A stretch of DNA of 60,273 nt, counting the filler, from Nitrospinae bacterium RIFCSPLOWO2_12_FULL_45_22 (GTDB taxonomy: Bacteria; 2-12-FULL-45-22), in assembly GCA_001803565.1 (NCBI GenBank). It is 9 parts of 9 records of this genome, joined end to end, with 100 filler letters (N's around TTAATTAATTAA, not from the genome) between each part and the next. Parts side by side here need not be neighbours in the genome. Positions count along the whole stretch, not along the records: positions 10,790 to 15,811 come from MHDQ01000195.1; 8 more parts are not named here. One strand, given 5' to 3'. A program made the translations under genes and the position numbers. How positions within the stretch are numbered: position 1 is the stretch's first letter; each line of letters starts with the position of its first letter. Shown piece after piece: positions 1-60,273 of this stretch. The notes under the pieces are model-generated. The model was given only the letters and a program-made list of their open reading frames with translations, ran no database searches and was not told the DNA's origin.

Positions 1-167
1 ATAAGGTATTGGTCATAGACAATTATATTACCATTGTAGGCAGTACGAACTGGACATACAGCGCACTGAAAAAGAATCACGAAGCATCTGTCCTGATAAA
101 ATCGCGCAGCGTAGCAGAGTCGTTTCTGAATAAACTCAGGCCAATCTCAAAATATCAGCCAAAATGA
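1..167 (+). CDS. Phospholipase D-family (HKD) protein, 3' part only
   Basis: Frame from nt 3 reads KVLVIDNYITIVGSTNWT...NHEASVLI...*, the K-x4-D-x6-GSxN part of an HKD motif; cut by the window edge. Confidence 0.75.
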   Translation, partial: KVLVIDNYITIVGSTNWTYSALKKNHEASVLIKSRSVAESFLNKLRPISKYQPK

Positions 168-213
168 TGAGCGTTCAGCAAGGAGAAATCTTTTGGACAC
201 GGATGAAAGCGGA

Positions 214-309
214 CTTCGTCGTGATGGTTCGACAGGCGCACCATGGACGGCGCCAGGCTCACCATGAACGGCACTGCATCCTGAGCTTGTCGAAGGATCA
301 GTCGAACGA
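214..309. repeat. Nested REP-like palindromic repeats
   Basis: CTTCGTCGTGA...TCAGTCGAACGA (intact copy at 4799-4825) is interrupted by TGGTTCGACAGG...CCTGAGCTTGTCGAAGGA. Confidence 0.65.
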
Positions 310-433
310 TTATCAAGATGGTTTAGTAAGACAGGATTCATTAGAAGTGAAGTTTATAATAAAAAAGATTACTTTTGGTGAAAGAAATTAACTCATCGAA
401 TAGGCGGTAATTTTAGGAAACCGGGTATCAAGT

Positions 434-3400
434 ATGAATAATGTACGCTCCTGTTTAATTAAAGTTGAAGATGACGCCTTACTGGTCGCTAATACCGGTA
501 CTCCTTTTGGCCGACTGAACGTAGTTTCAATATGTGCCTCTCATTTGGGCACAAAACAAAATTACAAACCCATAGACACGTTCTCGAAACGTCCAGACAC
601 AAAACTTATTGAAGAAATAAGAAACCTTAAAATTGAGACCTATAAACGGGACCCTAATTTGTTAAGGGAAGACTATTCAGGTGAAGAGGAAACCCAAAAG
701 GATTATGGAGGTCGCGTTATCTGGGAGCTATTACAGAATGCAGATGATGCTATGGCTCCCAAAGGCACCTCATCAGCCGACCTTATTGGTGTAAAGGGTT
801 TGGGGTTTAAATCGGTATTAGAGGTAACAGAAGAGCCAGAAATTTACTCAGGGAAATTCAATTTCTGTTTTTCGGCAAAAAAAACTCAGAAATTAATTAA
901 AAAAGAAATCAAAGAAATCGAAGATGTTCCTCCCCTCACTTTCCGAATACCCCACGAAGTTTCGCCAAGTTCAATTATTAAAGAACTCCAAAAAGATTAT
1001 GTGACCGTTATATGTCTCCCTTTCAGAGAAGGGAAAGAAGATATTGTCCAAGAGTGGTTAGAAAAGCTTGCTCCTGAATGTATGATCTTTTTTCAGTATA
1101 TTGAAGTTCTTAAAATAATACTTCCAAACCAAGCCCACAGAATTTATTCATGCAAGCGTGAAAAACCCGGAGAGTTGACTGATTGCGATATTTCCATTAA
1201 AGAGGAAATTGGAGACAAAACATTTCAGTATCGTTTATGGACAAATACTTGGAGTGGTGAAAGTGGTTGTAAACGTCATAGCGCGGCAATTTCAATCCCT
1301 TTGAAAGACGAGAAACCGGTTTCTTTTGATAGAACTCACCCCCTTTATGTATTCTTACCAACCTCGGAACACCTTCCCTTTCGTGCTTTAATGCATGGCT
1401 CATTTGACCTGGAGCAAAACCGTAAACACGTCCGGAATCCAGAGGAACATAAAAGTCATAAGACTAATTATGCCGATTTAATTTCTCGGATTCTTGACAA
1501 CATACCGGCCTCAACCGCACTTCGGGCATTTGTACCAGGCGTAGAACCGGAACAAGATACAGTTGCGTCCTTCCTATGGGAAACTATCAAAGAAAAGATG
1601 GCTGAAAAGGCATTTTTACCGTGCTTGGGAGGATTAAAGGTAACTCCAGGGAAAGCCCGCTTGTGGAAACATAATCTTGGCAAAGTTGTGGATTCCACGT
1701 TGGAAAAGGTTAAGGAGCTAAATCTTGCAGAGCAAGAATTGGTTTTAGACGAAAAATGTAAAAAGGCATTGGAACATTTCGGTGCAAAGAGTATAGAAAG
1801 TGAGCAATATCCATTAATTCTCCAGAATTGCCGCAACAGTAATTTGGATGATTGCCGGGAATCACTTGAAACGCTGTATGATGTTGTGGCAAGTTACACT
1901 CCTCAGCATGATGAAAAGCGAAAAGATTTATTTTTAAATAACTGCCGCAATGTCCCCTGCTGGTGGACTGAAAGCGGAAAAGCCCGTTCGATATCAAAAG
2001 AGACAAAACCGCTTATTCGAAAAAATCTGGACGAGTCTCTGCCTGAATGGCTGACGGTCGACATACTACACGAGGGAATTCTTAGTTTAATTGAGAATTA
2101 TGAGAAGGCAACGGATAAGGGAAGAAAAAAATGTTTGGAAGAGCTTTTAAAAGGGGGTTTGCTTCGAGGTGAAAAAGAAGAGCTTGTAGATTCCGTACTA
2201 ATACCATATTTGGAACAAAAAATTGCGCAACAGGAATGGTGGAAGAAATACGGCTGGGAAGCCTTGAGACTTTACCTGGCTTGGAGTAAGAATCATTCTT
2301 TTGACGATACAAAACCAATATTTTGTGATAATGATAAGCAAAACAGGCGAGCAAGGACAATTCAGTTTCCAACTGCCAAAGGATGGATGCCCGCATGGAA
2401 ATGTTATGCGGGGAAATTATGGGATGGCCCAGAGAGCTTTGACGAATTTTTCAAGAAAATTCCTGACCGCGGGATATTAAGCCCTCTTAAAGATTGGGAA
2501 GAATCGTTCAGGGGTGAGGATAGAAGTGTTATCAAAGGAAAACTTAGATATGCAGGGATATCGTGGGAACCTAAAGTGCTAAAATTTGAGGCAAAGACTG
2601 AGCAAGACGAGATTGATTTTAAGGGATATCCGAAATATCCACCAAATTGCTGGAAAGACCTCATTCCGGATAGTTATTGGGAACAGTATTGCAAATCGTT
2701 ATCCACAATAGAATATGATAAGAAAAATGTGTTTGAACGCGATGCAAAGCTAAAAAAGCAATGGGTCATAGAATATTTTCACGATGCATTACCTCCAAAG
2801 GCATTAGATCGTATTAAAATTATCAAACCGTTAGCAGAAAGAATCATGCAAGATATGCAGCGTATGACTTTTACCAGTGGAGAGCGTAAGGGAGCCAGAG
2901 GTACAAGGTTTCTCGACTCCTTTGCTTACTGGCAGTTGAGTAAAGTTGCATGGCTACCATGTAAACCCAGCCTGATTCACAGGGACAACTGGATATCTCC
3001 TTTAGATGGATATCTTTCGGGGAAAGGCCTCAGTGGTCTGTTGCCGGAAATTGATATTAAGTTGGATGATAATCAAGAAGGACGTGATATTGAAACCTTG
3101 CTAGTAAAAACTCTCAAGGTTCGTGAAACATTGCCCCGTGAAGATGAATCACAATGGAGTAACTGGCTTAATGACCTTCCTGGGCATGTTGCATCTTTTC
3201 CAGATAAAGAAAAAGCGCTTAAAAGCATAGAAAAACTATGGGAAAAAGTCCTATCCTTTAAGGATTCTTCACGGTTGATGGGTATAGATAAAATCCCATG
3301 TAAGGTCTGGCGGGATGAAAATGAAATCCTTGAGTTCAGATCAAAATCCGAAGTTTATTGGGTTGACAAGGGATATTTAAACGAACGGTCAACACGTCAT

Positions 3401-4585
3401 GCTCTTCTAAAAAATGGTTATTCACTTTTTATTCTGGAGCTACAAGAAGGAGAACGCATAAATGAGCTGTTCAAAGTCGGGCGATTGTCTGAGAAAATTG
3501 CTGTTGATCATTATTTTGAAGGGAAAAATGAAGATTTGAGTACATCCGCAAAGGAACGCTATCAGGAAAGGTATAAAGCTCTCAAGGCAATTCAAAACAA
3601 CATAAAACTTCCTAATCCCGATAGCCTTCTAATTGACGTAGTAAAAAACTTAAAAATAAGAATTAGCAGAAAGGATGGGCAAGAAATCGCAAATGACATT
3701 TCCCGTCCTTTCTGGATTAAAGAAGACAAAACGTTTGTGATTGATGAAAAGAATATGTGGGAAGGGTTTGGCCTGGCGTTGACTGATAGTAGTTCTTCTC
3801 CCGGCATTTCCAGTCTTTTTGAAAATATTATGAGAGAAGAAAACTGGGCGGGGGTATTGAGACGTCTTCGGGAAGCAAGCGTCCCTGAAAACAGTGTTCA
3901 CGAATTGGAGCAATCTATCACTCCTAGTAGTTCTAAACCGAGCGATGGGATAGGGACGGGTGCATTGGATGGTACATCTGCTGTCATACCACCATTAACA
4001 ATCCATCCGCCTGAAACCGGAGGAACTAGGCAAACACGTGCAAGCACGCAGGTTCGAAAGGTAAAAGGTCAGGTCGCTGAAGACTGGTTTCGCAATGAAT
4101 TGAAAGAGCTCCTTGGATCGCATGGCTGGCATATCAGCGAAGGCCCCAAAAAGGACGAAGATAATTTGGAAAGTGATATCGTATTAACACACGACCAAAA
4201 AGAAACATACCACATTGAAGTAAAACATGCAGAGGCTAATGCATTATATTGGTCCATTAAAGAAGTTGAAAAGGCTCGTAAAAACCCAAAACACTATTGG
4301 ATGGTTATTATTCGTCCAACTGAAGAAGGTCAAGCAGAGTACCGCTGCATTCTGATAGAAGACCCTCTTGAAACGTTAGAACATAACGAGCGAAGCGGCA
4401 CGTGGCTTTGGCAAGCAAGAGATGACAAGGTGCCAATAAATGAAGGATGGGATACACCTGAGCCAAAGCCAAAGAAAGAGGCGAATAATTTTTCTTTTCA
4501 AATTAGTATCAATGATAGTTATTTTAATGGGGATAAATTCCCAGATGCATTCGATTTTATAAAGGACAAACTAATTGAAACTTAA
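434..4585 (+). CDS. Sacsin/NO VEIN-like protein: N-terminal GHKL ATPase, C-terminal DUF3883-like PD-(D/E)xK nuclease
   Basis: ELLQNADDA, ANTGTPF and IGVKGLGFKSV GHKL boxes; C-terminal GQVAE...SDIVL...HIEVK. Confidence 0.85.
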   Translation: MNNVRSCLIKVEDDALLVANTGTPFGRLNVVSICASHLGTKQNYKPIDTFSKRPDTKLIEEIRNLKIETYKRDPNLLREDYSGEEETQKDYGGRVIWELLQNADDAMAPKGTSSADLIGVKGLGFKSVLEVTEEPEIYSGKFNFCFSAKKTQKLIKKEIKEIEDVPPLTFRIPHEVSPSSIIKELQKDYVTVICLPFREGKEDIVQEWLEKLAPECMIFFQYIEVLKIILPNQAHRIYSCKREKPGELTDCDISIKEEIGDKTFQYRLWTNTWSGESGCKRHSAAISIPLKDEKPVSFDRTHPLYVFLPTSEHLPFRALMHGSFDLEQNRKHVRNPEEHKSHKTNYADLISRILDNIPASTALRAFVPGVEPEQDTVASFLWETIKEKMAEKAFLPCLGGLKVTPGKARLWKHNLGKVVDSTLEKVKELNLAEQELVLDEKCKKALEHFGAKSIESEQYPLILQNCRNSNLDDCRESLETLYDVVASYTPQHDEKRKDLFLNNCRNVPCWWTESGKARSISKETKPLIRKNLDESLPEWLTVDILHEGILSLIENYEKATDKGRKKCLEELLKGGLLRGEKEELVDSVLIPYLEQKIAQQEWWKKYGWEALRLYLAWSKNHSFDDTKPIFCDNDKQNRRARTIQFPTAKGWMPAWKCYAGKLWDGPESFDEFFKKIPDRGILSPLKDWEESFRGEDRSVIKGKLRYAGISWEPKVLKFEAKTEQDEIDFKGYPKYPPNCWKDLIPDSYWEQYCKSLSTIEYDKKNVFERDAKLKKQWVIEYFHDALPPKALDRIKIIKPLAERIMQDMQRMTFTSGERKGARGTRFLDSFAYWQLSKVAWLPCKPSLIHRDNWISPLDGYLSGKGLSGLLPEIDIKLDDNQEGRDIETLLVKTLKVRETLPREDESQWSNWLNDLPGHVASFPDKEKALKSIEKLWEKVLSFKDSSRLMGIDKIPCKVWRDENEILEFRSKSEVYWVDKGYLNERSTRHALLKNGYSLFILELQEGERINELFKVGRLSEKIAVDHYFEGKNEDLSTSAKERYQERYKALKAIQNNIKLPNPDSLLIDVVKNLKIRISRKDGQEIANDISRPFWIKEDKTFVIDEKNMWEGFGLALTDSSSSPGISSLFENIMREENWAGVLRRLREASVPENSVHELEQSITPSSSKPSDGIGTGALDGTSAVIPPLTIHPPETGGTRQTRASTQVRKVKGQVAEDWFRNELKELLGSHGWHISEGPKKDEDNLESDIVLTHDQKETYHIEVKHAEANALYWSIKEVEKARKNPKHYWMVIIRPTEEGQAEYRCILIEDPLETLEHNERSGTWLWQARDDKVPINEGWDTPEPKPKKEANNFSFQISINDSYFNGDKFPDAFDFIKDKLIET

Positions 4586-4798
4586 CACTCAGATGAGTAG
4601 AAGCATAGGGTCACCTTCGTAATTCATAAAAATGCTTATAACCAAAAGACGAAAGTGAATTTTGTGGTAACAGTTCAGCCCACAGCAGAACGCTGAGATC
4701 GCAAAGGCAGAAAGATGATAAAGCCGAGAAGAAAATAAAATGTTAAAAATGAGTTTCAGACGTTCATCAGATAAAATCTAGCAAGGCGGAACCACAGA

Positions 4799-4825
4799 CT
4801 TCGTCGTGAGCGCTCAGTCGAACGA
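4799..4825. repeat. 27-nt imperfect palindrome CTTCGTCGTGAGCGCTCAGTCGAACGA
   Basis: Same ends as the element at 214-309; sits inside an ACCACAGA^TTTCTCAGATTACACAGA repeat. Confidence 0.65.
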
Positions 4826-4909
4826 TTTCTCAGATTACACAGAAAAAAAGATACGAATTAACCTTTGGCATTATAAGATATATTTCATTATTCAAACAGG
4901 AGGTATAGA

Positions 4910-5185
4910 ATGCAAGGAACGAGGTCTATTCTAAGTGAGTATGTGGAACAAGCTATGGCACAAGCCCTCTACGATAAGCTTGAAGATAGTACATTTTCAG
5001 GCCGTATTCCGGTTTGTAAAGGGGTTGTGGCGTTTGGCGCTACATTGCGCCAGTGTGAGGATGAATTACGTTCAACGCTTGAAGATTGGATTTTGGTTGG
5101 GTTGAAATTTGGCCATACTTTACCAGTGATTAGAGGTATCGATCTGAATAAGGAGCCAACCCGTGAGCCGATGGACGCCGTGTAA
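4910..5185 (+). CDS. hicB: HicB-family antitoxin
   Basis: GRIPVCKGVVAFGATLRQCEDELRSTLEDWI...HTLP; GGAGG RBS. Confidence 0.85.
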   Translation: MQGTRSILSEYVEQAMAQALYDKLEDSTFSGRIPVCKGVVAFGATLRQCEDELRSTLEDWILVGLKFGHTLPVIRGIDLNKEPTREPMDAV

Positions 5186-5305
5186 ACGGAGAGATTTTAT
5201 TCGCCGTTATAAAAATAACAAATATATTCCCATGAATGGACTTTCAGGCATGCCTATTGTTGAAAGTTATACCAAAAAGTTTAATAGGGTATTCAAAACG
5301 AGAAA
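5163..5305 (+). pseudogene. Truncated HicA-like toxin remnant
   Basis: Start MSRWTPCKRRDFIRR overlaps the hicB end and resembles HicA N-termini, then the sequence loses similarity. Confidence 0.5.
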
Positions 5306-5405
5306 NNNNNNNNNNNNNNNNNNNNNNNNNNNNNNNNNNNNNNNNNNNNTTAATTAATTAANNNNNNNNNNNNNNNNNNNNNNNNNNNNNNNNNNNNNNN
5401 NNNNN
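5306..5405. other. Artificial contig linker with six-frame stop; also at 10690-10789, 15812-15911, 31084-31183, 36581-36680, 42303-42402, 47410-47509, 54079-54178
   Basis: Identical 100-bp N-TTAATTAATTAA-N blocks that truncate ORFs at many of the joins. Confidence 0.97.
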
Positions 5406-5784
5406 ATGATTGGGAAATGGAAAAATAGCGAAACGGCTCATAAGCTGTAATGGGGGATTAAAGGCGCCACAAAGAAACCTATCTGGTAGTAAAGGGACAC
5501 TGGATGGAGGGTCAAAATAACCAGTATAGCAATAAGCAGGAATCCGATTTTCGCCAATTCCGGCAATCATAAACCCAATAGTACATAGAGACTACATCGC
5601 CTCTTCAAATGTTCAAATAGCGGAATTCCGGGAACTTGGGCGATGGAGATTATTATATTCCTGATTATCGTTTTTCAGTGGAAATTCCGGGGTAAAAAAT
5701 GGAAGCTGCTCTTGACAGTAAGCCTCCATATAGGTTAACTTATTTCTCTATATTTTAAAAGAGTTAAAAGAGGAGGAATTACAA

Positions 5785-6111
5785 ATGCCGAAACCGAAGC
5801 GCCACATCGTTATCTGTACCAACACCCGTGCCCCCGGGCATCCAAAAGGTTCATGCGGAGAAAAAGGTGCACAGAATGTTGTAATGAAATTTGCTGAAGA
5901 GCTGGAGAAAAGGGGTTTATTCGGCAGCGTTGTTCTTAGCGGATCGACCTGTGTCGGTGTGTGCAGTGCAGGTCCGATAGTAATTGTTTATCCTGATGCT
6001 GTATGGTATCAGGGGGTGAAGCCTGAAAATGTTAATGAAATTTTAGAACAACATATCCTGAATGGAAAACCGGTAGAAAGGTTGGTAGTTCCGGATAGTG
6101 CATGGGGATAA
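5785..6111 (+). CDS. Thioredoxin-like [2Fe-2S] ferredoxin
   Basis: VICTN...GSC...TCVGVCSAGPIVIVYPDAVWY; GGAGG RBS. Confidence 0.92.
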   Translation: MPKPKRHIVICTNTRAPGHPKGSCGEKGAQNVVMKFAEELEKRGLFGSVVLSGSTCVGVCSAGPIVIVYPDAVWYQGVKPENVNEILEQHILNGKPVERLVVPDSAWG

Positions 6112-6869
6112 TGAAAGTCCTGTTTCTCGGCTCCGGTACTTCAACAGGTGTACCTGTAATAGGTTGTAAATGTGCAGTTTGCAGTTCAGATGAACCCAGG
6201 AATAAGAGGACACGGTCATCAATACTTATAACTACTGGTGATAAATATATACTGGTTGACACTACGACGGATTTAAGATTCCAGGCTTTGGCAAACAGTA
6301 TAGAAAGGGTAGATGCGGTCCTTTTTACACATGCTCATGCAGACCACATACATGGTATAGACGACCTTCGCAGCTTTAATCACATCCAGGGTAAGCCTAT
6401 CCCATGTTACGGCAGTTATGATACCATGGAGAGTATACGGCATAAATTCAGTTATATATTTAATGGTTCAGCCAGGAGTGATTGGATACCGAGGCTTGAG
6501 ATTAATATAATCAGCAGTGAATTTATTCTGTACGGACTTACGATAATGCCGTTAAAGATTTTTCATGGTGAAATAACCATATTCGGGTACAGGATAAATG
6601 ATGTCGCCTACCTTACAGACTGCAGTGGAATACCTGATGACACAAAAGAATCACTGCAGGGTACTAAACTCCTTATTCTTGATGCAACACGTTATCAGCC
6701 TCACCCCAAACACTATGGTCTTGCACAGGCCATTGTAGTAATAGAGGAGCTAAAGCCGGAGAGGGCGATCCTGACACACCTTTCCCATACATTTGAGCAT
6801 AATAAAGTGAATAGTGAGCTTCCGTCAGGCATTGAACTGGCGTATGATGGGATGGAAGTTAGTTACTAA
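6111..6869 (+). CDS. Metallo-beta-lactamase-fold hydrolase (PhnP/YycJ-like)
   Basis: LGSGTSTGVP, CxCxxC, THAHADHIHG; start placed at ATG 6111, coupled to the ferredoxin stop. Confidence 0.9.
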   Translation: MKVLFLGSGTSTGVPVIGCKCAVCSSDEPRNKRTRSSILITTGDKYILVDTTTDLRFQALANSIERVDAVLFTHAHADHIHGIDDLRSFNHIQGKPIPCYGSYDTMESIRHKFSYIFNGSARSDWIPRLEINIISSEFILYGLTIMPLKIFHGEITIFGYRINDVAYLTDCSGIPDDTKESLQGTKLLILDATRYQPHPKHYGLAQAIVVIEELKPERAILTHLSHTFEHNKVNSELPSGIELAYDGMEVSY

Positions 6870-6891
6870 TAAAAAATCTCCCCTGACTTAT

Positions 6892-8157
6892 ATGACAGAA
6901 ATACCTTCAGAATTCGATTCCCCGACATACAGGGATGTCCTGTCCCAATTTGAGGCAGCAGCAGAGTGGTTTTGCCTTGACCCTAATATCCGGAAGAGAC
7001 TCAGGCTTCCACAGCGGGCGCTCTGTGTCACTATGCCCATAAGGATGGACAATGGAGATGTCCACGTATTCCAGGGCTTCAGGGTGCAGCACGATACCTC
7101 ACTTGGCCCTACCAAGGGAGGTATCCGCTATCATCCTGATGTAAATCTGGGTGAAGTGGCGGCGCTTGCAATGAACATGACATGGAAATGTTCGTTAGCC
7201 GGCTTACCTTACGGTGGCGCAAAGGGGGGCATACGGTGTAACCCTAAGAATATGTCACGCAGGGAACTGCAACGCCTCACAAGACGCTATACTGCCGAGA
7301 TATTCCCCCTTATCGGTCCTGATCATGATATACCGGCCCCTGATGTGGGGACGGATGAGCATGTCATGGCATGGATAATGGACACATACAGCCAGCAAAG
7401 GGGATATGCAGTACCGGGTGTTGTTACAGGAAAACCTATCTGCATAGGCGGCTCTCTCGGGAGAGAGGAGGCAACGGGCAGGGGGGTCGTATATGTTGCT
7501 CTTGAGGCCATGAAGCATTTGGGAATAAAGATTGATGGGACTACGGCTGTTGTTCAGGGATTCGGTAACGTGGGTTCCATAGCTGCACGCTTTCTGAGTG
7601 AAGCAGGTATAAAGGTGATCGGTGTGAGTGATTCCACATGTGGTATTTATAACAGCAATGGTTTGAATATACCGGATGTGATCGCCTATAAGAAGGCTAA
7701 ACACACCCTTGATGGTTTTCCTGATGGTGAGATTATTACAAACGAAGAATTGCTTGAGTTGGAATGTACCGTTGTTATCCCCGCTGCGCTCTCAGGACAG
7801 ATTAAGGAAGATAATGCCCATAGATTGAAATGCCGCATGGTCGTTGAAGGGGCGAATAACCCTACTACGAAAGAAGGAGACGGGATATTAAAAGACAGAG
7901 GAATATTTGTCATCCCTGATATACTTGCAAATTCGGGAGGAGTTATCGTCTCTTATTTTGAGTGGGTTCAGGATTTACAGAAATATTTCTGGAAAGAGAA
8001 GGAGATAAATGAAAAGCTCCATGATATTATAATTACTGCATTTAACAGGGTTCTGAGATTCTCACTCTCCGAGAATATAGATATGAGGATGGCGTCCATG
8101 GCAATTGCCATCAGGAGACTCGCAGATGCACATTTGGCAAGAGGGCTGTATCCTTAG
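6892..8157 (+). CDS. gdhA: Glu/Leu/Phe/Val dehydrogenase, most likely glutamate dehydrogenase
   Basis: GPTKGGIRYHP, PYGGAKGG, DIPAPD, QGFGNVG, ANSGGVIVSYFEW. Confidence 0.92.
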   Translation: MTEIPSEFDSPTYRDVLSQFEAAAEWFCLDPNIRKRLRLPQRALCVTMPIRMDNGDVHVFQGFRVQHDTSLGPTKGGIRYHPDVNLGEVAALAMNMTWKCSLAGLPYGGAKGGIRCNPKNMSRRELQRLTRRYTAEIFPLIGPDHDIPAPDVGTDEHVMAWIMDTYSQQRGYAVPGVVTGKPICIGGSLGREEATGRGVVYVALEAMKHLGIKIDGTTAVVQGFGNVGSIAARFLSEAGIKVIGVSDSTCGIYNSNGLNIPDVIAYKKAKHTLDGFPDGEIITNEELLELECTVVIPAALSGQIKEDNAHRLKCRMVVEGANNPTTKEGDGILKDRGIFVIPDILANSGGVIVSYFEWVQDLQKYFWKEKEINEKLHDIIITAFNRVLRFSLSENIDMRMASMAIAIRRLADAHLARGLYP

Positions 8158-8159
8158 TT

Positions 8160-8600
8160 ATGGAAATTTTTGTAGATGCTGATGCATGTCCGGTAAGGGA
8201 TATAATCTACGGAGAGGCACATAAACGGGGGATTCACATTATCATGGTTGTGAGCATGGCACACAATATTTATGAGATGGCCGGCATGGATGTATTACGC
8301 GTGGATTCATCCTTCCAGGCAGTTGATATTGCAATAGTAAACAGGGCTTCCCCGCAAGACATAGTAGTCACATCTGATTTTGGTTTGGCATCCCTGGTTC
8401 TTGGTAATGGCGTAAGGGCACTGTCTCCCTCCGGCAGGATATATTCAGAGCAGAATATTGATTCACTTCTCGAAAAAAGACATGCTTCCGCACGACAACG
8501 GAGAGGCGGGGGACGTGTGAAAGGGCCGAAAGCGAGACGCAGAGAGGATGATGATAATTTCAGGAAAAATTTACTAAAATTGATGGAAGAGAAGATATGA
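8160..8600 (+). CDS. YaiI/YqxD (DUF188) family protein
   Basis: IFVDADACPV, DIVVTSDFGLA. Confidence 0.9.
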   Translation: MEIFVDADACPVRDIIYGEAHKRGIHIIMVVSMAHNIYEMAGMDVLRVDSSFQAVDIAIVNRASPQDIVVTSDFGLASLVLGNGVRALSPSGRIYSEQNIDSLLEKRHASARQRRGGGRVKGPKARRREDDDNFRKNLLKLMEEKI

Positions 8601-9919
8601 TAAACAATTCGTATCCTCCCGGCCCTAATGCTGTTGAATGGGTCAGTCGCGATAAGTCAGTCATCTCCCAGTCATACACCCGTGCGTATCCGTTAGTAGT
8701 AGAAAAGGGCGAGGGCGTCTATATAGAAGATGTAGACGGGAACAGATACCTCGATTTTACATCAGGTATAGCCACCACATCCACAGGCCATTGCCATCCT
8801 GCAGTCGTTGAGAAGATAATCAGCCAGTCAAAAAAGCTGATCCATATGTCCGGAACAGACTTCTATTACACATCCGAAATTAAATTGGCAGAAAAACTCG
8901 TGACGATTACTCCAGGCAAGCAACCCAAGAAGGTCTTTTTTACAAACTCCGGGACAGAATCCAACGAGGCTGCCATGAAGCTTGCCCGTTATCATACTAA
9001 AAGGCCCCTCTTTATTTCATTCATCGGCGGTTTCTATGGCAGGACTATGGGATCACTTTCCCTGTCAGCAAGCAAGGAGGTCCATAGACGCGGCTTTGCA
9101 CCATTTGTGCCTGGTGTTTCGCATGTGCCGTATGCATACTGTTACAGATGTGCCTATGGTCTCAAGGCCGATGATTGTGATTTCTACTGCGTCAGGTGGA
9201 TTAAAGAAGAGTTATTCAGGACAAAGGTTCCTCCGGAAGAGGTTGCGGCAATTTTTATTGAGCCCATACAGGGTGAGGGTGGGTACGTCTTTCCACCGGA
9301 TGGTTATTTAAAGAAGATGGAGGAGCTGGCAAGGGAGTTTAATATACTCCTTGTTGCAGATGAAATCCAGACAGGGATGGGAAGGACAGGGAGGATGTTT
9401 GCCTGTGAGTATGACGGCGTCATTCCCGATATTATCACAATAGCAAAGGGGATAGCCTCTGGTTTGCCGCTCGGTGCTATGGTGGCATCATCCTCTGTGA
9501 TGACATGGGTTCCCGGCTCGCATGCCAACACATTCGGAGGAAACCCTGTTGCCTGTGAGGCAGCGCTGACAACTATAGAGCTTCTTGAGAATAGTCTTAT
9601 TGAGAACGCAGCAATAGTCGGCGCACACATCCTGTCAAAGCTGAAAGATATGCAAAACCGTCATCCTGTAATCGGAGATATCAGGGGCAAGGGGCTTATG
9701 ATAGGTATAGAATTTGTTCGGGAGCGGGAAACAAAAGAGAGGGCTGTAAAGGAGAGGGAAAAGATAATTGCCGCATGTTTCCGGAAGGGGCTCCTCATCC
9801 TCGGCTGCGGCCAGAGCACGATAAGACTCATGCCGCCATTAATTTTAACTACTGAGGATGCAAACGCAGCGCTGGCTATTTTAGAAGACGCTATAGATGA
9901 GGTTGAGAGAGGCATCTGA
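8597..9919 (+). CDS. Class III PLP aminotransferase (4-aminobutyrate/acetylornithine type)
   Basis: NSGTESNEAA, EPIQGEGG, DEIQTGMGRTG, AKGIASG, TFGGNP. Confidence 0.92.
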   Translation: MINNSYPPGPNAVEWVSRDKSVISQSYTRAYPLVVEKGEGVYIEDVDGNRYLDFTSGIATTSTGHCHPAVVEKIISQSKKLIHMSGTDFYYTSEIKLAEKLVTITPGKQPKKVFFTNSGTESNEAAMKLARYHTKRPLFISFIGGFYGRTMGSLSLSASKEVHRRGFAPFVPGVSHVPYAYCYRCAYGLKADDCDFYCVRWIKEELFRTKVPPEEVAAIFIEPIQGEGGYVFPPDGYLKKMEELAREFNILLVADEIQTGMGRTGRMFACEYDGVIPDIITIAKGIASGLPLGAMVASSSVMTWVPGSHANTFGGNPVACEAALTTIELLENSLIENAAIVGAHILSKLKDMQNRHPVIGDIRGKGLMIGIEFVRERETKERAVKEREKIIAACFRKGLLILGCGQSTIRLMPPLILTTEDANAALAILEDAIDEVERGI

Positions 9920-10026
9920 ACACTGCACTATAGGGGGCACTATAGTGCACTATAGGATAGTTATTTAGTTGACTTTACCTGTCGGGAGGGGTAACTTAAA
10001 GGATATAAAGTGATGACAGATAATTT

Positions 10027-10356
10027 ATGATAGTAGAAATATCTATTGCGATAATTGCAGCATGTTCTGTACTTCTATTAATACGGTTATACATGCTTAG
10101 TATTCGGTTTGAGAATACACTCAGACGTTTTGAGGAATTTATGGCACGTGTAGAAACTGACATAAGGCCTATACTCTATGAAACGAAGAATATCATGAGT
10201 GATATACGAAGTATTGCGGAAGTTGCAAAATCAGGGTCAAAAAAAATCGACTATATAATTGAACAGTTGGCTGTACCGTTTCAAACATTTGGCATGATTA
10301 TCAAGGCTATAAGAGTTGGTATCAATACATTATTAAAAAGAGGAGGTGAACGCTAA
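10027..10356 (+). CDS. DUF948-like membrane-anchored protein
   Basis: N-terminal TM helix plus coiled coil, directly before a YtxH gene (usual pairing). Confidence 0.65.
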   Translation: MIVEISIAIIAACSVLLLIRLYMLSIRFENTLRRFEEFMARVETDIRPILYETKNIMSDIRSIAEVAKSGSKKIDYIIEQLAVPFQTFGMIIKAIRVGINTLLKRGGER

Positions 10357-10689
10357 TGGCATGTGAACATGGAAGAGGTGAAAACTTAATATTTTTATTG
10401 GTGGGAGGTCTTATTGGCGCTGGAATTGCCCTTCTGTATGCACCCAAGTCAGGTCGGGAGACAAGGGAAGATATACGTAAATTGNNNNNNNNNNNNNNNN
10501 NNNNNNNNNNNNNNNNNNNNNNNNNNNNNNNNNNNNNNNNNNNNNNNNNNNNNNNNNAGATAGGCAACAAGACTGAAGAACTAATACGCGGTGGTGTGCA
10601 CCTTGCCGATGATAAGAAGCATGAGATACTTGCAGCTATTCAGGCTGCCAAGAAAGCATACGATGAAGAGAGACGCAAACTTGAAGAGG
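10356..10689 (+). CDS. YtxH-domain protein (gapped, 3' incomplete)
   Basis: FLLVGGLIGAGIALLYAPKSGRETREDI. Confidence 0.85.
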
Positions 10690-10789
10690 NNNNNNNNNNN
10701 NNNNNNNNNNNNNNNNNNNNNNNNNNNNNNNNNTTAATTAATTAANNNNNNNNNNNNNNNNNNNNNNNNNNNNNNNNNNNNNNNNNNNN

Positions 10790-10865
10790 TTGAACTACCG
10801 GGGTGAACGGATAACTCCCCGGACGGGACTTTAACCCGTAAGAATAAACAAATGTTACTGCGTAC
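10790..10865 (-). mobile_element. Probable 5' end (domain I start) of a group II intron, cut by the contig end
   Basis: Minus strand GTACGCAGTAAC...CGGGTTAAAGTCCCGTCCGGGGAG...CCCCGGTAG: GUGYG-like start and GGG-TTAAAGT-CCC hairpin typical of domain I; no RT gene visible. Confidence 0.55.
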
Positions 10866-10969
10866 GGACACCATACTTAATTATTGACTCAGTGTTGAAA
10901 AACGGTCAAGATTCCCCAAGATACCACAAAAGGAAAGCGAAGATTCCTAAAATTAAGTTTAGTGTCCCC
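10866..10969. repeat. REP-like inverted repeat GGACAC..ACTTAATT / AATTAAGT..GTGTCCCC
   Basis: Imperfect inverted arms; single arms recur near 11570, 27340 and 31213. Confidence 0.6.
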
Positions 10970-10994
10970 AGAATTTGTTAAAATGGAGGAAATA

Positions 10995-11556
10995 ATGATC
11001 AATGCCGATTTTGTTCGTTTATGGGCAGCAAAATATCCCAAAGATTATGATACACAATGTTACGAACCTTATATTCAAGAAGCTCGCTCTGTTGATATAC
11101 AAGCTTTGAGAAAATTAACTGAATGGAAAAATGTAAGCAGGAACGTACAACCTATGAAATTATGGAAAACCCATGAAGTAGCATTTCAGTATTTCATACA
11201 TAACCTAAAAGACTACTTAAAAGAAAATGGTTCAGCAAAACTTCGTCTAGATTTCAAAGATCGTGCACCTGTATGGTCTGTTTTCTGGCATCACGTGCTT
11301 TACAATATACCTATTTTCGATGTTTACACTCACATGGCATATCACTTCAGCGCCACAGGAGAGATGCCGACAAAAAAAAGCGAAAATATCAGCACCAGGT
11401 CACTGGTCACTCTATGATCGATATGTCATATGGTTTCACCATACATTTGAAGCAGTAAAAGCCGAATTACATTCTTTGACAGAAAGAGAATTAGACCACG
11501 CTCTTGTATGTTGGGGTGAAGCACAGAACAAGTCAAGCAAGAACCTATGTTTTTGA
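10995..11556 (+). pseudogene. Frameshifted hypothetical gene, possibly a helical DNA-glycosylase-like protein
   Basis: ORFs 10962-11417 and 11263-11556 join into one protein if the A8 tract at 11372-11379 is A7; ends RELDHALVCWG. Confidence 0.6.
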
Positions 11557-11627
11557 GAATACAAATTTTGGGGACACGTACTTAATTCTCTATGAATTAA
11601 AAATTCAGATAAAGGGGGTGCACTAAT

Positions 11628-12170
11628 ATGAAGTATCGTAACATAATGTCCATGTTGGTATTATCATTTATAATTGTTTCGTTATGCATTTCTTGTGCAC
11701 AGCCCCAGATGAAATCATACGATATGCTAGTAGGGTCGAATTATCAAAATATGCAATCAAGGTATAGGGAGCCAATAAACCCTCAAAACATTGCAATGCA
11801 AATCAAACAAGAAAAAGATATATATAGCAAAGAATATCTATTAGATGCAGTGGATGTTATTGGTAAATGTGATAAATTCTTAAATACTCCCAAATATGAA
11901 ATGTTTTCGGTTTCGTCTGAAATAAATACAGCTTTTAAAAAGCTTAAAATTAATCATGCCCAATATGCCAATTCCGTTCTTAATAAATATTTATCAGAAG
12001 TAATTACTAAAATTTCAACTATATGCGACAATGCAAATTATGTCGATGCTCAGAATTCAAGACCCGGCAGTCAAAAAGATTATGCTGGAGCTATACATAA
12101 ATTAGATGAAATTGGCATTTTGTTAGAAGAAATCAAACCATTAATTTCAGGAATTAATTCTGGACTATAA
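11628..12170 (+). CDS. Hypothetical lipoprotein
   Basis: Signal peptide ending LCISC (lipobox-like); RBS present. Confidence 0.7.
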   Translation: MKYRNIMSMLVLSFIIVSLCISCAQPQMKSYDMLVGSNYQNMQSRYREPINPQNIAMQIKQEKDIYSKEYLLDAVDVIGKCDKFLNTPKYEMFSVSSEINTAFKKLKINHAQYANSVLNKYLSEVITKISTICDNANYVDAQNSRPGSQKDYAGAIHKLDEIGILLEEIKPLISGINSGL

Positions 12171-12498
12171 ACACAAACCAAGGGGGTCTTTACAGGCGGT
12201 CGGAGAAGTTTCGTTCCCGGACAGCCTGTTTATTCTTGGAAGATCGAAAGGAAAGGATCACATCTTAAAAAATAAATATTGATATTTTCTATTGCGTTAT
12301 TATAGTGCTTTCTTACCAATTATTTAAGAATTAAGATGTGACCCTTACTCTGCCCCGAAATAGGTTTGTAGTTTTTTCAGATTTGATAATGAGGAGAGGG
12401 AGATTCTCTATGGAGGGATTTTTATTACAGGAAACAGTGTTGTTTTATCAATAACGCAAGTATGCACTAGAAGGTTCTGAGATTAGTATATATTTCCG

Positions 12499-12594
12499 GT
12501 ATAACGATAGAGTTCACCTGACGCCAACACTACAGGGCACAAACCTTTGAAAAACCACACGCTGTTGGCGGTCAAGTGTAGCGATTTGTTATGT
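12499..12594 (-). mobile_element. Integron attC site (cassette 3)
   Basis: Minus strand ACATAAC-aaatcgctacacttgaccgccaaca...tgttggcgtcaggtgaactctatc-GTTATAC, imperfect palindrome. Confidence 0.85.
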
Positions 12595-12643
12595 GGCCAC
12601 CTTTCAAATAGACCCCTAATGGCACCTAAATATGTTTGCCTAT

Positions 12644-12967
12644 TCAGGGCTTCAGGAAAGCGACAGCCAAGGAGCATAGCGAAATAAACAATGCTACTAT
12701 GGACATCCACATAGAAATTCTCCACCTTCTGTCCGATTTATTTTCATTTATTGTTTTTGCTATTAAGGCACCCATACAAGTATTCGCTTCCCACCAAGTC
12801 TCGTTGAGCTGATTATGCAGCTCTTTTACTTTTGCAAAATCCTTCCTATTTTCGGCTTGTTCTCGTATTAATAGTCCAATTTTCTGCCCTAGATTTTCAA
12901 CCCTCCTTTTCTCCTCACAGTCTGGGAAATTGGCTAGGTCTGGCAAAAAAGCAGGTTGGTTAGACAT
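12644..12967 (-). CDS. Cassette-borne hypothetical protein with C-terminal TM helix
   Basis: Start moved to MSNQPAF because the longer ORF runs through an attC; hydrophobic tail SMWMSIVALFISLCSLAVAF. Confidence 0.7.
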   Translation of the reverse strand: MSNQPAFLPDLANFPDCEEKRRVENLGQKIGLLIREQAENRKDFAKVKELHNQLNETWWEANTCMGALIAKTINENKSDRRWRISMWMSIVALFISLCSLAVAFLKP

Positions 12968-13004
12968 TGTATTGTTCCTTCTCAAATTTTCATGCTGTGA
13001 TGCC

Positions 13005-13099
13005 ACATAACGGGCAAGGTCACTTGCGCTGCCAATGACCCCTTGCTGCCCGTCAAGGCCGCAGACGTTCTCGGCGTCAAGTGAACCGCCTAGTTCGGC
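13005..13099 (-). mobile_element. Integron attC site (cassette 2)
   Basis: GCCGAAC-taggcggttcacttgacgc...gcgcaagtgaccttgccc-GTTATGT; R'' complements the GTTCGGC that opens this cassette. Confidence 0.85.
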
Positions 13100-13118
13100 A
13101 ATTTTCTGTATATGAAAT

Positions 13119-13246
13119 TGGCGGGGCGTGGGGGAATTGAACCCCCAGCGCTCACTCCCATATTTTAAGGGTATTATTTTGGGAAACTTACCTCCTCCCG
13201 CAGTGATGGGTATCACCCAGACCGCCCCAGAAGCGCTGTCCCCGCC
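13119..13246 (-). ncRNA. tRNA-like structured RNA candidate
   Basis: 3' end GGGGG-TTCAATT-CCCCC-ACGCCCC-G-CCA (T-arm, acceptor strand, CCA); 5' GGCGGGG and CAGCGCT pair with 3' CCCCGCC and AGCGCTG; no anticodon arm recognised. Confidence 0.5.
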
Positions 13247-13436
13247 GCTACGCACATCATCAAGATAGTTGAAACCATAATGCTTGCCTCCATTTTGATG
13301 TTCACAGTTACAAACAACGACATAGAGGTGACGATTTCAACTGAGAGAGCGCAGAGATTCCCCAAGAAAATACCCAAATAAGGGCTATTCTATCTTCAAT
13401 TTCATATAAATTTTAATTACCGTCTACAAGTATAAG

Positions 13437-14219
13437 TCATTTCAAACAGTTATACGTTTTACTATATAGAAACGTCCCTTCTCTGCTAGGGTAGCCATGG
13501 TAGAGCACATTTTCACGATCCGTGAATGAAGTTGCCCAGAACACAGAGTGGAACAAGTCGTAACCCGTGGTATTAAGTAAAGCCTTCCGTGCATCCTCTG
13601 CGCTGCCGAAACCATAAGCATCATATAAAACGAGAAAAATTCTCGGACACTGAGCTGGAACTCCTTTGTTTTCAAGTTTCATTCGTTTCTTAGTCACAGC
13701 CTCCTGGATAAGCCCTTGAAGTTCGTTGTGAATTTCACCTTCCCATTTTGCTTCAGGTACTTTACCTAGACCAACGGCAGCACCAGTGGCAAATAACTTT
13801 TGGATACTCAAGTGCCCTTGCTTTTCATCCAACAGCAAGGTTTCTACTGTGGATTCTTCTGAGCCAGTATCTCGAATAAACAAGAGAGCGTTCTTACAAA
13901 GTTCACGCCATTCTGCAGTATTTTGGCGCGGAAGGTTCGGGTGCCTTTTTACGTGTAACCAATATGTGCCAATCAAGCACCCTTCATCGGTGGCGCTCTT
14001 ATTCACTACATCTTTGAAAGTTGTACAGGCCGCATGATACGCCTGTTCATTGACAATGCTTGTGACTTCTACTGCATATCTTTGACCATCAAGATCGATC
14101 CAAAAATCGGGAGGGTCGTTTGGTTCCCGATGAACTTTAACATCCTGGTATCCACAATAATGTTTCAGTTTGTGTGCCAAAGAATCAACACAGACGAGTT
14201 CCTCATCAATACGATTCAT
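13437..14219 (-). CDS. Cassette-borne hypothetical protein, probable PD-(D/E)xK nuclease fold
   Basis: EPNDPPDFWIDLDGQRYAVEVT (PD...ExT variant); AGGAG RBS. Confidence 0.65.
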   Translation of the reverse strand: MNRIDEELVCVDSLAHKLKHYCGYQDVKVHREPNDPPDFWIDLDGQRYAVEVTSIVNEQAYHAACTTFKDVVNKSATDEGCLIGTYWLHVKRHPNLPRQNTAEWRELCKNALLFIRDTGSEESTVETLLLDEKQGHLSIQKLFATGAAVGLGKVPEAKWEGEIHNELQGLIQEAVTKKRMKLENKGVPAQCPRIFLVLYDAYGFGSAEDARKALLNTTGYDLFHSVFWATSFTDRENVLYHGYPSREGTFLYSKTYNCLK

Positions 14220-14251
14220 CTAGTTCTCCTTTTTGTTACTTCGGATCCCAT

Positions 14252-14323
14252 GCCGAACGCTGGAGCTGAGACGCGGGAAACGCGCCAGCGTTTTCCCGTC
14301 GATTCTCCAGCGACTTGTTAGCC
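14252..14323 (-). mobile_element. Integron attC site (cassette 1)
   Basis: GGCTAAC-aagtcgctggagaatcgacgggaaaacgc...gcgtttcccgcgtctcagctccagc-GTTCGGC; the upstream gene's TAA lies in R''. Confidence 0.9.
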
Positions 14324-14968
14324 CTTAGACCTAAACACCGGCCTGTTGAGAATGCCGTGAAGTGTGCCCTTACCGGAGATGACCTCTCTACAAGTCCTCT
14401 CAATATCGTCTACGATCTTGTCCAGCCGAGGATTGATGGGGTCTTCCTCCTGTAAACCTTCCCAGAACACTGCCTCATGTTTTTCAACACTTCTTTGATG
14501 CTGCTCCCATTGTTGCTCGATTCTGAAGTTTTCGCGTGCCCATAGCCTGGCAAGCATTCTTGCCGAGACAATTATCTCGCTAACAATCCTCCGCAAATCA
14601 TCAAAAGGCTTTGCTTTGTCTTTTCCAATTTGAGCCATGAAACGATACCGCATGGCATGCAACCTATTAAAAAGTTCCTGGTGATCGTTGTACCGTTTAA
14701 ACACAACACTTGCGTTCTTTCGAGCCTCGTAAGAAGTCTTAGACTCATGTTCACCTTTTTCAATAGACTCAGTTTCGCTGGAATAACTTGCCGGGTGTCG
14801 AATATGCCGGATCGCATCTCCCGCCTCATAGAAGAGAGCCAGGGTCTCCTCAGCGAGCTCAATCTGCCTTCTTCCCCTGTGCTCTCGTCTCCATGAATCA
14901 ATGCCGTAGATAGCAACCCAGGTTCCGATAAGAACTGATGCATCTCGTAGTGTTCCAATCCAGTCCAT
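14318..14968 (-). CDS. Cassette-borne hypothetical protein with N-terminal TM helix
   Basis: 216-aa ORF filling the cassette; N-terminal VLIGTWVAIYGIDSWRRE followed by a helical domain. Confidence 0.75.
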   Translation of the reverse strand: MDWIGTLRDASVLIGTWVAIYGIDSWRREHRGRRQIELAEETLALFYEAGDAIRHIRHPASYSSETESIEKGEHESKTSYEARKNASVVFKRYNDHQELFNRLHAMRYRFMAQIGKDKAKPFDDLRRIVSEIIVSARMLARLWARENFRIEQQWEQHQRSVEKHEAVFWEGLQEEDPINPRLDKIVDDIERTCREVISGKGTLHGILNRPVFRSKG

Positions 14969-14984
14969 ACGTACTCCAAAGAGG

Positions 14985-15025
14985 GGCTAACATTGATTAG
15001 ATTGATCCGCATAATATGCGGAATA
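14985..15025 (-). mobile_element. attI-like first recombination site of the array
   Basis: GTTAGCC core (14991-14985) complements GGCTAAC of attC1 and is not preceded by an attC hairpin; small TCCGCATATTATGCGGA palindrome upstream. Confidence 0.55.
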
Positions 15026-15530
15026 CAGGTATTTTGCCCATATAACATGCCTTTGATATGGCAAATACTATCGTGATAATTACTCCAGACACTGCCACTT
15101 GTGTCTCTTTGCACTTGTTATCATGTCGTCTTATACGGATCAGCATAAAATCCCCTTGTTCCATTTGATCTAATGACAATAAGTCTGCTCCGTGCGGCTG
15201 TTGTAATGACGCGAGGATGATAGGAAATTGTTTTTTCTTTAAAGAGGATGATAATACAAAAATGAAGAAGATTGCAAGTTCTTTTTAGTTTTTTCTGAGG
15301 AAGGAACGGGAGCGAATCTCTCCTTGCTGGGAAAAAATAGGGGGTCGCGTCTTGATTCTTGAATTTTAACTAACGCGAATCTGCCTCCTGACCGATCCCC
15401 CTGTCACGAACTCCCTGATGAGGGATGGAACCCTCGCCTCGTATCCGCCTGCCCCCGCTTCCACCAGCCGCTCAAGTTCAATCCGTTTGTGGTGGATAAC
15501 AGGGATAGATATTGACATCTGGAGAGAAAG

Positions 15531-15811
15531 TTGATTACATTACACAAACCTCATTCCCCTTTTAAAAAGGGAGAAGATGCTATTTTTACGATTTTTCAGC
15601 AGGGTGATTATGACGCTATCTGTAGTGATGACAAGAGATTTGTAAAAAGGTTACGCTTTTTTAATATTCCGTATATAACCCCTGCGGTATTTATTGCAAT
15701 TTTATTTAAAAATGGCAAATTAACAATACCTGAGGCTATGGAAAAACTGGATTCCTTGTCACCGTTTGTCAGTGATGAAGAATACAGCGCAATTAAAGCA
15801 ATTTTAGGAAG
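15531..15811 (+). pseudogene. PIN-like toxin fragment
   Basis: GEDAIF...AICSDDKRF...PYITP resembles the C-terminal half of a PIN domain; N-terminus missing. Confidence 0.5.
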
Positions 15812-15911
15812 NNNNNNNNNNNNNNNNNNNNNNNNNNNNNNNNNNNNNNNNNNNNTTAATTAATTAANNNNNNNNNNNNNNNNNNNNNNNNNNNNNNNNN
15901 NNNNNNNNNNN

Positions 15912-16901
15912 GGTTGCGTATTTCAAGTAAAAATTAGTATTGTCTAAATAGCTTAGGTGCGGATTATTGTCATTATCTAACTCTAAGGAAGTGTACCACC
16001 CTACATCCCCCTGGGTATCCACTGTATCCTTTTGCCACGCTGACCCATCAAAGTATATATATTTGAGGTTTTGACCAGTAGGCTCATAGTAGCTTATGTG
16101 GGGACGGTCATTAGTATCTAACTCCAGAGAGGGGAACCAAGCAGACTCACCACTCTTGTCAGTCTCGATGTTCCATTTGCTGCCATCGAATTTGGCATAT
16201 TTAAGGACATCATTTGTATCATCATAATAGGCGATAGCCGGGCGGTTGCTGGAATCTAAATCAATAGAGGTAAAATCACCTATACTAGCACTGCTGTCCA
16301 CGGTTTCTTTGATCCAGCTTGTACCATTATAATAAGCATGTTTCAGATATGCACTCTTGTGCTCCTGGTAGCTTATATGTGGCCTATCGTTACTATCCAA
16401 GGTAAGGGAAGCCCCCCCACTGGCCCCGCCACTATCTACACTTTCTATGGTCCATGAGTTACCGTCAAAAGAGGCATATTTAAGAGTACTATTGGTAGAA
16501 TCCAAGTAGGCAATGTGGGGTCGGTCATGACTGTCTAACTCCAGGGAGGAGTACCACCCGACAGACCCTGCACTATCTACAACTTGTCTAACCCATTCAC
16601 CTTTATCAAGATAGGCGTATCTCAAATCATAATTAGTATATTCTAGATAACTTATGTGGGGCCGGTTCTTACTGTCTACTTCTATTGATGTATACCAACC
16701 GATGTTGGGAGGATCGGTGGGATTGTCAGCGGTCATCACTTGCCACGCTGCCATAAGCGGTGATGGCGTGAAGAAAAGTGAGATTAATAAGATCAGCCCT
16801 GATATGGAACATCGAAGATCGGGCGCTCTAATATCTAGGTAATAGCAAAAGTTAGTTTGCAGTGCCTTTGATATGTATCTTAATAATCTTTTTATATTCA
16901 A
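15912..16901 (-). CDS. Secreted repeat protein (beta-propeller-like), 3' incomplete
   Basis: Signal-like segment, then at least six ~44-aa repeats VGWYSSLELDSxDRPHIxY...LKYA...W. Confidence 0.8.
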
Positions 16902-16922
16902 GACGACTTCTCCTATTTCTGC

Positions 16923-17831
16923 TTATGGTGGTGGTGGAGGTGGCGGTGGAGGTAGTACTGGTTTTAATGACCCTGCTTTTGGGTTATCCGTAGGTTGTTG
17001 TGGTATGGGGGGCAAGTCTGCTGGTTTATCCCTCGCCCCCAAGCTAGAAGCAATGTCCCGGATTGCAGTTGCGGCCTGCCCTGCTTCTCCTTCCGCTGGT
17101 GAAGTAACAAGTTCTTCCCCTTTGGCAGTAACTTCTTCGCTTAGGGCTTTTTCTGCAGGTGGTGTTTCGGCCAACTGTTTGCTTATCTGGGTATCCTGAA
17201 GCAAAGGGGCCTTCTGATCAGGTGGTGCGAGGATAGGAGGGGCAGGATGTTTACCAAGACTAATTTCTGTCATATAGTTCTCTCTGAGGATTTGTTCTCC
17301 TCCTACCTCGGCCAGGATATTCTTTACCAGGACTTCACCGGATAACACTATGACTATGGTCAGTTGAGGATTTACTACCCAGGTCAGAAAGTCGGTGCCC
17401 CGCGTAGATATGACGGCCGTTGGGGTTTCTATCTGGAAGCGGGAGCCTTCACCGGTAAAGGTCTTACCTACTATGGCCCTTACTTTGCCTGAAACCAGGC
17501 TGAAGACCGAGCTGCGGCGATCCTTCTCTGGTAGATAGACATGCTCATTGATCAGTAACTGGGTATTCTCCCCCAGGCTCAGGAGGCTATCATCGTCCAT
17601 TAGGAACTCTACCTTGCTGGCCTCTTTGGTCTGGACCGTATCGTTAAGGATTAAAGGATCGGTGAGTTTCATGGCCAGCCATTCTGTAGCCTTTTGATGG
17701 CGGTCTAAGGCCTGGCCCTTTAGGGCACTGACCGACCCAATAGGCTCCTGGGCCCAGAGCACATCAGGTAATAGGCAACACCAAAAGAAGATAATAAAAA
17801 TCAATAAACGCCTTATCATTTCTCTGATCAC
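16923..17831 (-). CDS. Exported FecR-domain protein with Pro-rich tail
   Basis: Signal peptide; DDSLLSLGENT, FQIETPTAVISTRGT; ends in poly-Pro. Confidence 0.85.
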   Translation of the reverse strand: MIREMIRRLLIFIIFFWCCLLPDVLWAQEPIGSVSALKGQALDRHQKATEWLAMKLTDPLILNDTVQTKEASKVEFLMDDDSLLSLGENTQLLINEHVYLPEKDRRSSVFSLVSGKVRAIVGKTFTGEGSRFQIETPTAVISTRGTDFLTWVVNPQLTIVIVLSGEVLVKNILAEVGGEQILRENYMTEISLGKHPAPPILAPPDQKAPLLQDTQISKQLAETPPAEKALSEEVTAKGEELVTSPAEGEAGQAATAIRDIASSLGARDKPADLPPIPQQPTDNPKAGSLKPVLPPPPPPPPP

Positions 17832-18015
17832 CCTATAAAAAATGTAACCAAGGGGGATAAAGGGATAGAGGAGATTAATGGTGATAAAAAATATTTATGT
17901 TATCTCCTTTTCCCCATAATCCCCAAATCTCCTTTCTTACACAAGTATCCACTGAGGACAGCCTTGAGTTACTTAGATAGAGCAAAAGTAAGTTTTAATC
18001 TCACTGCTCACTTTA

Positions 18016-19593
18016 TTAATATGCCAGGTTTAGGGTGGCAAAGACTAGTTCCCGGTCGTAGTCATATAGGGCCAAGTTAGAGTCATGGGTAATGTTCATA
18101 TATTTTACCGAGAGGGTATACCCCTTACCCAAATCAATCCCTACGCTAACCGCTGCACTATATTCCTTATCCCGCCTGGTTTTACGCAATGCTGTATCTG
18201 TGTGGAGAAAGTCCTGTCGGTAATAGTCGAAATCGAGGGTTAGAAAGAGCCTTTTCCAGATAAAACCCAGGGGGGTATAGAAACTAATAGAAGCTTTATT
18301 CCCTTGATAGTCCCAGTTCTCTCCCCGGGCCAGGTCATTATCATAGGCATAGCCCAGCTTTAGGTAGCGGGTATTCTCAGCAAAAAAGATATATTGCTGC
18401 AACCCGATCAGGTGGTTATAGGCATCACGATTAAACGGGGTCGAAATAGTTGTCGAATGGAAGTCCTTGTGCTGTAAGCGGTATTGGAGCTGAGTGACAA
18501 GATTAGGCCGGTACATGAAGGAGAAGATATTATTGAGGCTATTGCTGTCCAGATAGCGGTTGTTCTCCAGGAGATCATTGCTATAGTCGTAGCTCAGAAA
18601 CCAGTAATAAGTTTTTTCTTTATATTTGCCCTGGTAGGAAGAATAGAGGCTCAGGACATGATCTTGCAGATCAAAGTCCTCTAGAGAACTATGGATGCTT
18701 TGATACAGGGCATAGCGGGTATTTAGAGACCAATTGGGCCGCTCCCAGAGCCGATACTCACCACCCAGGGAAAATACCCCTTTAGTATTGCCTTGCTGGG
18801 TAACTTCCTGTACTACCGAGGTGTCACCGGGCTGCAGGATGACATTGTCATCGTACTGCGGGCTCATGCTGGCAAAGATACGCCAGCGTTTAGCCAATTT
18901 TTTACGCTGCTGGATATCCTCCAGATACTTTTTGGCGCCTAAGCCTAGCTCTGAGCCGGGGTCTATTTTTATACAGCCCTGGAATTCTTTCTCGGCCTCT
19001 TCCAGACGGTTCAATTGCGAATAAGCCAGGCCGGAGAAGAGATAAGCGGTTTGGGCAAGGGCCTTATCCAACTCCCGGGACTTAGTAAAGAGGGGTGGTA
19101 CCGGCTCATACTCTTTTGCTAAATAATGGATATAGCCCTGATAATAATATACCAGGGCACGTTCTGGTTGATATTGCTCTGCGGTGCGGAATTCCTGTAG
19201 GGCCTGAGCATACTTACCCATCTTGAAAGAGGTGATGCCCAGATCAAAATGGATAGTGGTTCGTTTAGGATCCAACTGAAGGGAGCGTTGTAAAGAGGCC
19301 AGGGCTTCGGGATACTGTCCCAGCTCTATCTGAGTAAGGCCGAGATAATAATGGGCCTCGGCATTTTGGGGCTGGGCTTTTATTGCTTCCTGGAGGGCTG
19401 TGAGGGCCTGGTTAAACTCTTTCTTATTATAAGCCAGCACCCCTTTGGAGAGATAAACCTCACCCTCACCATACTCGGCTGACCATGCCGTACTAATTAC
19501 GGCTAGAATCACGCTAATACTAACTACTAGCCCGAGACAACCCTTTGACCAGCCCACCTCTCTCTCCCGGATAAGTTTGGTTTGAGCGATCAC
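18016..19593 (-). CDS. TPR protein with C-terminal outer-membrane beta-barrel (DUF560/Slam-like)
   Basis: TPR repeats, QYDDNV barrel start, alternating aromatic strands, terminal LNLAY. Confidence 0.8.
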   Translation of the reverse strand: MIAQTKLIREREVGWSKGCLGLVVSISVILAVISTAWSAEYGEGEVYLSKGVLAYNKKEFNQALTALQEAIKAQPQNAEAHYYLGLTQIELGQYPEALASLQRSLQLDPKRTTIHFDLGITSFKMGKYAQALQEFRTAEQYQPERALVYYYQGYIHYLAKEYEPVPPLFTKSRELDKALAQTAYLFSGLAYSQLNRLEEAEKEFQGCIKIDPGSELGLGAKKYLEDIQQRKKLAKRWRIFASMSPQYDDNVILQPGDTSVVQEVTQQGNTKGVFSLGGEYRLWERPNWSLNTRYALYQSIHSSLEDFDLQDHVLSLYSSYQGKYKEKTYYWFLSYDYSNDLLENNRYLDSNSLNNIFSFMYRPNLVTQLQYRLQHKDFHSTTISTPFNRDAYNHLIGLQQYIFFAENTRYLKLGYAYDNDLARGENWDYQGNKASISFYTPLGFIWKRLFLTLDFDYYRQDFLHTDTALRKTRRDKEYSAAVSVGIDLGKGYTLSVKYMNITHDSNLALYDYDRELVFATLNLAY

Positions 19594-19676
19594 CCTAGAA
19601 GGGTGTTGAGGACGATATTTTGTGTTTATACCTCATTCTGTTAGGCATGTCAATCTTTTTATTTTATGGTATTGTT

Positions 19677-20819
19677 TTACTGATTGCCCAGGATAGTCAC
19701 TATCCCTACAGACCCTGGCCCACCCAGGTTATAGGCCAAGCCCAATTGCGGATTTTTTACCTGGCGTTTTCCCGCCCGGCCTTGCAACTGCAGAGTCAGT
19801 TCATAAATCATACGTACACCGGTAGCACCAATAGGGTGGCCGAAGGACTTCAACCCACCGCTGGGGTTAACCGGCAGTTCCCCTTCCAGGGTTGCAGTAG
19901 GGATAAATTCTCCCCCTTCACCTTTCTTGCAGAATTTAAGGTCCTCATAGACTAAAATTTCTGTAATAGTAAAGCAGTCGTGCACTTCGGCAAAGCTGAT
20001 CTCTTTCCTGGGATTAGTGATACCCACCTGTTTATAGGCCATTTCTGCTGCTAAAGTGGTAGCTTCAAAACCTAGATAGTCATAGCCAGGTTTAAAATAG
20101 GGCTTCCCACTGGTTACCGCAAGCCCTAACCCCTTTACATACACCGGATTATCCCGGTATTTTTTGGCTAGCTCCTTCTTACAGATAATAGCCGCGGCTG
20201 CACCGTCAGTGGTAGGGCAGCAATCGAAAAGGCCCAGGGGGCTAGAGATCATTGGGGCTTTTACTACTTTGTCTACGGTCACTTCCATTTGGAAATGGGC
20301 CTTAGGACTAAAACAGCCATTCTTATGGTTTTTAACCGCAACCTGGGCCAGGGTTTCCCTGGTTATACCATACTTATGCATGTACCTGGTAGCGGCCATG
20401 GCAAACAGGCTAGGGGCTGTGGTTCCATAAGCCAATACTGGATGATTACCAAAGGTTCCCAGACCACGCTGTCCTGAGTCTTTCAATTTTTCTACCCCTA
20501 CCACCAGGGCATTATCGTACATTCCTGATGCCACAGCAAAACAGGCATTGCGGAAGGCATCCATCCCCGAGGCACAAAAATTCTCCACCCGCGTGATGGG
20601 AATATTATAGAGTTTGAGAGGGTCGGCCAAGGTAGTAGCAGATATTCCGGAGCTTAAGGTAGCTACCCAGGCAGCCTGGATTTCTTTAGGGTCAATCTGG
20701 GCATCGGCGAATGCCTCAAAGGCCGCTTCTATTATCATGTCATCAGTACTCATCTCGTAGTTCTCTCCAAACTTGCTGCACCCCACACCGATTACGGCTA
20801 TCTTATCCTTAATACTCAT
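19677..20819 (-). CDS. Thiolase of the SCP2/archaeal/PhlC-like type
   Basis: ENFCASG, EVHDCF, NPSGGL, GHPIGATG. Confidence 0.9.
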   Translation of the reverse strand: MSIKDKIAVIGVGCSKFGENYEMSTDDMIIEAAFEAFADAQIDPKEIQAAWVATLSSGISATTLADPLKLYNIPITRVENFCASGMDAFRNACFAVASGMYDNALVVGVEKLKDSGQRGLGTFGNHPVLAYGTTAPSLFAMAATRYMHKYGITRETLAQVAVKNHKNGCFSPKAHFQMEVTVDKVVKAPMISSPLGLFDCCPTTDGAAAAIICKKELAKKYRDNPVYVKGLGLAVTSGKPYFKPGYDYLGFEATTLAAEMAYKQVGITNPRKEISFAEVHDCFTITEILVYEDLKFCKKGEGGEFIPTATLEGELPVNPSGGLKSFGHPIGATGVRMIYELTLQLQGRAGKRQVKNPQLGLAYNLGGPGSVGIVTILGNQ

Positions 20820-20842
20820 ATCCCTTACCTCCCTCAGGTTTG

Positions 20843-20890
20843 ATTACTGGTTATTAGTTATTAGTTATTGGTTATCGGTTATTAGTTATT
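20843..20890. repeat. Intergenic heptamer tandem repeat (TTATTRG)n; complementary-type tract at 26108-26146
   Basis: ttactgg ttattag ttattag ttattgg ttatcgg ttattag ttatt. Confidence 0.75.
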
Positions 20891-22298
20891 AGATAGGTCT
20901 TGCCTTCCAGAAATAATTATGGAAGCCATAGCTATCATGGATCTTTCTAAAGGTTAATTCTACCGGCATATCTATTGCCACGGCATCGGGATTACAGTCG
21001 GTCATGGAAAGGTATATCCGGCAATTACCGCTCAAATCAATAACAGCTTGGGTATAGGGTGGGTCTGGACATATAGCCAGGTAATCGTGCGTAAAAGTAA
21101 AGACCTTCCCATCCCTGGCCAACTTTATATCAGTAAAATTATCCTTGGAACCGCACTCTACACAGACCCGGTCTCTGGGGTATTGGAGGGTGGAGCATTT
21201 ATTGCACCTCTCGCCATAAAGTGGTAGTAATTGTTTTTCATCCCGGAAAAATACTACCGGTGAAGTGACTGATGGCTCAGATGGGGTTTCTTTTATTGCC
21301 AGGTTGCGGAACCGGGTATATTTGCCATAGCTACTGATGGACAACTTGTTGGTTATCTGTCCATTTATACCCTTTTTGACTTTAAATTTTTCAATCGCCG
21401 CTGTAGCCTGGAGCAGGAAGGCATCGCTCCCATCGCCATAGCTTACCAATAATATTTTATCTCCCGGCTTAGCCCCTTCCAGGGCGGCACTGAGCATGAT
21501 CAGAGGGGCAGCGGTGCCGGTATCACCAAGCTGTAACCAAAAACTATCCTGGATTTGGGACTTGGGGTCAAAGCCAGCCTTGCCCGCAATGCCCGCTAAC
21601 CCTCGCGGGTTAGGGGAATAGATTACGGCCTTGGCTATATCCTGAGGCTTCAAGCCAAACTTAGCAAAGGCCTTTTTAAGCACTTCCCCCATGACCCGCG
21701 TATAGCCATATTTCAGCTCAAAGGACCCGGGGAAAGATTGGATAAACTGCCGGTTATCCAGGCGCCAGGTGCCCAGGAATTCATCGGCTAAAGAGTAGCT
21801 ATCCAATATTTCGGCAATAACATCTTCGGTATCCAGAAGGACTGCTCCCGCACCATCACCCACCATCTGTTCGGTTGGGGAGTCAGGCTCACCCATGCGG
21901 CAATCGGCAGCTACCACTAAGAGCTTTTTGGCTGTACCAGCTCGTACGGCATCTAAGGCTGCTAGCAAGGCCGAAGTGCCAGCCCGCAAAGAATCACTAA
22001 AATCGGCTGTTCGGATCTCTTTGCTCAAGTCCACCGCGGAAGCTACGGTAGTGGCTACCTGTTTTTCTCGATATGGTGGATTGGTGCTGGCAAAATATAA
22101 CCCCTCAATCTTTCTGGGGTCTTTATTAGCAATACAGTTCAGGCTAGCCTCTACCGCCATGGTCAAGCTGTCTTCATCATAATTAGTTACCGCCCTTTCT
22201 CCACCCATGGAAGGGATTCCCCATTCCTTAGCCAGGATATCCCGGCCTATTCTACATCTAGGTATATAAATACCATGAGCACTTATTCCTACTGCCAT
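20889..22298 (-). CDS. HMG-CoA synthase/KAS III-like domain fused to a DUF35 Zn-ribbon/OB-fold
   Basis: DEDSLTMAVEA, GDGAGA, GDTG, SYGDG; C-terminal CNKC...CVEC and OB-fold ending YFWKARP. Confidence 0.88.
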   Translation of the reverse strand: MAVGISAHGIYIPRCRIGRDILAKEWGIPSMGGERAVTNYDEDSLTMAVEASLNCIANKDPRKIEGLYFASTNPPYREKQVATTVASAVDLSKEIRTADFSDSLRAGTSALLAALDAVRAGTAKKLLVVAADCRMGEPDSPTEQMVGDGAGAVLLDTEDVIAEILDSYSLADEFLGTWRLDNRQFIQSFPGSFELKYGYTRVMGEVLKKAFAKFGLKPQDIAKAVIYSPNPRGLAGIAGKAGFDPKSQIQDSFWLQLGDTGTAAPLIMLSAALEGAKPGDKILLVSYGDGSDAFLLQATAAIEKFKVKKGINGQITNKLSISSYGKYTRFRNLAIKETPSEPSVTSPVVFFRDEKQLLPLYGERCNKCSTLQYPRDRVCVECGSKDNFTDIKLARDGKVFTFTHDYLAICPDPPYTQAVIDLSGNCRIYLSMTDCNPDAVAIDMPVELTFRKIHDSYGFHNYFWKARPI

Positions 22299-22543
22299 TG
22301 TCGCTCCCTCCTTATTGTTTGTTCAGATAGAAATCTCCCTTTCTTACACATCCCCTCTCATTGAGGGGAAGGGATAAGTGAGGGTGTCCTCTTTCAGACT
22401 CTTCACTACTTTTGGTCAAATATAAAATATGGCATATCATAGCACAATTTTTCAGAGTCAAGAAAAAAATTTTATTTGACACAGACAGATATTTTTTCTA
22501 GCATCTGCATTGCATTAACCCGCTCCAAACCGATACAGCTTTT

Positions 22544-22707
22544 GTAACTGTTTAGCCACGGATGGACACTGATGCGTGAGGCGTAAAGCGTGAGAGCGTA
22601 AGTGGTGAGGGGTATTTTCCCCTTACCACTTACTCCTTACGTCCATTATTACATCTGGGTATATCCGTGGCAAATATTTATAAGACTTTATTTGGCTGAA
22701 CTGTTAC
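22544..22707. repeat. Nested intergenic inverted repeats
   Basis: Outer GTAACTGTTTAGCC / GGCTGAACTGTTAC, middle GCCACGGAT / ATCCGTGGC, inner GTAAGTGGTGAGGG / CCCTTACCACTTAC. Confidence 0.65.
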
Positions 22708-22719
22708 CTTTTAAGTTAT

Positions 22720-23892
22720 ATGGACATAGATCAGGAGTCCTTACGAAAGGGGTTTGAGAGGTTTATTCAGGCAGCTAAAGGCATTCCGGACCAGGTACCT
22801 ATCTCTGCCCAGATGCCAGAGCATGTCCACTGGCTCTGTGGGCTGAACACGCAGGATTTTTATACCCAGCCGGTACCCTTTGTTAAGGCCATGGTAGCGG
22901 TTCACCAGTATTATCAATTAGATGTAGTGTATCTTTTTTATGATATATATAATGTAGAGGCAGAAGCCCTCGGTCAACCTATCCTTTATCGGCCCCATAG
23001 TATGCCAGATTTAGACCATAGAAGGCCCCTTATTAAAGAAAAGGGGGATCGAGATAAGCTGGTCCTGCCTATCCCTACTAAATCTGGCCGGATGCCTTTT
23101 GTGGTAGAAATATGCCGGCTATTTACGGACTATACTGGTCTGCCGGCCCTGACCGGGATTTGTGCCCCCTTTAGCCTGGCAGTAGGGATAAGGGGTTATG
23201 CGGCATGGGTTAGAGACTTGCGGAAAGATACCCAGTTTGCCCATGACCTTTTGCGGCTGCTTACCGAGGAAGTTTTGATCCCCTGGGCCAAAGGGTTAAA
23301 GGTGGCCTGTGAAGGGAAGCTGATTCTTTTTGCCGCTGATGCCTGGGCTTCCCCACCCAATATTGATATGAGTATCCAGGAAGAGTTTGTAGTCCCTTAT
23401 TCTAATCGCCTATATGAGGCTAGTGGTGTAGCTCCATTAGGCCAATGGGGTCACTCATTTATGCCTGACCCAGAAAAATTTATGGAGAGTCAACTGGCTA
23501 TGGGCATGCCGGGTATTATTGCCCTGGACCCAGATACCGAGAGGCTTGGACCGGAAAGATTCAAAGAGTTCGCCCTTAAGAAAGATGTCCCTCTTACCCT
23601 GGGCTTTAGCTCGCAATTATTACGGGATGGGCCACAGGAAAAGATTATAGAACGGGTAAGACACTATCTGACTATTGGCGCTCCAGGGGGAAAACTCCTT
23701 TTCTTTCTTAACTATGTGCCGGCTGATACTCCACCTGCCCATATTCAAACTGTAGTAAACACAGTCAGGCAACTGGGTCAATATACTGGGGAAGGGTTGG
23801 AGGTAGGGATTGGTCAGCCATGGGTACCGTTTCCGGATTATTTGAGAAATATCGGGATAAACGACCAGAGCTATTTTTATAGGAGGGATTAG
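22720..23892 (+). CDS. Uroporphyrinogen decarboxylase/MtaA-family protein
   Basis: DIYNVEAEALG, SGRMPFV, APFSLA, DAWAS, VPADTPPAHI. Confidence 0.8.
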   Translation: MDIDQESLRKGFERFIQAAKGIPDQVPISAQMPEHVHWLCGLNTQDFYTQPVPFVKAMVAVHQYYQLDVVYLFYDIYNVEAEALGQPILYRPHSMPDLDHRRPLIKEKGDRDKLVLPIPTKSGRMPFVVEICRLFTDYTGLPALTGICAPFSLAVGIRGYAAWVRDLRKDTQFAHDLLRLLTEEVLIPWAKGLKVACEGKLILFAADAWASPPNIDMSIQEEFVVPYSNRLYEASGVAPLGQWGHSFMPDPEKFMESQLAMGMPGIIALDPDTERLGPERFKEFALKKDVPLTLGFSSQLLRDGPQEKIIERVRHYLTIGAPGGKLLFFLNYVPADTPPAHIQTVVNTVRQLGQYTGEGLEVGIGQPWVPFPDYLRNIGINDQSYFYRRD

Positions 23893-23894
23893 AT

Positions 23895-24368
23895 ATGAGC
23901 AATGGGGAGTTAGAGAAAAGGATACAACTGTTAGAGGATCGAGAGGCGATAAAGGAATTGAGGGCCAGGTATTGCTGGACAGTAGATGAAGGGAAATATG
24001 AAGAGTTCCTGAACCTCTTTACTGACGACGTGGATTGTGATTTTGGCAGCCTGGGTACTTTTAAGGGCAAAGCCGAGTGGAGAAAATTTGTCTATGAAAC
24101 GATTCCGGTTTTCTTTTCCAAGATGCGTCACCTGATCCATAATGAGAGTACTGAACTTGAAGGAGGCCAGGCTAAAGGGAGGGCCTATTTTGAATTTGTC
24201 GGTATACGCCAGGGGGAGAGTTTTGTGGGTGGTGGTCATTATGAGCATAAATATAGCAAGATAGATGGTCAGTGGAGATTCAACGCGATCAAGGCAGTAA
24301 TTTATTATATGGCTCCGCTCAAAGAAGGCTGGGCTAAAGGGAGCGACTACTGCGGGCTGATGATCTGA
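23895..24368 (+). CDS. NTF2/SnoaL-like protein (BaiE-like)
   Basis: LEDREAIKELRARYC...LFTDD...RHLIHN...GHYEHKY...DGQWRF. Confidence 0.85.
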   Translation: MSNGELEKRIQLLEDREAIKELRARYCWTVDEGKYEEFLNLFTDDVDCDFGSLGTFKGKAEWRKFVYETIPVFFSKMRHLIHNESTELEGGQAKGRAYFEFVGIRQGESFVGGGHYEHKYSKIDGQWRFNAIKAVIYYMAPLKEGWAKGSDYCGLMI

Positions 24369-24937
24369 CCTTTTCGGTGTGTCAGGGCCACGTCAAGGTC
24401 ATCTTAGAAGTCGATTGGGTAACTCAAGGCTTTAGCCTTGACAGATCAACCCTGAAGGGTTGAGTTACAGGGGCTGCTCAGGATGCTTTGACGTTACCGT
24501 GTTCGGTGTGTGATTAAGGATTGTTCTGAGACAAAAAATATGATATGCTNNNNNNNNTTCGGTGTGTGATTAAGGATTGTTCTGAGACAAAAAATATGAT
24601 ATGCTAGCCCCATATTTTGATAGCAGAGGAATTTTCTTTTTGGACCCAGATGAACACAGATTATCTGGCTATTAACCAAGGTGAGTTGTGAGCAGTGAGG
24701 AGTAAGCAGTGACTGCTCACTAAAATAAAAAGGGTGTGGCTATTCTTTGTCATAAAACCTAGTAGTTACTCAATAAGTTGTGGAAAATGCCCTTGAACCA
24801 GACGCTGATTCTTCTCCGCGTCTCTGTGCCTCTGCGGTGATATTAACTCCCCACAAGATATTGAGCAATTACTTCCACTACCATTATTAATGGATTTCTG
24901 ACAGAAAATAGCCCCCCCAAATAAAAGGGAGAGGGTT

Positions 24938-26110
24938 ATGGACTTCAGGTTTACTCAGGAAGAGGAGAAGTTTCGACAGGAGATAAGGGAATTTCTCAAG
25001 CGAGAACTCCCTCCTGATTGGACAGGGTGGCCAGTTTTGGGAGAAGCGGATACTGATGAAGATTGGGCATTTTGCCGGCAGATGACCCGCAAGTTGGCCG
25101 AGAGGGGCTGGTTAGCTATTGGCTGGCCCAAAGAATATGGTGGCCAGGGGGCATCCTATATCATGCAGATCATCCTTAGTGAGGAAATTAATTATCATCA
25201 GTCACCCGGGATGGATTTTATGGGTATCGGGATGCTGGGGCCTGCTCTGATGGCCCATGGGGCTGAGGAACAGAAGAGGCGCTATCTCCCTGGTATTGCC
25301 CGGGCAGAGGTAGTCTGGTGCCAGGGTTTTAGCGAGCCTAATGCCGGTTGCGATTTGGCATCGCTCCAGACCAGGGCGGTAGAAACTGACGACTGTTTTA
25401 TTGCTAATGGCCAGAAACTCTGGACCAGTAATGCCCACCGGGCAGATTGGTGCTTTTTTTTAGCCCGGACAGACCCAGAAGCCCCTAAACATAAAGGAAT
25501 CAGCTTTTTATTGGTGGATCTCAAGACCCCGGGTATTACGATCCGTCCCCTCGTAAATATAGCCAATGGCCGGTCTTTTAATGAGGTCTATTTTGATGAA
25601 GTGAGGGTCCCTAAAGAGAATTTGGTGGGGCAGAAGAACCGAGGATGGCAGGTAGCCCAGACTTTGCTGGGGCATGAGCGATCGGGGATACATAGAATTG
25701 CAAGCGCCAGACGTAACGCTGATCTTTTAATCGAGTATGCCCGCGAGACCGGCTTGGGCAAAGACCCCTTGATAAAGCAGAAGCTGGTCCAGCTAACCAT
25801 TGAGGGAGATATAGCCAGACTCCTGGCTTATCGCGTGGGCTGGCTACAAACTACGGGACAGGCTGTAGAATATGAAGCCTCTATGTCCCGGGTATATGGT
25901 GCAGAATACCAGCAACGGGTTGCCCGGGTAGGCATGCAAATCCTGGGCCTCTATGGTCAACTGGCGAAGGATTCTAAATGGACAAAACTGTATGGAAAAA
26001 TAGAAGAAGATTATCTGTGCTCTATTGGTGCAACCTTAGCTGCCGGTACTTCTGAGATACAGAGAAATATTATTGCCTTAAGGGGCTTGGATCTACCCCG
26101 GGGCAATTAA
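24938..26110 (+). CDS. Acyl-CoA dehydrogenase, catalytic-type subunit
   Basis: WCQGFSEPNAGCDLASL, NGQKLWTS, FNEVYFD, LGHER, AGTSEIQRNII. Confidence 0.92.
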   Translation: MDFRFTQEEEKFRQEIREFLKRELPPDWTGWPVLGEADTDEDWAFCRQMTRKLAERGWLAIGWPKEYGGQGASYIMQIILSEEINYHQSPGMDFMGIGMLGPALMAHGAEEQKRRYLPGIARAEVVWCQGFSEPNAGCDLASLQTRAVETDDCFIANGQKLWTSNAHRADWCFFLARTDPEAPKHKGISFLLVDLKTPGITIRPLVNIANGRSFNEVYFDEVRVPKENLVGQKNRGWQVAQTLLGHERSGIHRIASARRNADLLIEYARETGLGKDPLIKQKLVQLTIEGDIARLLAYRVGWLQTTGQAVEYEASMSRVYGAEYQQRVARVGMQILGLYGQLAKDSKWTKLYGKIEEDYLCSIGATLAAGTSEIQRNIIALRGLDLPRGN

Positions 26111-26162
26111 TAACCAATAACTAATGACCAATGACCAATAACTAAATGGGGAGGGAAAGATT

Positions 26163-27296
26163 ATGGATCTGGGGTGGAATGAAGAACAGGAGATGCTTAG
26201 AAAGACCGCACGGGATTTTTTGGCCAAAGAATGTCCTCCAACATTGATACGGGCTGTGGAAGAAGACGATAAGGGGTACTCTCCTGAGCTCTATAAGAAG
26301 ATGGCTGAGCTAGGCTGGCTGGGATTGGTGTTTCCAGAGAAATATGGTGGCGGTGATGGTGAGTTTCTGGATTTAGTAGCTTTACTAGAAGAGATGGGGC
26401 GTTACCTGGTACCAGATACTTTTGTCTCTACGGTAGTCCCTTGCGGCCTGCCTATCCTTTCTGCTGGCAGTGAGGAACAGAAGCAAAAGTTATTACCCCA
26501 GATAGCCGCTGGGAAGATAATCCTGGCCCTTGCCCTGACCGAGCCCAGCGCTACTTATGACCCCAGTGGCATTACTGTGCGGGCTGTGGCAGGGAAGGAT
26601 GATTATATTATCAATGGCACTAAGCTATTTGTCCCTAATGCCCATATAGCCGACTATCTGCTCTGTGCTGCCCGTACTAAAGAAACGGCTAAGAAGGAAG
26701 ATGGGATAACCCTATTTTTGGTAGAGAGTAAGAGCCCGGGGATATCTTGCGCCTTACTAAAGACCATCGCCTCTGATCGGCAATGCGAGGTAAATTTTAA
26801 GGATGTAAGGGTGCCCAAAAAGAATATCGTAGGTGATCTGGATAAGGGTTGGGCAGTTCTGAGCAAGGCATTAGAACAAGCTGCTATTGCTGAATGTACC
26901 CTGATGCTGGGTGGTGCCCAGCAAGTCCTGGAAATGACAGTCAATTATGCCAAAGAGCGGATCCAGTTTGATCGCCCTATTGGCAGCTTCCAGGCCATCC
27001 AGCATAAATGCGCCAATATGCTTATTGATATTGATGGTGCCAAATATATCACTTACCAGGCCGCCTGGAAATGCAGCGAGGGCCTTGATTGTACCCGGGA
27101 GGTATCTATGGCTAAGGCATGGGTAAGCGAGGCTTATCAGCGGGTCTGCATAGAAGCCCATCAGATCCATGGCGGCATAGGCTTCACTAAGGAACATGAC
27201 CTCCAGCTCTATTTCCGCCGGGCAAAGAAGTCAGAGCTGGCCTTTGGTGACGCCACCTTTCATCGGGAGCTAGTTGCCCAACACTTAGGGCTATAA
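26163..27296 (+). CDS. Acyl-CoA dehydrogenase, partner subunit
   Basis: ALTEP, INGTKLFV, RIQFDRPIGSFQAIQH, QIHGGIGFT. Confidence 0.92.
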   Translation: MDLGWNEEQEMLRKTARDFLAKECPPTLIRAVEEDDKGYSPELYKKMAELGWLGLVFPEKYGGGDGEFLDLVALLEEMGRYLVPDTFVSTVVPCGLPILSAGSEEQKQKLLPQIAAGKIILALALTEPSATYDPSGITVRAVAGKDDYIINGTKLFVPNAHIADYLLCAARTKETAKKEDGITLFLVESKSPGISCALLKTIASDRQCEVNFKDVRVPKKNIVGDLDKGWAVLSKALEQAAIAECTLMLGGAQQVLEMTVNYAKERIQFDRPIGSFQAIQHKCANMLIDIDGAKYITYQAAWKCSEGLDCTREVSMAKAWVSEAYQRVCIEAHQIHGGIGFTKEHDLQLYFRRAKKSELAFGDATFHRELVAQHLGL

Positions 27297-27576
27297 ATAT
27301 AAAAAAGGGTAAATCTAAAAACGGAAATTTAATAAATTTAAGTAGTGTCCCTTAATTTCATTCAAACTAATTTATTTATGGACCCAGGTAAAAATTCATT
27401 GATCTGAGTGAGATAAAGGCTTCTTAGTAGGAAGGGGGGGATTATGCTACCCTCCAATAAATTTGTCCCATTAAGGGATAACAACAGGCTTTGCGGCGCT
27501 CTATTATTTTGGATTAATGGGTTGAGGTCGCTCCATGCCGCCCGCTTCATGGTACCGCCTGGCGTCTAGAGGTTGC

Positions 27577-28911
27577 TCAGGTTAGGGGTAAGGGGGTGAG
27601 GCCGAGGCTCTGGAGGAAAGATTCCAGGTGATCCAGTACCTGGATCTCTTGCAACTCCCGCGGATCAGCGCTGCTCCCTTCATAGACCATACTGGGGATA
27701 CCTTCGTTTTGTAAACCCAGCCGCTGTTCTACATGGTGTGCGGCCCCGCCTTTACAGGAACGGTCCAGGATAAATATTACTCCATCAGCCTTCCAGCCCT
27801 GGGCTACTTTCACCTGCTCTTCCACCTTTAAGGAAAGAAGGAAAGAGCTTATCATGGGGGTATAGATTAAATATAGCTCTGCCAGGGCATTGAGGGCATC
27901 ATCCCGGTTCTTTATCACTATACCCCGCTCAGTGGGAGTTTTAGCCACCTTCCAGGCGCCGTCCCCGGCCACTTCAAAGGCCCCATGAATAGCAAACATC
28001 ATGCGGCCACCAATAAACGTTGCCCCGTATTTTTGAGGAAGCTTCATGATACTCTTGTTATACCAGGGGGGTAACCCTTCGTGCAGCAACCGGCACCGTT
28101 CCCAGGCAAAGGCAGCTATCTGGTTCTTTACCCGATCCTCTACTTCATCACATAGCATCTGGAGCCAATCAGCGGTCCCTTTCTTATGTTTAGCCGATAC
28201 CATCAAGGTAGTGAAGGAATTGAACATCTTTAGGTCCAATGGCGCCGGTATAGCCTTCTGGAAATCGCTGATCTTTGCCCAGCATACCTGACTACGCCAC
28301 TCATTCTGTACCGCCTCCAGCAACAACTCATCATCATATTTCTTTTTGGTAACCTTTTCCATCCACTCAATCGCCTGGTGCATCTGGGAGATAAGATAAT
28401 TTTTCCCAATCTCGATCCGTGACTCCGGGATGATCGGGATATCTACCGCGAAAAAAGGGATGCCATAGTGTTCGCTGAGCATGAGGGAGGTCTTGGCCTG
28501 GGCTTCACAGGCATGGGCATCAATGCAAAAATCCGGTACTACCATATCTCCCCAGGGGCTACGGTTATGAAAATCGAGCAGGGCAGACCCCAGGCTTACC
28601 CGCAGTGTAGCACAAGTATCTGCTGCCAGGCCCTTGACTTCGGCCGCCTCATGGCATCTAATGGCCAGGTCGCGGTCACGCATTATCCGGGAAAAATAAG
28701 GCCCCACACCAAATATGCCACAATCACCCAGCCCCGCTGAGAGGGAAGATAGCATGGCATAACCCCCTAAGATTAAAGGCTCGCCACGCTCTTTGGCCTT
28801 CCACATGCTTAAAAAATAGTCCTTTCTTAACTCCTTCATCCTTTGCCAGCAATCCAAAGGTTTTGTCTCATATTTCTGTAAAGTGTTCATCTCTCGCATC
28901 CTTTCGCACAA
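27577..28911 (-). CDS. 2-hydroxyacyl-CoA dehydratase / benzoyl-CoA reductase BzdO-like subunit
   Basis: KYETKPLDCW, DTCATL, HACEAQAK, DRSCKG, YEGSSADPRE. Confidence 0.8.
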   Translation of the reverse strand: MCERMREMNTLQKYETKPLDCWQRMKELRKDYFLSMWKAKERGEPLILGGYAMLSSLSAGLGDCGIFGVGPYFSRIMRDRDLAIRCHEAAEVKGLAADTCATLRVSLGSALLDFHNRSPWGDMVVPDFCIDAHACEAQAKTSLMLSEHYGIPFFAVDIPIIPESRIEIGKNYLISQMHQAIEWMEKVTKKKYDDELLLEAVQNEWRSQVCWAKISDFQKAIPAPLDLKMFNSFTTLMVSAKHKKGTADWLQMLCDEVEDRVKNQIAAFAWERCRLLHEGLPPWYNKSIMKLPQKYGATFIGGRMMFAIHGAFEVAGDGAWKVAKTPTERGIVIKNRDDALNALAELYLIYTPMISSFLLSLKVEEQVKVAQGWKADGVIFILDRSCKGGAAHHVEQRLGLQNEGIPSMVYEGSSADPRELQEIQVLDHLESFLQSLGLTPLPLT

Positions 28912-29069
28912 ATGATATGGGTGTAACTAGTTTCTGTCAGAAATCCATTAACCCTGTAGTGGCAGAGCCGGGTACCCTTTGGGTGCTGCTAGGAATGTCG
29001 AGCAAGCTCGACCACTACAAATTATATTATATAGGCTTTATGACAAAGAATAGCCGCACCCAAATATAT

Positions 29070-30197
29070 TCACAGTATCTCTTGCCTGAGCACCTCGATA
29101 AATGCCTCTACGCGAGTACGGAACTGCCCTACCGGGATAGTAATATCGGTCTCTAGCTCCAGGGTAGGGATGTTATGGGACTTAAGCAATGACTTAATAA
29201 CGGGTAAGTCGTAACCATGAGGGTCACAGAATTTTTGCTGAATGAGGATTGCCCCATGGACCTTATAATCTTTAACCAACTGTAGTATATGGGGTAGGCG
29301 ACGTCGTTCTACCAGGTCTTTTTGTGGGCACAAAGGCCGCTGTATATAACGCTGGGCAATAGCGGCCAGGCGATCCTCTTCGGGAATAATCTCATTCCAG
29401 AAATAGCGACTGCCGGTACAATGGTCATCAATTACCAGATTAGCTCCCAGGGATTCAGTCAGGTGTAAGAAGCCCAGGTCATCGCTCTCGCTACCGATAA
29501 GCATTAAGCGAACTCCTGGTTCAAGCCCATTTTTCTCTTGCTGCAACTCTTCTAGCATAGACCTGAGCCAATAGTTATGCTCCTCTTTATCCATAAACAT
29601 ACTGGCTAGCACCATCTCCATAGACCCTGCGCCAGAGATCGGTGGCCGCTCCCGCTTCCTGAGCTCATAAATTTGCCTCATCAGGCGCCGGTTAGTGTTA
29701 TATATTTCTATGCTATGGTCTAAAGCCTGCGTAGAGATAGTATTGCCGCTCCAATCTTCTAATGCCTGTTTAAGGGCCTGGAGTTCTTCTGTTAAACAGT
29801 CCCTGGCGGAAGGATTTACCAGATGGGCGGGCATATAAAGATAATAACTAAAAGTAATAGGTATATGCCGTCGCCAACTGTCAAAGGTCTGGCGTATATG
29901 CATACACGAATGGGCAGTTATAATACCGTCCAAATAGCTATACTCTCCTTTCAGGCCCTGGGCCAGGCAGTCCCTGGAATGAGCACAGTACATACCATAG
30001 ATATGCATCTCGCTTATATCCTGGGGCTCATGGCTACCCATGATCCGCACTGGCAGGATACCAGCGGCATAGATGACTTCTTCAGGGACATAAGTACACA
30101 AATAGCCCATTACCTTCCCACCAGTACGGGCTTTCCATTCCTGGGCATATTGATGCCGCTCTGTAACTACTTGCTGAAATTTATCTAGTGCCTCCAC
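29070..30197 (-). CDS. 2-hydroxyacyl-CoA dehydratase / benzoyl-CoA reductase BzdN-like subunit
   Basis: GYLCTYVPEE, MYCAHSRDC, DDHCTGSRY, QKFCDPH, GQFRTRVEAF. Confidence 0.85.
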   Translation of the reverse strand: MEALDKFQQVVTERHQYAQEWKARTGGKVMGYLCTYVPEEVIYAAGILPVRIMGSHEPQDISEMHIYGMYCAHSRDCLAQGLKGEYSYLDGIITAHSCMHIRQTFDSWRRHIPITFSYYLYMPAHLVNPSARDCLTEELQALKQALEDWSGNTISTQALDHSIEIYNTNRRLMRQIYELRKRERPPISGAGSMEMVLASMFMDKEEHNYWLRSMLEELQQEKNGLEPGVRLMLIGSESDDLGFLHLTESLGANLVIDDHCTGSRYFWNEIIPEEDRLAAIAQRYIQRPLCPQKDLVERRRLPHILQLVKDYKVHGAILIQQKFCDPHGYDLPVIKSLLKSHNIPTLELETDITIPVGQFRTRVEAFIEVLRQEIL

Positions 30198-30217
30198 CGT
30201 TAAGTACCTTTCCCTTT

Positions 30218-30290
30218 CATAAACGAACTAAGCTCAGATGCAGCTATGGAGCGTAGCAGAATAGCGGGCCGGTGCAGCGCCTTGCTAGGC
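30218..30290 (-). mobile_element. Degenerate attC site downstream of a TA pair
   Basis: GCCTAGC-aaggcgctgcaccggcccgctattctgctacgctccatagctgcatctgagcttagttc-GTTTATG; matching GTTAGGC core at 31053-31047. Confidence 0.6.
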
Positions 30291-30320
30291 CATTTTCCTT
30301 TAAATGCTCCTACAATGCTC

Positions 30321-30728
30321 CTACGGTTTAAGTTCTTTACCTGTTTCCCAGTCAAGATGCGTTTCCTTCTCTGCATGAAGATACCAGATAGAAATCCCAT
30401 CATGGTGGGTGCGGATGGTTGTGCCCATTCTTTTGGCTTTTGTTTTGAAGTACACATGACAGAGCAAGCGGCGAACAAAAACTGCAGCCTCGTATTGCCA
30501 GACATTCATGCAAGCCAGACAATAGCCTGCATGACACAAGTTGCGCCTGTAAAAACCCAAATCTAGGGTGAAGAAAGTTGGACGGCTGAGTGTGTGCAGG
30601 AAGGGAATAACCTCATCATCTTTCATCCCCTTCCGCCCCACCTCATAGCCGATTTGACGAATCGGTATGCGCCAACCCCGGAGAAGCTGACGCTGACTTT
30701 CAGGAAAATTTTCATCCAAGACAATCAC
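30321..30728 (-). CDS. DUF5615 PIN-like toxin
   Basis: MIVLDENFP...DDEVI...FFTLDLGF; coupled to a DUF433 gene. Confidence 0.8.
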   Translation of the reverse strand: MIVLDENFPESQRQLLRGWRIPIRQIGYEVGRKGMKDDEVIPFLHTLSRPTFFTLDLGFYRRNLCHAGYCLACMNVWQYEAAVFVRRLLCHVYFKTKAKRMGTTIRTHHDGISIWYLHAEKETHLDWETGKELKP

Positions 30729-30985
30729 GTAGTGGTTAACTCTAGAGTATATTCATGAGCATGTTCAATGAATGCTTGACTTGCAAGACGGACAGCTTCG
30801 GCAATAGCTTCCTTTGTGATACTACCGCGCCATTCCTCGATAATCGCTTCCCATGACATTCCATTCGCAGCCTGTTCCAAAACCTGCCAAACCATAATGC
30901 GTGTACCGCGAAATGTTGGCTTACCATGGCAGATCTCTGGGTCAGTGACAATGTAGCGACCAATCATTTTACTTTTCATTTCCAT
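30725..30985 (-). CDS. DUF433 antitoxin
   Basis: IVTDPEICHGKPTFRGTRIMV. Confidence 0.92.
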   Translation of the reverse strand: MEMKSKMIGRYIVTDPEICHGKPTFRGTRIMVWQVLEQAANGMSWEAIIEEWRGSITKEAIAEAVRLASQAFIEHAHEYTLELTTT

Positions 30986-31221
30986 ATCCCCTCATGCATC
31001 CCATGCTCGATTAAAGGATACATGCCGAACTACTTGAGGTCAAGTGGCCTAACGAATAATCATATGGTTTCTGTATAATATCANNNNNNNNNNNNNNNNN
31101 NNNNNNNNNNNNNNNNNNNNNNNNNNNTTAATTAATTAANNNNNNNNNNNNNNNNNNNNNNNNNNNNNNNNNNNNNNNNNNNNTTCTGGTAAGGCATATT
31201 GCTTTAATTTTTGGGACACCT

Positions 31222-31434
31222 TTAATCACTTCCTTTAATCGGTTTTTGATTGCTGGGTATCAGATTGCCATTTTGATCAAATACCTCATGCCAGACTTCC
31301 CTTACCTTCCCATCTGGAGAAACTTCTCTTCTAATAGATCCTTTTTCTCCTGTCGGGCTTTTCCTTCTCCATCGCCTCTGGGTCCTCGATCCATCAGGAT
31401 GGACTATCTCTTCATCAGGCTTGAATTTGCCCAT
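31222..31434 (-). CDS. Small hypothetical protein
   Basis: 70-aa ORF with repeated PDG turns; no family recognised. Confidence 0.4.
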   Translation of the reverse strand: MGKFKPDEEIVHPDGSRTQRRWRRKSPTGEKGSIRREVSPDGKVREVWHEVFDQNGNLIPSNQKPIKGSD

Positions 31435-31625
31435 ATTTTCTATTCGGCAGATGTCAAAGGAAGATTAACACCTAATTTATCAAAAATAGGCTGCCTGGTC
31501 ACTACAAAAATCAGTATGCTTAAAAGAAAATAGGAGAAAATAGAGACAGCGCCTATTTAAAAAAAAGAACGCCTGCACGGACAGATAACATGCTAAAATA
31601 GAAAATATAAAAAGGATATACTAAA

Positions 31626-32087
31626 ATGAAGAAAGAGACTTTATACCTTGATACATCTGTTCCGAGCGCTTATTATGATAAGATGAAACCAGAGAGACAA
31701 AAGTTAACCTGGGAGTTTTGGAAAAAATTAGAGAAATACGAAGTATATATCTCAGAGATGACAGAGATAGAATTAAAAAACACAAAGGAGAGAAAGAAAA
31801 GAAATCAATTCCTCTCGTTGATTGCTGGAATGGAGATACTTCCTATAACCGAAGAGGTCATTGAATTAGTCCAAATCTACCTTAAAAATAAGGTTGTCCC
31901 TAAGGCAAAAGAAGAAGATGCTTATCATATTGCGGTTGCTACACTGAATGAGATTGATATTATTGTGAGTTGGAACTTTGACCACTTAGTGAATATAAAA
32001 ACGAGGAGGAGAGTAAATGGGGTGAATATACTGCACGGGTATAAACCTATAGAAATAATCTCCCCTCCAGAGTTAGGAGGTGATTAA
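31626..32087 (+). CDS. PIN-domain (VapC-like) toxin
   Basis: LYLDTSV, EDAYHIAVA, IVSWNFDHLVN. Confidence 0.88.
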   Translation: MKKETLYLDTSVPSAYYDKMKPERQKLTWEFWKKLEKYEVYISEMTEIELKNTKERKKRNQFLSLIAGMEILPITEEVIELVQIYLKNKVVPKAKEEDAYHIAVATLNEIDIIVSWNFDHLVNIKTRRRVNGVNILHGYKPIEIISPPELGGD

Positions 32088-32301
32088 GGTGGCGAAAAAG
32101 AAAGAATTTACTGATGACCCAATGATGCATAAGCTGCATGAGATACGATCTGAGATTCACCAAAGGATTAAAGATTTAAACCCTAAAGAGAAGGTTGCAT
32201 GGATACATAAAGAAGCAGAAGGATTTTTGAAATCTCAAGGTTATAAACTTACCCCTGCGAGGAAAGGTTATCGTATTGCGGCAAAGAGTATAAAAGGGTA
32301 A
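32080..32301 (+). CDS. Small putative antitoxin
   Basis: Overlaps the PIN gene end; DPMMHKLHEIR. Confidence 0.6.
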   Translation: MIKVAKKKEFTDDPMMHKLHEIRSEIHQRIKDLNPKEKVAWIHKEAEGFLKSQGYKLTPARKGYRIAAKSIKG

Positions 32302-32369
32302 AAAGTATATAGTTCAGTAATCGGAGGCTGTTTTGATGATGAATTTGGTGAATATTCCGGCATCCTTCA

Positions 32370-32445
32370 TAGAAGATAGGGTCAGGTCTTGAATCTTGAC
32401 TTTTTCTCGATAGTCAGCAATGTCAAAAGTAAAGACCTGACCCCA
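32370..32445. repeat. 76-bp direct repeat, left copy (internally palindromic, REP-like)
   Basis: GGGTCAGGTCTT...AAGACCTGACCCC; two mismatches to 36322-36397. Confidence 0.9.
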
Positions 32446-32460
32446 GTAAACCACTGCGAA

Positions 32461-33339
32461 TTACACAGGCAGGTCTTTTGGCAATCCTGTCCGGGTGTAT
32501 CTTTTCAGGTCTGCTGACCCCCTTTTGCCCACCAATGAGTTACAAATAACGCAATCTTCCTTTTTCTTGTCAGTTCTTACATTAACCTTCCCTTGCATGC
32601 CCTTATAAACCAGCATCCGATTAGGAGTCCTTATGTTTGTCAGCAGCATGAGAAACTCAGTGACTGCCAGATTGGCTATGATGCCATTCAGGGATATCAC
32701 TGCCGGGGCAGTTGCACCGCCACCTAAGCCATAACCGTGTTTTTCACGAAACTCCCTTTCAGGAGGGCTCTCCAATTCAATCTTGGCAACCTCTGTATCA
32801 ATTTGGTTTGCACATAAAGCACAAAAATCACCAGGGCGAGCAATTATTACGCGCCCGCCAAATTCCACGACCCGGCCTTCCGCAGGGTAAATCTCAGCAG
32901 CCGAGTCAATCAGCGGGATTTCATATGCAGTTGAAAGCTCCGTCAGTATCAGCCGGGCTGCGTCATTATCCACACACCCGAAAAGATAATCTATATAGGT
33001 GAGTGCGTCCAGAACTTTCTCATTCCTAAGGTTCATGGACAGCTTGTTGATCTTGGCGTCGAGGCTTATCTGTTTTATCATTCTTTCCGCTACTTCCACT
33101 TTCAACCTTTTTTCTTTCACATCAATTGGGAGAGCGCCGACTAAACGGTTCAGGTTGGACTCCTCAACAATGTCATCATCAACTGTCAGGAAGTCTTCCG
33201 CTCCAAGATACGCAAGGGCCTGTGCTATATGGGATCCCATCCCTCCCAAGCCGACAATGCCGATTTTAGCAGTTGCCAGCTTCCTCTGGCCTTCTTCCCC
33301 AAATGCAAGTATTTGCCTTGAAAACCTACCATCGCTCAT
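32461..33339 (-). CDS. ThiF/E1-like adenylating enzyme
   Basis: RFSRQ, GLGGMG, DDDIVEESNLNR, GCVDN, CALC and CVIC Zn motifs. Confidence 0.92.
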   Translation of the reverse strand: MSDGRFSRQILAFGEEGQRKLATAKIGIVGLGGMGSHIAQALAYLGAEDFLTVDDDIVEESNLNRLVGALPIDVKEKRLKVEVAERMIKQISLDAKINKLSMNLRNEKVLDALTYIDYLFGCVDNDAARLILTELSTAYEIPLIDSAAEIYPAEGRVVEFGGRVIIARPGDFCALCANQIDTEVAKIELESPPEREFREKHGYGLGGGATAPAVISLNGIIANLAVTEFLMLLTNIRTPNRMLVYKGMQGKVNVRTDKKKEDCVICNSLVGKRGSADLKRYTRTGLPKDLPV

Positions 33340-33893
33340 TTGTCACCTCGCTTAAAAAGAGTGGCAGACCAGCTAAACAACCTTTCCCGGATTGACGGTT
33401 TAACAATCTTGCATCTTCCATCTTTCTTGATTATGCGGACTTCTCTCACAGGAATTGGTATCGGGTTATCCGTGTTCCAGAGCTGACCATACACTGAAGT
33501 TTTAGTCCATACCAAAGCAGCATATTTTTTGCCGGGAAGTTTCCAACGGACATAACTGACAAACTGCTCCAGACCGACGACATCACTGGGAGAGAATTGT
33601 GCCATTCCATGGGTGCTTCTGTGAGAATGGCACTCCACAAGGTTGCAGTTCTTATTCCTTGCCGTTATCATTACCTTTACTTTCTCCTGCTCGTTCAATT
33701 CTAAATAAGACGATTCCTGAACGTCCCAACCAGTGGACTTTACCAAGTAAATGCCCTCGACATTCAGATTGATATTGGAAGAGGTCCCGGAATCGGTGGC
33801 GAAGAGGAAAGCTCCCTGTTCTTTTCTCCCTTTAAAGAGATGTCTTCTCAGTTCGTTGTAAAACTCTTCTGGAATTGTGATGATGGCTTCCAT
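33336..33893 (-). CDS. JAB/MPN metallopeptidase
   Basis: EQGAF...ECHSHRS...FSPSD (E, HxH, S, D motif). Confidence 0.85.
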   Translation of the reverse strand: MEAIITIPEEFYNELRRHLFKGRKEQGAFLFATDSGTSSNINLNVEGIYLVKSTGWDVQESSYLELNEQEKVKVMITARNKNCNLVECHSHRSTHGMAQFSPSDVVGLEQFVSYVRWKLPGKKYAALVWTKTSVYGQLWNTDNPIPIPVREVRIIKKDGRCKIVKPSIRERLFSWSATLFKRGDK

Positions 33894-33894
33894 C

Positions 33895-34284
33895 TTAACC
33901 AAGCTCCCTTAGGCGAATTTTGACTGACCTCATGAAGGATAAAAGATTGTCCCCTTCCTCTGTGCTGCTTGATGGATGCCATTGCTCTGCATGCCAGGAG
34001 AAACAACCCCAAGATCCTCCTAACGGGACCCCTGCTCCTTCACTGTAGTTTTGGATTGGGTTATCGTTGCTCAGCTTGAGTCCGCTTTCCACATAGAAGT
34101 TATCCGGAGCAGTATGGGGGTATGAAGAAGGGATAAGAAATAGAAGCTTCGTTTGTTTGCGGTTCAATCCATCCGGCAGAGGGAAATCAGGTATCAATAT
34201 CCAGTCATAATTCTCTCCGTGCTGCAGGTTTGGGTATTTTGCCCGGAGCAGCTCAATTTCCTTAAGCATTCTCTCTTTCATCAT
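33895..34284 (-). CDS. Prokaryotic E2/UBC-like protein
   Basis: WILIPDFPLPDG, IPSSYPHTAPDNFY, WGCFSWH. Confidence 0.85.
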   Translation of the reverse strand: MMKERMLKEIELLRAKYPNLQHGENYDWILIPDFPLPDGLNRKQTKLLFLIPSSYPHTAPDNFYVESGLKLSNDNPIQNYSEGAGVPLGGSWGCFSWHAEQWHPSSSTEEGDNLLSFMRSVKIRLRELG

Positions 34285-34515
34285 TCACCCCCTCTTGAAT
34301 TTAGGAGCTCTTCCAAAACCGTGACCCGGCTTTAACTCTACGGTTTCATTTTCGCCAAGGGTTCTTTCCGTTCCATCCGGAAATTCTTCAACCACGGGCA
34401 TGTCAGTTGGGAGATTTCCCAGGGTGCGAATTTCAGTCGTTGTGATCGTGTCCTTTTCCCACGGATACTCCTTTCCTTCGATCGTGACAAAATACTTTTT
34501 CCCTTTTTCGTTCAT
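34285..34515 (-). CDS. Ubiquitin-like (multiubiquitin-domain) protein
   Basis: YFVTIEGKEY...ITTTEIRTLG...ETVELKPG; ends in Gly (KFKRG). Confidence 0.85.
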   Translation of the reverse strand: MNEKGKKYFVTIEGKEYPWEKDTITTTEIRTLGNLPTDMPVVEEFPDGTERTLGENETVELKPGHGFGRAPKFKRG

Positions 34516-34560
34516 TTTTGCACCTCCTCTGTGGTAGAGGGGGCTATTGCCCCCTTCAAC

Positions 34561-34728
34561 CTATTTCTTGTGTTTGGTCGTATCAACCAGGTTAAACTTT
34601 GAACCTTTAGGCCCTGGCGGCAAAGGTTCACCCTTGACCGATGTGACTTCGGTTCCTGTCCTGGTGTTCTTATACTGGCCAGAGACCGGAGTCTTCTCCC
34701 CTGACTTTAAACTTTTGGTATTTGTCAT
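34561..34728 (-). CDS. YjzC-like small protein (55 aa, absent from the ORF track)
   Basis: MTNTKSLKSGEKTPVSGQY...EVTSVKGEPLPP...LVDTTKHKK; RBS AAGGGGGTG. Confidence 0.75.
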   Translation of the reverse strand: MTNTKSLKSGEKTPVSGQYKNTRTGTEVTSVKGEPLPPGPKGSKFNLVDTTKHKK

Positions 34729-34763
34729 TTCGAGATCACCCCCTTCCTTTATTGGTTAATTAA

Positions 34764-34862
34764 ATTTTAACCACCGCTTAATTTATTGTCAAGAGGATAA
34801 AACGAAAAAGATTAACCAGAGCTTAAAAATATTTTGACTAAAATTACCTTTTGATTTATATT
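34764..34862. promoter_or_regulatory. Divergent sigma70 promoters with two candidate operators
   Basis: Minus TTGACA-17-TAAAAT (34792-34764); plus TTGACT-17-TATATT (34834-34862); TTAACCANNGCTTAA at 34767-34781 and 34812-34826. Confidence 0.7.
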
Positions 34863-34895
34863 TACACTGAAACGCTGATAGAGAGAGGGGCTACT

Positions 34896-35252
34896 ATGAA
34901 TGAAAATATTGCTGAGATAATCGGAAAGAGAATCAGGGCTAAAAGGGAGGAAATTGGCATGAGACAGAAGAGGCTTGCTGAAAAAGTGGAAGTGAGCCCT
35001 GCTGCAATCAATCAGTTTGAGAAAGGGGAGAAAAAGCCTTCTTCTGAGGTTTTGGCCCGTATCGCAACTGAACTTGGGGTTTCAACAGACTATTTGCTTG
35101 GTGCTTCTGATGAGGAGAAAATGTTCCTCAGCGGCAATGTGGTTGCTGCTTTCCGGGATTTTAAGGAATTAAGCAAGAAGGACAGAGAGATTATCTTAAG
35201 CCATATTGAATTTCTTAAGTCCAAGGCAAAAGAAAAGGAAAAAGGGAAATGA
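34896..35252 (+). CDS. XRE-family HTH repressor (CapH/ImmR-like)
   Basis: IGKRIRAKRE...QKRLAEKVEVSPAAINQFEKG...LGVSTDYLLG. Confidence 0.9.
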   Translation: MNENIAEIIGKRIRAKREEIGMRQKRLAEKVEVSPAAINQFEKGEKKPSSEVLARIATELGVSTDYLLGASDEEKMFLSGNVVAAFRDFKELSKKDREIILSHIEFLKSKAKEKEKGK

Positions 35253-36076
35253 GCCTGGCAAAATATCATGCAAATTCCGTTATTAAGAAATTTAGCATCA
35301 AAGACCTGCCTGTTGACCCTTATAGAATCTCCAAAGAAATGGAGATTGAGGTTGTGGAAGATGATTGCGAGGGCTATACCGGGATGCTTTTGGTGGTTGC
35401 AGGCCAGGCCCTTATCAGCGTTAAGTCGAGTATAAGAGAATATCCCAAGAAGAGGTTTACCGTCGCACATGAAATGGGGCATTTTAGCATTCCTGAGCAT
35501 ATCACAGAGGAAAGGTATTTTTTCCAGTGCACGGACAAAGACCTCAATACCTTTGATAAAAAAGGAGGCAGGGAAGCCGAGGCTAACGAATTTGCCGCTG
35601 AGCTTCTGATGCCAGAAGACATCTTCAAGGAAAAAATAAGGCTAAAGGATCTCAGCTATAATTTGCTCCAGGATTTAACATCAGAGTTTGAAACCTCTCT
35701 TACCGCTACTGGAATCAGGTTTTCGGAGCTGTCAGGTGATTATGCGCTGGTCTGCTCAGAGAACTCCTGCATCAAATGGCTTATCAAAGGCGATAACTTT
35801 CCATTCTATGTCAGAGGCGAAGGAAAGCTTGCCAATGAATCGATAGCGATAGAATTTTTCAGGGGCAAAAAACTTCCAAAATCTTTCGAGACGGTGCCTG
35901 CCTTTGCCTGGCTGGATGATTATAAGCTCAAAGGTGATATGGATGTCCAGGAATTATCCATCCCGCTTCCTTATTACGACCAGGTCTTGAGCTTCCTTTA
36001 CATGGAACCCCGCGAAGAAGATGAGGACGATGAATATTTGGAAGAGTTGGATGGTTATCCTAGATTTAAAAAATAA
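35249..36076 (+). CDS. ImmA/IrrE-family metallopeptidase (CapP-like)
   Basis: RFTVAHEMGH, EAEANEFAAELLMP. Confidence 0.92.
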   Translation: MSLAKYHANSVIKKFSIKDLPVDPYRISKEMEIEVVEDDCEGYTGMLLVVAGQALISVKSSIREYPKKRFTVAHEMGHFSIPEHITEERYFFQCTDKDLNTFDKKGGREAEANEFAAELLMPEDIFKEKIRLKDLSYNLLQDLTSEFETSLTATGIRFSELSGDYALVCSENSCIKWLIKGDNFPFYVRGEGKLANESIAIEFFRGKKLPKSFETVPAFAWLDDYKLKGDMDVQELSIPLPYYDQVLSFLYMEPREEDEDDEYLEELDGYPRFKK

Positions 36077-36245
36077 CTTAATCCGATTTGAGACGAACCA
36101 AGAGGACATTGGCAAAAAGCTTGGCATTAGCCAGAGCATGGCTAGCAGGCTGGAAAAAGGCAAGAACCCATCAGTTGAGCTTTTGCTGAAAATAAGCGAG
36201 GTTTTCGGGAAGTCTATGGACTGGATACTGAAGCACGAAGGATAA
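36076..36245 (+). pseudogene. Second XRE-HTH fragment without a convincing start
   Basis: NQEDIGKKLGISQSMASRLEKGKNPSVELLLKISEVFGKSMDWIL. Confidence 0.55.
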
Positions 36246-36321
36246 GATAAGAACTTTGAACTGGTTGAGTAATGCATAAACTAAACCCATTTTCTTGATT
36301 TCCATACACTTACGATCATAG

Positions 36322-36397
36322 TAGAAGATAGGTTCAGGTCTTGAATCTTGACTTTTTCTCGATAGTCAGCAATGTCAAAAGGAAAGACCTGACCCCA
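36322..36397. repeat. 76-bp direct repeat, right copy
   Basis: Near-identical to 32370-32445. Confidence 0.9.
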
Positions 36398-36580
36398 TTG
36401 AACAGCCTTAAGGGCATCCCTGGATGCCTCAAAGAAGGCTAAAATTCCATCACCACCCACAGCCCATGCCTTGCCTCCAACCTTGTCTATCTCTTCCCTC
36501 AAGAGGTCTCTCTGTCGCTGGATGATGACGGCGGCCATATCGCCTTCTTCAGAGAAGATGGCAGTTGAGCCCTTCATATC
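36398..36580 (-). pseudogene. Class III adenylate/guanylate cyclase fragment interrupted by the repeat
   Basis: DMKGST...GGKAWAVGGDGILAFF; similarity stops at the repeat. Confidence 0.7.
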
Positions 36581-36680
36581 NNNNNNNNNNNNNNNNNNNN
36601 NNNNNNNNNNNNNNNNNNNNNNNNTTAATTAATTAANNNNNNNNNNNNNNNNNNNNNNNNNNNNNNNNNNNNNNNNNNNN

Positions 36681-37616
36681 TCTTGCCCTGTGAATCCTGT
36701 CCAATCCACCTATCCAAACGGTGCTTTCTTCAATGTCTTCTTTCTTTACGCCTTTTATTTTGCTCTCTGCCGGAATACGCCATGCATGATGGGCTTCATC
36801 GTTGATAATGACAAGATTTGTTGCATTCGCCATATCGCCTAACACTTCCCGCACATAAGCTTCATCGCTTTTGGCGCCCCGTTTATCAACTGTTTTTTTC
36901 CTGGCCAATCTTTCTTCACTATCCCAAGCGAGGGCGTGCCAGTTGATGATTTTTACCTTGCCTTGCCGCAAAGATTCCATCAAACCCGATGGAACGATGT
37001 TAAATTCTTCAAAGTAGTTTTCCTTGTCGAAAGGATTCAACACCGATAAGCGGTTGCGAACCGTCAGACCCGGCGCAACCACCAAAATATTTTTGGAGAA
37101 CCGTGTGTCTTTACTGTTGGTTACTTTATTCAGGACTTGCCATGCAATGAGCATACCCATGACAATGGTTTTGCCAGAGCCCGTGGCCATCTTGGTGCAC
37201 CATCGTGAAAAATCTCCACCATCGCTTTGGATGTCAATACCTGTGCGGTCGGCTTCCGGCGCTTCGGTAAGCCATATCAGGGTTTCGATGGCCTCTAACT
37301 GGCAAAAGAAAAACCTGCGGTCTTTACGTTCTTCGGGGTCTTGCCAGTGTTGCAGTAATCTTTTGGTAATGCCGGTAACACCCGGATAGCCCTGCTCACG
37401 CCATTTCTCTATTCTTGGACGGATTTTATTGACCAAATCAATTTCAATGAAAAGTCCCGGATCGTCAAATCCTTGTGCTTGTGGTGTGGCAACAACATAT
37501 CCTGCCGGTCTGCGGCCTTCATGTAGGATAAATTCCCGTGTATCCCTTATGTATTCCCAATACTGCTGTGGTTCTTCGTAAGGGGAATTGATGATGAGCT
37601 TGTCAATTTGCTTCAT
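36681..37616 (-). CDS. res: Type III restriction enzyme Res subunit (N-terminal part)
   Basis: LIINSPYEEP, FFCQLEAIET, KMATGSGKT, INDEAHH. Confidence 0.88.
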
Positions 37617-37714
37617 GGTTTCTTCTTAAGGGAAGGTATTTTTTCAAATTCAGTTATGAGAGATAGAAGGTCTTCAGCAACCGTCTGCCAGACAATATCT
37701 TCTTTACTGCACAT
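37613..37714 (-). pseudogene. Internally deleted HepT/DUF86 HEPN toxin
   Basis: MCSKED runs straight into IVWQTVAEDLLSLITEFEK; the RNase motif region is absent; overlaps the MNT stop. Confidence 0.65.
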
Positions 37715-38012
37715 ATTGCACCTCTGCCGACTCGACTACCTCCTTGCGGAAATAGCGGCTTAAATCTTCAGGCGTCCTCAAGTCCACTTTGCGCCCGATG
37801 ATTTCGCTTAATTCGATCTCCATGCCTGATAAGGTTATGAGACCCGGAATATGATCCGGCTCAAACTCAACGAGAAGGTCTATATCACTGTCTGGCCCAA
37901 AATCGCCATGCAGGCAGGAACCGAACAGCGACAGCTTGCGGATATGGTGCCGCTTGCAGAATCCATCGATCTCGTTTTTTGGCAATACTATATGACTTTT
38001 GCTTTCCATCAC
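37704..38012 (-). CDS. MNT (MntA-like) minimal nucleotidyltransferase antitoxin
   Basis: [22 protein letters not shown]...GRKVDL. Confidence 0.9.
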
Positions 38013-38088
38013 GCTATTCCTCCCTTCCCATACGATTATTGTGACCTGGTATCTTCGGTTATAAAATCCACACGCACCTCAATGGGAT

Positions 38089-38322
38089 TCATAAAGGGAA
38101 GAGGGGTTTCTTGGCCTCAAAGAACAATGAATCATCGATACTGCTTCCTTTCCATAGTCCTTTCAAAGAACCGCGCTTACCAGGCTTCTTAGTCTTGGAT
38201 ATGAATTCGGATGTTATCTGATGAATGACTTTGTAAAGTTTCGGCATCTTTTCTTCGGGAACCCTTCCCAGTTCTTTTATTATCCGCTTCTTATACGTCG
38301 AAAGCATAACTCCTCCTTTCAA
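38089..38322 (-). CDS. Small hypothetical protein, antitoxin-like
   Basis: Basic 70-77 aa ORF with RGSLKGLW; GGAGG RBS before MLSTYK. Confidence 0.5.
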   Translation of the reverse strand: MKGGVMLSTYKKRIIKELGRVPEEKMPKLYKVIHQITSEFISKTKKPGKRGSLKGLWKGSSIDDSLFFEAKKPLFPL

Positions 38323-38483
38323 TAATAGTCATTTGATTATATTCCTTAAGGATCATCTTTTCATATTCAGTCCTTGTCTCCATAATTTCCTCCATTATCC
38401 TCTTTTATATAATGCTTCAAGGTAACATTCAAAGGCCAGTAACTGCATAAGTACAACCATCTCAATTATTCTTCCCTCACCCC

Positions 38484-40544
38484 TTATACTTCCTTAGATG
38501 ATTCAGTTTCTTTTACCTCTTCAATTTTCCAATAGGACAAAGCTTCGTCTAAATCAAATCGTGTTTGTGAATCGGGTTTCCACGAAAGATGTGGTGCCGA
38601 TGATTGACTGTGTGGTGCTTTTTCAGGACGATCTACTTGTACTCGTGCCGGGACATGGAAACTACTACCAAGGACAATTGCTTCACCTGCGCTCAGGATT
38701 GTAATTTGATCCAGCAGACGGCGTGATTGGCTTGGGACAATCCTTCTAAAATGTTCGATATCGTCGGGATTCTGCAACCGGTGCATTATGAAGTTTGCGC
38801 ATTGACTTAACACCGTTGGGCTAATGTCTCCGGGTCTTTGACTGGCGACAATGAGAGAAAGCCCAAATTTACGTCCCTCTTTAGCAATTCGCTCAAATGC
38901 TTCACGGGAAACGCTTAGTCCCCTCGATTCATTTTGACGAACAGGGCAGACATAATTATGCGCCTCTTCAAGTACCGCTACCCAGGGTTCATGAAAACGC
39001 TTCATAGACGGAGCATGTTCACGAAGCTCCAGCAGCAAACGCCCTATAATACCACAAACATAGGGAAGGATTTCATAATCAATCATTGAGCAATCAATAA
39101 CACAAACGTCATTTCCTTCTGTTTCACTGCCTATGCCTAATTTCTCAAGCCAGTCTCGAAAACTCTTTATGCCGAGATTGTCATAATTAAAGAAACAATA
39201 CCAACGCTGGTCTTGAAGGCGGTTTCCGATACGTAACAGTAATCCTCTTAGAAATTGGCGAAAGCTTTGGTCGCCTTCTTCAATACTTGCAGCCTTATAA
39301 AGCTCCGTTGAATTTTGTAAATAATCAAGGCTGAAGTATATCGGTTTATTTGCAGATTGTTGTGTGATCTCCGGTTCGGCTGTAGTAAGATTTGAAAGAC
39401 CATCCCGTAACTGTTGCAGATTAGTTTTCAACTCTGGCTCATCTGCACCATAGGACTTGCTACACTTTTTTTCATCAGCCGCTACTATAGTATTATTAAT
39501 AGTCGCAATTAATTTCTTTATAGCATCGTTCAAGCCGATACCCTTCAAGTATCCATTGAAAGCCGACCATATTTGTTTGATATCTAGTGCCTTGTTAAAG
39601 GAGTTGCTATCAATCACTCCCAAAATATGGTTAATTCTTAAAATTGCCTCCTGAACATTATTTTTTATATTCCCTTTATCAAATTTACCACCCTTAGCAA
39701 CTGACCACAAATTGATAAGCGCTGGTTGCTGTGTTTGTTCCGCAACACTTAACCAAATACAAGCTTCGTGAGTATTCATGAGCCAGACAGGCAAACCCAA
39801 TTCTTTTCCATTAACGTATAAGTAGTTGGGTTTTCGGCCATCGCCTGGCTCTGGTTTCCCAAAAGCGCTGGCATATTCGCCGTTTATATCAAGGATAAAA
39901 ACTTTTGGCCGATTAGTTATACGATCTTTTTGTGATTGCTGTATAAGATGGCTTACCGTGTTGGATTTACCGGAGCCGGTATTGCCTACGATGGCGAGAG
40001 GTCTTGAGAACAAGTCATTGAAAGAACCCTTAACAATCTGGTTGCCAGGCGCAATAGCTATGCCTATTCGGAGGCCGCTATCGAAAGGTTCTCCATCTGG
40101 GTGGTCTTCTGGTTTATTTCTCTTAGGTGCATCGTCGAATAAGGCATCAAGAAGATATTTCTCAACAATCTCCGCTGGTGTATCCAAGGTTGGTAAAATA
40201 CTAATGCCTGGATCGAAACGATAAGATTCAGAACGAAATACAGGTTTTAAAGTTCCAAGTAATTGGATAGTTGCAACACGACGCGGCTTTGTGAGTTCTA
40301 AGGAAAGTTCTTCATTCGAGGGCTCGAAGCTATCGCGCGCATCTAAGTCTGTTACGATGCCAATAGCATATTGGCCAGCGCCTATGCTAAAAGACAGATA
40401 TGCATTTATTGAAATAGCAAGACTCGCACCTTGCAAGTTCGATAGATGGGCACGCACCGGGCTTTTTATTTCGGAAGCAAGTTCTACCTTAACACAAAAA
40501 CCATGTACGCCCACTACATGTCCGACGATCTTATCATTCATCAT
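38484..40544 (-). CDS. herA: HerA/DUF87 ATPase of a SIR2-HerA defence system
   Basis: HAS-barrel-like N-terminus, GNTGSGKS, LDINGEY, LEEAH, EGRKFG, SQRP. Confidence 0.9.
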   Translation of the reverse strand: MMNDKIVGHVVGVHGFCVKVELASEIKSPVRAHLSNLQGASLAISINAYLSFSIGAGQYAIGIVTDLDARDSFEPSNEELSLELTKPRRVATIQLLGTLKPVFRSESYRFDPGISILPTLDTPAEIVEKYLLDALFDDAPKRNKPEDHPDGEPFDSGLRIGIAIAPGNQIVKGSFNDLFSRPLAIVGNTGSGKSNTVSHLIQQSQKDRITNRPKVFILDINGEYASAFGKPEPGDGRKPNYLYVNGKELGLPVWLMNTHEACIWLSVAEQTQQPALINLWSVAKGGKFDKGNIKNNVQEAILRINHILGVIDSNSFNKALDIKQIWSAFNGYLKGIGLNDAIKKLIATINNTIVAADEKKCSKSYGADEPELKTNLQQLRDGLSNLTTAEPEITQQSANKPIYFSLDYLQNSTELYKAASIEEGDQSFRQFLRGLLLRIGNRLQDQRWYCFFNYDNLGIKSFRDWLEKLGIGSETEGNDVCVIDCSMIDYEILPYVCGIIGRLLLELREHAPSMKRFHEPWVAVLEEAHNYVCPVRQNESRGLSVSREAFERIAKEGRKFGLSLIVASQRPGDISPTVLSQCANFIMHRLQNPDDIEHFRRIVPSQSRRLLDQITILSAGEAIVLGSSFHVPARVQVDRPEKAPHSQSSAPHLSWKPDSQTRFDLDEALSYWKIEEVKETESSKEV

Positions 40545-41946
40545 TATCGTCCTTTTCCAAAGTGTTCGTGTTTAAGCTGCGCTTTAGTATTTGTTCCATC
40601 TTTTTTAGCTTAATCCAATCATTTAGCCATGATACATTTGGGAGAACGATCCTGGCAAAATCATCGAAAGTCGCAGGACTGTCGGGTGAGATTTCCTTAG
40701 ATTCTGAATATGGTGAAAGTAAATACACCCGCGCTCCCATTTGTTGATATTCTTTTAGTCTTTTAATCATGTTTTCATTTGGACGAGGGTCTACAACAAG
40801 CATCACAAAACTCGGATTAATAAGAGCGTCTTCAATAATCCTGTTTACGTGTTCGTCACCAAAACCATAACCCACGACAATTAAAAAGGTTTGTGGTTGC
40901 TGAAGAGTTTGATGAAAAGCACGAAAAATGTGGGCATAAGGTAAATCAAGAGTTTGAATATATTTATTTGAAGTTGGTAGAATCCCTACAGGGCCAAGTT
41001 CTTCTCGAAATATACTCTCAAAGTTATTAATGGTTTTGGATTTTTGGTATTCAGCTCGCCATTCTACAAACGGCGATAAGGACAGGTGTGAAGCAAGTAC
41101 ATCCTTGCCGCCATTTCTTTCCCACCAGTGAATCGAACCATGAAGTTTATAAAGCTGGATGAATTTATCATACCTCCGAACCCGACCTTCTGAGACCTCG
41201 CCGGGATAATACATATCGAGGCCATAACAAGAAGGTTCAAAGCGGCGTTCGGCTTGACCTACAAAACCATCTACATAATGAATCCCCAAATGATCCAATG
41301 CCTGCTCTATAAGAGTATCGTAATTCAAAGTGAAGACTTTCGCACGTCCCAAAGAAGGATCGCGTGAAATAAGCTTCGCAACAAATGCATGATGCCCTGT
41401 AGTTTCGTCACGTGGATTTGGCAATTGAAGAGAACACCAAACATAGATTGCACGGCGTAAATCGTTAAGAAGTGTGTTTAATTCCTTGGGATTTAACTGA
41501 ACCCCGTCTTTCCATTTGAAATCAGATATAGGAGATTCCTTCTGGGAGGTAAGAAATGCAGCATTGCTGAGATAGGAAAGCCACGCTTCAAATGAGGAGA
41601 TACCTGTTTCTTTTGGTGACGCCAATCTTTTATCTACAAAAGCATGTAAGTTTGCCTGTTTTTCATCGTTTTTTTTGTAATAGTCTTTAAGAAAAGAAAG
41701 AACCGACTCTTCTAATTTAGCCAACAGAAGCCCTTTATGAGCAACAGAGCAACCAGCCGCCATCAAGACAGAAACATTTTCCATACGAAGCCATTGAGAC
41801 AATAATGCTTGAAGCCTTGTCAATTCGGCATCTTCTGCGTCGACTGCCTCTGTGTTAGCGAGTTCAAGAATGTCGTTTTCATTAGGACCAGATAGTTTAT
41901 AACGTCTCATAATCGTTTGCCCATAAAGGGTTCCTTTTTTATGCAT
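40534..41946 (-). CDS. SIR2-like NADase of a SIR2-HerA defence system
   Basis: AAGCS, FTLNYD, KLHGSIHW, GYGFGDEHVN; overlaps the herA start. Confidence 0.9.
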   Translation of the reverse strand: MHKKGTLYGQTIMRRYKLSGPNENDILELANTEAVDAEDAELTRLQALLSQWLRMENVSVLMAAGCSVAHKGLLLAKLEESVLSFLKDYYKKNDEKQANLHAFVDKRLASPKETGISSFEAWLSYLSNAAFLTSQKESPISDFKWKDGVQLNPKELNTLLNDLRRAIYVWCSLQLPNPRDETTGHHAFVAKLISRDPSLGRAKVFTLNYDTLIEQALDHLGIHYVDGFVGQAERRFEPSCYGLDMYYPGEVSEGRVRRYDKFIQLYKLHGSIHWWERNGGKDVLASHLSLSPFVEWRAEYQKSKTINNFESIFREELGPVGILPTSNKYIQTLDLPYAHIFRAFHQTLQQPQTFLIVVGYGFGDEHVNRIIEDALINPSFVMLVVDPRPNENMIKRLKEYQQMGARVYLLSPYSESKEISPDSPATFDDFARIVLPNVSWLNDWIKLKKMEQILKRSLNTNTLEKDDNDE

Positions 41947-42020
41947 TCTACCTAATTATTTTCAAACTCTCAATCCCTCTTGCGTCAATGATCTTCACAG
42001 CCACCAGAGGATTATTCAGT

Positions 42021-42263
42021 CTAAATCAGTCCCTTCTTTTTTGCTTCAAGAACTTCCTTGTGTATCTCTTCTACCTTTTTATCTCCCCAGAACTTCTTTA
42101 TCTCCTGAACAGAATCTCCCTTACCCCTTTCAAAACTCACTATAAATCTCGTTGCATCCGCTTCCCCCATGTTATCTACAAGCAGATTCCATCCCTTCCT
42201 TACTATCTCATTTATTGCGACAGATTCCTCATTCTTTATCACGTCATACCTCCTTTTTGACAA
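42021..42263 (-). CDS. Small TA-associated protein following a PIN-gene 3' end at 42260-42302
   Basis: KGWNLLVDNMGEADATRFI...GDSV; upstream frame ends ICNPIIFVKKEV*. Confidence 0.6.
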   Translation of the reverse strand: MSKRRYDVIKNEESVAINEIVRKGWNLLVDNMGEADATRFIVSFERGKGDSVQEIKKFWGDKKVEEIHKEVLEAKKKGLI

Positions 42264-42402
42264 AAATTATAGGATTACATATCTTCATACCGCTTCCATG
42301 CTNNNNNNNNNNNNNNNNNNNNNNNNNNNNNNNNNNNNNNNNNNNNTTAATTAATTAANNNNNNNNNNNNNNNNNNNNNNNNNNNNNNNNNNNNNNNNNN
42401 NN

Positions 42403-43878
42403 AGCCATCATAAGCTCGTAACCATACACGCGGGGGAGCAGATGTTTAGGGACATACTCGTTCCAAGCTGCCTGAATTTGCGCCTCTGTTTTGCCCGCCT
42501 TCTTCCACTTTTCGATCATCGTTTTATGGATAACGTCAATAACCTCTACAATGAAAGTGGCTGTGCCGGTAGCAGGGTCAAGGATCAGAACGAACGGTTC
42601 ATCAGGTGCAACGCCATCTGGAATCTTGAGCTCAGGATTCCTCTTGACCATCTCACCCCATGTAACGGTCGAGGCAAGACCGTCTTCAAGCCCAAATTCG
42701 GTTTTCAGCAATTCATCAACGCTTCTTACAATATAGTAGACAACGGGCTGAGGCGTGTAGAAGACCCCTCGTTCAACCTTTTTCTTCTTGTCATACTCTT
42801 TGAGGAAAAGTTCATAGAAGTGGACGACCGGGTCCTCCTGCATTGTTTTCTTGCCGAAATCCCTCATGACTGCTTCAATGTGCGTGTCAGGTCTGTTCAA
42901 CAAATCTACAACTTCCTGTATCCCAAGTTCGTCAAAATCAATTTTACCTTTGCGACCGCCGACTTTTAAGAATGTACCGAGCATCTCTTTGAGGAAGGGG
43001 TTTGTGATAGGAACCATGTCGGCCAGATTATCGGCTATAACACCGGCAGGCCGTGAGACCCGGGCAGCAAGGAGTCCATAGGCAATAGTCTGTGCATACA
43101 TATCTGCAAAGTCGTCTTCATTCAGGTCATGGATAAGCGCTGTTTGAAAGGCCTTGTGCAATTTACGTAACGGACCACGCTCTGATTCTATTTTCAGAAT
43201 GAGATTGGCGCGTTGACGAATACTTTTGGCAAGATCGGCAAGGCGTATTGCCAGCTCTTTGGACGTGGTGATAACTTCCCTAGGGCGCAGTTCAAAGGCG
43301 TCTGACCATTTCTTGCGCCACGCCCCGGCATCATCTTCATCATCAGGCCAGCGCATCTTTTCATCAAGAGTATGAACAACATGGTCAATTTTCAACTTTG
43401 TGTCATCGTCATCCCAGCCGAGAACACGCAATGTCGGGAGGTCGCCGAAAAGCCGATCAGCAGGTTCGCTGAAATGGGCGAAGGTAATCTCACGATGTTC
43501 AGATTCGCCATAGGAGGAAATGAACAGGAGGTCGTGAAAGTTCCACACGGCCTGTTGGGATTTGTTCGCTGAGGCGCGTTTATTGATAACAAGAGAGCGC
43601 AGAATACGCCGCAAAACAACAATGGGTAACTGCTTCGGCTCAAAATTGATGAAAAAGATACCCCAAGGCTGCTTTGAGGAAAGAGGCCTGAGTTGCTTAA
43701 TCTCTTTTATCTTTACAGCGGTTTTCGCGTCTATGCCGAGTTCTTCCGGCTCGTAGTCAAAGGTCAGGTCATCAAAGTCGTCTGATTCAATAGGCCAGTC
43801 AAGTTCGTCACGGAGGTATTTTACAAGCGAAGGGAATGTTCTAATTTCCCTGAGCCTCTGAACCTTTTGTGATATCAC
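42403..43878 (-). CDS. N6-adenine DNA methyltransferase, type ISP/IIG-like (N-terminal part)
   Basis: FADMYAQTIAYGL, HFYELFL, GVFYTP, LDPATGTATF, YGYELM. Confidence 0.85.
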
Positions 43879-43892
43879 ACAACCCTCCCTTC

Positions 43893-46800
43893 TTAAGACA
43901 GTTCCATCCAGGCCTTAAGCGTGGCCTTTACGCCCACAGGTGCCTGAACTTTCTTAAAGTATGAATTTTTAATATGCTTTTCTACAATCGCCCTAATTTC
44001 AGAAAGATTTTTTTCTGGCAATGTCAGATGCCGTGGAGTATCTGGCTTACTCCGGATTAACTGAACGATTTTAGTATCATCTTCAATAATTGAAGCTTTC
44101 TCAATGTCATACAAATACCAGCGGGTAAAGCCCGCTTCATCTGTCCATTGCTCAAGCTCTGGTTTATCCTGATCTTTTGCTGCTTCTGGGCCAGGAAGGG
44201 CGTAACAGAAGAAAACTCCTTTTGCGTTTGCTTTTGGATGCTGTTTGCCGCTAAAAACCTTGCCGGGAAGCATTGAGAGCCGTTCAGTCAGATCAGGATA
44301 ATCTTTTAAAAGCTGCTGATATTCAAGATGCATTTCCTCAATTGGCGTTGTTGTACCTTCATAGGCATGACTAAATTCTTTGAGGGCATCATAATCGTCT
44401 TCAGGGCGTAGAAGCTTTTTCCCTTCAATGCCAAATGTCTTGGAAATGCGCAGAGTCTTATGGGATACCCTTGTGTAAAGACGCAGAAGAATTTCCAATT
44501 CATCCGGAGGCAAAAAGTTCCAGTAGACGATTTTGCCTCTCAATGGGTTTAAGTCAGGATGATCGCTTAAGAGCCTATCTTCAATGCCCGGATTCATACG
44601 GCGGTCAACACGACCTATCCTCTGCATGAGACGAACCGGATTCCAATGTAAATCATAATTGATCAGCCTCATTGCATCCTGCAGGTTAAGACCTTCCGAA
44701 AGAACATCTGTGGAAATAAGAACCCTGATTTCCTCTTTTCCTTGGGCTTTAATTTCTGCACTTGAGGAGTCATTATAATACGGTGAAAACCGCTGAATGA
44801 CTTCACTTCTGTCACGCTTGGAACCACTATCTATCTGCTCAACGCCCTCAATTCCTACATCTTTAATTTGTTTATGTATGTAACGTGCTGTTTCAGCAAA
44901 TTCGCTGAAGATAAGAACTTTTTCTTTTTTAAGAACCGGATCGCTCTTAAGGAGTTTAATAAGAGCTTTCAGTTTATCGTCATGTTGAGGTTTGAACTTT
45001 CTTAATTCTTCGAGAAAATCACATATTTCATCAAGATCGAGATAGGTATCATCCAATATTTCCTCAACCTTATACTCTTCTCTGCTTAAATATTCAATGT
45101 CTTCCAGCATTTCTTCAGTGACGATGTCCTCATCGGCATCTTCAGGTTCCTCGTCACCGAATAACTCTTGTTGATGTTCATGCACATAGTTTATTAGTTC
45201 AGCATTTTGGAGCTTCCAGCGTTCAAGTCTCTTTTTCTCATGTTCGGTTTCACTATGTTTTGTTACCCAAGCAAGTAGTTTAAGCAATAACCGTTCACAT
45301 GAGAGCCCGAAAGAATAGGCTGAACTCTCAAAACGTTTCAGAAATTGTATCCGTATAAGGCTAACAACCTGTTTTTGCCGATTTTCAACAAAGTGGTCTA
45401 TTGATTCATCCGACCCCTTATAGTATGCCAGTGGATAATAGATACCGAGGACAAAAAGGGGTTTATCTTTTGCAAACGCTTTTTCAACTTTATCAAGCAG
45501 ACGGCCATATGTTTTTTTGACTGAATAATCAACAACACGCGGGGCTTCACGGGAGGGGAAGATTGTAGCACTTCCTCCTTGTTGTATTTGGCTCTGTTTT
45601 GCATATGCCCTGCTTCTCTGGACAACCAGATGACGAAATAGAGTATCTGTCATAAGGGCACGCTCGGCTTCAGCCATATTAAGCTCAAGAAGAAGTTGAT
45701 CGCTTGGCGTAATTGTTTTCTTAAGCTCATTTTCCATACGGATAAAATGACCTCTAAGTGAATGTATCCCAAGAGTTGATTTAAAATAATCTTCACGTTG
45801 GCGAGTAAAAAGCTCAACCATATGGCGGAAGTCATCAAGTCGGTTGTTAATAGGTGTTGCGGTTATCAAATAAAGTTCTTTTGAACCTTTGAGTCCCTCT
45901 ATAATGTCGAAAAGAAGACGATACCGTGATGGTCTTCGTTCACCGATTCCTTTAATACCGGGGTTGCGGAAGTGATGGGCTTCATCAATGATGATTGCGT
46001 CAGCCATTTCCTTGATTCGCTCAAACCGATAAGGGAAATCACCACCTCTGCCAAGGTCTGTATGGTTGAAGATAACGAGATTACTAAAATCACCACCTTT
46101 AACACCACCTATATGACGTAGATAGCGTTTTAGATCTCTTTCCCAAACATCTGCTCGTGTTGATTTTGGAACGAATAAGGCAACCCTTTTCCTGTCATGC
46201 ATTACAAGACGCTCTATGAGCATCAACCCTACAAATGTCTTGCCTAATCCGACACCATCACAAATAAATGCGCCACCATGCTGTCGGGCGATTTTAATTA
46301 ATGCCTGATAGCCCTCTTTTTGATATTGATCCAAAATTGGATACATTTTCGATTCGGTTTGTTCCCATTGTGACGGGGTCATTTCATAGCTGCGGAAATA
46401 TTCCTGCAGCGCCTTTGCATAGACTTCAAAGGGAGAATATTCTCGGGTATGCCGTTCAATAACCTTCAGAATGTCCTCACTTATTGGCTCTGCCTCATTC
46501 CAATGGCGCTCATACCATTCCTGAAGTAACTCTACTTCGCGTCTAATTTGAATATTTAATTCAACATTTTCCGTAAGTCCCGGATAGGTAAAGTTACTCG
46601 AACCCACGAGAGCTGTAGAGCCGATTACTGCATGTTTGGCATGAGTTATATAAGCCTTGGCGTGAAATTTATCTTTTGTATAAATGCGGCATTCAATCTG
46701 GCTTTTTCTGATAGCATCAACGATAGCTGGTACACCTGTGAGAAAATCGTTTTTCTCTTTCTCTCTTTCAATGCTGGCATCGAGAATTTGCCTGGCTGTT

Positions 46801-47051
46801 TCAATTCCTGCGAGGAGTGCTTTCTTAGTTCGCTTTGATACCTCGTCTCCCATGAGAATTCTAATTTTTTCCAATTTCTGCCACTGACCATCAAGGGCTA
46901 AGAGAGCACCGATTTCAAAGTAACCAGTAGCAATATCAAACTTGTGAGCGAGATCTGTCCACTCATGAAGGTAATTTCTCACCTTCCAATCCTGATCGCT
47001 GTTATCAACGATAAAGAGGTCGGAACCTTGTAGTTTTGACTCTTTTTTCAT
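43893..47051 (-). CDS. PLD nuclease-SNF2-like helicase fusion
   Basis: FHAKAY...GSSNFT (HKD-like), DGVGLGKT, IDEAH, TATP, SEGLNLQ, QRIGRVDR. Confidence 0.9.
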   Translation of the reverse strand: MKKESKLQGSDLFIVDNSDQDWKVRNYLHEWTDLAHKFDIATGYFEIGALLALDGQWQKLEKIRILMGDEVSKRTKKALLAGIETARQILDASIEREKEKNDFLTGVPAIVDAIRKSQIECRIYTKDKFHAKAYITHAKHAVIGSTALVGSSNFTYPGLTENVELNIQIRREVELLQEWYERHWNEAEPISEDILKVIERHTREYSPFEVYAKALQEYFRSYEMTPSQWEQTESKMYPILDQYQKEGYQALIKIARQHGGAFICDGVGLGKTFVGLMLIERLVMHDRKRVALFVPKSTRADVWERDLKRYLRHIGGVKGGDFSNLVIFNHTDLGRGGDFPYRFERIKEMADAIIIDEAHHFRNPGIKGIGERRPSRYRLLFDIIEGLKGSKELYLITATPINNRLDDFRHMVELFTRQREDYFKSTLGIHSLRGHFIRMENELKKTITPSDQLLLELNMAEAERALMTDTLFRHLVVQRSRAYAKQSQIQQGGSATIFPSREAPRVVDYSVKKTYGRLLDKVEKAFAKDKPLFVLGIYYPLAYYKGSDESIDHFVENRQKQVVSLIRIQFLKRFESSAYSFGLSCERLLLKLLAWVTKHSETEHEKKRLERWKLQNAELINYVHEHQQELFGDEEPEDADEDIVTEEMLEDIEYLSREEYKVEEILDDTYLDLDEICDFLEELRKFKPQHDDKLKALIKLLKSDPVLKKEKVLIFSEFAETARYIHKQIKDVGIEGVEQIDSGSKRDRSEVIQRFSPYYNDSSSAEIKAQGKEEIRVLISTDVLSEGLNLQDAMRLINYDLHWNPVRLMQRIGRVDRRMNPGIEDRLLSDHPDLNPLRGKIVYWNFLPPDELEILLRLYTRVSHKTLRISKTFGIEGKKLLRPEDDYDALKEFSHAYEGTTTPIEEMHLEYQQLLKDYPDLTERLSMLPGKVFSGKQHPKANAKGVFFCYALPGPEAAKDQDKPELEQWTDEAGFTRWYLYDIEKASIIEDDTKIVQLIRSKPDTPRHLTLPEKNLSEIRAIVEKHIKNSYFKKVQAPVGVKATLKAWMELS

Positions 47052-47509
47052 AAGGCTTTTCTCTCACCTTCAAGTTTATTCTTAAAAGACAGCAAGGATA
47101 TTTCCGTTCATATCGGTAAGCGTTATATCTGGTCTAATGCTTTTCTTACAGTCAGAAATCTTTTGATGTTCTGAACATAAGACATCCTCCTGCTGATAGA
47201 GCAACGTATCCCCCGCTTCCAGCATGATCGCAGCAGCCTTTCAACCCTGTTAGAAAAGAATATTCTAACGGGGTCAATAACCTTTAAACTTGTCCCCCGT
47301 ATCAAGTACGGGGCAGGCTCTGCAAGTATTAAACAGGGATCGGTATCCGTTGCTTCGTTGATTTTAGACATTTTATCTGCACACCTTATTTTTGTCCTTT
47401 TGGTTTTAANNNNNNNNNNNNNNNNNNNNNNNNNNNNNNNNNNNNNNNNNNNNTTAATTAATTAANNNNNNNNNNNNNNNNNNNNNNNNNNNNNNNNNNN
47501 NNNNNNNNN

Positions 47510-47597
47510 CCCTGGATTTATGTAGGACCCCTCTATCACCCTCAATCCTTACCCTCTTTATTATCCTCCTTACCTGCCGATCACTTAATGAAAGTAA
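47510..47597 (-). mobile_element. Fragment of the same IS as 51875-52681
   Basis: Identical to sequence at about 52399-52486. Confidence 0.85.
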
Positions 47598-47740
47598 TAT
47601 AAATGTCTTGATTTCCGGGCTTTTGTGGGAGGGAATACCCCACCGAATACTAGGGTTAGCCGAGAGAGGAACTATATCCATTTACACGACTATATCAATT
47701 TTAGAGGAGATGGAAGAGGTTCTTGTCCGACATAAATTAC
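47598..47740 (+). pseudogene. PIN-family toxin fragment
   Basis: NVLISGLLWEGIPHRIL...ILEEMEEVL. Confidence 0.6.
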
Positions 47741-47960
47741 GGACAAACCCCTCCTTTCCCGTTTTCGCCCCCATTCCTCCCTACTCGTTCAGTCTCCCTT
47801 TGGTTCCCTTCGCCTCTTACACCTATCTTGTGCCATGCTGCAAGCTTGACCACAAGACAAAAAAAGACAAAAAACCCTCTTGACTTTCTCTGCTCGCAGA
47901 TATAATTTACTGCTAAAATCAAACTCCTATCAAAATCAAATATCAAAAGGATATAAGCTA

Positions 47961-48419
47961 ATGGAACCCCAATTCCGTTTCTCTGTATGGCGTCCTGCAC
48001 GGCTTATTCGCACATTAGATTATCCTGTCAATACCTGTGGTGATGAAATTTTTGTGTTTGAACCTAATCGTCTTCAAGAGCAAATTTATATCTGGGATCC
48101 TGGACCTAACGATGTTTTTGCATCCCTTGATAAGGAGCTTGGAGATGAATTTCGACTTTTTCTGCTTGAGAAATTTGATCCCGGCTTGGCCCCTGAGGAG
48201 CGAAGTATCGCTCTGTTAGGGGAAGCTGTCGGCGACTTGAACTCCAAACTGCAAAAAACCATGACAACTCCCTGGGCTGACTCCCAACAAACGGTCCTAC
48301 AAGGTCAGAATGACGAAGTTAATCTTCGCGTCAACGTGCCCTTGGCATTATTGAATCACCTTTTATGGATAGCTAAGGTGTTTGGGCATGTGCCTCGCGC
48401 TTCGGTGACGGTCAGATGA
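47961..48419 (+). CDS. Hypothetical protein, gene 1 of a three-gene operon
   Basis: ATG 47961 with AAGGA RBS; ATGA overlap with the next gene. Confidence 0.75.
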   Translation: MEPQFRFSVWRPARLIRTLDYPVNTCGDEIFVFEPNRLQEQIYIWDPGPNDVFASLDKELGDEFRLFLLEKFDPGLAPEERSIALLGEAVGDLNSKLQKTMTTPWADSQQTVLQGQNDEVNLRVNVPLALLNHLLWIAKVFGHVPRASVTVR

Positions 48420-50506
48420 GAGAGTTTTGTCTCCAGTCCCGACAGGATTCCGTAAAAACACTAGCCAACTTCTTTTTCAAAGCTGGGGAGGATACCTCAT
48501 CCGACCGCATAATGGCTATTCTAGAAGTAGGGGAGGGTATTTGTTTTAAGGAAGGGAGCTGGCTCTCAGTTGGAGAAATTGAATTGTATCCCGGAACTCC
48601 TGTGGCCGGAGATGAGAATCCTTATTCTCTGTTGGAACGCGCCCTGACCCTGGGCTCATACGATTGGAAACTACCTGAATTGGATAATATGCTGGATAGG
48701 GCAATTAAAATCGTGGCCGACAAGGACATAGAGAAAAAGAGGAACAAGCTGACCAAGGTACTGGAGGGTGTGGCTCACGTAGCCCTGAGGTGCGGCTTTA
48801 CACACCCTGTATTTGATGCAGAGTCCTTGTCCAACATGCCCTTCAAAAAACCCACGACTGTGGTGGCTGACACCAGTTCGGTTTTGCACGGGGGGCTAGA
48901 TTTTGTTGTTCGCTTTCTTTATCCAGTGGCAAGAATAAAAATACCTGCTGTGGTCCATATGGAAATACTGAATATAGCTGATCGTTACTTTAACCAACGG
49001 CGTGACAAAAAAACGACTGTAGGTGCATTATTCGATCACATCAACAGCCAAGGGGGCCAAAGAGTTCTCTTGAGGCTTGAATTGCAGACGGATGCAGAAA
49101 TTGAACGTCCAAGATTGGGATCTGATCCCTTGAGAGGCATAGTCCAGCCGGATACAGACCCGGAAGACAGGAGCCTCGGGCTTCAAAACGTACAGAGGAG
49201 TTTCGCGGACAGGTTAATTCTGGAAACGGCGATTCAACATAGAGAAAGAGTGAGTTCCGATCACCCGGTAATGCTTTTGACATGCGATCAGGGGCTTGCG
49301 AGAATGACGTTAGGCGAGGGAATGCAGCCGTTATTTTTTGATAAAAACTATTGCTGTCATCTCTTTGGCACCGTTCTTACCGGAACCTGTTTCTGCCCTT
49401 TCTTGAGCTCTCCGAATTCGGATCGACTTTACTTCATACCTCTCATGGATTTGATCTGGGAACTGGCTGTAACCTATGGTTCTGCCCGCATTGTTAATAA
49501 AGATTGTACTGCAACGTTTGAAGTTCGTGCGATTGGGAAAACGCTTTCCTGGAGTCCTTTTCACGCAAAAGACGATCTTTTATGGGTGAGATGGGATGGC
49601 TTCAACGCTGTTGAAAGATTGGCTGAACTTAAGCGAGAAGAAAGCGGAATCCTTGCGGAGCCCCTACGCCCCAGACCGGAAGAAAAGGCTGGAAAAAAAG
49701 ATAAAGCGAGCCAAGATCAGAAGCCCTTGAAAGGTTCATACAAGTTCAGCTTACCTTCCATGCTTTCGCTAATTCAGGCATTCCTTGAAAAGCAGATGCT
49801 AACAAATGAGGAAGGAATCGCTATCGTTGGCGTTAAGACTCTCGATAGTTATGAGAAATATAGAAATTTTCTCCGATCAGGAGACTTCATAATACCGGCT
49901 AAGAAAGGATTTGAAAAAACCGAGAAACTCGATAAGCTTTGGGAAACTATTCTACTGCGGGATTATCCTAGTTTGGAATTACTCCTAGCCGCTGTGCCTT
50001 CTTTTAGGAACTTCAGGGAAGAGCTTATGAAGAACAAGCTCATAATTCGATCAAAAGTAGCATCTGTAGCAGACTCTCCCTTCTCGACCTATTGCGGATT
50101 AGCTGAAATGGTTTGTATTGGATTGCAGATCCCAGAAGAAGGTCTCCGTGGCACTTTTGTTAGACCGACTTTAGAAGAATTTTCTAAAATTGCGGTGGAT
50201 TGCTATGCGAAAATTGCCCAGGGGGAGGAATATATATTGACGGGCCAGTGGCTAGAGGCATTGGCGAGAGAATATGGCGTTCACCCTGTTCTGGCAAGAA
50301 GTAGGCTTGATGAGGCCTACCAAGCCGGATATCTTCAAAGATATACGGAAGGGTCTACGCCCGAAACCCAATTCGAGAAGCACATAATGACTTATCTTAA
50401 TGTTGAAAAGGGTATCCCAGTTATCGAAAGAATCAATTTATACCATGGCGATTTTATTTTGCCCGATAGAACCAGTGTTAGTATTAGAATAATTCAAGGA
50501 AGATAA
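48416..50506 (+). CDS. Multidomain protein with a central PIN-like nuclease domain
   Basis: VVADTS, VHMEI, FADRLIL, LLTCDQGL give the PIN acidic tetrad pattern. Confidence 0.75.
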   Translation: MREFCLQSRQDSVKTLANFFFKAGEDTSSDRIMAILEVGEGICFKEGSWLSVGEIELYPGTPVAGDENPYSLLERALTLGSYDWKLPELDNMLDRAIKIVADKDIEKKRNKLTKVLEGVAHVALRCGFTHPVFDAESLSNMPFKKPTTVVADTSSVLHGGLDFVVRFLYPVARIKIPAVVHMEILNIADRYFNQRRDKKTTVGALFDHINSQGGQRVLLRLELQTDAEIERPRLGSDPLRGIVQPDTDPEDRSLGLQNVQRSFADRLILETAIQHRERVSSDHPVMLLTCDQGLARMTLGEGMQPLFFDKNYCCHLFGTVLTGTCFCPFLSSPNSDRLYFIPLMDLIWELAVTYGSARIVNKDCTATFEVRAIGKTLSWSPFHAKDDLLWVRWDGFNAVERLAELKREESGILAEPLRPRPEEKAGKKDKASQDQKPLKGSYKFSLPSMLSLIQAFLEKQMLTNEEGIAIVGVKTLDSYEKYRNFLRSGDFIIPAKKGFEKTEKLDKLWETILLRDYPSLELLLAAVPSFRNFREELMKNKLIIRSKVASVADSPFSTYCGLAEMVCIGLQIPEEGLRGTFVRPTLEEFSKIAVDCYAKIAQGEEYILTGQWLEALAREYGVHPVLARSRLDEAYQAGYLQRYTEGSTPETQFEKHIMTYLNVEKGIPVIERINLYHGDFILPDRTSVSIRIIQGR

Positions 50507-51658
50507 ATGAGCCTTAAGGACAGAATACGTAAGAAAGGGGCTGGAGAGTCAGAACATCAGACGGCGCTGTTCAATAAGTTTGGGGTGGTTGAGAATCCCT
50601 TTCCGGCTGCTGGACAGCCATCCGGACACCCACGTTTGGAAAATGATGTCGATGAGAAAGTTGGCTTTGACATTCAGGAATTCGAAACCTCTCACAAGAC
50701 TCAAATTTTAGTGATAGAAGGCTCTCAAGGGGTAGGCAAGACGAACCTCTTAAACTACTACCAGAATGAACTAGAGGACCTATATCAAGATGACAAAACT
50801 TGTTACATAATCCGGTACTATCCAGACCCAGAACCGAGTTTTGACGCAATTATCCGCAAGGTTTTTCAGGAACTGGGGGAGAATCACCTGCGCGGAATGG
50901 CGCGGAAATTGAGTAATCTTAGCCGCGACGAGAAGTCGGGTATAATTGATACTGCAAAGAATCAAGAATTGCGCCTTGTTTTACACAAACTAGCTAAAAG
51001 TGCGGAGAGTGGTGACGCTGATTTGGAGACGACTTCGGAAACAGCCATGGAATGGCTTTTAGGCCTGCGAGTTCTGAATAAGCATAAGGTGCTAGGTGTA
51101 AGATTTCGGCTCGACACAGTAGAATCGAAGACTCAGGTGCTGCGTGATGTGGTTTACGTAAGTGTCAAACTCGGAATCTTACGCGGAGTTTTTCTTTTGT
51201 TAGATGAACTCGAGAAACAGGACTATTCACTTAGTACTACCCCCGTTGTCCGGTACTTGTCAGCTATTCGTGCTTTGATAGATGCCTTGCCAACCCACCT
51301 TTTTCTCATGACGGCCCTAACTCCTGATGCGCGTCTTCGATATTTCAAGATGTTACCAGCCATAGCAGGTAGATTACAAAATGTCTACACCCTTTCCTCC
51401 CTGAAGGATGAAAAAGACGGCCTTTCTCTCTACAGCCTTTATCGCGATAAAGCACGGGAAAGCGCTCAGTTAAGGCTGAAGGTTAGTTCGAAGGGCGTAA
51501 AGCTTAATGACATTATTGACCGGGAGGAAATCGTTAAGCTCTTTAAAGAACTGTTGCAGAAATCGGCCCAGAAAGGTATCCAAGGCGTAACTCAACGTGA
51601 TTTTCTTAATGAGCTTTACTTGCGGACTCAAGATCGGTTCAAAACCATACAGATATAA
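50507..51658 (+). CDS. P-loop AAA+ ATPase
   Basis: FGVVENPF, Walker A GSQGVGKT, Walker B LLLDELE, PAIAGRL (arginine-finger-like). Confidence 0.85.
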   Translation: MSLKDRIRKKGAGESEHQTALFNKFGVVENPFPAAGQPSGHPRLENDVDEKVGFDIQEFETSHKTQILVIEGSQGVGKTNLLNYYQNELEDLYQDDKTCYIIRYYPDPEPSFDAIIRKVFQELGENHLRGMARKLSNLSRDEKSGIIDTAKNQELRLVLHKLAKSAESGDADLETTSETAMEWLLGLRVLNKHKVLGVRFRLDTVESKTQVLRDVVYVSVKLGILRGVFLLLDELEKQDYSLSTTPVVRYLSAIRALIDALPTHLFLMTALTPDARLRYFKMLPAIAGRLQNVYTLSSLKDEKDGLSLYSLYRDKARESAQLRLKVSSKGVKLNDIIDREEIVKLFKELLQKSAQKGIQGVTQRDFLNELYLRTQDRFKTIQI

Positions 51659-51874
51659 GAAAATACATCATCCGGGCCTCTTTTTCTCAAGAGAGGATAG
51701 ACTGCCTGCCAGGCTAATCCATCATTAAAGTGGTAATAAGCGACAAGATTTTATCATAGAATCTGAAGACTTGTAGGTGCTATCTGTTATGGTAGTATAA
51801 TAAGTTTTTTTTAAGGAAAAGATTACTGAGTCCCTAGTGGAGAATCTCCTTTGCTGGCCTCATTCTGGTTTCCA

Positions 51875-52681
51875 TTAATCCCCTCTCAATTGACTCATAG
51901 GTCTCCTGTTGTTTAGTTCGTCTTCTATCGTAGGCGTGCCTGTTGATTTGTAGGTGGTGTGTCTGTCAAGATATAGGCTCATAGGTACCCCGTATTCCTT
52001 GATATATTGCTTGAAACTGTCCATAGCAGGTATTGTGCCTTCGTATTCGTAAAATCGGGCAAATACTCTGTTTGTGGCATCATCTATATACGCCATCAGC
52101 ACAAGTTCATCACCTCTTCCCTCCAGCCAGTCATGATGCGAGCCATCCATCTGAACCATCTCTCCTAAGTAATCTCTTCTCTCCCGCCATTGTCTATGTG
52201 CCCTAACTTTGCGAACCTTCTTCCAATCTCCAGATTCTGTAAGCCAGTTCCGTAATGTCTCTCTGCTTATCTTAACCCCCTCTATCTCCAAAAGCTTCTC
52301 TGCTGCCAGCGTTGGCCCAAAACCTTTGTACTTTTCCCGGTAAAGTTTTATCACCTTCGCCTTTACCTTTCTGGGAAATTTCCTGCTTGAAGGCGTGCCC
52401 CTGGATTTATGTAGGACCCCTCTATCACCCTCAATCCTTACCCTCTTTATTATCCTCCTTACCTGCCGATCACTTAATGAAAGTATCTCCACTGCTTCTA
52501 CCTGCTTTAATACACCATCCAGCACCTTCTTAATTACGTGTAACCGCTTTAATTTCCTCTGACTTACCACGATAATGTCCTTTCTCGCCATAATCCCCTC
52601 CCTTGAACTGGAGAGAATTATAACTTTGCCATAGGACATTTCTAAATTGGTTATTTAGGACATTATCATTTTGGTATTACA
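51875..52681 (-). mobile_element. Truncated ISNCY (IS202-like) element; transposase 52591-51875
   Basis: HTH, GFGPTLAAEKL, QMDGSHHDW, IDDAT, LYLDRH; left end TGT with two AATGTCC subrepeats; C-terminus lost. Confidence 0.85.
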
Positions 52682-52824
52682 GATTTTTTAAGGTATTTTT
52701 AAGCTATATCCCAAAATTCATCTTGACTCTGCCGCTACAACTTGATATAAAGCTTTTTAGCTATTGGATCCCCTGGGAAATCCTCCTTAGACACCAACTG
52801 CTGAACCGCATATAAACTGTTATC

Positions 52825-53085
52825 TTGGACATTATTCTAGAGCAAGATAAGTGGCGAAAGCTTATCGCGCTAGAAGTAAGGAAAGATAAGGGGGAGAGCA
52901 AGCTCTCTTTGGAGATCAATCAGGATAGGCTAAAGTCTTTGGAGAAGAGGATGGGAAAAAACATCCTCTTTACCGATAGAGACCATTGGAGCACTGATGA
53001 GATAGTCTCTGCCTATAGGGGCAAATACAGGATAGAGGATGCCTTCAAACTAATGAACCATAGTTCATTAGCTCAACAATATTGA
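52825..53085 (+). pseudogene. IS1634-like transposase fragment
   Basis: GKNILFTD...WSTDEIVSAYRGKYRIEDAFK (Y-x2-R/K-x3-E-x2-F). Confidence 0.7.
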
Positions 53086-53136
53086 TTTTACAAGAAATTG
53101 CTATAACTTTATGTTTACCAATCTATAGGTGAATTA

Positions 53137-54078
53137 TTGCTGAACAAAAGCAAGGAGGTAATAAGGATAATGATTGCAGAATTTAAAGAGATATTTGCTA
53201 ACCGTTATTCTATTGCCAGGACCAGGAAAGGTTTGGGGCAAAAAGTAATAGGGTGGGTTTGTACTTTTGTGCCAGAGGAGATCATCTATGCCGCTGGTAT
53301 GTTCCCCTTCAGGGTGGTAGGGGGCGCAAATACCGAGACCCCGTTAGCTAATGCCTATCTCTATTCTAATAACTGTTCCTTCTCCCGTCAGTGTCTGGAA
53401 GAAGGTTTGAATAAGAACCTGGACTTTTTGGATGGCTTTGTAACTGCTAATTCCTGTGACCATATCAGGCGCTTATTCGATGTCTGGCTCAAGTACTTCC
53501 CTACCCCTTATAAGAAGATTCTGAGTACCCCATGTAAGGTAACGGAGTCGGCCATTGCCCATTTTTGGGAAGAATTAGTCACCTTTAAGGAGGAATTAGA
53601 GACCATAGTAGACAGAGGGATAGGGGAGGATTGTCTCTGGCAGGCCATTGACCTGTATAATGAAACCCGTCAGCTATTTCTGAAACTTTATGCGCTTCGG
53701 AAGAACGAGCGGCTTCCTATCTCGGGCCGGGAGGTAGCTGAGATAGTACGGGCTGCCTGGTACTTACCCCGGGAAGAATACAATAATCTCTTGAGTAACA
53801 CATTGTCCTGGTTAGAAAAACGGGAGCCTGTCTTGGATAATGATTCTGTGCGAGTGATGGTTGTGGGCAGTGAGCTGGATAACCCGGAATATATTGGGAT
53901 AATAGAAGACCTAGGGGGTGCAGTAGTGGCAGATGACCTTTGTTGTGGTTCCCGTTATTGCTGGACCCCAGTAGAAAAAGGTGAAGACCCTTTACGGGCC
54001 TTAGCTACCCGTTACCTTTCCCGTCCCTTCTGTGCCCGGATGCATCCCGCTTCTCACCGGATGGCGCATCTCCGGAAG
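53137..54078 (+). CDS. 2-hydroxyacyl-CoA dehydratase subunit (3' incomplete)
   Basis: GWVCTFVPEE, NNCSF, NSCDHIRR, DDLCCGSRY; paralogue of 29070-30197. Confidence 0.88.
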
Positions 54079-54178
54079 NNNNNNNNNNNNNNNNNNNNNN
54101 NNNNNNNNNNNNNNNNNNNNNNTTAATTAATTAANNNNNNNNNNNNNNNNNNNNNNNNNNNNNNNNNNNNNNNNNNNN

Positions 54179-54400
54179 CGAATAAAGACTAAAACCATTA
54201 AACAATGGGAGGTAGGCCGGGAGTTGAGGCGCAGGATAAAAAAGGTCTTTGATGCTAAAGGGATTGAGATGCCATTTCCACACCGTACCATTTATTTCGG
54301 TTCTACCCCGCCTGTTTCCTTTGGGCCAGAGGCATCCTCCGAGTCTGCCGGCCAAGAGGATAAAAATCCTGAAGATGCAGACACAAAGGGTGATAGCTAA
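54179..54400 (+). CDS. MscS mechanosensitive channel, 3' end
   Basis: KQWEVGRELRRRIKKVFDAKGIEMPFPHRT. Confidence 0.75.
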   Translation, partial: RIKTKTIKQWEVGRELRRRIKKVFDAKGIEMPFPHRTIYFGSTPPVSFGPEASSESAGQEDKNPEDADTKGDS

Positions 54401-54482
54401 AAATCGAATAAAAATAAGCTTGCCCTTCCGACGCCATAAAATGATAAAATGTAACCGGTAAAGATCACCGAAGAAAAAATTA

Positions 54483-55577
54483 TTGTACCTTTACCGCGAA
54501 TATAACCTAAGCATGAAAATGGTGACCCAACCCAAAACAGATCTCTTGGCTCTCCTTGCGCAGGATTTTTCCTTTAAGGGAGAAACTTCTCATCCTATGC
54601 ATAATACTCACGCCTTTGCCGCTAAGTTTCCACCCCAATTGCCACGGGTGTTTATTGAGTCGTTGACTAAACCTGGAGATATTGTTCTGGATCCTATGTG
54701 CGGCTCAGGTACGACAGTCGTCGAGGCTAGTCATCTGGGTAGAATTGGGATTGGGATTGACATGGATATACTGGCTGTAAAAGTATCGCAGGCAAAGACG
54801 TGTGCCCTGGGGCCTCCTTTGGTTCGGCATACCATCAATCAAGTGGTTGACCATGCGACCTTTAATTATCGCGCTCGCACTTTGGATATTAGGTCTTTTT
54901 TAAAAGAAAACTATGGACCCAAAGTGATATCTTTTTTCCAGTATTGGTTTCGAAAAGAAACAATTGAACAACTTGCCTGTGTGGCAAAGGAAATTAAACG
55001 GCTTACCAATCCAGCCATCAGAAACTTCTGTGAGGTGGTATTTTCCTCTATCATTGTAACCAAAAGTGGCGGCATATCGCTTGCCAGAGACCTAGCCCAC
55101 TCCCGTCCCCATAAGGACGGATCAAAAAAGGTAAAAAACGCTATTGAGTCTTATGCAGAAAAGGCCGAGAAGATACTAGCCGCTATGGATAAAGCTAGAG
55201 GAGTTTCAGGCAGAGCGGTAATGCTACGTGGAGATGCAAGATCACTTCCGCTCGCAAAAAATAGTGTTGATTTGATTGTTACATCACCTCCTTATGCCAA
55301 TGCCATTGACTATATGAGGGCCCATAAGTTCTCTATGTACTGGCTAGGGTTGGATTACGATTACTTGTCAAATCTGCGAAAGCGATATATTGGGGCTGAG
55401 GTGAAGCTGGATTTGCAGGAATTTCCCCATAGGCTAGCTTCAGAGGTCATAAGAAAAGTATCGGGAAAGGATATAAGAAAGGCAGGGATTCTTCTTAGAT
55501 ATTTTCAGGATATGGAAATGGCATCGAAGCCCGCATTAACCAGGAATATGTCATACTTTTATATAAGCCTTTTATAA
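54483..55577 (+). CDS. DNA methyltransferase (SPPY, likely N4-cytosine), probably C-terminally truncated
   Basis: HAFAAKFPPQ, LDPMCGSGTT, VTSPPY; the expected RVLK segment after YFQDM is missing. Confidence 0.8.
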   Translation: MYLYREYNLSMKMVTQPKTDLLALLAQDFSFKGETSHPMHNTHAFAAKFPPQLPRVFIESLTKPGDIVLDPMCGSGTTVVEASHLGRIGIGIDMDILAVKVSQAKTCALGPPLVRHTINQVVDHATFNYRARTLDIRSFLKENYGPKVISFFQYWFRKETIEQLACVAKEIKRLTNPAIRNFCEVVFSSIIVTKSGGISLARDLAHSRPHKDGSKKVKNAIESYAEKAEKILAAMDKARGVSGRAVMLRGDARSLPLAKNSVDLIVTSPPYANAIDYMRAHKFSMYWLGLDYDYLSNLRKRYIGAEVKLDLQEFPHRLASEVIRKVSGKDIRKAGILLRYFQDMEMASKPALTRNMSYFYISLL

Positions 55578-55881
55578 AAACAACGCCCGGCTTCCTTTCT
55601 ACTTTGTGGTAACCAACGAATATAACCCTGGCAGGCTTAACATAGCTAGACAAAACCAGTGTATCAACGGCCTTTTCCATGTGAATAAGGATCTTCTCAT
55701 AAAAGTAAACGGTGGCAATGGGAGGCTAGAAGGAGTCCAGGACCTTACCGAAGTGCTCCAGTATTTCAGGTAGATTATGTTTTGATGGAACTAGGAAGGC
55801 TTTCAAAAAGGTCTACATAAAGGAGATACGTTTTGATCCGGATATCCCGATGGGATTTTATAATCTCTCAACGAGAACAAA

Positions 55882-56028
55882 TCAGTGCTTGCGGCTATTG
55901 AATAATTTATCGTTGAAGTCATTCAACCCACATTCCGCTGTTTTCCCCTGACTGATACACCCTGGCAGGCTAGGACATTCAGCAACCCAATAGCCATCCT
56001 CACCTGGATAAATTAAAACCTGTCTCAT
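55882..56028 (-). pseudogene. Truncated HicB-like gene at the start of a second cassette
   Basis: GGAGG RBS; MRQVLIYPGEDGYWVAECPSLPGCISQGKT, then divergence. Confidence 0.7.
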
Positions 56029-56056
56029 TGTCTTACCTCCTTAAAGCCGCCGTTTC

Positions 56057-56129
56057 GCCTAACGTTCAAGGCTAAAAGAAGTCCCGCAATGTGGGATTTG
56101 GATGTCAATCTTTTAGCCTGTTGTTAGGC
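56057..56129 (-). mobile_element. Integron attC site closing the R-M cassette
   Basis: GCCTAAC-aacaggctaaaaga...tcttttagccttgaac-GTTAGGC. Confidence 0.8.
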
Positions 56130-56145
56130 GATGTGTTTTCTTGCA

Positions 56146-57267
56146 TCACTTGTCAGACTCTGCCGCCTTTCGCAAGACAAGAAATGCTTCTTTCAGAGGT
56201 TGACTTACGGAACTGTCAGGCTCAGCCAAAACAAGACTTTGGTAAATGTCTAAGAAACTCGTGCGGTATCGGTGAAAGAAGTGAAGGAAATGTCTGACAA
56301 AGCCGATGCAGTCCAGAACAGCAATCTCGATGCCTGACTTGTTGTAGACACTCTTAGCGTACTCATTCACTTCGTACTCGATGACATCGGTTGTGATGAA
56401 GATATAGTTGTCAACTCGATACTTAAGGGTGGAAATCTTCTTAAGGGCATTCTCGATGTCAACGATTGTTACCCTTTTGTCCTTCATCTCATAGCAGGTG
56501 ACTATCTGATCGTCGTTGATTAGGGTAACTTCGACATCTCCGATTGATCCGGTCTGGCTATCTGCGGCGGTGTGCGATTGGAGTGGCAAAGCAGTCTCGC
56601 CAATGCGGTCTTTGACGGAAAGATAGGCAGCGGCAACCATTAAAACTGGAAGCCTACTTGAATTCTTGCTGCTGAGATTTTGCTGAAGAAGAGTAACGGT
56701 TTGCTCGGAGGACAAGGGAAGCGTGTCTTCAGAGTGCTTGAGTTCTCGGAGAAGCTGCTTCATCCGAGTCTCGTTTTCGCTTTTAATGATGAGTAGGAAG
56801 CGAATGATTTCTTTAAGGGCATCGGAAGGAGCTACCTTGCCACGCTGTACGAGGTCGAGCAACTCAAGGACATTCGTATAGACTTGCCGTGGCCTACCGA
56901 CGAGAACCAAATCAGTCGTGAGCTTGCGGTCGATGTTTCTGAATGCAGGAGTGAGGAAAGCAGTTGTTGGGTTGGTGGGCAACTTGTATTTGATTACGAA
57001 AGGTTCAACGAACTGCTCATCGTAGGCACGCCCGGAGTAGGTGCCTTTGCCACCAATCTCCGTGTAGGGCTTTCTGATGTCTACTTTGGAATCGTCGAGC
57101 TTTCCAAGAAGACAAGCCATCAGAAACCGAATTGGAGCCTTGTTTGTAAGACAACGACAAACAAATTCAATCTTAGCTCGAAGTTCAGCACCATCAATGA
57201 AGCACTTGTCTGGTTTGGGGCGGACATCTTGGTAATATTTTTCCAGTAGCGCTGCAGGATCAGTCAT
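56146..57267 (-). CDS. Type II restriction endonuclease (SacI-like)
   Basis: SGRAYDE, HTAADSQTGSIGDVEV...CYEMK; start MTDPAA overlaps the MTase stop. Confidence 0.75.
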   Translation of the reverse strand: MTDPAALLEKYYQDVRPKPDKCFIDGAELRAKIEFVCRCLTNKAPIRFLMACLLGKLDDSKVDIRKPYTEIGGKGTYSGRAYDEQFVEPFVIKYKLPTNPTTAFLTPAFRNIDRKLTTDLVLVGRPRQVYTNVLELLDLVQRGKVAPSDALKEIIRFLLIIKSENETRMKQLLRELKHSEDTLPLSSEQTVTLLQQNLSSKNSSRLPVLMVAAAYLSVKDRIGETALPLQSHTAADSQTGSIGDVEVTLINDDQIVTCYEMKDKRVTIVDIENALKKISTLKYRVDNYIFITTDVIEYEVNEYAKSVYNKSGIEIAVLDCIGFVRHFLHFFHRYRTSFLDIYQSLVLAEPDSSVSQPLKEAFLVLRKAAESDK

Positions 57268-58180
57268 TGTGCGAAGCATCCCTTTGGGAAAAGAGAGTGT
57301 AAGCTTTTTTGAAATTGTGAATATCGTAGTTAACCCAGAGAACTTCTTGACGCTTCTCTTTGGTGGAATGAATTGTTTTGAGCAAACCGAGATGTTTCTT
57401 CCATTTGGGTACAGGATACAATTCATCCATAAGGTCGCATTGGTAATTCGAGATAGCCACGAGACCTTTGACCGAGTTTAGAGCTTTAGCAAGTTCGCGA
57501 TGTTCGTCGTCGGTCATTTCATAGCCATAAGACTTTGTGTCTCCTCTGGTACCGTGAACGTATGGTGGATCGCAGTAGAAAAGCGTTTCTTTGGAATCGT
57601 AAAGGCGGATTACATCAATAGCGGGACGGTTCTCTATTTGTACCCGGAGGAGTCTTTCTGCGATGAAAGTTAAGTCTTCAATTCCGCCAAGCCAGCGACT
57701 AATCACCCCGCTCATTCCATTTCTGCTCGTGTTCTTGCAGTTTGCCCATCGACCTATGGTTGCGGTCTGTGCCAAACCCGTTCTAACCTGACGAGCACGA
57801 ACATAGAAACGCCTTGCCCGTTCAAAGCTTGATAGGTTGGGATCCAGTTGACAGGCTTTGGCAAATTCCTCTCGTGAAAATGGAGTCAGTCCAATGGCCT
57901 CAATTAGCTTTGCCTTTTCTTCACGTAGCACCTTGAAGAAATTGACAACCTCGCCGTCAAGATCGTTGTAGGTTTCGACAGGGGATGAAGGACGGTTGAC
58001 TAGGATAGCGGCTGAGCCCCCGAAAGGCTCACAATAATGGTAGCACTCGGGCAACAATGGAAGTAGCCAATCTAGATGCGAGAACTTTCCGCCGTACCAG
58101 CCGAAAGCGATAACCTTCCGAGAAGCCTTGAGTTGCGATATTGGTGCGGGAACTCTCCTCGCTCCTTCTCTCACTGCCAT
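57260..58180 (-). CDS. Dam/D12-class DNA methyltransferase
   Basis: WYGGK, EPFGGS, YNDLD, YCDPPY. Confidence 0.9.
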   Translation of the reverse strand: MAVREGARRVPAPISQLKASRKVIAFGWYGGKFSHLDWLLPLLPECYHYCEPFGGSAAILVNRPSSPVETYNDLDGEVVNFFKVLREEKAKLIEAIGLTPFSREEFAKACQLDPNLSSFERARRFYVRARQVRTGLAQTATIGRWANCKNTSRNGMSGVISRWLGGIEDLTFIAERLLRVQIENRPAIDVIRLYDSKETLFYCDPPYVHGTRGDTKSYGYEMTDDEHRELAKALNSVKGLVAISNYQCDLMDELYPVPKWKKHLGLLKTIHSTKEKRQEVLWVNYDIHNFKKAYTLFSQRDASHND

Positions 58181-58277
58181 TCTGATGTCCTTATGTAATG
58201 GATAGCGGTGTTTGATAGCACTAATCTCCTAAATTAACGTGACTATTTCAAATTTGGAGAACTGCAAAGAACATATT

Positions 58278-58290
58278 GCCTAACTAGTTC
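58278..58290 (-). mobile_element. attI-like core site GTTAGGC just after the recombinase stop
   Basis: Complements GCCTAAC of the attC at 56129-56123. Confidence 0.6.
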
Positions 58291-59107
58291 ACAGACGACT
58301 GTGTCGTCTTTTCTTAAAAATTGGAGGGATAGGCGACAATGTCGGATATCCCTCCTTTCTACCTCCTTCCTTCTGTAAAATCTGATCCAAGGGGTTTTTT
58401 ATTCTCATCAAGTCTTTGTTGCTTACATGCGTGTAAATCTCTGTGGTTTTGGAACTTACGTGCCCTAATAATTCCTGTATATACCGCAGGTCAATCCCAT
58501 TCTCCAGTAGATGTGTAGCGAATGAACGTCTGAGACTGTGTATCGTCACTTTTTTCTTAACGCCTCCTCGATTACATGCCATTTCAAATATCCTTTGAGC
58601 AGTTCTTATTGAAATATGTCTTTCTTTACCCGGGCCGGGAAATAGCCAGAGGGCTGGTTTATACCTATCCAAATATTCCTTTAATATTTTTAATGCAGAT
58701 TCTGAGAGCAGAGTATATCTATCCTTCCTGCCTTTTGCACCTCTTACATGAATCAGCATACGCTTGCTATCAATATCTTCTGGCTTCAATCTCACTACTT
58801 CGCTTACTCTAAGCCCTGCCGAATAAACAAACATTAATATCGCCTTATGTTTCACATTATCTACTAATGTTAAAATCTTTGCAACTTCTTCCTGGCTCAA
58901 TACAATCGGTAATTTCTTGTCCTTTCGTGGCCTTTTCACTTCATATACGAACTTTTTTTTGAGCATCGTTCCGTAATAAAACTTCAGGGAGTTGATGGCC
59001 TGATTTAGGGTAGATGTTGCTGCTCCCTTCTCTTCAGAAAGAGTTATGGCTTTGATGTGTTGGATATAGCAAGTTCCTATCTTTTCCGTACCCATTTGCT
59101 GGTACAC
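58289..59107 (-). CDS. Tyrosine recombinase (Xer/IntI-related), N-terminus apparently truncated
   Basis: KKLPIVLSQEE, GLRVSE, KGRKDR, HSLR, LLGH, EIYTH; only the end of the SAM-like domain (STLNQAINSLKFYY) is present. Confidence 0.85.
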   Translation of the reverse strand: MYQQMGTEKIGTCYIQHIKAITLSEEKGAATSTLNQAINSLKFYYGTMLKKKFVYEVKRPRKDKKLPIVLSQEEVAKILTLVDNVKHKAILMFVYSAGLRVSEVVRLKPEDIDSKRMLIHVRGAKGRKDRYTLLSESALKILKEYLDRYKPALWLFPGPGKERHISIRTAQRIFEMACNRGGVKKKVTIHSLRRSFATHLLENGIDLRYIQELLGHVSSKTTEIYTHVSNKDLMRIKNPLDQILQKEGGRKEGYPTLSPIPPIFKKRRHSRL

Positions 59108-59150
59108 CTTGGTGAAGCTTAGTGGCTCGTGGCTAAATAGTTAAAAGATA

Positions 59151-59777
59151 CTAAAGCTTTTTTAAGAAGCTGACTACCTCCTGGGCAAGGATGGTTTCTT
59201 TGCCCCAGAAGAAATGGTCAGTATCGGGTATGAGGCAGATGGATTTGGGCTCTTGCAAGCTTTCATAAAGAGTGGTTATGCCTTGAGCCGGGCAGAAAGG
59301 GTCCTCTTTGCCAGCCAGAAGGAGTTTGGGTTTAGGACAGGTCTTTAGGTACGAGAAATCATAAAAGCCGATGGGTGGAGCAATGGCTACCCAGCCCTTT
59401 ACCTCGGGGCTTTGAAGGGCTGCCCGTAGTCCTACTAATGCCCCAAAGGAGTAGCCAATCAGGAATAGCTTGGTGACCATAGGCTGGAGATAGGCGATGG
59501 CCGCCAGCACATCGTCTCCTTCTTTCTCACCGCCGGCATGAACCCCCTGGCTACCTCCCACTCCCCTAAAATTGAACCGTAAGGTCATAAAATCTTTTTC
59601 AGGCAATGCCCTGGCTACTGCTACTACTACATTATTGTTCATGTCACCACCAAATTGCGGATGGGGGTGGCAGACTATGGCTCCTCTGGCAGCCTCCTCT
59701 GAGGTACTATGGAGCATCCCTTCCAACAATAGATCACCAGCGTTAAAAACAACCCTTCTTGGTACCATTTTACTCAT
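59151..59777 (-). CDS. Alpha/beta hydrolase
   Basis: HPHPQFGGDMNN, RFNFRGVG, GYSFG, D and H of the catalytic triad. Confidence 0.9.
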   Translation of the reverse strand: MSKMVPRRVVFNAGDLLLEGMLHSTSEEAARGAIVCHPHPQFGGDMNNNVVVAVARALPEKDFMTLRFNFRGVGGSQGVHAGGEKEGDDVLAAIAYLQPMVTKLFLIGYSFGALVGLRAALQSPEVKGWVAIAPPIGFYDFSYLKTCPKPKLLLAGKEDPFCPAQGITTLYESLQEPKSICLIPDTDHFFWGKETILAQEVVSFLKKL

Positions 59778-60273
59778 TGCCTTTTGAGCCAACTATTAAA
59801 GGGCTCTATTACCGGGGAATGGTAAGTGATCCGATCTAAATTAGCCGGGATAGGATAATGGCCATAGGTATGTACTGCCTTAATAACGGTATGGATATGC
59901 TCTGGTGGTGTATCAGCCGGTATATTAGCCAGGAAGATAAAGAATCTCCCATCCCTACCCAGGATATTTATATATTCTTTACTACNNNNNNNNNNNNNNN
60001 NNNNNNNNNNNNNNNNNNNNNNNNNNNNNNNNNNNNNNCGATGATAGGCATCTTGCCATAGAATTTACTCCGATTGTCCCAGGCATATTTTTGGATTACC
60101 GACAAATCCCATTCATGCCCTATACCCATACCGATGAATCCGATTGGCGCACCCATGACTTTGGCCGCAGCCTGGAGACACCTAAGGAGCATCTGAGAGT
60201 CCAGCCTATCTATTCTCTCTTCACAATAATCGGCTGAGGCTACTACTATGACCCTAATGCCTGATTCCCGGCA
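59774..60273 (-). CDS. URO-D/MtaA-family protein, 3' part (gapped, apparent frameshift near 60240)
   Basis: GRDGRFFIFLANIPADTPPEHIH matches the C-terminus of 22720-23892. Confidence 0.65.

Follow-up and report, generated by a model that had tools for sequence, protein, structure and literature searches.

An integron gene cassette carries an apparently expressed, tRNA-shaped RNA with an encoded CCA end

The cassette and its array

We investigated a stretch of 60,273 nt from Nitrospinae bacterium RIFCSPLOWO2_12_FULL_45_22, an inhabitant of groundwater (hereafter, the window), in which a 5022-bp contig carries an array of integron gene cassettes. Integron cassettes are usually regarded as carriers of protein genes, and the long non-coding stretches found in some of them mostly lack an explanation. 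One member of this array, cassette 2, combines a protein gene with such a stretch, and its features and those of its borders, all on the minus strand, are the following.

14252-14323, minus: attC site B, terminating the upstream cassette (inverse core 14323-14317; core GTTCGGC, 14258-14252)
14257, minus: start of cassette 2
13437-14219, minus: cassette gene, an ORF for a 260-aa protein of an uncharacterized family with a PD-(D/E)xK-like predicted fold
13387-13416, minus: promoter-like site just past the gene stop and upstream of the mini-ORF (9/12 consensus match)
13291-13287, minus: ribosome-binding site GGAGG, 8 nt upstream of the mini-ORF ATG
13278-13213, minus: hydrophobic mini-ORF of 21 codons, overlapping the first 16 nt of the RNA
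13246-13240, minus: P1 5' strand GGCGGGG, an alternative 5' partner pairing with 13126-13120
13238-13232, minus: P2 5' strand of a 7-bp palindromic helix, pairing with 13152-13146
13228-13119, minus: tRNA-shaped RNA of 110 nt, delimited by contig ends and relaxed ARAGORN
13228-13222, minus: acceptor 5' strand GGGGCGG (6 Watson-Crick pairs and one G.A mismatch, pair 7-66)
13219-13207, minus: D-like hairpin of 5 bp with a 3-nt loop
13206-13202 with 13156-13152, minus: anticodon-position stem, 5 bp
13199-13181 and 13171-13157, minus: hairpins on the anticodon-position stem, a branched 45-nt insert replacing the 7-nt loop
between this stem and the T arm, minus: variable region, 5 nt
13146-13130, minus: T arm of 5 G-C pairs, with a loop that fits the T-loop consensus (UUCRANY)
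13129-13123, minus: acceptor 3' strand, 7 nt
13122, minus: G73 discriminator
13121-13119, minus: encoded CCA
13005-13099, minus: attC site A, closing cassette 2 (inverse core GCCGAAC, 13099-13093; core GTTATGT, 13011-13005)
12499-12594, minus: attC site C, closing the next cassette (107-aa gene, 12967-12644)

The integron cassette context is real. The single-stranded DNA fold of site B (-23.8 kcal/mol, z -5.8) was equaled by none of 200 shuffled sequences, and site A forms an imperfect hairpin bounded by AAC...GTT, with copies that differ by a 3-nt indel. The array obeys the cassette rule, whereby the first 6 nt of a cassette are complementary to the inverse core of its own attC, with 7/7 complementarity in both testable cassettes (sites A and C), and at all three sites the longer attC arm is the 5' one when read along the minus strand, which is the gene strand. 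Contigs from other samples (runs X13 and X3) depart from the window at 14256, 14320/14321, 13047 and 13089, those of X13 at 14256, 14321, 13047 and 13089; this divergence at attC sites implies that the same cassette occurs beside other neighbors and is exchanged at attC. The array encodes the toxin-antitoxin genes MazE, UPF0175, ParE and Phd, and neither an integron integrase nor attI was seen in the 5022-bp contig or in 6.8 kb of locus L004.

The non-coding stretch between the stop codon of the cassette gene (13437) and attC (13099) measures 337 nt, in agreement with the spacer of about 340 bp reported in an earlier note on this DNA, and the CCA end of the RNA lies 19 nt from attC. Two promoter-like sites were observed in the region against 0.8 expected, so that the site at 13387-13416 constitutes weak evidence. 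An 18-nt inverted repeat (13169-13186 with 13358-13375) is also present in the spacer.

The 110-nt RNA and its relation to known classes

Runs X19 and X20, which represent a single sample, yielded a 140-nt contig with a depth of 16.7 that spans only 13228-13119, joined head to tail. Its length equals 110 + 30, as expected of a closed path of 31-letter words, and the joint from A13119 to G13228 is free of ambiguous bases (both microhomology values are 0). The flanks of the 110-nt unit have zero depth, and the other piece recovered from these runs, 14130-14373, has a depth of 2.8, that is, the 110-nt RNA is 6-fold deeper. The library field of these runs reads METATRANSCRIPTOMIC, yet they are also marked 'RNA? 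(probably DNA)', no run that matches this stretch is recorded as RNA, and the data are assembled contigs rather than reads, from which strand and level are not derivable and in which uncovered parts of the window carry no evidential weight. The ends of the contig are the 5' partner (13228) and the CCA end (13119) that had been predicted from the sequence, and this coincidence points to a discrete 110-nt molecule with tRNA-type ends, which appears to be made and trimmed like a tRNA. The 13119|13228 joint is absent from the DNA runs X3 and X13, and a single copy of the 110-bp unit is present in two DNA runs and three metagenome contigs. The head-to-tail joint needs explanation, as circularization in the cell, as an artifact of library preparation (self-ligation or template switching), or as a tandem DNA copy.

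All structural elements named in the earlier note are present on the minus strand: the T arm, the acceptor 3' strand followed by G and CCA, both 5' partners, the CAGCGCT/AGCGCTG helix of 7 bp, the 5-bp hairpin with a 3-nt loop, and the 21-codon hydrophobic ORF with its GGAGG ribosome-binding site over the RNA 5' end. The window contains a single instance of the signature of a T arm followed by 7 nt, any base and CCA, and 300 windows simulated with an order-1 Markov model contain no instance, which excludes chance. For the 110-mer, the fold in the tRNA register (-42.2 kcal/mol) lies within 0.8 kcal/mol of the optimum (MFE -43.0 kcal/mol); together with the contig that joins the predicted ends, this bears out the proposal of a tRNA-like RNA with a CCA end. 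The MFE z-scores are unremarkable (-1.97, -1.20 and -1.12).

The RNA cannot be an ordinary tRNA, nor is it a standard tRNA, a tmRNA or a member of any Rfam family. ARAGORN with default settings found no tRNA gene in the window, and the Rfam tRNA model (RF00005) gave no match even at E values up to 10, whereas relaxed ARAGORN (-i -ps80, with an intron allowed) reported a cloverleaf tRNA over exactly 13228-13119, its anticodon loop enlarged by a 38-nt insert. As in tRNAs, the T stem has 5 bp, a closing G53-C61 pair and a UUCRANY loop, and the acceptor is of 7 bp (6 Watson-Crick pairs and G7.A66) with G73 and CCA, the ends being those of the contigs from one sample. A D loop with G18G19 is absent, the D position being occupied by the 5-bp hairpin with a 3-nt loop, and so is a 7-nt anticodon loop with U33; the sole 7-nt loop, that of hairpin 13199-13181, has G at position 33. 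The linkers between the arms are 7, 9 and 10 nt long, compared to 0-1 nt in tRNAs. The absence of an anticodon arm had been reported; a 5-bp stem does stand at the anticodon-stem position, but it bears the 45-nt branched insert and no 7-nt loop.

The likeness to tmRNA that had been suggested holds for the topology only, in that the tRNA-like domain of tmRNA likewise has a CCA-ended acceptor, a canonical T arm and a D region that is reduced, with a long helix in the place of the anticodon stem. Unlike tmRNA, which has G3.U70 and A73 (alanine identity), the RNA has G3-C70 and G73, and it measures 110 nt, without pseudoknots or a tag frame ending in a stop. The tmRNA mode of ARAGORN (-m) found nothing, and the sole Rfam match is that of the 17-nt T arm to the tmRNA model RF00023, at 13.5-16.3 bits against a gathering score of 47. 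In eukaryotes, mascRNA, from the 3' end of MALAT1 (RF01684), is a tRNA-shaped fold released by RNase P as a small, stable, CCA-ended RNA that does not decode. The cassette RNA resembles it as a tRNA-shaped fold within a longer transcript, and its T arm and acceptor give a weak local match to the mascRNA model (13.4 bits, E 2.1) that lies far under the gathering score of 42.5, but the two have no sequence kinship, and the fold described here overlaps a leader ORF on a mobile bacterial cassette.

Parallels are also found among the irregular tRNAs, including allo-tRNAs, from soil and sediment metagenomes (Mukai et al. 2017 Nucleic Acids Res, PMC5389517; review PMC7609411). In the available text of the original study and the review, these tRNA-derived RNAs have G73 as discriminator, their long D stem ends in a very small loop, and additional loops or junctions of five stems occur. 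According to the same portion of the original study, irregular tRNAs often adjoin toxin-antitoxin genes and transposon remnants and occur in metatranscriptomes; many are translation-inactive and suspected to be regulatory, and some are pseudogene-like and located near mobile elements (PMC5389517). The cassette RNA has in common with the allo-tRNAs described there a long D stem with a very small loop (here 5 bp and 3 nt), G73 and the toxin-antitoxin surroundings. Their acceptor/T branch, however, is split 8/4 or 9/3 and their anticodon loop has the usual 7 nt, whereas the cassette RNA has a 7/5 branch and a branched 45-nt insert; extending its acceptor to 8 or 9 pairs introduces mismatches, so that it has neither the 8/4 nor the 9/3 split. 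Four strings from the RNA ends had no matches in the sequence table of that study, and in its available text the word 'integron' occurs 0 times and a leader ORF that overlaps the 5' end is not mentioned (PMC5389517). ORF-less or RNA-bearing integron cassettes, as described in the accessible parts of two further reports (PMC6557892, PMC8876359), likewise place a non-protein function between attC sites, but those reports concern promoters or antisense sRNAs, whereas here a tRNA-shaped RNA and a protein gene occur together. A literature search for integron gene cassettes in connection with a tRNA-like RNA returned no paper.

A second copy of the element and the cassette protein

A pattern search of 400 other genomes, with up to three mismatches allowed, gave one match, a second, distant copy in an unrelated genome (G360:C71, locus L099), where it adjoins RHH and HicB genes. 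The ribosome-binding site, the ATG and the mini-ORF core are all as in the window copy, and the P1 and P2 strands and helices are also present. The T hairpin and 3' strand are identical at 25 of 27 bases, and the interior is only about half identical; the mini-ORF peptides, of 21 aa in the window and 40 aa in L099, share 9 of 21 positions, with the core ...V..GTAL.G. Type I toxin-antitoxin systems pair a small hydrophobic toxin ORF with an RNA antitoxin that is antisense or overlapping; both copies have the ORF and a ribosome-binding site, no opposite-strand promoter-like site was found in the window, and L099 has one such site on the opposite strand, upstream of the ORF. In the G360 copy, the acceptor in the tRNA register forms 5 of 7 pairs, CCA is not encoded and ARAGORN calls no tRNA; given this copy, conservation may concern something other than the tRNA shape. 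P1, P2 and the T hairpin comprise 18 pairs, of which 16 are invariant, one shows a compensatory change and one a G-U change; the pair-change score was reached by 179 of 500 shuffles, so that comparative support for the structure is weak. Two of the seven base changes in the P1/P2 5' strands are synonymous, and the conservation of these strands could stem from the peptide instead of RNA pairing.

The family is very rare, with one further member in ~715 other genomes that were pattern-searched and two distinct members in all. Among 300 genomes of the phylum of G407, there was one match, a genuine tRNA-Lys that differs in the acceptor strand; inspection by eye found only ends resembling tRNA-Ser in 6 further genomes of the order or phylum of G360, and tRNA-Ser-like ends in one of the 9 genomes behind the loci of protein homologues. 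Viral contigs contained 0 matches to the element, a distant blastn search of plasmids gave only three 32-nt chance matches, blastn-short found no further copy in the host genome and 100 loci, and a peptide search with the 40-aa L099 ORF returned its own cluster only. The host assembly (a MAG, 85% complete) contains 38 tRNA/tmRNA genes, including its own tmRNA, and a type-A RNase P RNA (329 bits), and most of the host tRNA genes encode CCA, as judged from sequence ends read by eye. An att-site scar, that is, a 3' end identical to that of a host tRNA, was considered and rejected for the assembled part of the genome, where the nearest of these 38 genes differs at 6 positions.

The 260-aa protein encoded upstream of the RNA has no Pfam match, and PADLOC found no match for five proteins, this one included. 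Its 112 homologues share an invariant PPD...E.TS, K178 and YDA, and its AlphaFold2 model (pLDDT 86.4) aligned in VIA-align with the PaqCI restriction enzyme (Z 8.3) and four CdiA-CT toxins (Z 7.3-6.2), within an overall range of Z 8.5-5 that includes Hjc, VRR-NUC, NucS-type, Card1 and Can2 and in which Z under 8 is common; Foldseek against the PDB gave nothing at E <= 0.001. Some of the aligned CdiA-CT toxins are tRNases. D38 and E51 are invariant, T53 stands at the expected lysine of the (D/E)xK motif, and the invariant K178 lies elsewhere.

The protein and the RNA are found together in this one cassette, in three metagenome contigs with 99-100% identity. None of 52 non-identical homologue loci that offer 369 nt or more of downstream sequence carries the RNA element, these loci being those of homologues beyond the 14 closest (60-75% identity, P0002-P0015); the G360 genome contains no homologue of the protein, and the protein family has no conserved neighbor across 60 loci. 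The lack of the RNA at the 52 loci suggests an independent passenger module rather than a partner of the nuclease-like protein, and, judging by these genomic distributions, the RNA is probably a passenger, joined with the 260-aa gene only in this cassette.

Possible origins and roles of the RNA

We propose, with moderate confidence, that the 3' third of the cassette is a separate small gene, and that its RNA is an RNase P-matured, leader-gated tRNA mimic traveling as a passenger. This gene would consist of the promoter-like site, the ribosome-binding site, the 21-codon leader ORF and the overlapping 110-nt RNA. The ends of the RNA would, by analogy with pre-tRNA processing, be made by the tRNA machinery, with RNase P cutting before G13228 and 3' trimming halting at the CCA; U at -1, G1-C72, the 7+5 acceptor/T-arm stack, the canonical T loop and the encoded GCCA would all suit the RNA to such processing. 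In the untranslated precursor, strands of the leader ORF are predicted to pair with the 3' acceptor strand and with the region before the T arm. The P1 and P2 5' strands both lie inside the mini-ORF, with the RNA 5' end inside codon 17, and they act as anti-acceptor strands in the precursor MFE structure (-68.7 kcal/mol with P1/P2 vs -58.6 kcal/mol in the tRNA register). Since the fold with P1/P2 is favored over the tRNA fold by 10 kcal/mol, translating the leader would free the tRNA fold and permit maturation. RNAduplex predictions for the leader against the RNA gave sprawling duplexes with no interpretable pairing. Lacking a usable anticodon loop or D loop, the mature RNA is taken to be a tRNA mimic rather than a decoder, and it might regulate, or act as a decoy for, a factor that binds tRNAs, perhaps one of the toxins encoded in the toxin-antitoxin-rich array. 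The toxin-antitoxin-rich context at both loci matches the surroundings of irregular tRNAs given in the available text of Mukai et al. 2017 (PMC5389517).

An alternative that deserves consideration, although we think it unlikely, is a decaying tRNA gene with an anticodon-loop insertion of ~38-45 nt and a degenerate D arm, captured with the cassette and still processed but functionless. Such decay would account for the G.A at pair 7-66, the missing D and anticodon loops, the call as a tRNA with an insert only at lowered ARAGORN thresholds and the rarity of the family, and pseudogene-like irregular tRNAs near mobile elements are known from the available text of the allo-tRNA study (PMC5389517). 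However, none of the 38 host tRNA/tmRNA genes resembles the 3' half, and the ~715 genomes contain no donor within 2 mismatches, with the exception of the tRNA-Lys with a different acceptor strand. Moreover, the T hairpin, the 3' strand, P1/P2, the ribosome-binding site and the ORF start are kept in unrelated genomes while the interior has drifted, which points to selection, and the RNA is deeper than the neighboring transcript piece.

We are similarly doubtful that the mini-ORF is the real gene, encoding a small membrane peptide (type I toxin-like or other), with the tRNA-like fold as a cis-acting 3' element that would exert control through long-range pairing and an RNase P cut 13 nt before the stop, leaving a non-stop mRNA. 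The translation signals and hydrophobic core common to both copies, the P1/P2 strands and RNA 5' end lying within the coding region, and the toxin-antitoxin genes around both loci are consistent with this view, but the peptides differ in length and share fewer than half of the 21 positions, the peptide search recovered only the query's own cluster, the window contains no opposite-strand promoter-like site, and in the window the best-conserved block, formed by the T hairpin and 3' strand, does not code for protein.

A two-part system along the lines of the earlier note, in which nuclease and RNA move as one module and a tRNA-cutting PD-(D/E)xK enzyme has the RNA as its antitoxin, decoy or substrate mimic, is improbable. 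The shared cassette in three contigs and the alignment of the protein model with PD-(D/E)xK nucleases, including the four CdiA-CT toxins, speak for it, but co-travel is confined to this cassette: the 52 homologue loci lack the RNA, and the genome of the other RNA copy lacks the protein, which contradicts the proposed coupling. The absence of a conserved partner across 60 loci is unlike what is expected of a toxin needing an antidote, and Z scores of 6-8 are within the common range, with the ExK lysine replaced by threonine.

It also seems improbable to us that the head-to-tail contig is DNA, the 110-bp unit being tandemly repeated about six times and the joint uninformative on RNA. The 'probably DNA' mark and the depth ratio (16.7 vs 2.8, as for ~6 copies) are compatible with such an array, as is the tendency of low-depth DNA to yield patchy contigs, seen in X13. 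Against it, the library field is metatranscriptomic, no entry or exit branches of an array occur among the contigs, and the unit is single-copy in the two DNA runs and three metagenome contigs; furthermore, a junction exactly at U-1|G+1 and after CCA, with no microhomology, would be a striking coincidence unless derived from RNA. Finally, a working irregular tRNA, for example an allo-tRNA-like suppressor (missense or nonsense) whose charging synthetase ignores the anticodon, is very improbable, because the branch is 7/5, the 7-nt loop of hairpin 13199-13181 lacks U33, the linkers are long and matches to the Rfam tRNA model and the published table are absent, even if G73, the small loop on a long D stem, the extra arms, the toxin-antitoxin surroundings, the canonical T arm, CCA and the mature ends recall the allo-tRNAs as far as these are described in the available text (PMC5389517).

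The cassette carries, beside its protein gene, an RNA that is apparently expressed and trimmed like a tRNA. This extends the little-studied irregular tRNA-like RNAs of toxin-antitoxin neighborhoods to integrons as a new vehicle and adds a new shape, in which a 7/5 tRNA body has a branched anticodon arm and is overlapped by a leader ORF. The RNA is also a testable substrate for the competition between RNase P and translation on one transcript and for the circularization of tRNA-like RNAs in bacteria. If it is a mimic or decoy, it would constitute a horizontally mobile means to tune or block tRNA-directed enzymes. As a speculation that we consider quite unlikely, cassettes might spread tRNA mimics whose translation-released, RNase P-matured RNA, circular or with a free CCA, soaks up a tRNA-targeting toxin or enzyme from neighboring toxin-antitoxin cassettes and so protects the host or the array; if true, this would be a previously undescribed type of RNA antidote, mobile and gated by translation.

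A tRNA-shaped element in an integron cassette

The window joins nine contigs of one metagenome-assembled genome with N runs between them, and genes on opposite sides of an N run are not neighbours. The element described here sits in contig C195 (MHDQ01000195.1; window 10790-15811, 5022 bp), putatively binned to the host genome (85% complete, 321 contigs); among the comparison genomes, one is a relative from the same order and all others listed share the domain only. The contig carries three imperfect hairpins with AAC...GTT bounds, the attC sites at 12499-12594, 13005-13099 and 14252-14323, the last of which has a highly stable fold (z -5.8, equalled by 0 of 200 shuffles). The cassette rule is obeyed, in that the six bases past the G|TT of one site exactly complement the inverse core of the next, and complementarity to the inverse core is 7/7 in both testable cassettes. 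In 3/3 sites the longer arm lies on the minus-strand 5' side; the minus strand is therefore the top strand, and the three genes lie on it too. Contigs from other samples that share these sites diverge from the window at 14256, 14320/14321, 13047 and 13089, the expected product of cassette exchange. The features of the element and its cassette are as follows.

14257 to 13005, minus strand: cassette 2, with the 260-aa gene (14219-13437), a 337-nt spacer and attC
13278-13213, minus strand: hydrophobic mini-ORF of 21 codons, GGAGG eight bases before its ATG
13246-13240, minus strand: second possible 5' partner, from sequence
13238-13232 with 13152-13146, minus strand: palindromic helix of 7 bp, from sequence
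13228-13222, minus strand: 5' partner, with six Watson-Crick pairs and one G.A mismatch
13219-13207, minus strand: hairpin of 5 bp with a 3-nt loop, from sequence
13146-13130, minus strand: T arm, a stem of five G-C pairs with a 7-nt loop fitting the T-loop consensus

The T arm is directly followed by seven bases, G and CCA, the whole block spanning 13146-13119 (minus strand). All the parts that the earlier note had listed (T arm, CCA end, two 5' partners, palindromic helix, hairpin and hydrophobic ORF with GGAGG) are present when the minus strand is read, and its remark on an unusually long spacer is borne out, the gap between gene and attC being 337 nt in cassette 2 versus 0 and about 49 nt in the neighbouring cassettes. 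The signature of a T arm, seven nucleotides, any base and CCA occurs once in the window versus in 0 of 300 simulated windows. ARAGORN, one of the checks the note had proposed, found no tRNA gene in the window, and Rfam gave no match at gathering scores; in E-value mode the sole match is that of the 17-nt T arm to the tmRNA model, which scores 13.5-16.3 bits where the gathering score is 47. With lowered thresholds and introns allowed, ARAGORN reports a cloverleaf over precisely 13228-13119, in which 38 nt are inserted where the anticodon loop begins. The observation is real, and the element is more interesting than a scar.

Several further observations concern the array. The neighbouring cassettes (14318-14968 and 12644-12967) code for 216-aa and 107-aa proteins, neither with a Pfam or PADLOC match, the latter with a hydrophobic tail at its end. 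At 15531-15811, and at 752-1048 of L004, a longer metagenome contig with a near-identical cassette, a 98-aa ORF lacking a Pfam match precedes a UPF0175-family gene; judged by eye, the two look like a PIN-type toxin-antitoxin pair. The L004 array adds MazE, UPF0175, ParE and Phd genes, together with a transposase gene in three pieces, a DDE_Tnp_1_4 gene (5249-6607, minus strand) split into three ORFs just past the cassette that follows the RNA, which is a decayed insertion sequence at the array edge. No integrase is in view on C195 or L004.

A discrete 110-nt molecule and its fold

The cassette was found in twenty public runs, all groundwater or soil metagenomes, four of which were compared over 12900-14400. 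Two runs from one sample have METATRANSCRIPTOMIC in the library field, yet are flagged 'RNA? (probably DNA)', and were seen as contigs, not reads. They cover only two pieces of this interval: a 244-nt contig (depth 2.8) over the gene start and the attC site at 14252-14323, and a 140-nt contig (depth 16.7) that begins with 72 letters matching 13190 to 13119 and ends with 68 matching 13228 to 13161. In this order A13119 is followed immediately by G13228, and the joint contains no ambiguous letters. The first 30 letters of the contig equal its last 30, as expected of a 110-nt unit assembled as a closed path of 31-letter words; this word size is stated for the Logan index and assumed for the Logan contigs. 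The flanks of the unit have zero cover in these two runs.

We conclude, from the contigs of this one sample, that a discrete 110-nt molecule with ends at 13228 and 13119 exists, joined head to tail. The ends predicted by the earlier note, the 5' partner at 13228 and the CCA end at 13119, are both ends of the joint, and they match a textbook pre-tRNA, with U at -1, G1 paired to C72, G73 and CCA. The joint could stem from the cell, from self-ligation or from template switching in library making. A DNA artefact is a rival explanation, on which the library flag and the two DNA runs bear; in the latter the locus is single-copy and free of the head-to-tail joint. A tandem DNA repeat would yield the same contig, but its junction would have to fall on exactly these two positions without microhomology, and we rate it unlikely. 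Among the metagenome copies, a single base differs within the RNA, at 13212 in the D-like hairpin's 3-nt loop, and the only length difference of the cassette is a 3-nt indel at 13044, in the loop region of the attC site at 13005-13099.

Held in the tRNA register, the 110-mer folds at -42.2 kcal/mol versus -43.0 for the unconstrained optimum, in the order acceptor stem, two linker bases, D-position hairpin (5 bp, 3-nt loop), anticodon-position stem, variable region (5 nt) and T arm. The 5-bp stem at the anticodon position branches into hairpins 13199-13181, whose 7-nt loop lacks U33, and 13171-13157. The acceptor/T-arm half of a tRNA is thus intact, and the D loop and anticodon loop are absent. 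The earlier note's statement that there is no anticodon arm holds only in part, as a 5-bp stem occupies the anticodon position. Both a decaying tRNA gene and an irregular working tRNA are rival readings of the element. Independent data support the tRNA-like reading of the structure. The leader upstream of the mini-ORF is linked to the RNA interior, from the 3' strand of the first hairpin to the 5' strand of the second, by an 18-nt inverted repeat (13169-13186 with 13358-13375; 83% complementary), which could act as another long-range pairing or as a target site.

The 260-aa protein and a second family member

The family of the 260-aa protein spans many phyla and counts at least 112 members, all uncharacterised; its invariant residues include PPD, E.TS, K178 and YDA. 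A confident structure model of the protein (pLDDT 86.4) had no Foldseek match, and aligns with many PD-(D/E)xK nucleases at Z 8.3-5, values that are common according to the tool; the label of putative nuclease is reasonable yet unproven. The earlier note had paired this putative nuclease and the RNA as one functional module, a rival to the reading favoured here. Among 96 loci with the protein, the RNA is found only on C195 and on two copies of 99% identity. Where the gene is complete and followed by 369 nt or more, it occurs in 0 of 52 other loci, a count that leaves out the 14 closest homologues (60-75% identity). Over 60 loci no neighbour family is conserved, the largest being shared by 7, and genome G360, which carries the second copy of the RNA, has no homologue of the protein. 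Functional coupling is therefore not supported, and RNA and protein are independent modules sharing cassette 2.

That second copy, on contig C71 of G360, was the one match in a pattern search of 400 other genomes, and ARAGORN finds no tRNA there. Its GGAG ribosome-binding site and ATG are spaced as in the window, and its hydrophobic ORF (40 codons) shares a V..GTAL.G core. Common to both copies are two 5' strands inside the ORF and the strand that precedes the T hairpin. Identity is 25 of 27 bases over the T hairpin and 3' strand and only about half in the RNA interior; the likeness reaches well past the T arm. Each copy folds alone into the same outer structure, a 7-bp P1 pairing the ORF with the 3' end, a 5-7-bp P2 inside it and a T-like hairpin. 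All 54 cells of the covariation check pair, with 16 of 18 pairs invariant, one U-A to A-U swap and one G-U change, and the score was reached by 179 of 500 shuffles; comparative support for the structure is thin. By eye, the D position of both copies is taken by a 5-bp hairpin (loop of 3-4 nt) whose letters differ entirely (estimated chance about 0.06). Since the G360 acceptor in the tRNA register has only 5/7 pairs and CCA is not encoded, what the copies have most in common is the precursor fold and T hairpin rather than a complete tRNA shape. A further rival explanation is a peptide gene whose 3' element is tRNA-like. An RHH gene and a HicB gene flank the G360 copy, with housekeeping genes adjoining, and a search of six other genomes of that phylum did not find the element, a distribution that fits a mobile element.

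Known relatives and a candidate role

Mukai et al. 2017 (PMC5389517) described the nearest kin, irregular and allo-tRNAs from metagenomes of soil and sediment, often with toxin-antitoxin genes as neighbours. Their D stems are long and their D loops tiny, they carry G73 and extra loops, and many are inactive in translation. The 110-nt RNA lacks the 8/4 or 9/3 branch that defines allo-tRNAs there, matches no sequence in the supplementary table, differs in body plan and sits in an integron cassette, of which the paper makes no mention. A full-text literature search returned no paper combining integron gene cassettes with tRNA-like. Identity as tmRNA was rejected: the identity elements, size and tag frame are wrong, and the likeness noted earlier is limited to topology. 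No Rfam family fits.

RNase P substrates are marked by an acceptor/T-arm stack, a T loop, an RCCA tail and U-1/G+1. The host has a type-A RNase P RNA, and most of its tRNA genes encode CCA, as read by eye from the printed 3' ends; tRNA-Sec is encoded, contig C207 carries a cluster of five tRNA genes and contig C254 two identical tRNA-Thr(CGT) genes 60 nt apart. From what is known of such substrates, an RNase P cut probably generates the 5' end of the 110-nt RNA, and trimming to the encoded CCA its 3' end. In the 201-nt precursor, the P1+P2 fold (-68.7 kcal/mol) is 10 kcal/mol better than the tRNA register (-58.6). Because the 5' strands of P1 and P2 both lie inside the mini-ORF, ribosomes translating it should open both helices and free the tRNA fold, with the cleavage site then falling in codon 17. 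As the RNA has no decoding loops, it is more likely a mimic engaging a tRNA-binding factor than a decoder, a function that is itself a guess.

Follow-up and report, generated by a model that had tools for sequence, protein, structure and literature searches.

A three-gene cassette of a small protein, a PIN-domain protein and an AAA+ ATPase as a candidate anti-phage defence module

Introduction

PIN domains are classic toxins of toxin-antitoxin (TA) modules, and the nucleases of the defence systems PARIS, Septu and Gabija are of the TOPRIM or HNH type. The ATPases of these three systems are of the ABC type according to the part of the source that was available (bioRxiv 10.1101/2024.01.29.577857). 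The same portion of this preprint by Payne et al. presents the "embedded" layout in Hma systems as a route to new systems and includes HEC-03 (Hma-embedded candidate 3), a two-gene combination of an ABC ATPase and a VapC-like PIN protein. In the accessible sections of two further sources, the pairing of Orc/Cdc6-clade ATPases with wHTH proteins and nucleases is a repeated theme of conflict systems (PMC10853773; 10.64898/2026.10.19.760177), and the first of these sources pairs SspC with the wHTH protein SspB, with which it works. The Sulfolobus islandicus protein SiRe_0806 (PDB 9jxw, 9jxx) was crystallised with cyclic tetra-adenylate (cA4), as given in the PDB entry title; what is said here of its biology is based on the PDB titles.

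Here we describe a three-gene cassette in a window of 60,273 nucleotides (the whole stretch of DNA analysed, filler included) from Nitrospinae bacterium RIFCSPLOWO2_12_FULL_45_22 (GCA_001803565.1). An earlier note, made from the sequence alone, had proposed that a small protein, a PIN-domain protein and an AAA+ ATPase form an unrecognised defence system, and we compared the locus and its relatives with the described systems.

Results

The cassette is encoded by three ORFs on the plus strand. Gene 1 (47961..48419) codes for a small protein of 152 aa, counted from its ATG, that belongs to no known family; gene 2 (48416..50506) codes for the PIN protein of 696 aa and gene 3 (50507..51658) for the AAA+ ATPase of 383 aa. 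The tight coupling noticed earlier is indeed present, with an ATGA overlap at the junction of genes 1 and 2 (gtcagATGAgag), and a TAA followed by ATG without a gap between genes 2 and 3 (aaggaagaTAAATGagc). A longer TTG start of the small gene at 47880 finds no support in the N-termini of homologues. The 696-aa protein gave at least 512 database matches at E ≤ 1e-3 among 8000 candidates scored, with a best non-self match at E = 1e-295, which indicates that the cassette genes are real and not chance ORFs. Upstream of the small gene, a weak promoter-like element (TTGACT-15 nt-TATAAT, 47880..47906, plus strand) was read directly from the sequence; its spacer has 15 nt, and it is not among the 11 sites of the promoter scan.

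The window consists of contigs joined end to end, and the cassette lies on its own contig of 6.57 kb (47510-54078), as defined by contig-join linkers of the form N44-TTAATTAATTAA-N44 at its left (47410..47509) and right (54079..54178) boundaries. Because of these joins, the SIR2-HerA, PLD-SNF2 and restriction-modification genes that appear close to the cassette in the window have no demonstrated adjacency to it, and the apparent defence island of the window itself is an artefact of contig concatenation. The flanks had been described as IS and TA debris. The IS debris is evident: a truncated transposase ORF (51875..52639, minus strand) has an HTH_32/HTH_28 N-terminus and misses the DDE part, and the contig begins inside an IS copy, an 87-nt stretch (47510..47596, minus strand) identical to part of the transposase gene (52399-52485). 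The TA debris is weak, since the ORF at 47611-47883 matches PIN_3 with E = 0.023 and fails the cut-off.

The three genes are strongly co-conserved. Among 40 related loci in the genomes of many phyla, the ATPase gene follows the PIN gene in every locus and a profile search found the small gene upstream of the PIN gene in 38; the two loci without it are both truncated (L010 has a 5'-truncated PIN gene and L040 ends at a contig edge), and the unit is complete in 38 of 38 intact loci. The same order and strand are found in Gammaproteobacteria, Desulfuromonadota, Spirochaetia, Alphaproteobacteria, Planctomycetota, Gemmatimonadota, Cyanobacteria, Burkholderiales and one Thermoplasmata archaeon, so homologues keep the three-gene order, the point that the earlier note had proposed to check. 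Across the 40 loci no fourth gene is common to the phyla, and no other gene cluster extends beyond a single lineage. As to the possibility raised earlier that the trio is a piece of a larger operon, no such operon is shared between phyla, but the Spirochaetia cassettes adjoin or interrupt Hma genes. Relatives are scattered over unrelated phyla at 38-65% identity, and the cassette occurs in 15 of 127 genomes of a cyanobacterial genus and in 3 of 201 genomes of a Burkholderiales genus. With this patchiness within genera, the cassette is accessory and horizontally spread. Every matching genome has one intact copy, as the only genome with two matches (G074) has a single gene split between two contigs. 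Searches of plasmids, among them 72,556 plasmid records, and of phages and viral contigs yielded no copy.

The model of the 696-aa protein (pLDDT 83), the proposed effector, shows several domains. Residues 1-130 (48416..48805) form an N-terminal alpha/beta domain according to the model and structural alignment, residues ~145-320 (48848..49375) the PIN nuclease domain, and residues ~321-397 (49376..49606) a beta-rich domain, part of which (312-340) is where the small protein is predicted to dock. The Lys-rich linker described earlier spans residues 398-437 (49607..49726); it is modelled as disordered (pLDDT <50) and its length differs between relatives. Residues 445-696 (49748..50503) form a winged-helix (wH) region that includes an invariant EGSTPET motif.

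The acidic pattern DTS/E/D/TxD, on which the PIN assignment had been based, corresponds to D152 (with T153), E183, D265 and T289/D291, and this set is invariant in all 28 aligned relatives; a longer relative outside this alignment (P0026) has N at the position of D291. By alignment, the four metal-holding acidic residues of the PIN superfamily are thus present. The proposed PIN fold was also recovered by structure prediction: model residues 146-322 superpose on 3i8o (Z 8.8, 134 aligned residues, rmsd 4.3) and 5f4h (Z 8.4), and the match to the SMG6/EST1A PIN domain has a Foldseek probability of 1.0, in line with a three-layer alpha/beta/alpha PIN fold. No Pfam family was matched by the 696-aa protein at E ≤ 0.1, the threshold of the PF13638 (PIN_4) model not being reached, while PF13638 is precomputed for 10 of 120 proteins among the relatives listed and for 13-14% of the proteins in the closest Atlas clusters.

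The long C-terminal region beyond the linker is modelled as winged helices. Its first unit (445-515) resembles MarR-type winged helices in two structural searches (Z ~10, rmsd 1.6-2.0), the secondary structure of residues 445-696 suggests three helix-helix-helix-hairpin units, and Foldseek also lists tandem-wH proteins, RPC62 and UFL1 among them, for the 696-aa model. FokI, DptG/DndG and SspB chains were absent among the best 50 matches in both structural searches with the whole model. The only solved chain that spans the entire effector module (N-domain, PIN and beta domain) is SiRe_0806. Its residues 151-402 align structurally with residues 1-398 of gene 2, with Z 14.3 over 240 residues and an rmsd of 3.7 after Foldseek re-ranking and Z 13.0 over 229 residues in a Foldseek-independent search, at 12-13% identity and with no match at the sequence level.

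The earlier statement that the layout matches no named system agrees with our searches of PADLOC-DB 2.0.0, Pfam, NCBIfam and PHROGs, in which no described system was matched and the small and PIN proteins gave no matches. None of the outcomes that the earlier note had listed as refuting its proposal was observed in the searches and models presented here. None of the 28 PIN-protein relatives matched a PADLOC model at E ≤ 0.01. In the ATPase family, 15 of the 21 members matched PifA in PADLOC (best 5.4e-7) and 11 of 21 matched mad8 (best 1.9e-8), weak similarities at the level of the P-loop; a match to PtuA (E 0.0025) is likewise weak and at the P-loop level.

In the 383-aa protein, the Walker A and B motifs and the N-terminal ENPF motif recognised before are present and conserved: G75-x-G77-K78-T79, D233-E234 and, for the NPFP motif, G26...N30-P31-F32-P33 are invariant in all 21 aligned ATPases. 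Its model (pLDDT 87.6, pTM 0.83) matches the Orc1/Cdc6 protein 2qby_B (Z 16.4, 241 residues, rmsd 3.1), 1w5s and 1fnn (Z 15.9 each), TnsC (Z 14.3), BrxC (Z 12.4) and MuB (Z 12.1). The best Foldseek match is the N-terminus of BrxC (9zll_B, 2.7e-5), with the RADAR protein RdrA also listed, and Pfam AAA_22 is matched with 28.7 bits (cut-off 27). The model thus indicates a genuine AAA+ base and lid of the Orc1/Cdc6-TnsC-BrxC kind with intact Walker A and B motifs. With the whole 383-aa model as query, the matched Cdc6/Orc chain ranges stop at 258-278 of 368-390, covering the ATPase part only, and the C-terminal winged helix of Orc1/Cdc6 proteins is absent from the model. Because of this absence and a TIGR02928 score of 13.8 bits (cut-off 181), the ATPase is Orc1/Cdc6-like in fold but not a member of that family. 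The DUF499, HmaC and BrxC models of Pfam and PADLOC gave no match to the ATPase family, and at 383 aa the protein is much shorter than the DUF499 (BrxC/HmaC) ATPases of ~950-1200 aa; membership of BrxC/HmaC was rejected, the likeness being confined to the fold of the BrxC N-terminal ATPase domain.

For the small protein, alignment of relatives revealed the invariant residues W10, W45, F72, R81, W105, W136 and P145, and the Atlas model has a pLDDT of 0.34. Complex modelling predicts that it binds the PIN protein, with an ipSAE of 0.89 (runs 0.87, 0.89 and 0.89) against 0.00 for the best of three controls. Of 80 solved complexes, 58 attain this ipSAE mark, as do 2 of 110 mismatched pairs; these counts are only a rough guide here because our own alignments were used as input. 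The runs share at least 80% of the contacts, with a partner pLDDT of 74-77. On the small protein, conservation is higher within the predicted interface (0.516) than outside it (0.301; permutation p = 0.0003); on the PIN side there is no such excess (0.48 versus 0.52 in the rest of the domain, p = 0.74). The contacts on the PIN protein comprise residues 58-83, 129-139 and 312-340 and exclude D152, E183, D265 and D291. Since docking is predicted away from the catalytic residues, the earlier proposal of a small sensor or inhibitor can be narrowed: a regulatory or sensor subunit seems likelier, and a simple active-site inhibitor less likely.

These features bear on the possibility of a TA-like or addiction module, in which a PIN toxin, a small antitoxin and an ATPase acting as regulator or chaperone would stabilise a genomic island rather than provide immunity. 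As in VapBC, a small upstream gene is translationally coupled to a PIN gene and the complex model has its product bound to the PIN protein, PIN domains are widely known as TA toxins, IS remnants flank the cassette in the window, and VapC-type genes occur near the cyanobacterial copies. However, the 696-aa PIN protein with its four domains differs from VapC, which has ~130 aa, and no antitoxin family, among libraries that included Pfam and NCBIfam, matches the small protein. To our knowledge, type II TA modules, VapBC pairs included, lack an obligatory, strictly conserved AAA+ component. The 72,556 plasmid records contain no copy of the cassette. Membership of type II TA (VapBC) was rejected on the basis of the 38 of 38 intact loci with three genes, the predicted interface off the active site and the missing antitoxin family, and we regard the wider TA-like explanation as unlikely.

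The neighbourhoods of the relatives often contain defence genes. Strong PADLOC matches within 5 ORFs were found at 10 of the 16 non-cyanobacterial loci and include Hma genes, DISARM DrmA/B/C, a type II restriction-modification pair, DrmMI and dGTPase, as well as Ppl-like, NsnA-like, PDC-M55 and PDC-S47 genes; the other six (L002, L005, L008, L009, L012 and L034) have no credible defence gene nearby. Hma genes adjoin the cassette in all five Spirochaetia loci, which are from related genomes and thus do not represent five independent events. In one of these genomes, the cassette is sandwiched between HmaC on one side and HmaB/HmaA on the other, the "embedded" layout as it appears in the available part of the preprint by Payne et al.; at L007 the stop of the ATPase gene overlaps the HmaB start, and at L006 the cassette comes after HmaB-HmaA, the available stretch containing no HmaC. 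Such arrangements and the BrxC-like ATPase fold would suit an accessory that works only with a larger methylation-based system of the Hma/BREX kind, perhaps by adding an effector or by standing in for HmaC. On the other hand, three Spirochaetia loci keep their own HmaC, tblastn detected no Hma gene in the loci outside Spirochaetia, and neighbour genes differ completely from lineage to lineage, which makes an obligatory accessory role rather improbable.

The clustering with defence genes expected for an immune system does not extend to cyanobacteria, where housekeeping genes (NadA, a metallophosphoesterase, MenC/MenE-like) make up most of the neighbourhood and no more than a VapC-type PIN gene or Uma2 lies nearby. 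In Nostoc-type genomes, the cassette occupies one chromosomal position in housekeeping surroundings, a site common to many cyanobacterial species. This fixed position could indicate a non-immune nucleic-acid module of some lineages, acting in RNA processing or decay, DNA repair or replication restart, and the functions of PIN_4-type domains in RNA turnover (e.g., SMG6 and Dis3, which are among the structural matches) and of Orc/Cdc6/DnaA-type ATPases in replication would agree with it. The very patchy occurrence within genera, the scatter across unrelated phyla and the defence neighbours outside cyanobacteria argue against such a role, to which we assign a low probability. Transposon machinery, with a TnsC/MuB/TniB-like AAA+ regulator and a novel nuclease or DNA-binding protein, is highly improbable: the TnsC, MuB and AAA_22 matches and the IS fragments on the flanks are outweighed by the single intact copy per genome, the identical chromosomal site in many cyanobacterial species, the lack of any transposase or integrase conserved with the cassette, and the unrelated, truncated nature of the flanking IS.

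Discussion

We propose that the three genes form one co-functional module, most likely an anti-phage or anti-mobile-element defence system that has no name in PADLOC-DB 2.0.0, Pfam, NCBIfam or PHROGs, and give this reading a probability of roughly 0.55. Since the genes always occur together in scattered lineages and are often found beside anti-phage genes, the cassette is a good candidate for a new immune system; its anti-phage function and the proposed regulation of the PIN domain through the ATPase are inferred.

In the proposed mechanism, the 696-aa protein would be the effector, in agreement with its intact PIN nuclease motifs and fold and the flexible Lys-rich linker to the wH region, which may bind nucleic acid. 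The 152-aa protein is predicted to be a constitutive subunit docked on the two domains on either side of the PIN domain, the N-terminal and the beta domain, where it could regulate the effector or sense the trigger instead of plugging the active site. By analogy with related ATPases, the AAA+ protein, which lacks a DNA-binding winged helix of its own, may assemble on DNA in an ATP-dependent manner and thereby recognise or tag the DNA of an invader, after which it would recruit or activate the PIN complex. The winged helices of the PIN protein would provide the DNA contact in trans, and cleavage of invader or host nucleic acid would halt the infection.

Among described systems, HEC-03 shares the combination of an ATPase gene and a PIN-domain gene and, as far as the available part of the preprint describes it, is embedded in Hma systems. 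The cassette differs from that description by its AAA+ ATPase, the extra domains of the 696-aa PIN protein and the third gene; identity with HEC-03 was rejected, no model being matched by the 28 PIN-protein or 21 ATPase relatives and the ATPase fold being AAA+. The analogy with PARIS, Septu and Gabija that had been drawn earlier holds for the general layout of an NTPase gene and a nuclease gene, but not for the ATPase type, which is AAA+ and not ABC as stated for these systems in the accessible part of the same source. A base and lid of the AAA+ kind, as in gene 3, are found in the Orc1/Cdc6-clade conflict ATPases BrxC, HmaC, TnsC, MuB and SspC, and the pairing of SspC with SspB, as outlined in the portion of PMC10853773 at hand, resembles that of the cassette ATPase with a wH-bearing PIN protein. 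Unlike these conflict-system ATPases, the protein of 383 aa has no C-terminal winged helix and no conserved modification genes, and the Ssp models in Pfam and PADLOC did not match it.

The comparison with SiRe_0806 allows a more specific, tentative reading. With respect to the CARF effectors of type III CRISPR, which carry a CARF or another domain for binding cyclic oligoadenylates, the first 150 residues of SiRe_0806 lack an equivalent in the 696-aa protein (the alignment starts at residue 151), which in turn differs from it by the linker and winged helices, a separate small protein and the AAA+ ATPase. It is possible, if doubtful, that the cassette is a stand-alone immune system of three undescribed families with two inputs, DNA and a second signal, in which a wH-less Orc1/Cdc6-like ATPase senses invader DNA and licenses, in trans, a PIN nuclease that bears the tethered winged helices, while the small protein takes the place of the cA4-binding domain that is fused to the PIN module in the Sulfolobus protein.

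Gene layout and co-inheritance of the cassette

The three genes of the 3.7-kb cassette lie on the + strand: a small gene (152 aa, 47961-48419), a PIN-protein gene (696 aa, 48416-50506) and an AAA+ ATPase gene (383 aa, 50507-51658). The positions and tight coupling claimed in the earlier note were confirmed for all ORFs and both junctions. The first junction is an ATGA overlap, and at the second the TAA of the PIN gene is followed immediately by the ATG of the ATPase gene, with a Shine-Dalgarno-like AAGGAAG stretch ahead of it. The motifs listed in that note (PIN acidic residues, Lys-rich linker, Walker A and B, N-terminal NPFP) were likewise all found and are conserved. A promoter-like element (TTGACT-15 nt-TATAAT, 47880-47906) counts as weak evidence: with a spacer of just 15 nt, it was not picked up when promoters were scanned for.

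Scanning 185,579 species genomes for two peptide patterns confirmed at least 40 loci with the cassette, a lower bound given the small number of patterns. The hosts include Thiomargarita, Geomesophilobacter, Spirochaetia, Alphaproteobacteria, Pirellulales, Phycisphaerales, Gemmatimonadales, Paraburkholderia, many Nostocales, a Leptolyngbyaceae and a Thermoplasmata archaeon. The three-gene order is kept: the ATPase gene directly follows the PIN gene at all 40 loci, and the small gene precedes it in 37 (tblastn) or 38 (profile) of the 40. The two misses in the profile search are L010, where the 5' part of the PIN gene is lost, and L040, truncated by the end of its contig. Clustering of all 598 flanking ORFs revealed no further gene family common to more than one lineage, the next-largest clusters covering 17 loci from cyanobacteria only. 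The cassette therefore is a strictly co-inherited three-gene unit and not, as had been considered possible, a piece of a larger conserved operon.

Within genera the distribution is patchy. Of 127 species genomes in the cyanobacterial genus of locus L014, 15 carry the cassette, 14 of them as one intact copy; in the fifteenth (G074) it is split across two contigs and carries a stop. The Burkholderiales genus of locus L019 has it in 3 of 201 sampled genomes. This patchiness identifies the cassette as an accessory, horizontally spread element. Neither the 72,556 plasmid records nor the 50,697 phage records searched with tblastn contained a match, and all 25 pattern matches among viral contigs failed confirmation. 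Among 8000 database candidates scored, 512 are relatives of the 696-aa protein at E ≤ 1e-3; the 120 matches listed are all named hypothetical protein at source, and 10 of these 120 carry a precomputed PF13638 (PIN_4) match.

Contig structure and flanks

The window contains eight six-frame-stop linkers of the form N44-TTAATTAATTAA-N44 (5306-5405, 10690-10789, 15812-15911, 31084-31183, 36581-36680, 42303-42402, 47410-47509 and 54079-54178) between separate contigs of about 5-15 kb each, as well as plain N gaps with no linker at 10485-10557, 24550-24557 and 59986-60038. Gene adjacency across the linkers is therefore not real. The contig of the cassette itself spans 47510-54078 (6.57 kb). It starts inside an IS copy, as seen from an 87-nt exact direct repeat (47510-47596 = 52399-52485): a truncated IS transposase ORF lies at 51875-52639 (-), and 47510-47596 belongs to a second copy of the same IS, which probably is the reason that the assembly broke at this point. 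The right end of the contig falls within a 2-hydroxyglutaryl-CoA-dehydratase gene.

A defence island around the cassette, composed of the SIR2-HerA pair (38484-41946), the PLD-SNF2 gene (43893-47051) and the restriction-modification genes after 54179, was considered and rejected because contig-join linkers intervene; the apparent island is an assembly artefact. All these genes are on contigs other than that of the cassette. The complete-looking SIR2-HerA pair (-) has a contig of its own, with genes that overlap by 11 nt and encode a HerA of 686 aa (PADLOC 2e-223) and a SIR2 protein of 470 aa (PADLOC 4e-150). The PLD(HKD)+SNF2 helicase (1052 aa, -; PADLOC 'HKD+Snf2' C3a139, 1.3e-58) is followed by a type IIG methylase-like ORF (both within 42403-47051, -) that is cut by the contig end at 42403, and the two possibly form a restriction-like system. 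On the contig after that of the cassette, an N4/N6 DNA methylase (54483-55577, +), a SacI-like restriction enzyme (56146-57426, -) and an overlapping D12-class adenine methylase (57260-58180, -) look like restriction-modification systems. Elsewhere, the window encodes a Peptidase_M78 (ImmA/IrrE-like) protein (35249-36076, +) and a ResIII helicase fragment (36681-37616, -) that a contig joint truncates at its 3' end (C-terminus).

The flanks had earlier been described as IS and toxin-antitoxin debris. The IS part is real and within the contig; for the toxin-antitoxin part only a sub-threshold PIN_3 match (E 0.023) was found. This weak PIN_3-like fragment (47611-47883) occupies a place equivalent to that of a cyanobacterial VapC-type PIN gene, which encodes 152 aa (L014 6565-7023, -; Pfam PIN 9.8e-11). 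In many Nostoc-type genomes this gene sits immediately upstream of the cassette in the opposite orientation, and members of its sequence cluster occur at 15 cyanobacterial loci.

Structure of the PIN protein

In the model of the 696-aa protein (mean pLDDT 83), an alpha/beta domain at the N-terminus (residues 1-130) is followed by the PIN domain (about 145-320), a beta-rich domain (up to about 397), a Lys-rich disordered linker (398-437, pLDDT < 50) and, as the fifth part, the C-terminal region (445-696), where the secondary structure suggests three units of the helix-helix-helix-hairpin type. The PIN fold proposed from the motifs is present in the model, with structural matches to 3i8o (Z 8.8, 134 residues), 5f4h, SMG6, Dis3 and HARP, and all 28 relatives aligned share D152/T153, E183, D265 and T289/D291 without exception. 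Residues 445-515 match MarR-type winged helices (Z about 10, rmsd 1.6-2.0), and Foldseek matches include the tandem winged-helix proteins RPC62 and UFL1. The nuclease module is intact and tethered to winged helices. The triple wHTH of FokI/DndG/SspB was absent from the top 50 of two structural searches run with the whole 696-aa model.

Only one structural match covers the whole module, and it is also the best: the Sulfolobus islandicus protein SiRe_0806, crystallised together with cA4. Its residues 151-402 superpose on residues 1-398 of the PIN protein (Z 14.3, 240 residues; a search independent of Foldseek gave Z 13.0 with 229 residues). A sequence-profile search against solved structures gave no match at E ≤ 1, and literature searches on SiRe_0806, or on CARF and PIN domains with cA4 in this organism, returned nothing.

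Linker length differs between relatives. A subgroup of 795-815 aa (P0017, P0024 and P0026) has a much longer linker; these proteins were examined as possible fusions, and P0026 proved to have the same architecture with about 135 extra linker residues and no small protein inside. In P0026, Asn also replaces catalytic D291 and the PIN motifs differ at several further positions, so it is possibly a degenerate nuclease.

Predicted binding of the small protein

The small protein has no family or solved relative in Pfam, PADLOC-DB 2.0.0, NCBIfam, PHROGs or solved structures; the best profile match to the latter (E 0.46) is not meaningful. The Protein Atlas gave no usable feature match, and its structural matches all had TM < 0.4 with a model pLDDT of 0.34.

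Modeling of the small protein with the 696-aa protein gave an ipSAE of 0.89 (runs 0.87, 0.89 and 0.89; best of three controls 0.00). Of 80 solved complexes, 58 reach this mark, as do 2 of 110 mismatched pairs; these counts apply only roughly to models made with our own alignments. The runs share at least 80% of contacts, with a partner pLDDT of 74-77. The small protein is predicted to make contact through residues 42-50 and 98-147. On the PIN protein the predicted contacts fall at residues 58-83, 129-139 and 312-340, in the domains on either side of the PIN domain, and leave out its catalytic acids. Interface residues of the small protein are better conserved than the remainder (0.516 vs 0.301, p = 0.0003); those of the PIN protein are not enriched in conservation (0.48 vs 0.52, p = 0.74). 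The small protein is thus predicted to bind the nuclease module. The earlier note had cast it as a sensor or inhibitor. A toxin-antitoxin-like addiction module would also pair a small protein with a PIN protein, and we consider this unlikely for the cassette, with the modeled contacts placed on the flanking domains.

Genes around the cassette in related genomes

Neighbors were scanned as ORFs of at least 140 aa within five ORFs of the cassette. The scan took 107 of 131 proteins selected from 21 loci and covered 20 loci; the 24 left out are every protein selected from L035 and part of those from L003, L006, L007, L011, L016, L020 and L021. Strong PADLOC matches (≤1e-10) to defence proteins were found at 10 of the 16 non-cyanobacterial loci: HmaC and PDC-S01 (L003), HmaC and an NsnA-like protein (L004), HmaB and PLD-SNF2 (L006), HmaB (L007), HmaC and PDC-M55A/B/C (L011), a type II methylase with a restriction enzyme (L013), a Ppl-like protein (L019), PDC-S47/Abi_alpha (L032), DrmMI, PDC-M28C and a dGTPase (L036), and DrmA, DrmB and DrmC (L038, with DrmE in Pfam only). 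The other six (L002, L005, L008, L009, L034 and L012) had none; the sole matches at L012 were spurious ones of RsmB and PASTA proteins. Defence neighbors of this patchily distributed cassette are thus frequent.

In Spirochaetia, Hma genes lie on one or both sides of the cassette, and the arrangement varies. In genome G003 the cassette follows HmaC, and other genes spanning about 12 kb separate it from HmaB and HmaA (L003 and L041 6198-12325); L011 has HmaB-HmaA-HmaC-cassette (2-6240). At L004 the cassette sits between HmaC and HmaB fragments, L006 has HmaB-HmaA-cassette (1166-7269) with no HmaC seen in the sequence covered at this locus, and at L007 the stop of the cassette ATPase overlaps the HmaB start (11260). 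These five loci are not five independent observations, because the genomes are related. According to the accessible text of a preprint by Payne et al. (bioRxiv 10.1101/2024.01.29.577857), genes embedded in Hma often are defence systems; its survey used RefSeq v209 and a maximum of three embedded genes. The Spirochaetia loci extend this 'guilt by embedding' to genomes beyond the reach of the original survey. An accessory role in Hma-type systems would fit this proximity; with other kinds of neighbors at L013, L019, L032, L036 and L038, we judge it improbable. In cyanobacterial loci the neighbors are mostly housekeeping genes, a setting compatible with a non-immune function on nucleic acids, which seems just as improbable for a cassette with defence neighbors elsewhere.

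The ATPase

The sole Pfam match of the 383-aa protein is AAA_22, just over threshold, and the best sequence-profile match to a solved structure is an NB-ARC protein (E = 0.019). The model (pLDDT 87.6, pTM 0.83) has an AAA+ base-plus-lid fold. Structural matches are Orc1/Cdc6 (Z 16.4, 15.9, 15.9), TnsC (Z 14.3), BrxC (Z 12.4), MuB (Z 12.1) and DnaA; the best Foldseek match is the N-terminal ATPase of BrxC, and RADAR RdrA is also among the matches. An ABC ATPase was suspected because RLDTVESKTQ is conserved about 23 residues before Walker B, and was rejected on the clear AAA+ fold. Since the C-terminal winged helix of Orc1/Cdc6 is missing from the model, the protein was not filed as a member of that family; it is an intact Orc/Cdc6-like AAA+ ATPase without a DNA-binding domain of its own. 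In the alignments, the NPFP segment corresponds to the stretch N-terminal to the AAA+ core of Cdc6/Orc chains (model ranges start at residues 24-28) and may simply belong to the nucleotide pocket. Matches to TnsC and MuB notwithstanding, it is very doubtful that the cassette is transposon machinery.

Proposed function and comparison with named systems

ORC, TnsC, MuB and BrxC are DNA-binding. By analogy, the ATPase may assemble on or sense foreign DNA; the PIN complex would then be recruited or activated by the ATPase via the winged helices, and cleavage of nucleic acid would abort infection. Orc/Cdc6-clade ATPases have been proposed as DNA sensors in other conflict systems, as far as the accessible text of two sources goes (PMC10853773; 10.64898/2026.10.19.760177). 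We give this reading as a whole a probability of about 0.55. The earlier proposal of an ATPase-controlled PIN effector survives every computational test made, with three refinements: the ATPase is AAA+ and not ABC, the C-terminus of the PIN protein contains winged helices, and the small protein is modeled as a flank-binding subunit.

If protective against phages or plasmids, the cassette would be an NTPase-nuclease system that is widespread yet rare and divides its labor in an unusual way: there is no DNA-binding domain on the AAA+ ATPase, and it is the nuclease that bears a tethered winged-helix region. It would give a function to three new protein families and tie an effector module known from an archaeal cA4-binding protein to a context that is signal-independent and coupled to an ATPase. 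The compact layout and clear catalytic residues make it easily tested.

Regarding described systems, the small and PIN proteins have no match in PADLOC-DB 2.0.0, Pfam, NCBIfam or PHROGs, and PADLOC models gave no match at E ≤ 0.01 to 28 relatives of the PIN protein. The 383-aa ATPase has one PHROGs match (E = 7.5e-4, function unknown), and PADLOC matches to 21 of its relatives are weak only (PifA in 15, best 5.4e-7; mad8 in 11, best 1.9e-8). No description of the cassette was found in the accessible literature on PIN, AAA+ and Cdc6 anti-phage systems; a recently given name is possible. The cassette is an NTPase-plus-nuclease kind of system, with families unnamed in the libraries searched. The nearest named layout in the accessible text of the Payne et al. 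preprint is HEC-03, an ABC ATPase with a VapC-like PIN protein, from which the cassette differs in ATPase class, gene number and model matches.

What the first reader, a model, noticed from the sequence alone, without database searches (positions are those of the whole stretch)
55882..59107. Integron-like platform whose recombinase lacks the IntI insertion and points into the array, carrying a complete R-M cassette
Seen: recombinase stop, GTTAGGC core a few bases later, MTase plus REase, attC (GCCTAAC...GTTAGGC), then the start of a HicB-like cassette. The cassette's opening core exactly complements its closing R'' box, as expected for an integrated circular cassette. Between KGRKDR and WLFPG the recombinase has only about 20 residues. 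Known: canonical IntI carry an extra insertion there (I2 helix) needed for single-stranded attC recombination and are usually transcribed away from the array. Inference: a non-canonical integron run by a Xer-like enzyme. Caveat: this copy looks N-terminally truncated and may be inactive.
Basis: partly seen in the sequence, partly recalled or inferred. Interest (0 to 1): 0.75.

Follow-up and report, generated by a model that had tools for sequence, protein, structure and literature searches.

The report
Integron-like platform with Xer-type recombinase
This is a decayed copy of a gene-capture system that is built like an integron but is run by a simpler recombinase without the integron hallmark insertion, and it belongs to a large family in uncultured bacteria and archaea that appears not to have been described.

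Summary
On the minus strand lie a 5'-truncated tyrosine recombinase, an attI-like junction ending in GTTAGGC, a 2221-bp cassette (Dam-type methylase plus SacI-family endonuclease), one attC-like hairpin, and a HicB-like stub.

I fetched 79 loci encoding homologous recombinases. A covariance model of the hairpin gave 72 matches downstream of the gene and 4 upstream at E<=1e-3, all on the gene's strand. 28 of 32 loci with at least 2 kb downstream carry a site.

Each site's R'' arm is complementary to the start of its own cassette, not to the adjacent R'. That is the signature of circular cassettes crossing over at G|TT. A conserved attI lies about 70-140 nt after the stop codon.

No recombinase in these loci reaches the integron-integrase cut-off. 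All aligned members lack the IntI insertion, and full-length ones carry an N-terminal HARP-like domain. The sites have no extrahelical bases.

The window copy lacks about 142 N-terminal residues and is probably inactive. My literature searches found no description. No recombination has been shown experimentally.

The parts
58289..59107 (-). 5'-truncated tyrosine recombinase ORF (272 aa). Only 59047-58361 is homologous to full-length relatives, matching residues 143-371 of 374. The HARP-like N-domain and half of the SAM-like domain are missing. The last ~21 codons read through the attI region.
58323..58355 (-). attI box A: a 33-bp imperfect palindrome, 16-nt arms 88% complementary.
   Evidence: I10; conserved in L002, L003, L067 and as a type across the family
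58285..58312 (-). attI box B: a 7-bp-stem palindrome at 58293-58309, then GTGAAC (58292-58287) and a 2-nt spacer abutting the crossover.
58278..58284 (-). GTTAGGC core. The inferred crossover lies between G58284 and T58283. Similarity to related junctions ends here.
56063..58283 (-). Cassette 1 (2221 bp): the R-M module plus its attC.
   Evidence: boundaries
57260..58180 (-). D12-class (Dam-family) N6-adenine DNA methyltransferase, 306 aa.
56146..57267 (-). SacI-family type II restriction endonuclease, 373 aa, overlapping the methylase stop.
56050..56137 (-). attC-like site: R'' 56129-56123, 3-nt spacer, 10-bp L stem, 31-nt loop, 5-nt spacer TGAAC, R' 56063-56057. The outer stem extends 8 nt to 56137.
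   Evidence: 77-89 bits
55882..56062 (-). Start of cassette 2: RBS plus a 48-codon HicB/UPF0150-like stub. It has no cognate attC and no continuation in another frame.

Best explanation
The window holds a decayed platform of an integron-type gene-capture system. Its recombinase belongs to a Xer/IntI-like family (best model NF040815) that lacks the IntI-specific insertion. Intact members carry one or more N-terminal HARP-like, structure-specific DNA-binding domains instead.

In intact relatives the gene is followed, on the same strand, by an attI. This has two palindromic boxes, then (T)GAAC, 2 nt and G|TTA. After it come compact, mostly sense-oriented cassettes, each closed by an attC-like hairpin.

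Inferred mechanism. A cassette is excised as a circle by attC x attC recombination and inserted at attI. The crossover is at G|TT, that is, AA|C on the antisense strand. The antisense strand is probably used as a folded hairpin, as in classical integrons. Recognition would rest on a long 15-bp R arm, a 10-bp L arm and an asymmetric unpaired spacer, perhaps read by the HARP domain, rather than on extrahelical bases read by the IntI insertion.

In this genome the recombinase has lost its first ~142 residues and the second cassette is cut short. The R-M cassette is therefore now a fixed defence gene pair at the edge of a defence island, movable at most in trans.

Shown: the anatomy, the association, the strand bias, the covariation, the boundary signature and the absence of the insertion. 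Inferred: that this recombinase catalyses the reaction, that the substrate is single-stranded, and the role of HARP.
For: Association:
- 87 of 87 covariance-model matches (E<=0.1) lie on the recombinase strand.
- At E<=1e-3 there are 72 matches in 263 kb downstream and 4 in 480 kb upstream.
- 28 of 32 loci with at least 2 kb downstream carry a site.

Structure:
- L stem: 10 of 10 pairs show compensatory changes and 92.7% of cells pair. For the whole 17-pair structure, 86.5% of cells pair, against 34-39% when the partners are slid.

Boundary signature:
- R'' plus flank matches the own cassette start at 6.2 of 11 positions, against 4.0 for the adjacent R' and 3.9 at random.
- 11 of 48 cognate pairs reach 9 of 11, against 1 of 48 adjacent pairs. 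Wilcoxon p=3e-5.

attI:
- The cognate start of cassette 1 was found with at most 3 mismatches in 23 of 36 loci. In 20 of those 23 it lies 68-141 nt after the stop, behind conserved boxes.
- Window, L002, L003 and L067 diverge exactly after the G.

Strand:
- The antisense strand is more stable in 79 of 86 sites, mean -2.3 kcal/mol.
- G:T pairs number 1.88 on the antisense strand against 0.27 on the sense strand, and GC skew is -0.16.
- A G/A mismatch at position 11 occurs in 35 of 41 cognate pairs.
- These match what Nivina 2016 reports for bottom strands (passages).

Cassettes:
- 44 intervals of 185-2784 bp; the longest ORF is sense in 39, antisense in 4, absent in 1.
- Cargo includes TA toxins, DNA methylases and a KAP NTPase.

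Recombinase:
- TIGR02249 scores 214-226 against a cut-off of 265, in two stretches. NF040815 scores 231-244 against 220.
- There are 41-residue gaps relative to IntI1, and a shared C-terminal PLD motif.
- Only 4 other tyrosine recombinase ORFs occur in 825 kb, and none is an IntI.

HARP:
- The N-domain profile hits SNF2 helicases that Pfam calls HARP, at E 1e-24 and 6e-22.
- The AF2 model has pLDDT 91. Foldseek gives 4o66 at probability 0.90.

No extrahelical bases: 85 of 87 and 87 of 87 L arms have no extra nucleotide.
Against: - No experiment; everything is comparative.
- The window itself has one attC, a truncated recombinase and a truncated second cassette.
- The models were trained on sites from these same loci, and the alignment is fitted to the model.
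- 4 of 32 loci with at least 2 kb downstream have no site at E<=1e-3.
- 13 of 36 loci gave no clear attI match.
- 37 of 48 cognate pairs score below 9 of 11.
- L026 and L055 have arrays upstream of the gene.
- The unpaired asymmetry lies on the same arm as AAC in the antisense strand. That is opposite to classical extrahelical bases, so which strand is used is not certain.
- The HARP link is weak on the recombinases themselves: Pfam 23.1 bits against a cut-off of 25, and Foldseek E only 0.08.
Confidence: 0.78

Rival explanations
1. The arrays are ordinary integron arrays (CALINs) served in trans by a canonical IntI encoded elsewhere. The Xer-like gene is a neighbour with another job, such as dimer resolution, or an element that targets arrays.
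For: - CALINs without a nearby intI are common, and Cury 2016 concluded that recombinases lacking intI_Cterm near attC are not IntI (passages).
- R''/R' consensus, site length (57-152 nt) and strand bias resemble classical attC.
- L026 and L055 show sites on both sides of the gene.
- Whole genomes could not be searched.
Against: - The gene sits at the array start, on the array strand, in 28 of 32 loci, with 72 sites downstream against 4 upstream.
- A conserved attI lies at a fixed distance behind its stop, and its crossover matches cassette 1.
- No IntI occurs within up to 10 kb on either side in the 79 loci.
- The sites lack the extrahelical bases that IntI reads.
- My family model does not find class 1 attCs.
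- IntegronFinder 2.0 lists 0 complete, 0 CALIN and 0 In0 for the one complete genome with a member.
Confidence: 0.1
2. The hairpins are intergenic terminators or REP-like repeats in a gene cluster beside an unrelated integrase. No cassette mobility is involved.
For: - The sites are hairpins between co-directional genes.
- The terminator scan flags part of the site and box B.
- Sequence is conserved in the loop among close relatives.
Against: - Terminators would not make each R'' arm complementary to the start of its own gene unit 0.2-2.8 kb upstream.
- They would not keep TAAC/GTTA cores 57-152 nt apart with an asymmetric spacer.
- They would not be more stable on the antisense strand in 79 of 86 sites.
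- Cassette content differs between close relatives at the same junction.
Confidence: 0.04
3. The system recombines double-stranded sites like a Xer/dif or phage att system. The palindromic attC acts as a duplex core site, so it resembles integrons only in layout.
For: - The recombinase has no insertion for single-strand features.
- The R arm (15 bp) and L arm (10 bp) have the size of Xer binding arms.
- attI contains palindromes.
- Escudero 2016 is listed as reporting an ancestral activity of IntI (listing only; not read).
Against: - As a duplex, the two arms of an attC are 23-111 nt apart, too far for one core site.
- Strong covariation preserves pairing, not sequence.
- Strand-specific G:T pairs and the position-11 mismatch matter only if single strands fold.
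- The HARP-like domain points to branched or folded DNA.
Confidence: 0.08

Closest known systems
Classical integrons (IntI, attI, attC cassettes), including the 'inverted' Treponema/Spirochaete and archaeal integrons in which intI points towards or lies upstream of attI
   Same: - The platform is a recombinase plus an adjacent attI plus an array.
- Cassettes are compact and sense-oriented.
- attC has RYYYAAC-like and GTTRRRY-like cores, an L stem, an unpaired spacer and a variable loop, 57-152 nt in all.
- The crossover is at G|TT.
- The R'' arm is complementary to the own cassette start.
- The antisense strand is more stable and richer in G:T pairs.
- Cargo includes TA and defence genes.
- IS110 and a group II intron are inserted at the sites in L080.

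   Different: - The recombinase lacks the ~25-42-residue IntI insertion and fails TIGR02249.
- It has an N-terminal HARP-like domain.
- attC has no extrahelical bases. Its spacer is 2-3 nt against 5-7 nt, and its R arm extends to 15 bp with a conserved mismatch.
- attI is built from two palindromic boxes.
- Several copies occur per genome.
- It is not reported by IntegronFinder 2.0 in the one complete genome checked.
XerA / XerC / XerD chromosome-dimer resolvases (NF040815, PDB 4a8e, 5hxy)
   Same: This is the best sequence match. Full-length members pass the NF040815 cut-off. There is no insertion in the catalytic domain, and the catalytic residues are all present.
   Different: - Multi-copy, with an N-terminal HARP-like extension.
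- Followed by cassette arrays instead of acting at a single dif.
- 46-74% identity to one reference member (P0002) across bacterial and archaeal MAGs implies horizontal spread.
'Integron-like' subgroup of simple tyrosine recombinases (IS91- and IS3-associated) and the 'Cand' subgroup of Smyshlyaev et al. (bioRxiv 10.1101/542381)
   Same: These are close to IntI and Xer yet lack the IntI insertion. The 'Cand' members come from candidate phyla (passages).
   Different: That paper, in the passages seen, assigns them to IS elements or to dimer resolution, not to attC arrays. The only transposase seen among the 38 cassette ORFs scanned was a Mutator-family one, not IS91. I did not test which subgroup this family falls in.
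CTX-phage type integration: XerCD acting on a folded single-stranded attP hairpin (recalled, no call)
   Same: A Xer-type enzyme without an IntI insertion uses a folded single strand that mimics a core site with an unpaired central region.
   Different: That is a single phage site at dif using host XerCD. There are no cassette arrays, no dedicated recombinase and no HARP domain.

Membership tests
Integron (as defined by IntegronFinder / Messier & Roy) | Integrase with the IntI-specific additional domain near patch III (intI_Cterm; TIGR02249) | tested here: not met
   TIGR02249 scores 187 bits (window) and 214-226 bits (full-length members) against a cut-off of 265, always split into two stretches. 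There are gaps of 41-42 residues against IntI1 and VchIntIA. The intI_Cterm HMM itself was not available.
Integron | attI next to the integrase gene, with cassette insertion at G|TT | tested here: met
   Related junctions diverge after the G. The cognate start of cassette 1 was found in 23 of 36 loci, 20 of them 68-141 nt after the stop. In the window it lies at 58284|58283.
Integron | Arrays of promoterless, co-oriented cassettes, each ending in an attC, with the circular-permutation signature | tested here: met
   Whether the cassettes are promoterless was not tested; the promoter scan of the window region was uninformative.
Integron | intI transcribed divergently from the array | tested here: not met
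   All 87 sites are on the recombinase strand. Exceptions are known among classical integrons (passages).
attC recombination site | R''/R' inverse cores (RYYYAAC / GTTRRRY), L''/L' stem, unpaired central spacer, variable loop, 57-141 nt | tested here: met
   The window site fits both consensus cores exactly. For the family; some R' boxes read GATA.. instead of GTTA..
attC recombination site | Two or three extrahelical bases on the arm opposite AAC in the bottom strand | tested here: not met
   No extra nucleotide in 85 of 87 L'' arms and 87 of 87 L' arms. The extra nucleotides lie in the spacer, on the AAC arm of the antisense strand.
attC recombination site | Detected by the IntegronFinder attC covariance model | not testable with these tools
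   The model is not on hand. Indirect evidence: my family model does not detect class 1 attCs (aadA1 10.7 bits, E 5.7). Four archaeal contigs are absent from Ghaly 2022 data S1-S10. IntegronFinder 2.0 reports 0/0/0 for Chryseobacterium sp. SNU WT5.
attC recombination site | Bottom strand folds better, with more G:T pairs and purine skew | tested here: met
   79 of 86 sites; 1.88 against 0.27 G:T pairs; GC skew -0.16 on the sense strand.
XerA-type recombinase (NF040815) | Score above the curated cut-off of 220 bits | tested here: inconclusive
   The window copy scores 196.6, below the cut-off because it is truncated. Of the 7 family recombinases tested, 6 score 224.7-244.1; L067:8974-9906, an extra family-type ORF of 311 aa, scores 210.9, below the cut-off. 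Function at dif was not tested and is unlikely given copy number and context.
HARP domain (PF07443) | Pfam gathering score of 25 bits; fold of the SMARCAL1 HARP / XPB damage-recognition domain | tested here: inconclusive
   Recombinases score 13.4-23.1 bits; P0141, an N-domain hit of 374 aa in which Pfam found no integrase domain, scores 25.0. The N-domain profile hits HARP-SNF2 helicases P0162 and P0213 at E 1e-24 and 6e-22. Foldseek gives 4o66 at probability 0.90, TM 0.50, E 0.08. The domain is absent from the window copy.
Type II restriction-modification system | Adjacent methyltransferase and endonuclease with family matches | tested here: met
   PF02086, TIGR00571 and PF09566 are above cut-off or significant. 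The same gene pair occurs on Nostoc plasmids. Activity and specificity were not tested.

The most novel reading that the evidence does not exclude
There may be a second, large lineage of integrons. In it, gene-cassette capture is run by HARP-domain-fused Xer/IntI-like recombinases that never had, or have lost, the IntI insertion. They act on attC hairpins without extrahelical bases. The lineage is spread by horizontal transfer through many uncultured bacterial and archaeal phyla, and is largely invisible to the current integron definition and software. It would be either the sister or ancestral state of classical integrons, or an independent solution to structure-specific single-strand recombination.
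Probability: 0.6. Interest if true: 0.9.

Novelty: new variant of a known kind. Interest (0 to 1): 0.8.

Why it matters
The integron field treats the IntI-specific insertion as necessary for cassette recombination and uses it to define integrons. Recombinases without it that lie near attC sites were explicitly judged 'not IntI'.

A family with at least 540 loci among species-representative genomes shows every genomic hallmark of cassette capture without that insertion. If it is confirmed, three things follow:

- The definition of integrons widens, and the question of how they arose from Xer-like enzymes becomes directly testable.
- Some cassette arrays that lack an integrase would be explained.
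- A new structure-reading module, HARP fused to a tyrosine recombinase, becomes available for single-strand DNA recombination tools.

It would also reveal an unseen route of cross-domain gene flow carrying defence, TA and methylase genes. For this window itself, the practical meaning is modest. An R-M system reached a defence island as a cassette and is now stranded.

Tried and rejected
- A strict scan for further complementary R''/R' pairs in the window found only the one site. So did the family model with filters off. I therefore dropped the idea of a long array in the window.
- I looked for the cognate R'' of the HicB cassette and for a frameshifted continuation. There is neither.
- At first I took the 33-bp palindrome at the gene's 3' end for the recombinase's only true core site, with the attC as unrelated. 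I rejected this when relatives showed it is box A of a conserved attI placed in front of cassettes.
- I considered a multi-copy, IS-like, recombinase-only element to explain the short contigs. The arrays and multiple platforms per genome explain the assembly breaks better.
- I tried to build a canonical attC model from class 1 arrays. My scans located only 3 attCs (aadA1, aac(6')-IIc, dfrA1) in L081-L084, too few, so I dropped it. I ran only the reverse test, family model against class 1 arrays.
- A parse of minimum-free-energy folds to size the spacer failed because alternative pairing of AAC/GTT confounded it. I replaced it with counts on the model alignment.
- The promoter scan of the junction was uninformative.
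- I did not build a phylogeny against IntI and Xer, because too few outgroup sequences were obtainable.
- Foldseek on the full-length model only recovered IntI, XerA and Cre folds.


Full report
**What is in the window**

All parts lie on the minus strand.

- An alpha/beta hydrolase gene ends at 59151.
- A tyrosine recombinase ORF runs 59107-58289 (Pfam Phage_integrase E=1.7e-40).
- Its stop codon TGA (58291-58289) is followed five bases later by GTTAGGC (58284-58278).
- A D12/Dam-family methylase (58180-57260) overlaps the next gene.
- That gene is a SacI-family endonuclease (57267-56146; PF09566 25.7 bits against a cut-off of 19.3). Full-length relatives at 53-54% identity on 5 plasmids are annotated as SacI-family endonucleases in 4 of them, and the annotation under the match also names a DNA adenine methylase in 3 of the 5.
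- A hairpin site follows at 56137-56050. It has R'' GCCTAAC, a 3-nt spacer, a 10-bp stem, a 31-nt loop, the spacer TGAAC and R' GTTAGGC.
- Then come a ribosome-binding site and a 48-codon HicB/UPF0150-like ORF (weak: 16.3 bits against 27.3). This ORF stops early, has no continuation in another frame and has no cognate site.

The cassette start and the R'' arm are complementary over 15 nt, 13 of 15 (pair I14). The heptamer alone would not be significant, since there are 3 and 4 copies in the window. The 15-mer match and the junction architecture described below are.

**The recombinase**

Its best models are NF040815 (XerA-type, named 'site-specific tyrosine recombinase/integron integrase') at 196.6 bits, and TIGR02249 (integron integrase) at 187.1 bits in two stretches. 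Both are below cut-off.

Against VchIntIA the match is split. Sixteen residues of the query face 58 of IntI4. Against IntI1, fetched from a plasmid, a full-length relative is 32% identical with 41 residues of gaps at the IntI additional domain. It shares the C-terminal PLD motif.

Homologues are very many. All 8000 scored candidates passed E<=1e-10. The best 120 are 66-99% identical and come from many bacterial and archaeal phyla, often on short contigs.

Full-length members are about 350-385 aa. The window copy aligns only to residues 143-371 of P0002, so about 142 N-terminal residues are gone. The catalytic residues that remain are intact. A 99% identical protein with the same short form exists elsewhere (P0001).

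**Do cassettes follow the homologues?**

A scan of species-representative genomes gave at least 540 relatives, of which I kept 79 loci. The window's hairpin has DNA-level relatives downstream of the gene in several loci.

I built a covariance model from 7 sites and rebuilt it from 38 matches. It found 87 matches at E<=0.1, all on the recombinase strand.

- At E<=1e-3, 72 matches lie downstream (263 kb searched) and 4 upstream (480 kb).
- Of 32 loci with at least 2 kb downstream, 28 have a site. Of 38 with at least 1 kb, 32 do.
- The four without a site are L036, L057, L072 and L078.
- The model was trained on these loci, but it holds no information on position or on gene strand.

**Are the sites structured recombination sites?**

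In the L stem all 10 pairs show compensatory double changes and 92.7% of cells pair. For the whole structure 86.5% pair, against 34-39% when partners are slid by 1-3 columns. That alignment is fitted to the model.

The decisive test is the boundary signature. In 48 consecutive site pairs, the reverse complement of R'' plus 8 flanking nt matches the sequence after the G of the previous R', which is the start of its own cassette.

- Cognate match: 6.2 of 11 variable positions.
- Physically adjacent R': 4.0 of 11.
- Random pairs: 3.9 of 11.
- 11 of 48 cognate pairs reach 9 of 11, against 1 of 48 adjacent pairs. Wilcoxon p=3e-5.

This is what excision as a circle and re-insertion with a crossover at G|TT produces. 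The window's own cassette shows it too: 13 of 15 against 10 of 15 for the adjacent R'.

**attI**

Taking the first site's R'' as a probe, I found the cognate cassette start with at most 3 mismatches in 23 of 36 loci. In 20 of those it lies 68-141 nt after the stop codon.

In front of it the family shares an architecture:

- palindromic box A;
- about 20 nt of a CCCAAATTTGGA-like spacer;
- palindromic box B;
- (T)GAAC, 2 nt, then G|TTA.

The window has all of these: box A at 58355-58323, box B at 58309-58293, GTGAAC at 58292-58287. Together with L002, L003 and L067 it diverges exactly after the G. The last ~21 codons of the window ORF are read-through into this attI.

**Which strand is used, and how the sites differ from classical attC**

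The antisense strand folds more stably in 79 of 86 sites (mean -2.3 kcal/mol). It carries 1.88 G:T pairs against 0.27 on the sense strand, and the sense strand has a GC skew of -0.16. Position 11 of the outer stem is a G/A mismatch in 35 of 41 cognate pairs. That gives G.T on the antisense strand and C.A on the sense strand.

These are the properties Nivina et al. 2016 describe for the recombinogenic bottom strand (passages read). But the sites differ in three ways:

- They have no extrahelical bases: 85 of 87 and 87 of 87 L arms have no extra nucleotide.
- The unpaired spacer is 2-3 nt on one arm and 5-7 nt on the other.
- The surplus lies on the AAC arm of the antisense strand, opposite to classical sites.

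My family model does not find class 1 attCs. aadA1 scores 10.7 bits (E 5.7), and only in antisense orientation. aac(6')-IIc and dfrA1 are not found.

**Cassettes**

There are 44 intervals between consecutive sites, 185-2784 bp long. The longest ORF is sense in 39, antisense in 4 and absent in 1.

I scanned 38 of the 43 ORFs, dropping the 4 antisense ones and one of 46 aa. Twenty-two had Pfam families and 16 had none:

- six TA toxins (BrnT, ParE, PIN, and DUF4258 three times);
- four DNA methylases;
- a KAP NTPase, UDG, a radical SAM protein, a Mutator-family transposase and others.

**No canonical IntI nearby**

Only 4 further tyrosine recombinase ORFs occur in the 825 kb. Three are tandem copies of the same family and one is distant. 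None reaches TIGR02249. Of the 7 family recombinases tested, 6 pass NF040815 at 224.7-244.1 bits; L067:8974-9906 scores 210.9, below the cut-off of 220. No other integrase domain appeared among the 49 window ORFs scanned. The rest of the bin could not be searched.

**The N-terminal domain**

Residues 1-70 of full-length members fold confidently (pLDDT 91) as beta-beta-alpha-beta-beta-alpha-beta.

- A profile of the domain finds 3599 representative proteins at E<=0.001.
- These include recombinases with 3-4 tandem copies of the domain.
- They also include SNF2 helicases that Pfam calls HARP: P0162 at 45.3 bits and P0213 at 30.5 bits.
- On the recombinases themselves, Pfam HARP stays just below cut-off, at 23.1 against 25.
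- Foldseek gives the SMARCAL1 HARP 'substrate recognition domain' 4o66 at probability 0.90 and TM 0.50, and the archaeal XPB N-domain, but with E of only 0.08-0.7.

That HARP binds forked DNA is recalled, not taken from a call. A review passage says SMARCAL1 regresses forks and migrates junctions. I infer that this domain supplies the structure-specific recognition that IntI obtains from its insertion and the extrahelical bases. The role of the IntI insertion and the extrahelical bases is from Demarre 2007 (passages). That helix I2 itself contacts those bases is recalled.

**A cultured example**

A plasmid of Chryseobacterium sp. SNU WT5 encodes a 347-aa member, 39% identical over 96% of P0002 including the N-domain.

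- It is followed by co-directional small genes.
- An IS110-family element and a group II intron lie antisense. They appear to sit directly after R''-like ..GGTAAC and ..GGTAAT (read by eye).
- There is one model match at E 0.003.
- The cognate start/R'' complementarity is visible in the sequence (read by eye).
- IntegronFinder 2.0's Table S1 lists this genome with 0 complete integrons, 0 CALIN and 0 In0 (supplement searched).
- Four archaeal contigs of my loci are absent from data S1-S10 of Ghaly et al. 2022. Whether those genomes were in their set I do not know.

**Literature**

- Cury et al. 2016 state that recombinases lacking intI_Cterm near attC are not IntI (passages).
- Ghaly et al. 2022 describe archaeal IntIs that have the additional domain, with attI downstream of intI.
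- Smyshlyaev et al. note relatives of IntI without the insertion in IS91 and IS3 elements, and a 'Cand' subgroup, without linking either to cassettes (passages).
- Nine full-text searches found no description of this family, of attC arrays behind a Xer-type recombinase, or of a HARP-recombinase fusion.
- The library lacks most subscription journals, and PDF and bioRxiv supplements could not be read, so a description may exist that I could not see.

**Verdict**

The window holds a decayed, probably inactive member: a truncated recombinase, one complete R-M cassette and one cassette stub. It lies at the edge of a defence island.

It belongs to an apparently undescribed integron-like system. That system shares layout, crossover point, cassette logic and strand bias with integrons. 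It fails two defining features, the IntI insertion and the extrahelical bases. I therefore file it as a new variant of a known kind, not as a member. Catalysis by this recombinase, the single-stranded substrate and the role of the HARP domain are inferences.

Noticed in passing
window 5306-60038 (19 runs): N runs occur mostly as 44 N + 12 bases + 44 N about every 5 kb. They look like masking or scaffold gaps. One pair (54079-54178) hides the DNA just left of the orphan methylase.
   Followed up: no
window 31626-47051: A defence island: PIN, ThiF plus prokaryotic E2, HTH plus M78 peptidase, ResIII, a nucleotidyltransferase, HerA-like DUF87 plus SIR2_2, and N6_Mtase plus a PLD/SNF2 helicase.
   Followed up: no
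window 54483-55577 (+): A permuted N6_N4 DNA methylase lies antisense to the array, 300 nt beyond the HicB stub. Its relatives lie downstream of the recombinase in L038, L006 and L074 (tblastn E 1e-34 to 8e-25), and those of L006 and L074 fall inside cassettes. It may be an inverted or stranded cassette.
   Followed up: partly
window 51875-53085: Transposase-like fragments (an HTH_32/HTH_28 ORF and an 86-aa ORF) lie between the defence island and the platform. They may relate to the truncation of the array.
   Followed up: no
L026 47-3087; L055 6715-9551: attC-like sites also lie upstream of the recombinase gene, the last one 88 nt before the tblastn match to the recombinase begins in L026. 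This suggests tandem platforms, or a recombinase gene sitting inside an array.
   Followed up: no
L054 9348-10445; L067 8974-9906; L068 8484-9626: There are second copies of the family recombinase on the same strand, next to the first.
   Followed up: no
P0125, P0126, P0179, P0238, P0214: These recombinases of 583-789 aa carry 3-4 tandem HARP-like N-domains in front of the SAM-like and catalytic domains.
   Followed up: partly
L080 13278-14279 and 15744-17060: In the Chryseobacterium plasmid array, an IS110-family transposase gene and a group II intron reverse transcriptase gene lie antisense. By eye they appear to be inserted directly after R''-like motifs. This recalls IS1111-attC and group IIC-attC elements of classical integrons (recalled).
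   Followed up: partly
L018 1504-2912: The attI boxes and the cassette start lie 1.4 kb after the end of the recombinase match, instead of about 120 nt. The cause is unexplained.
   Followed up: no
alignment A1, columns 120-185: The linker between the N-domain and the SAM-like domain is variable. In several homologues it reads PSPLAGEGxGEG, which looks like translated repeat DNA.
   Followed up: no
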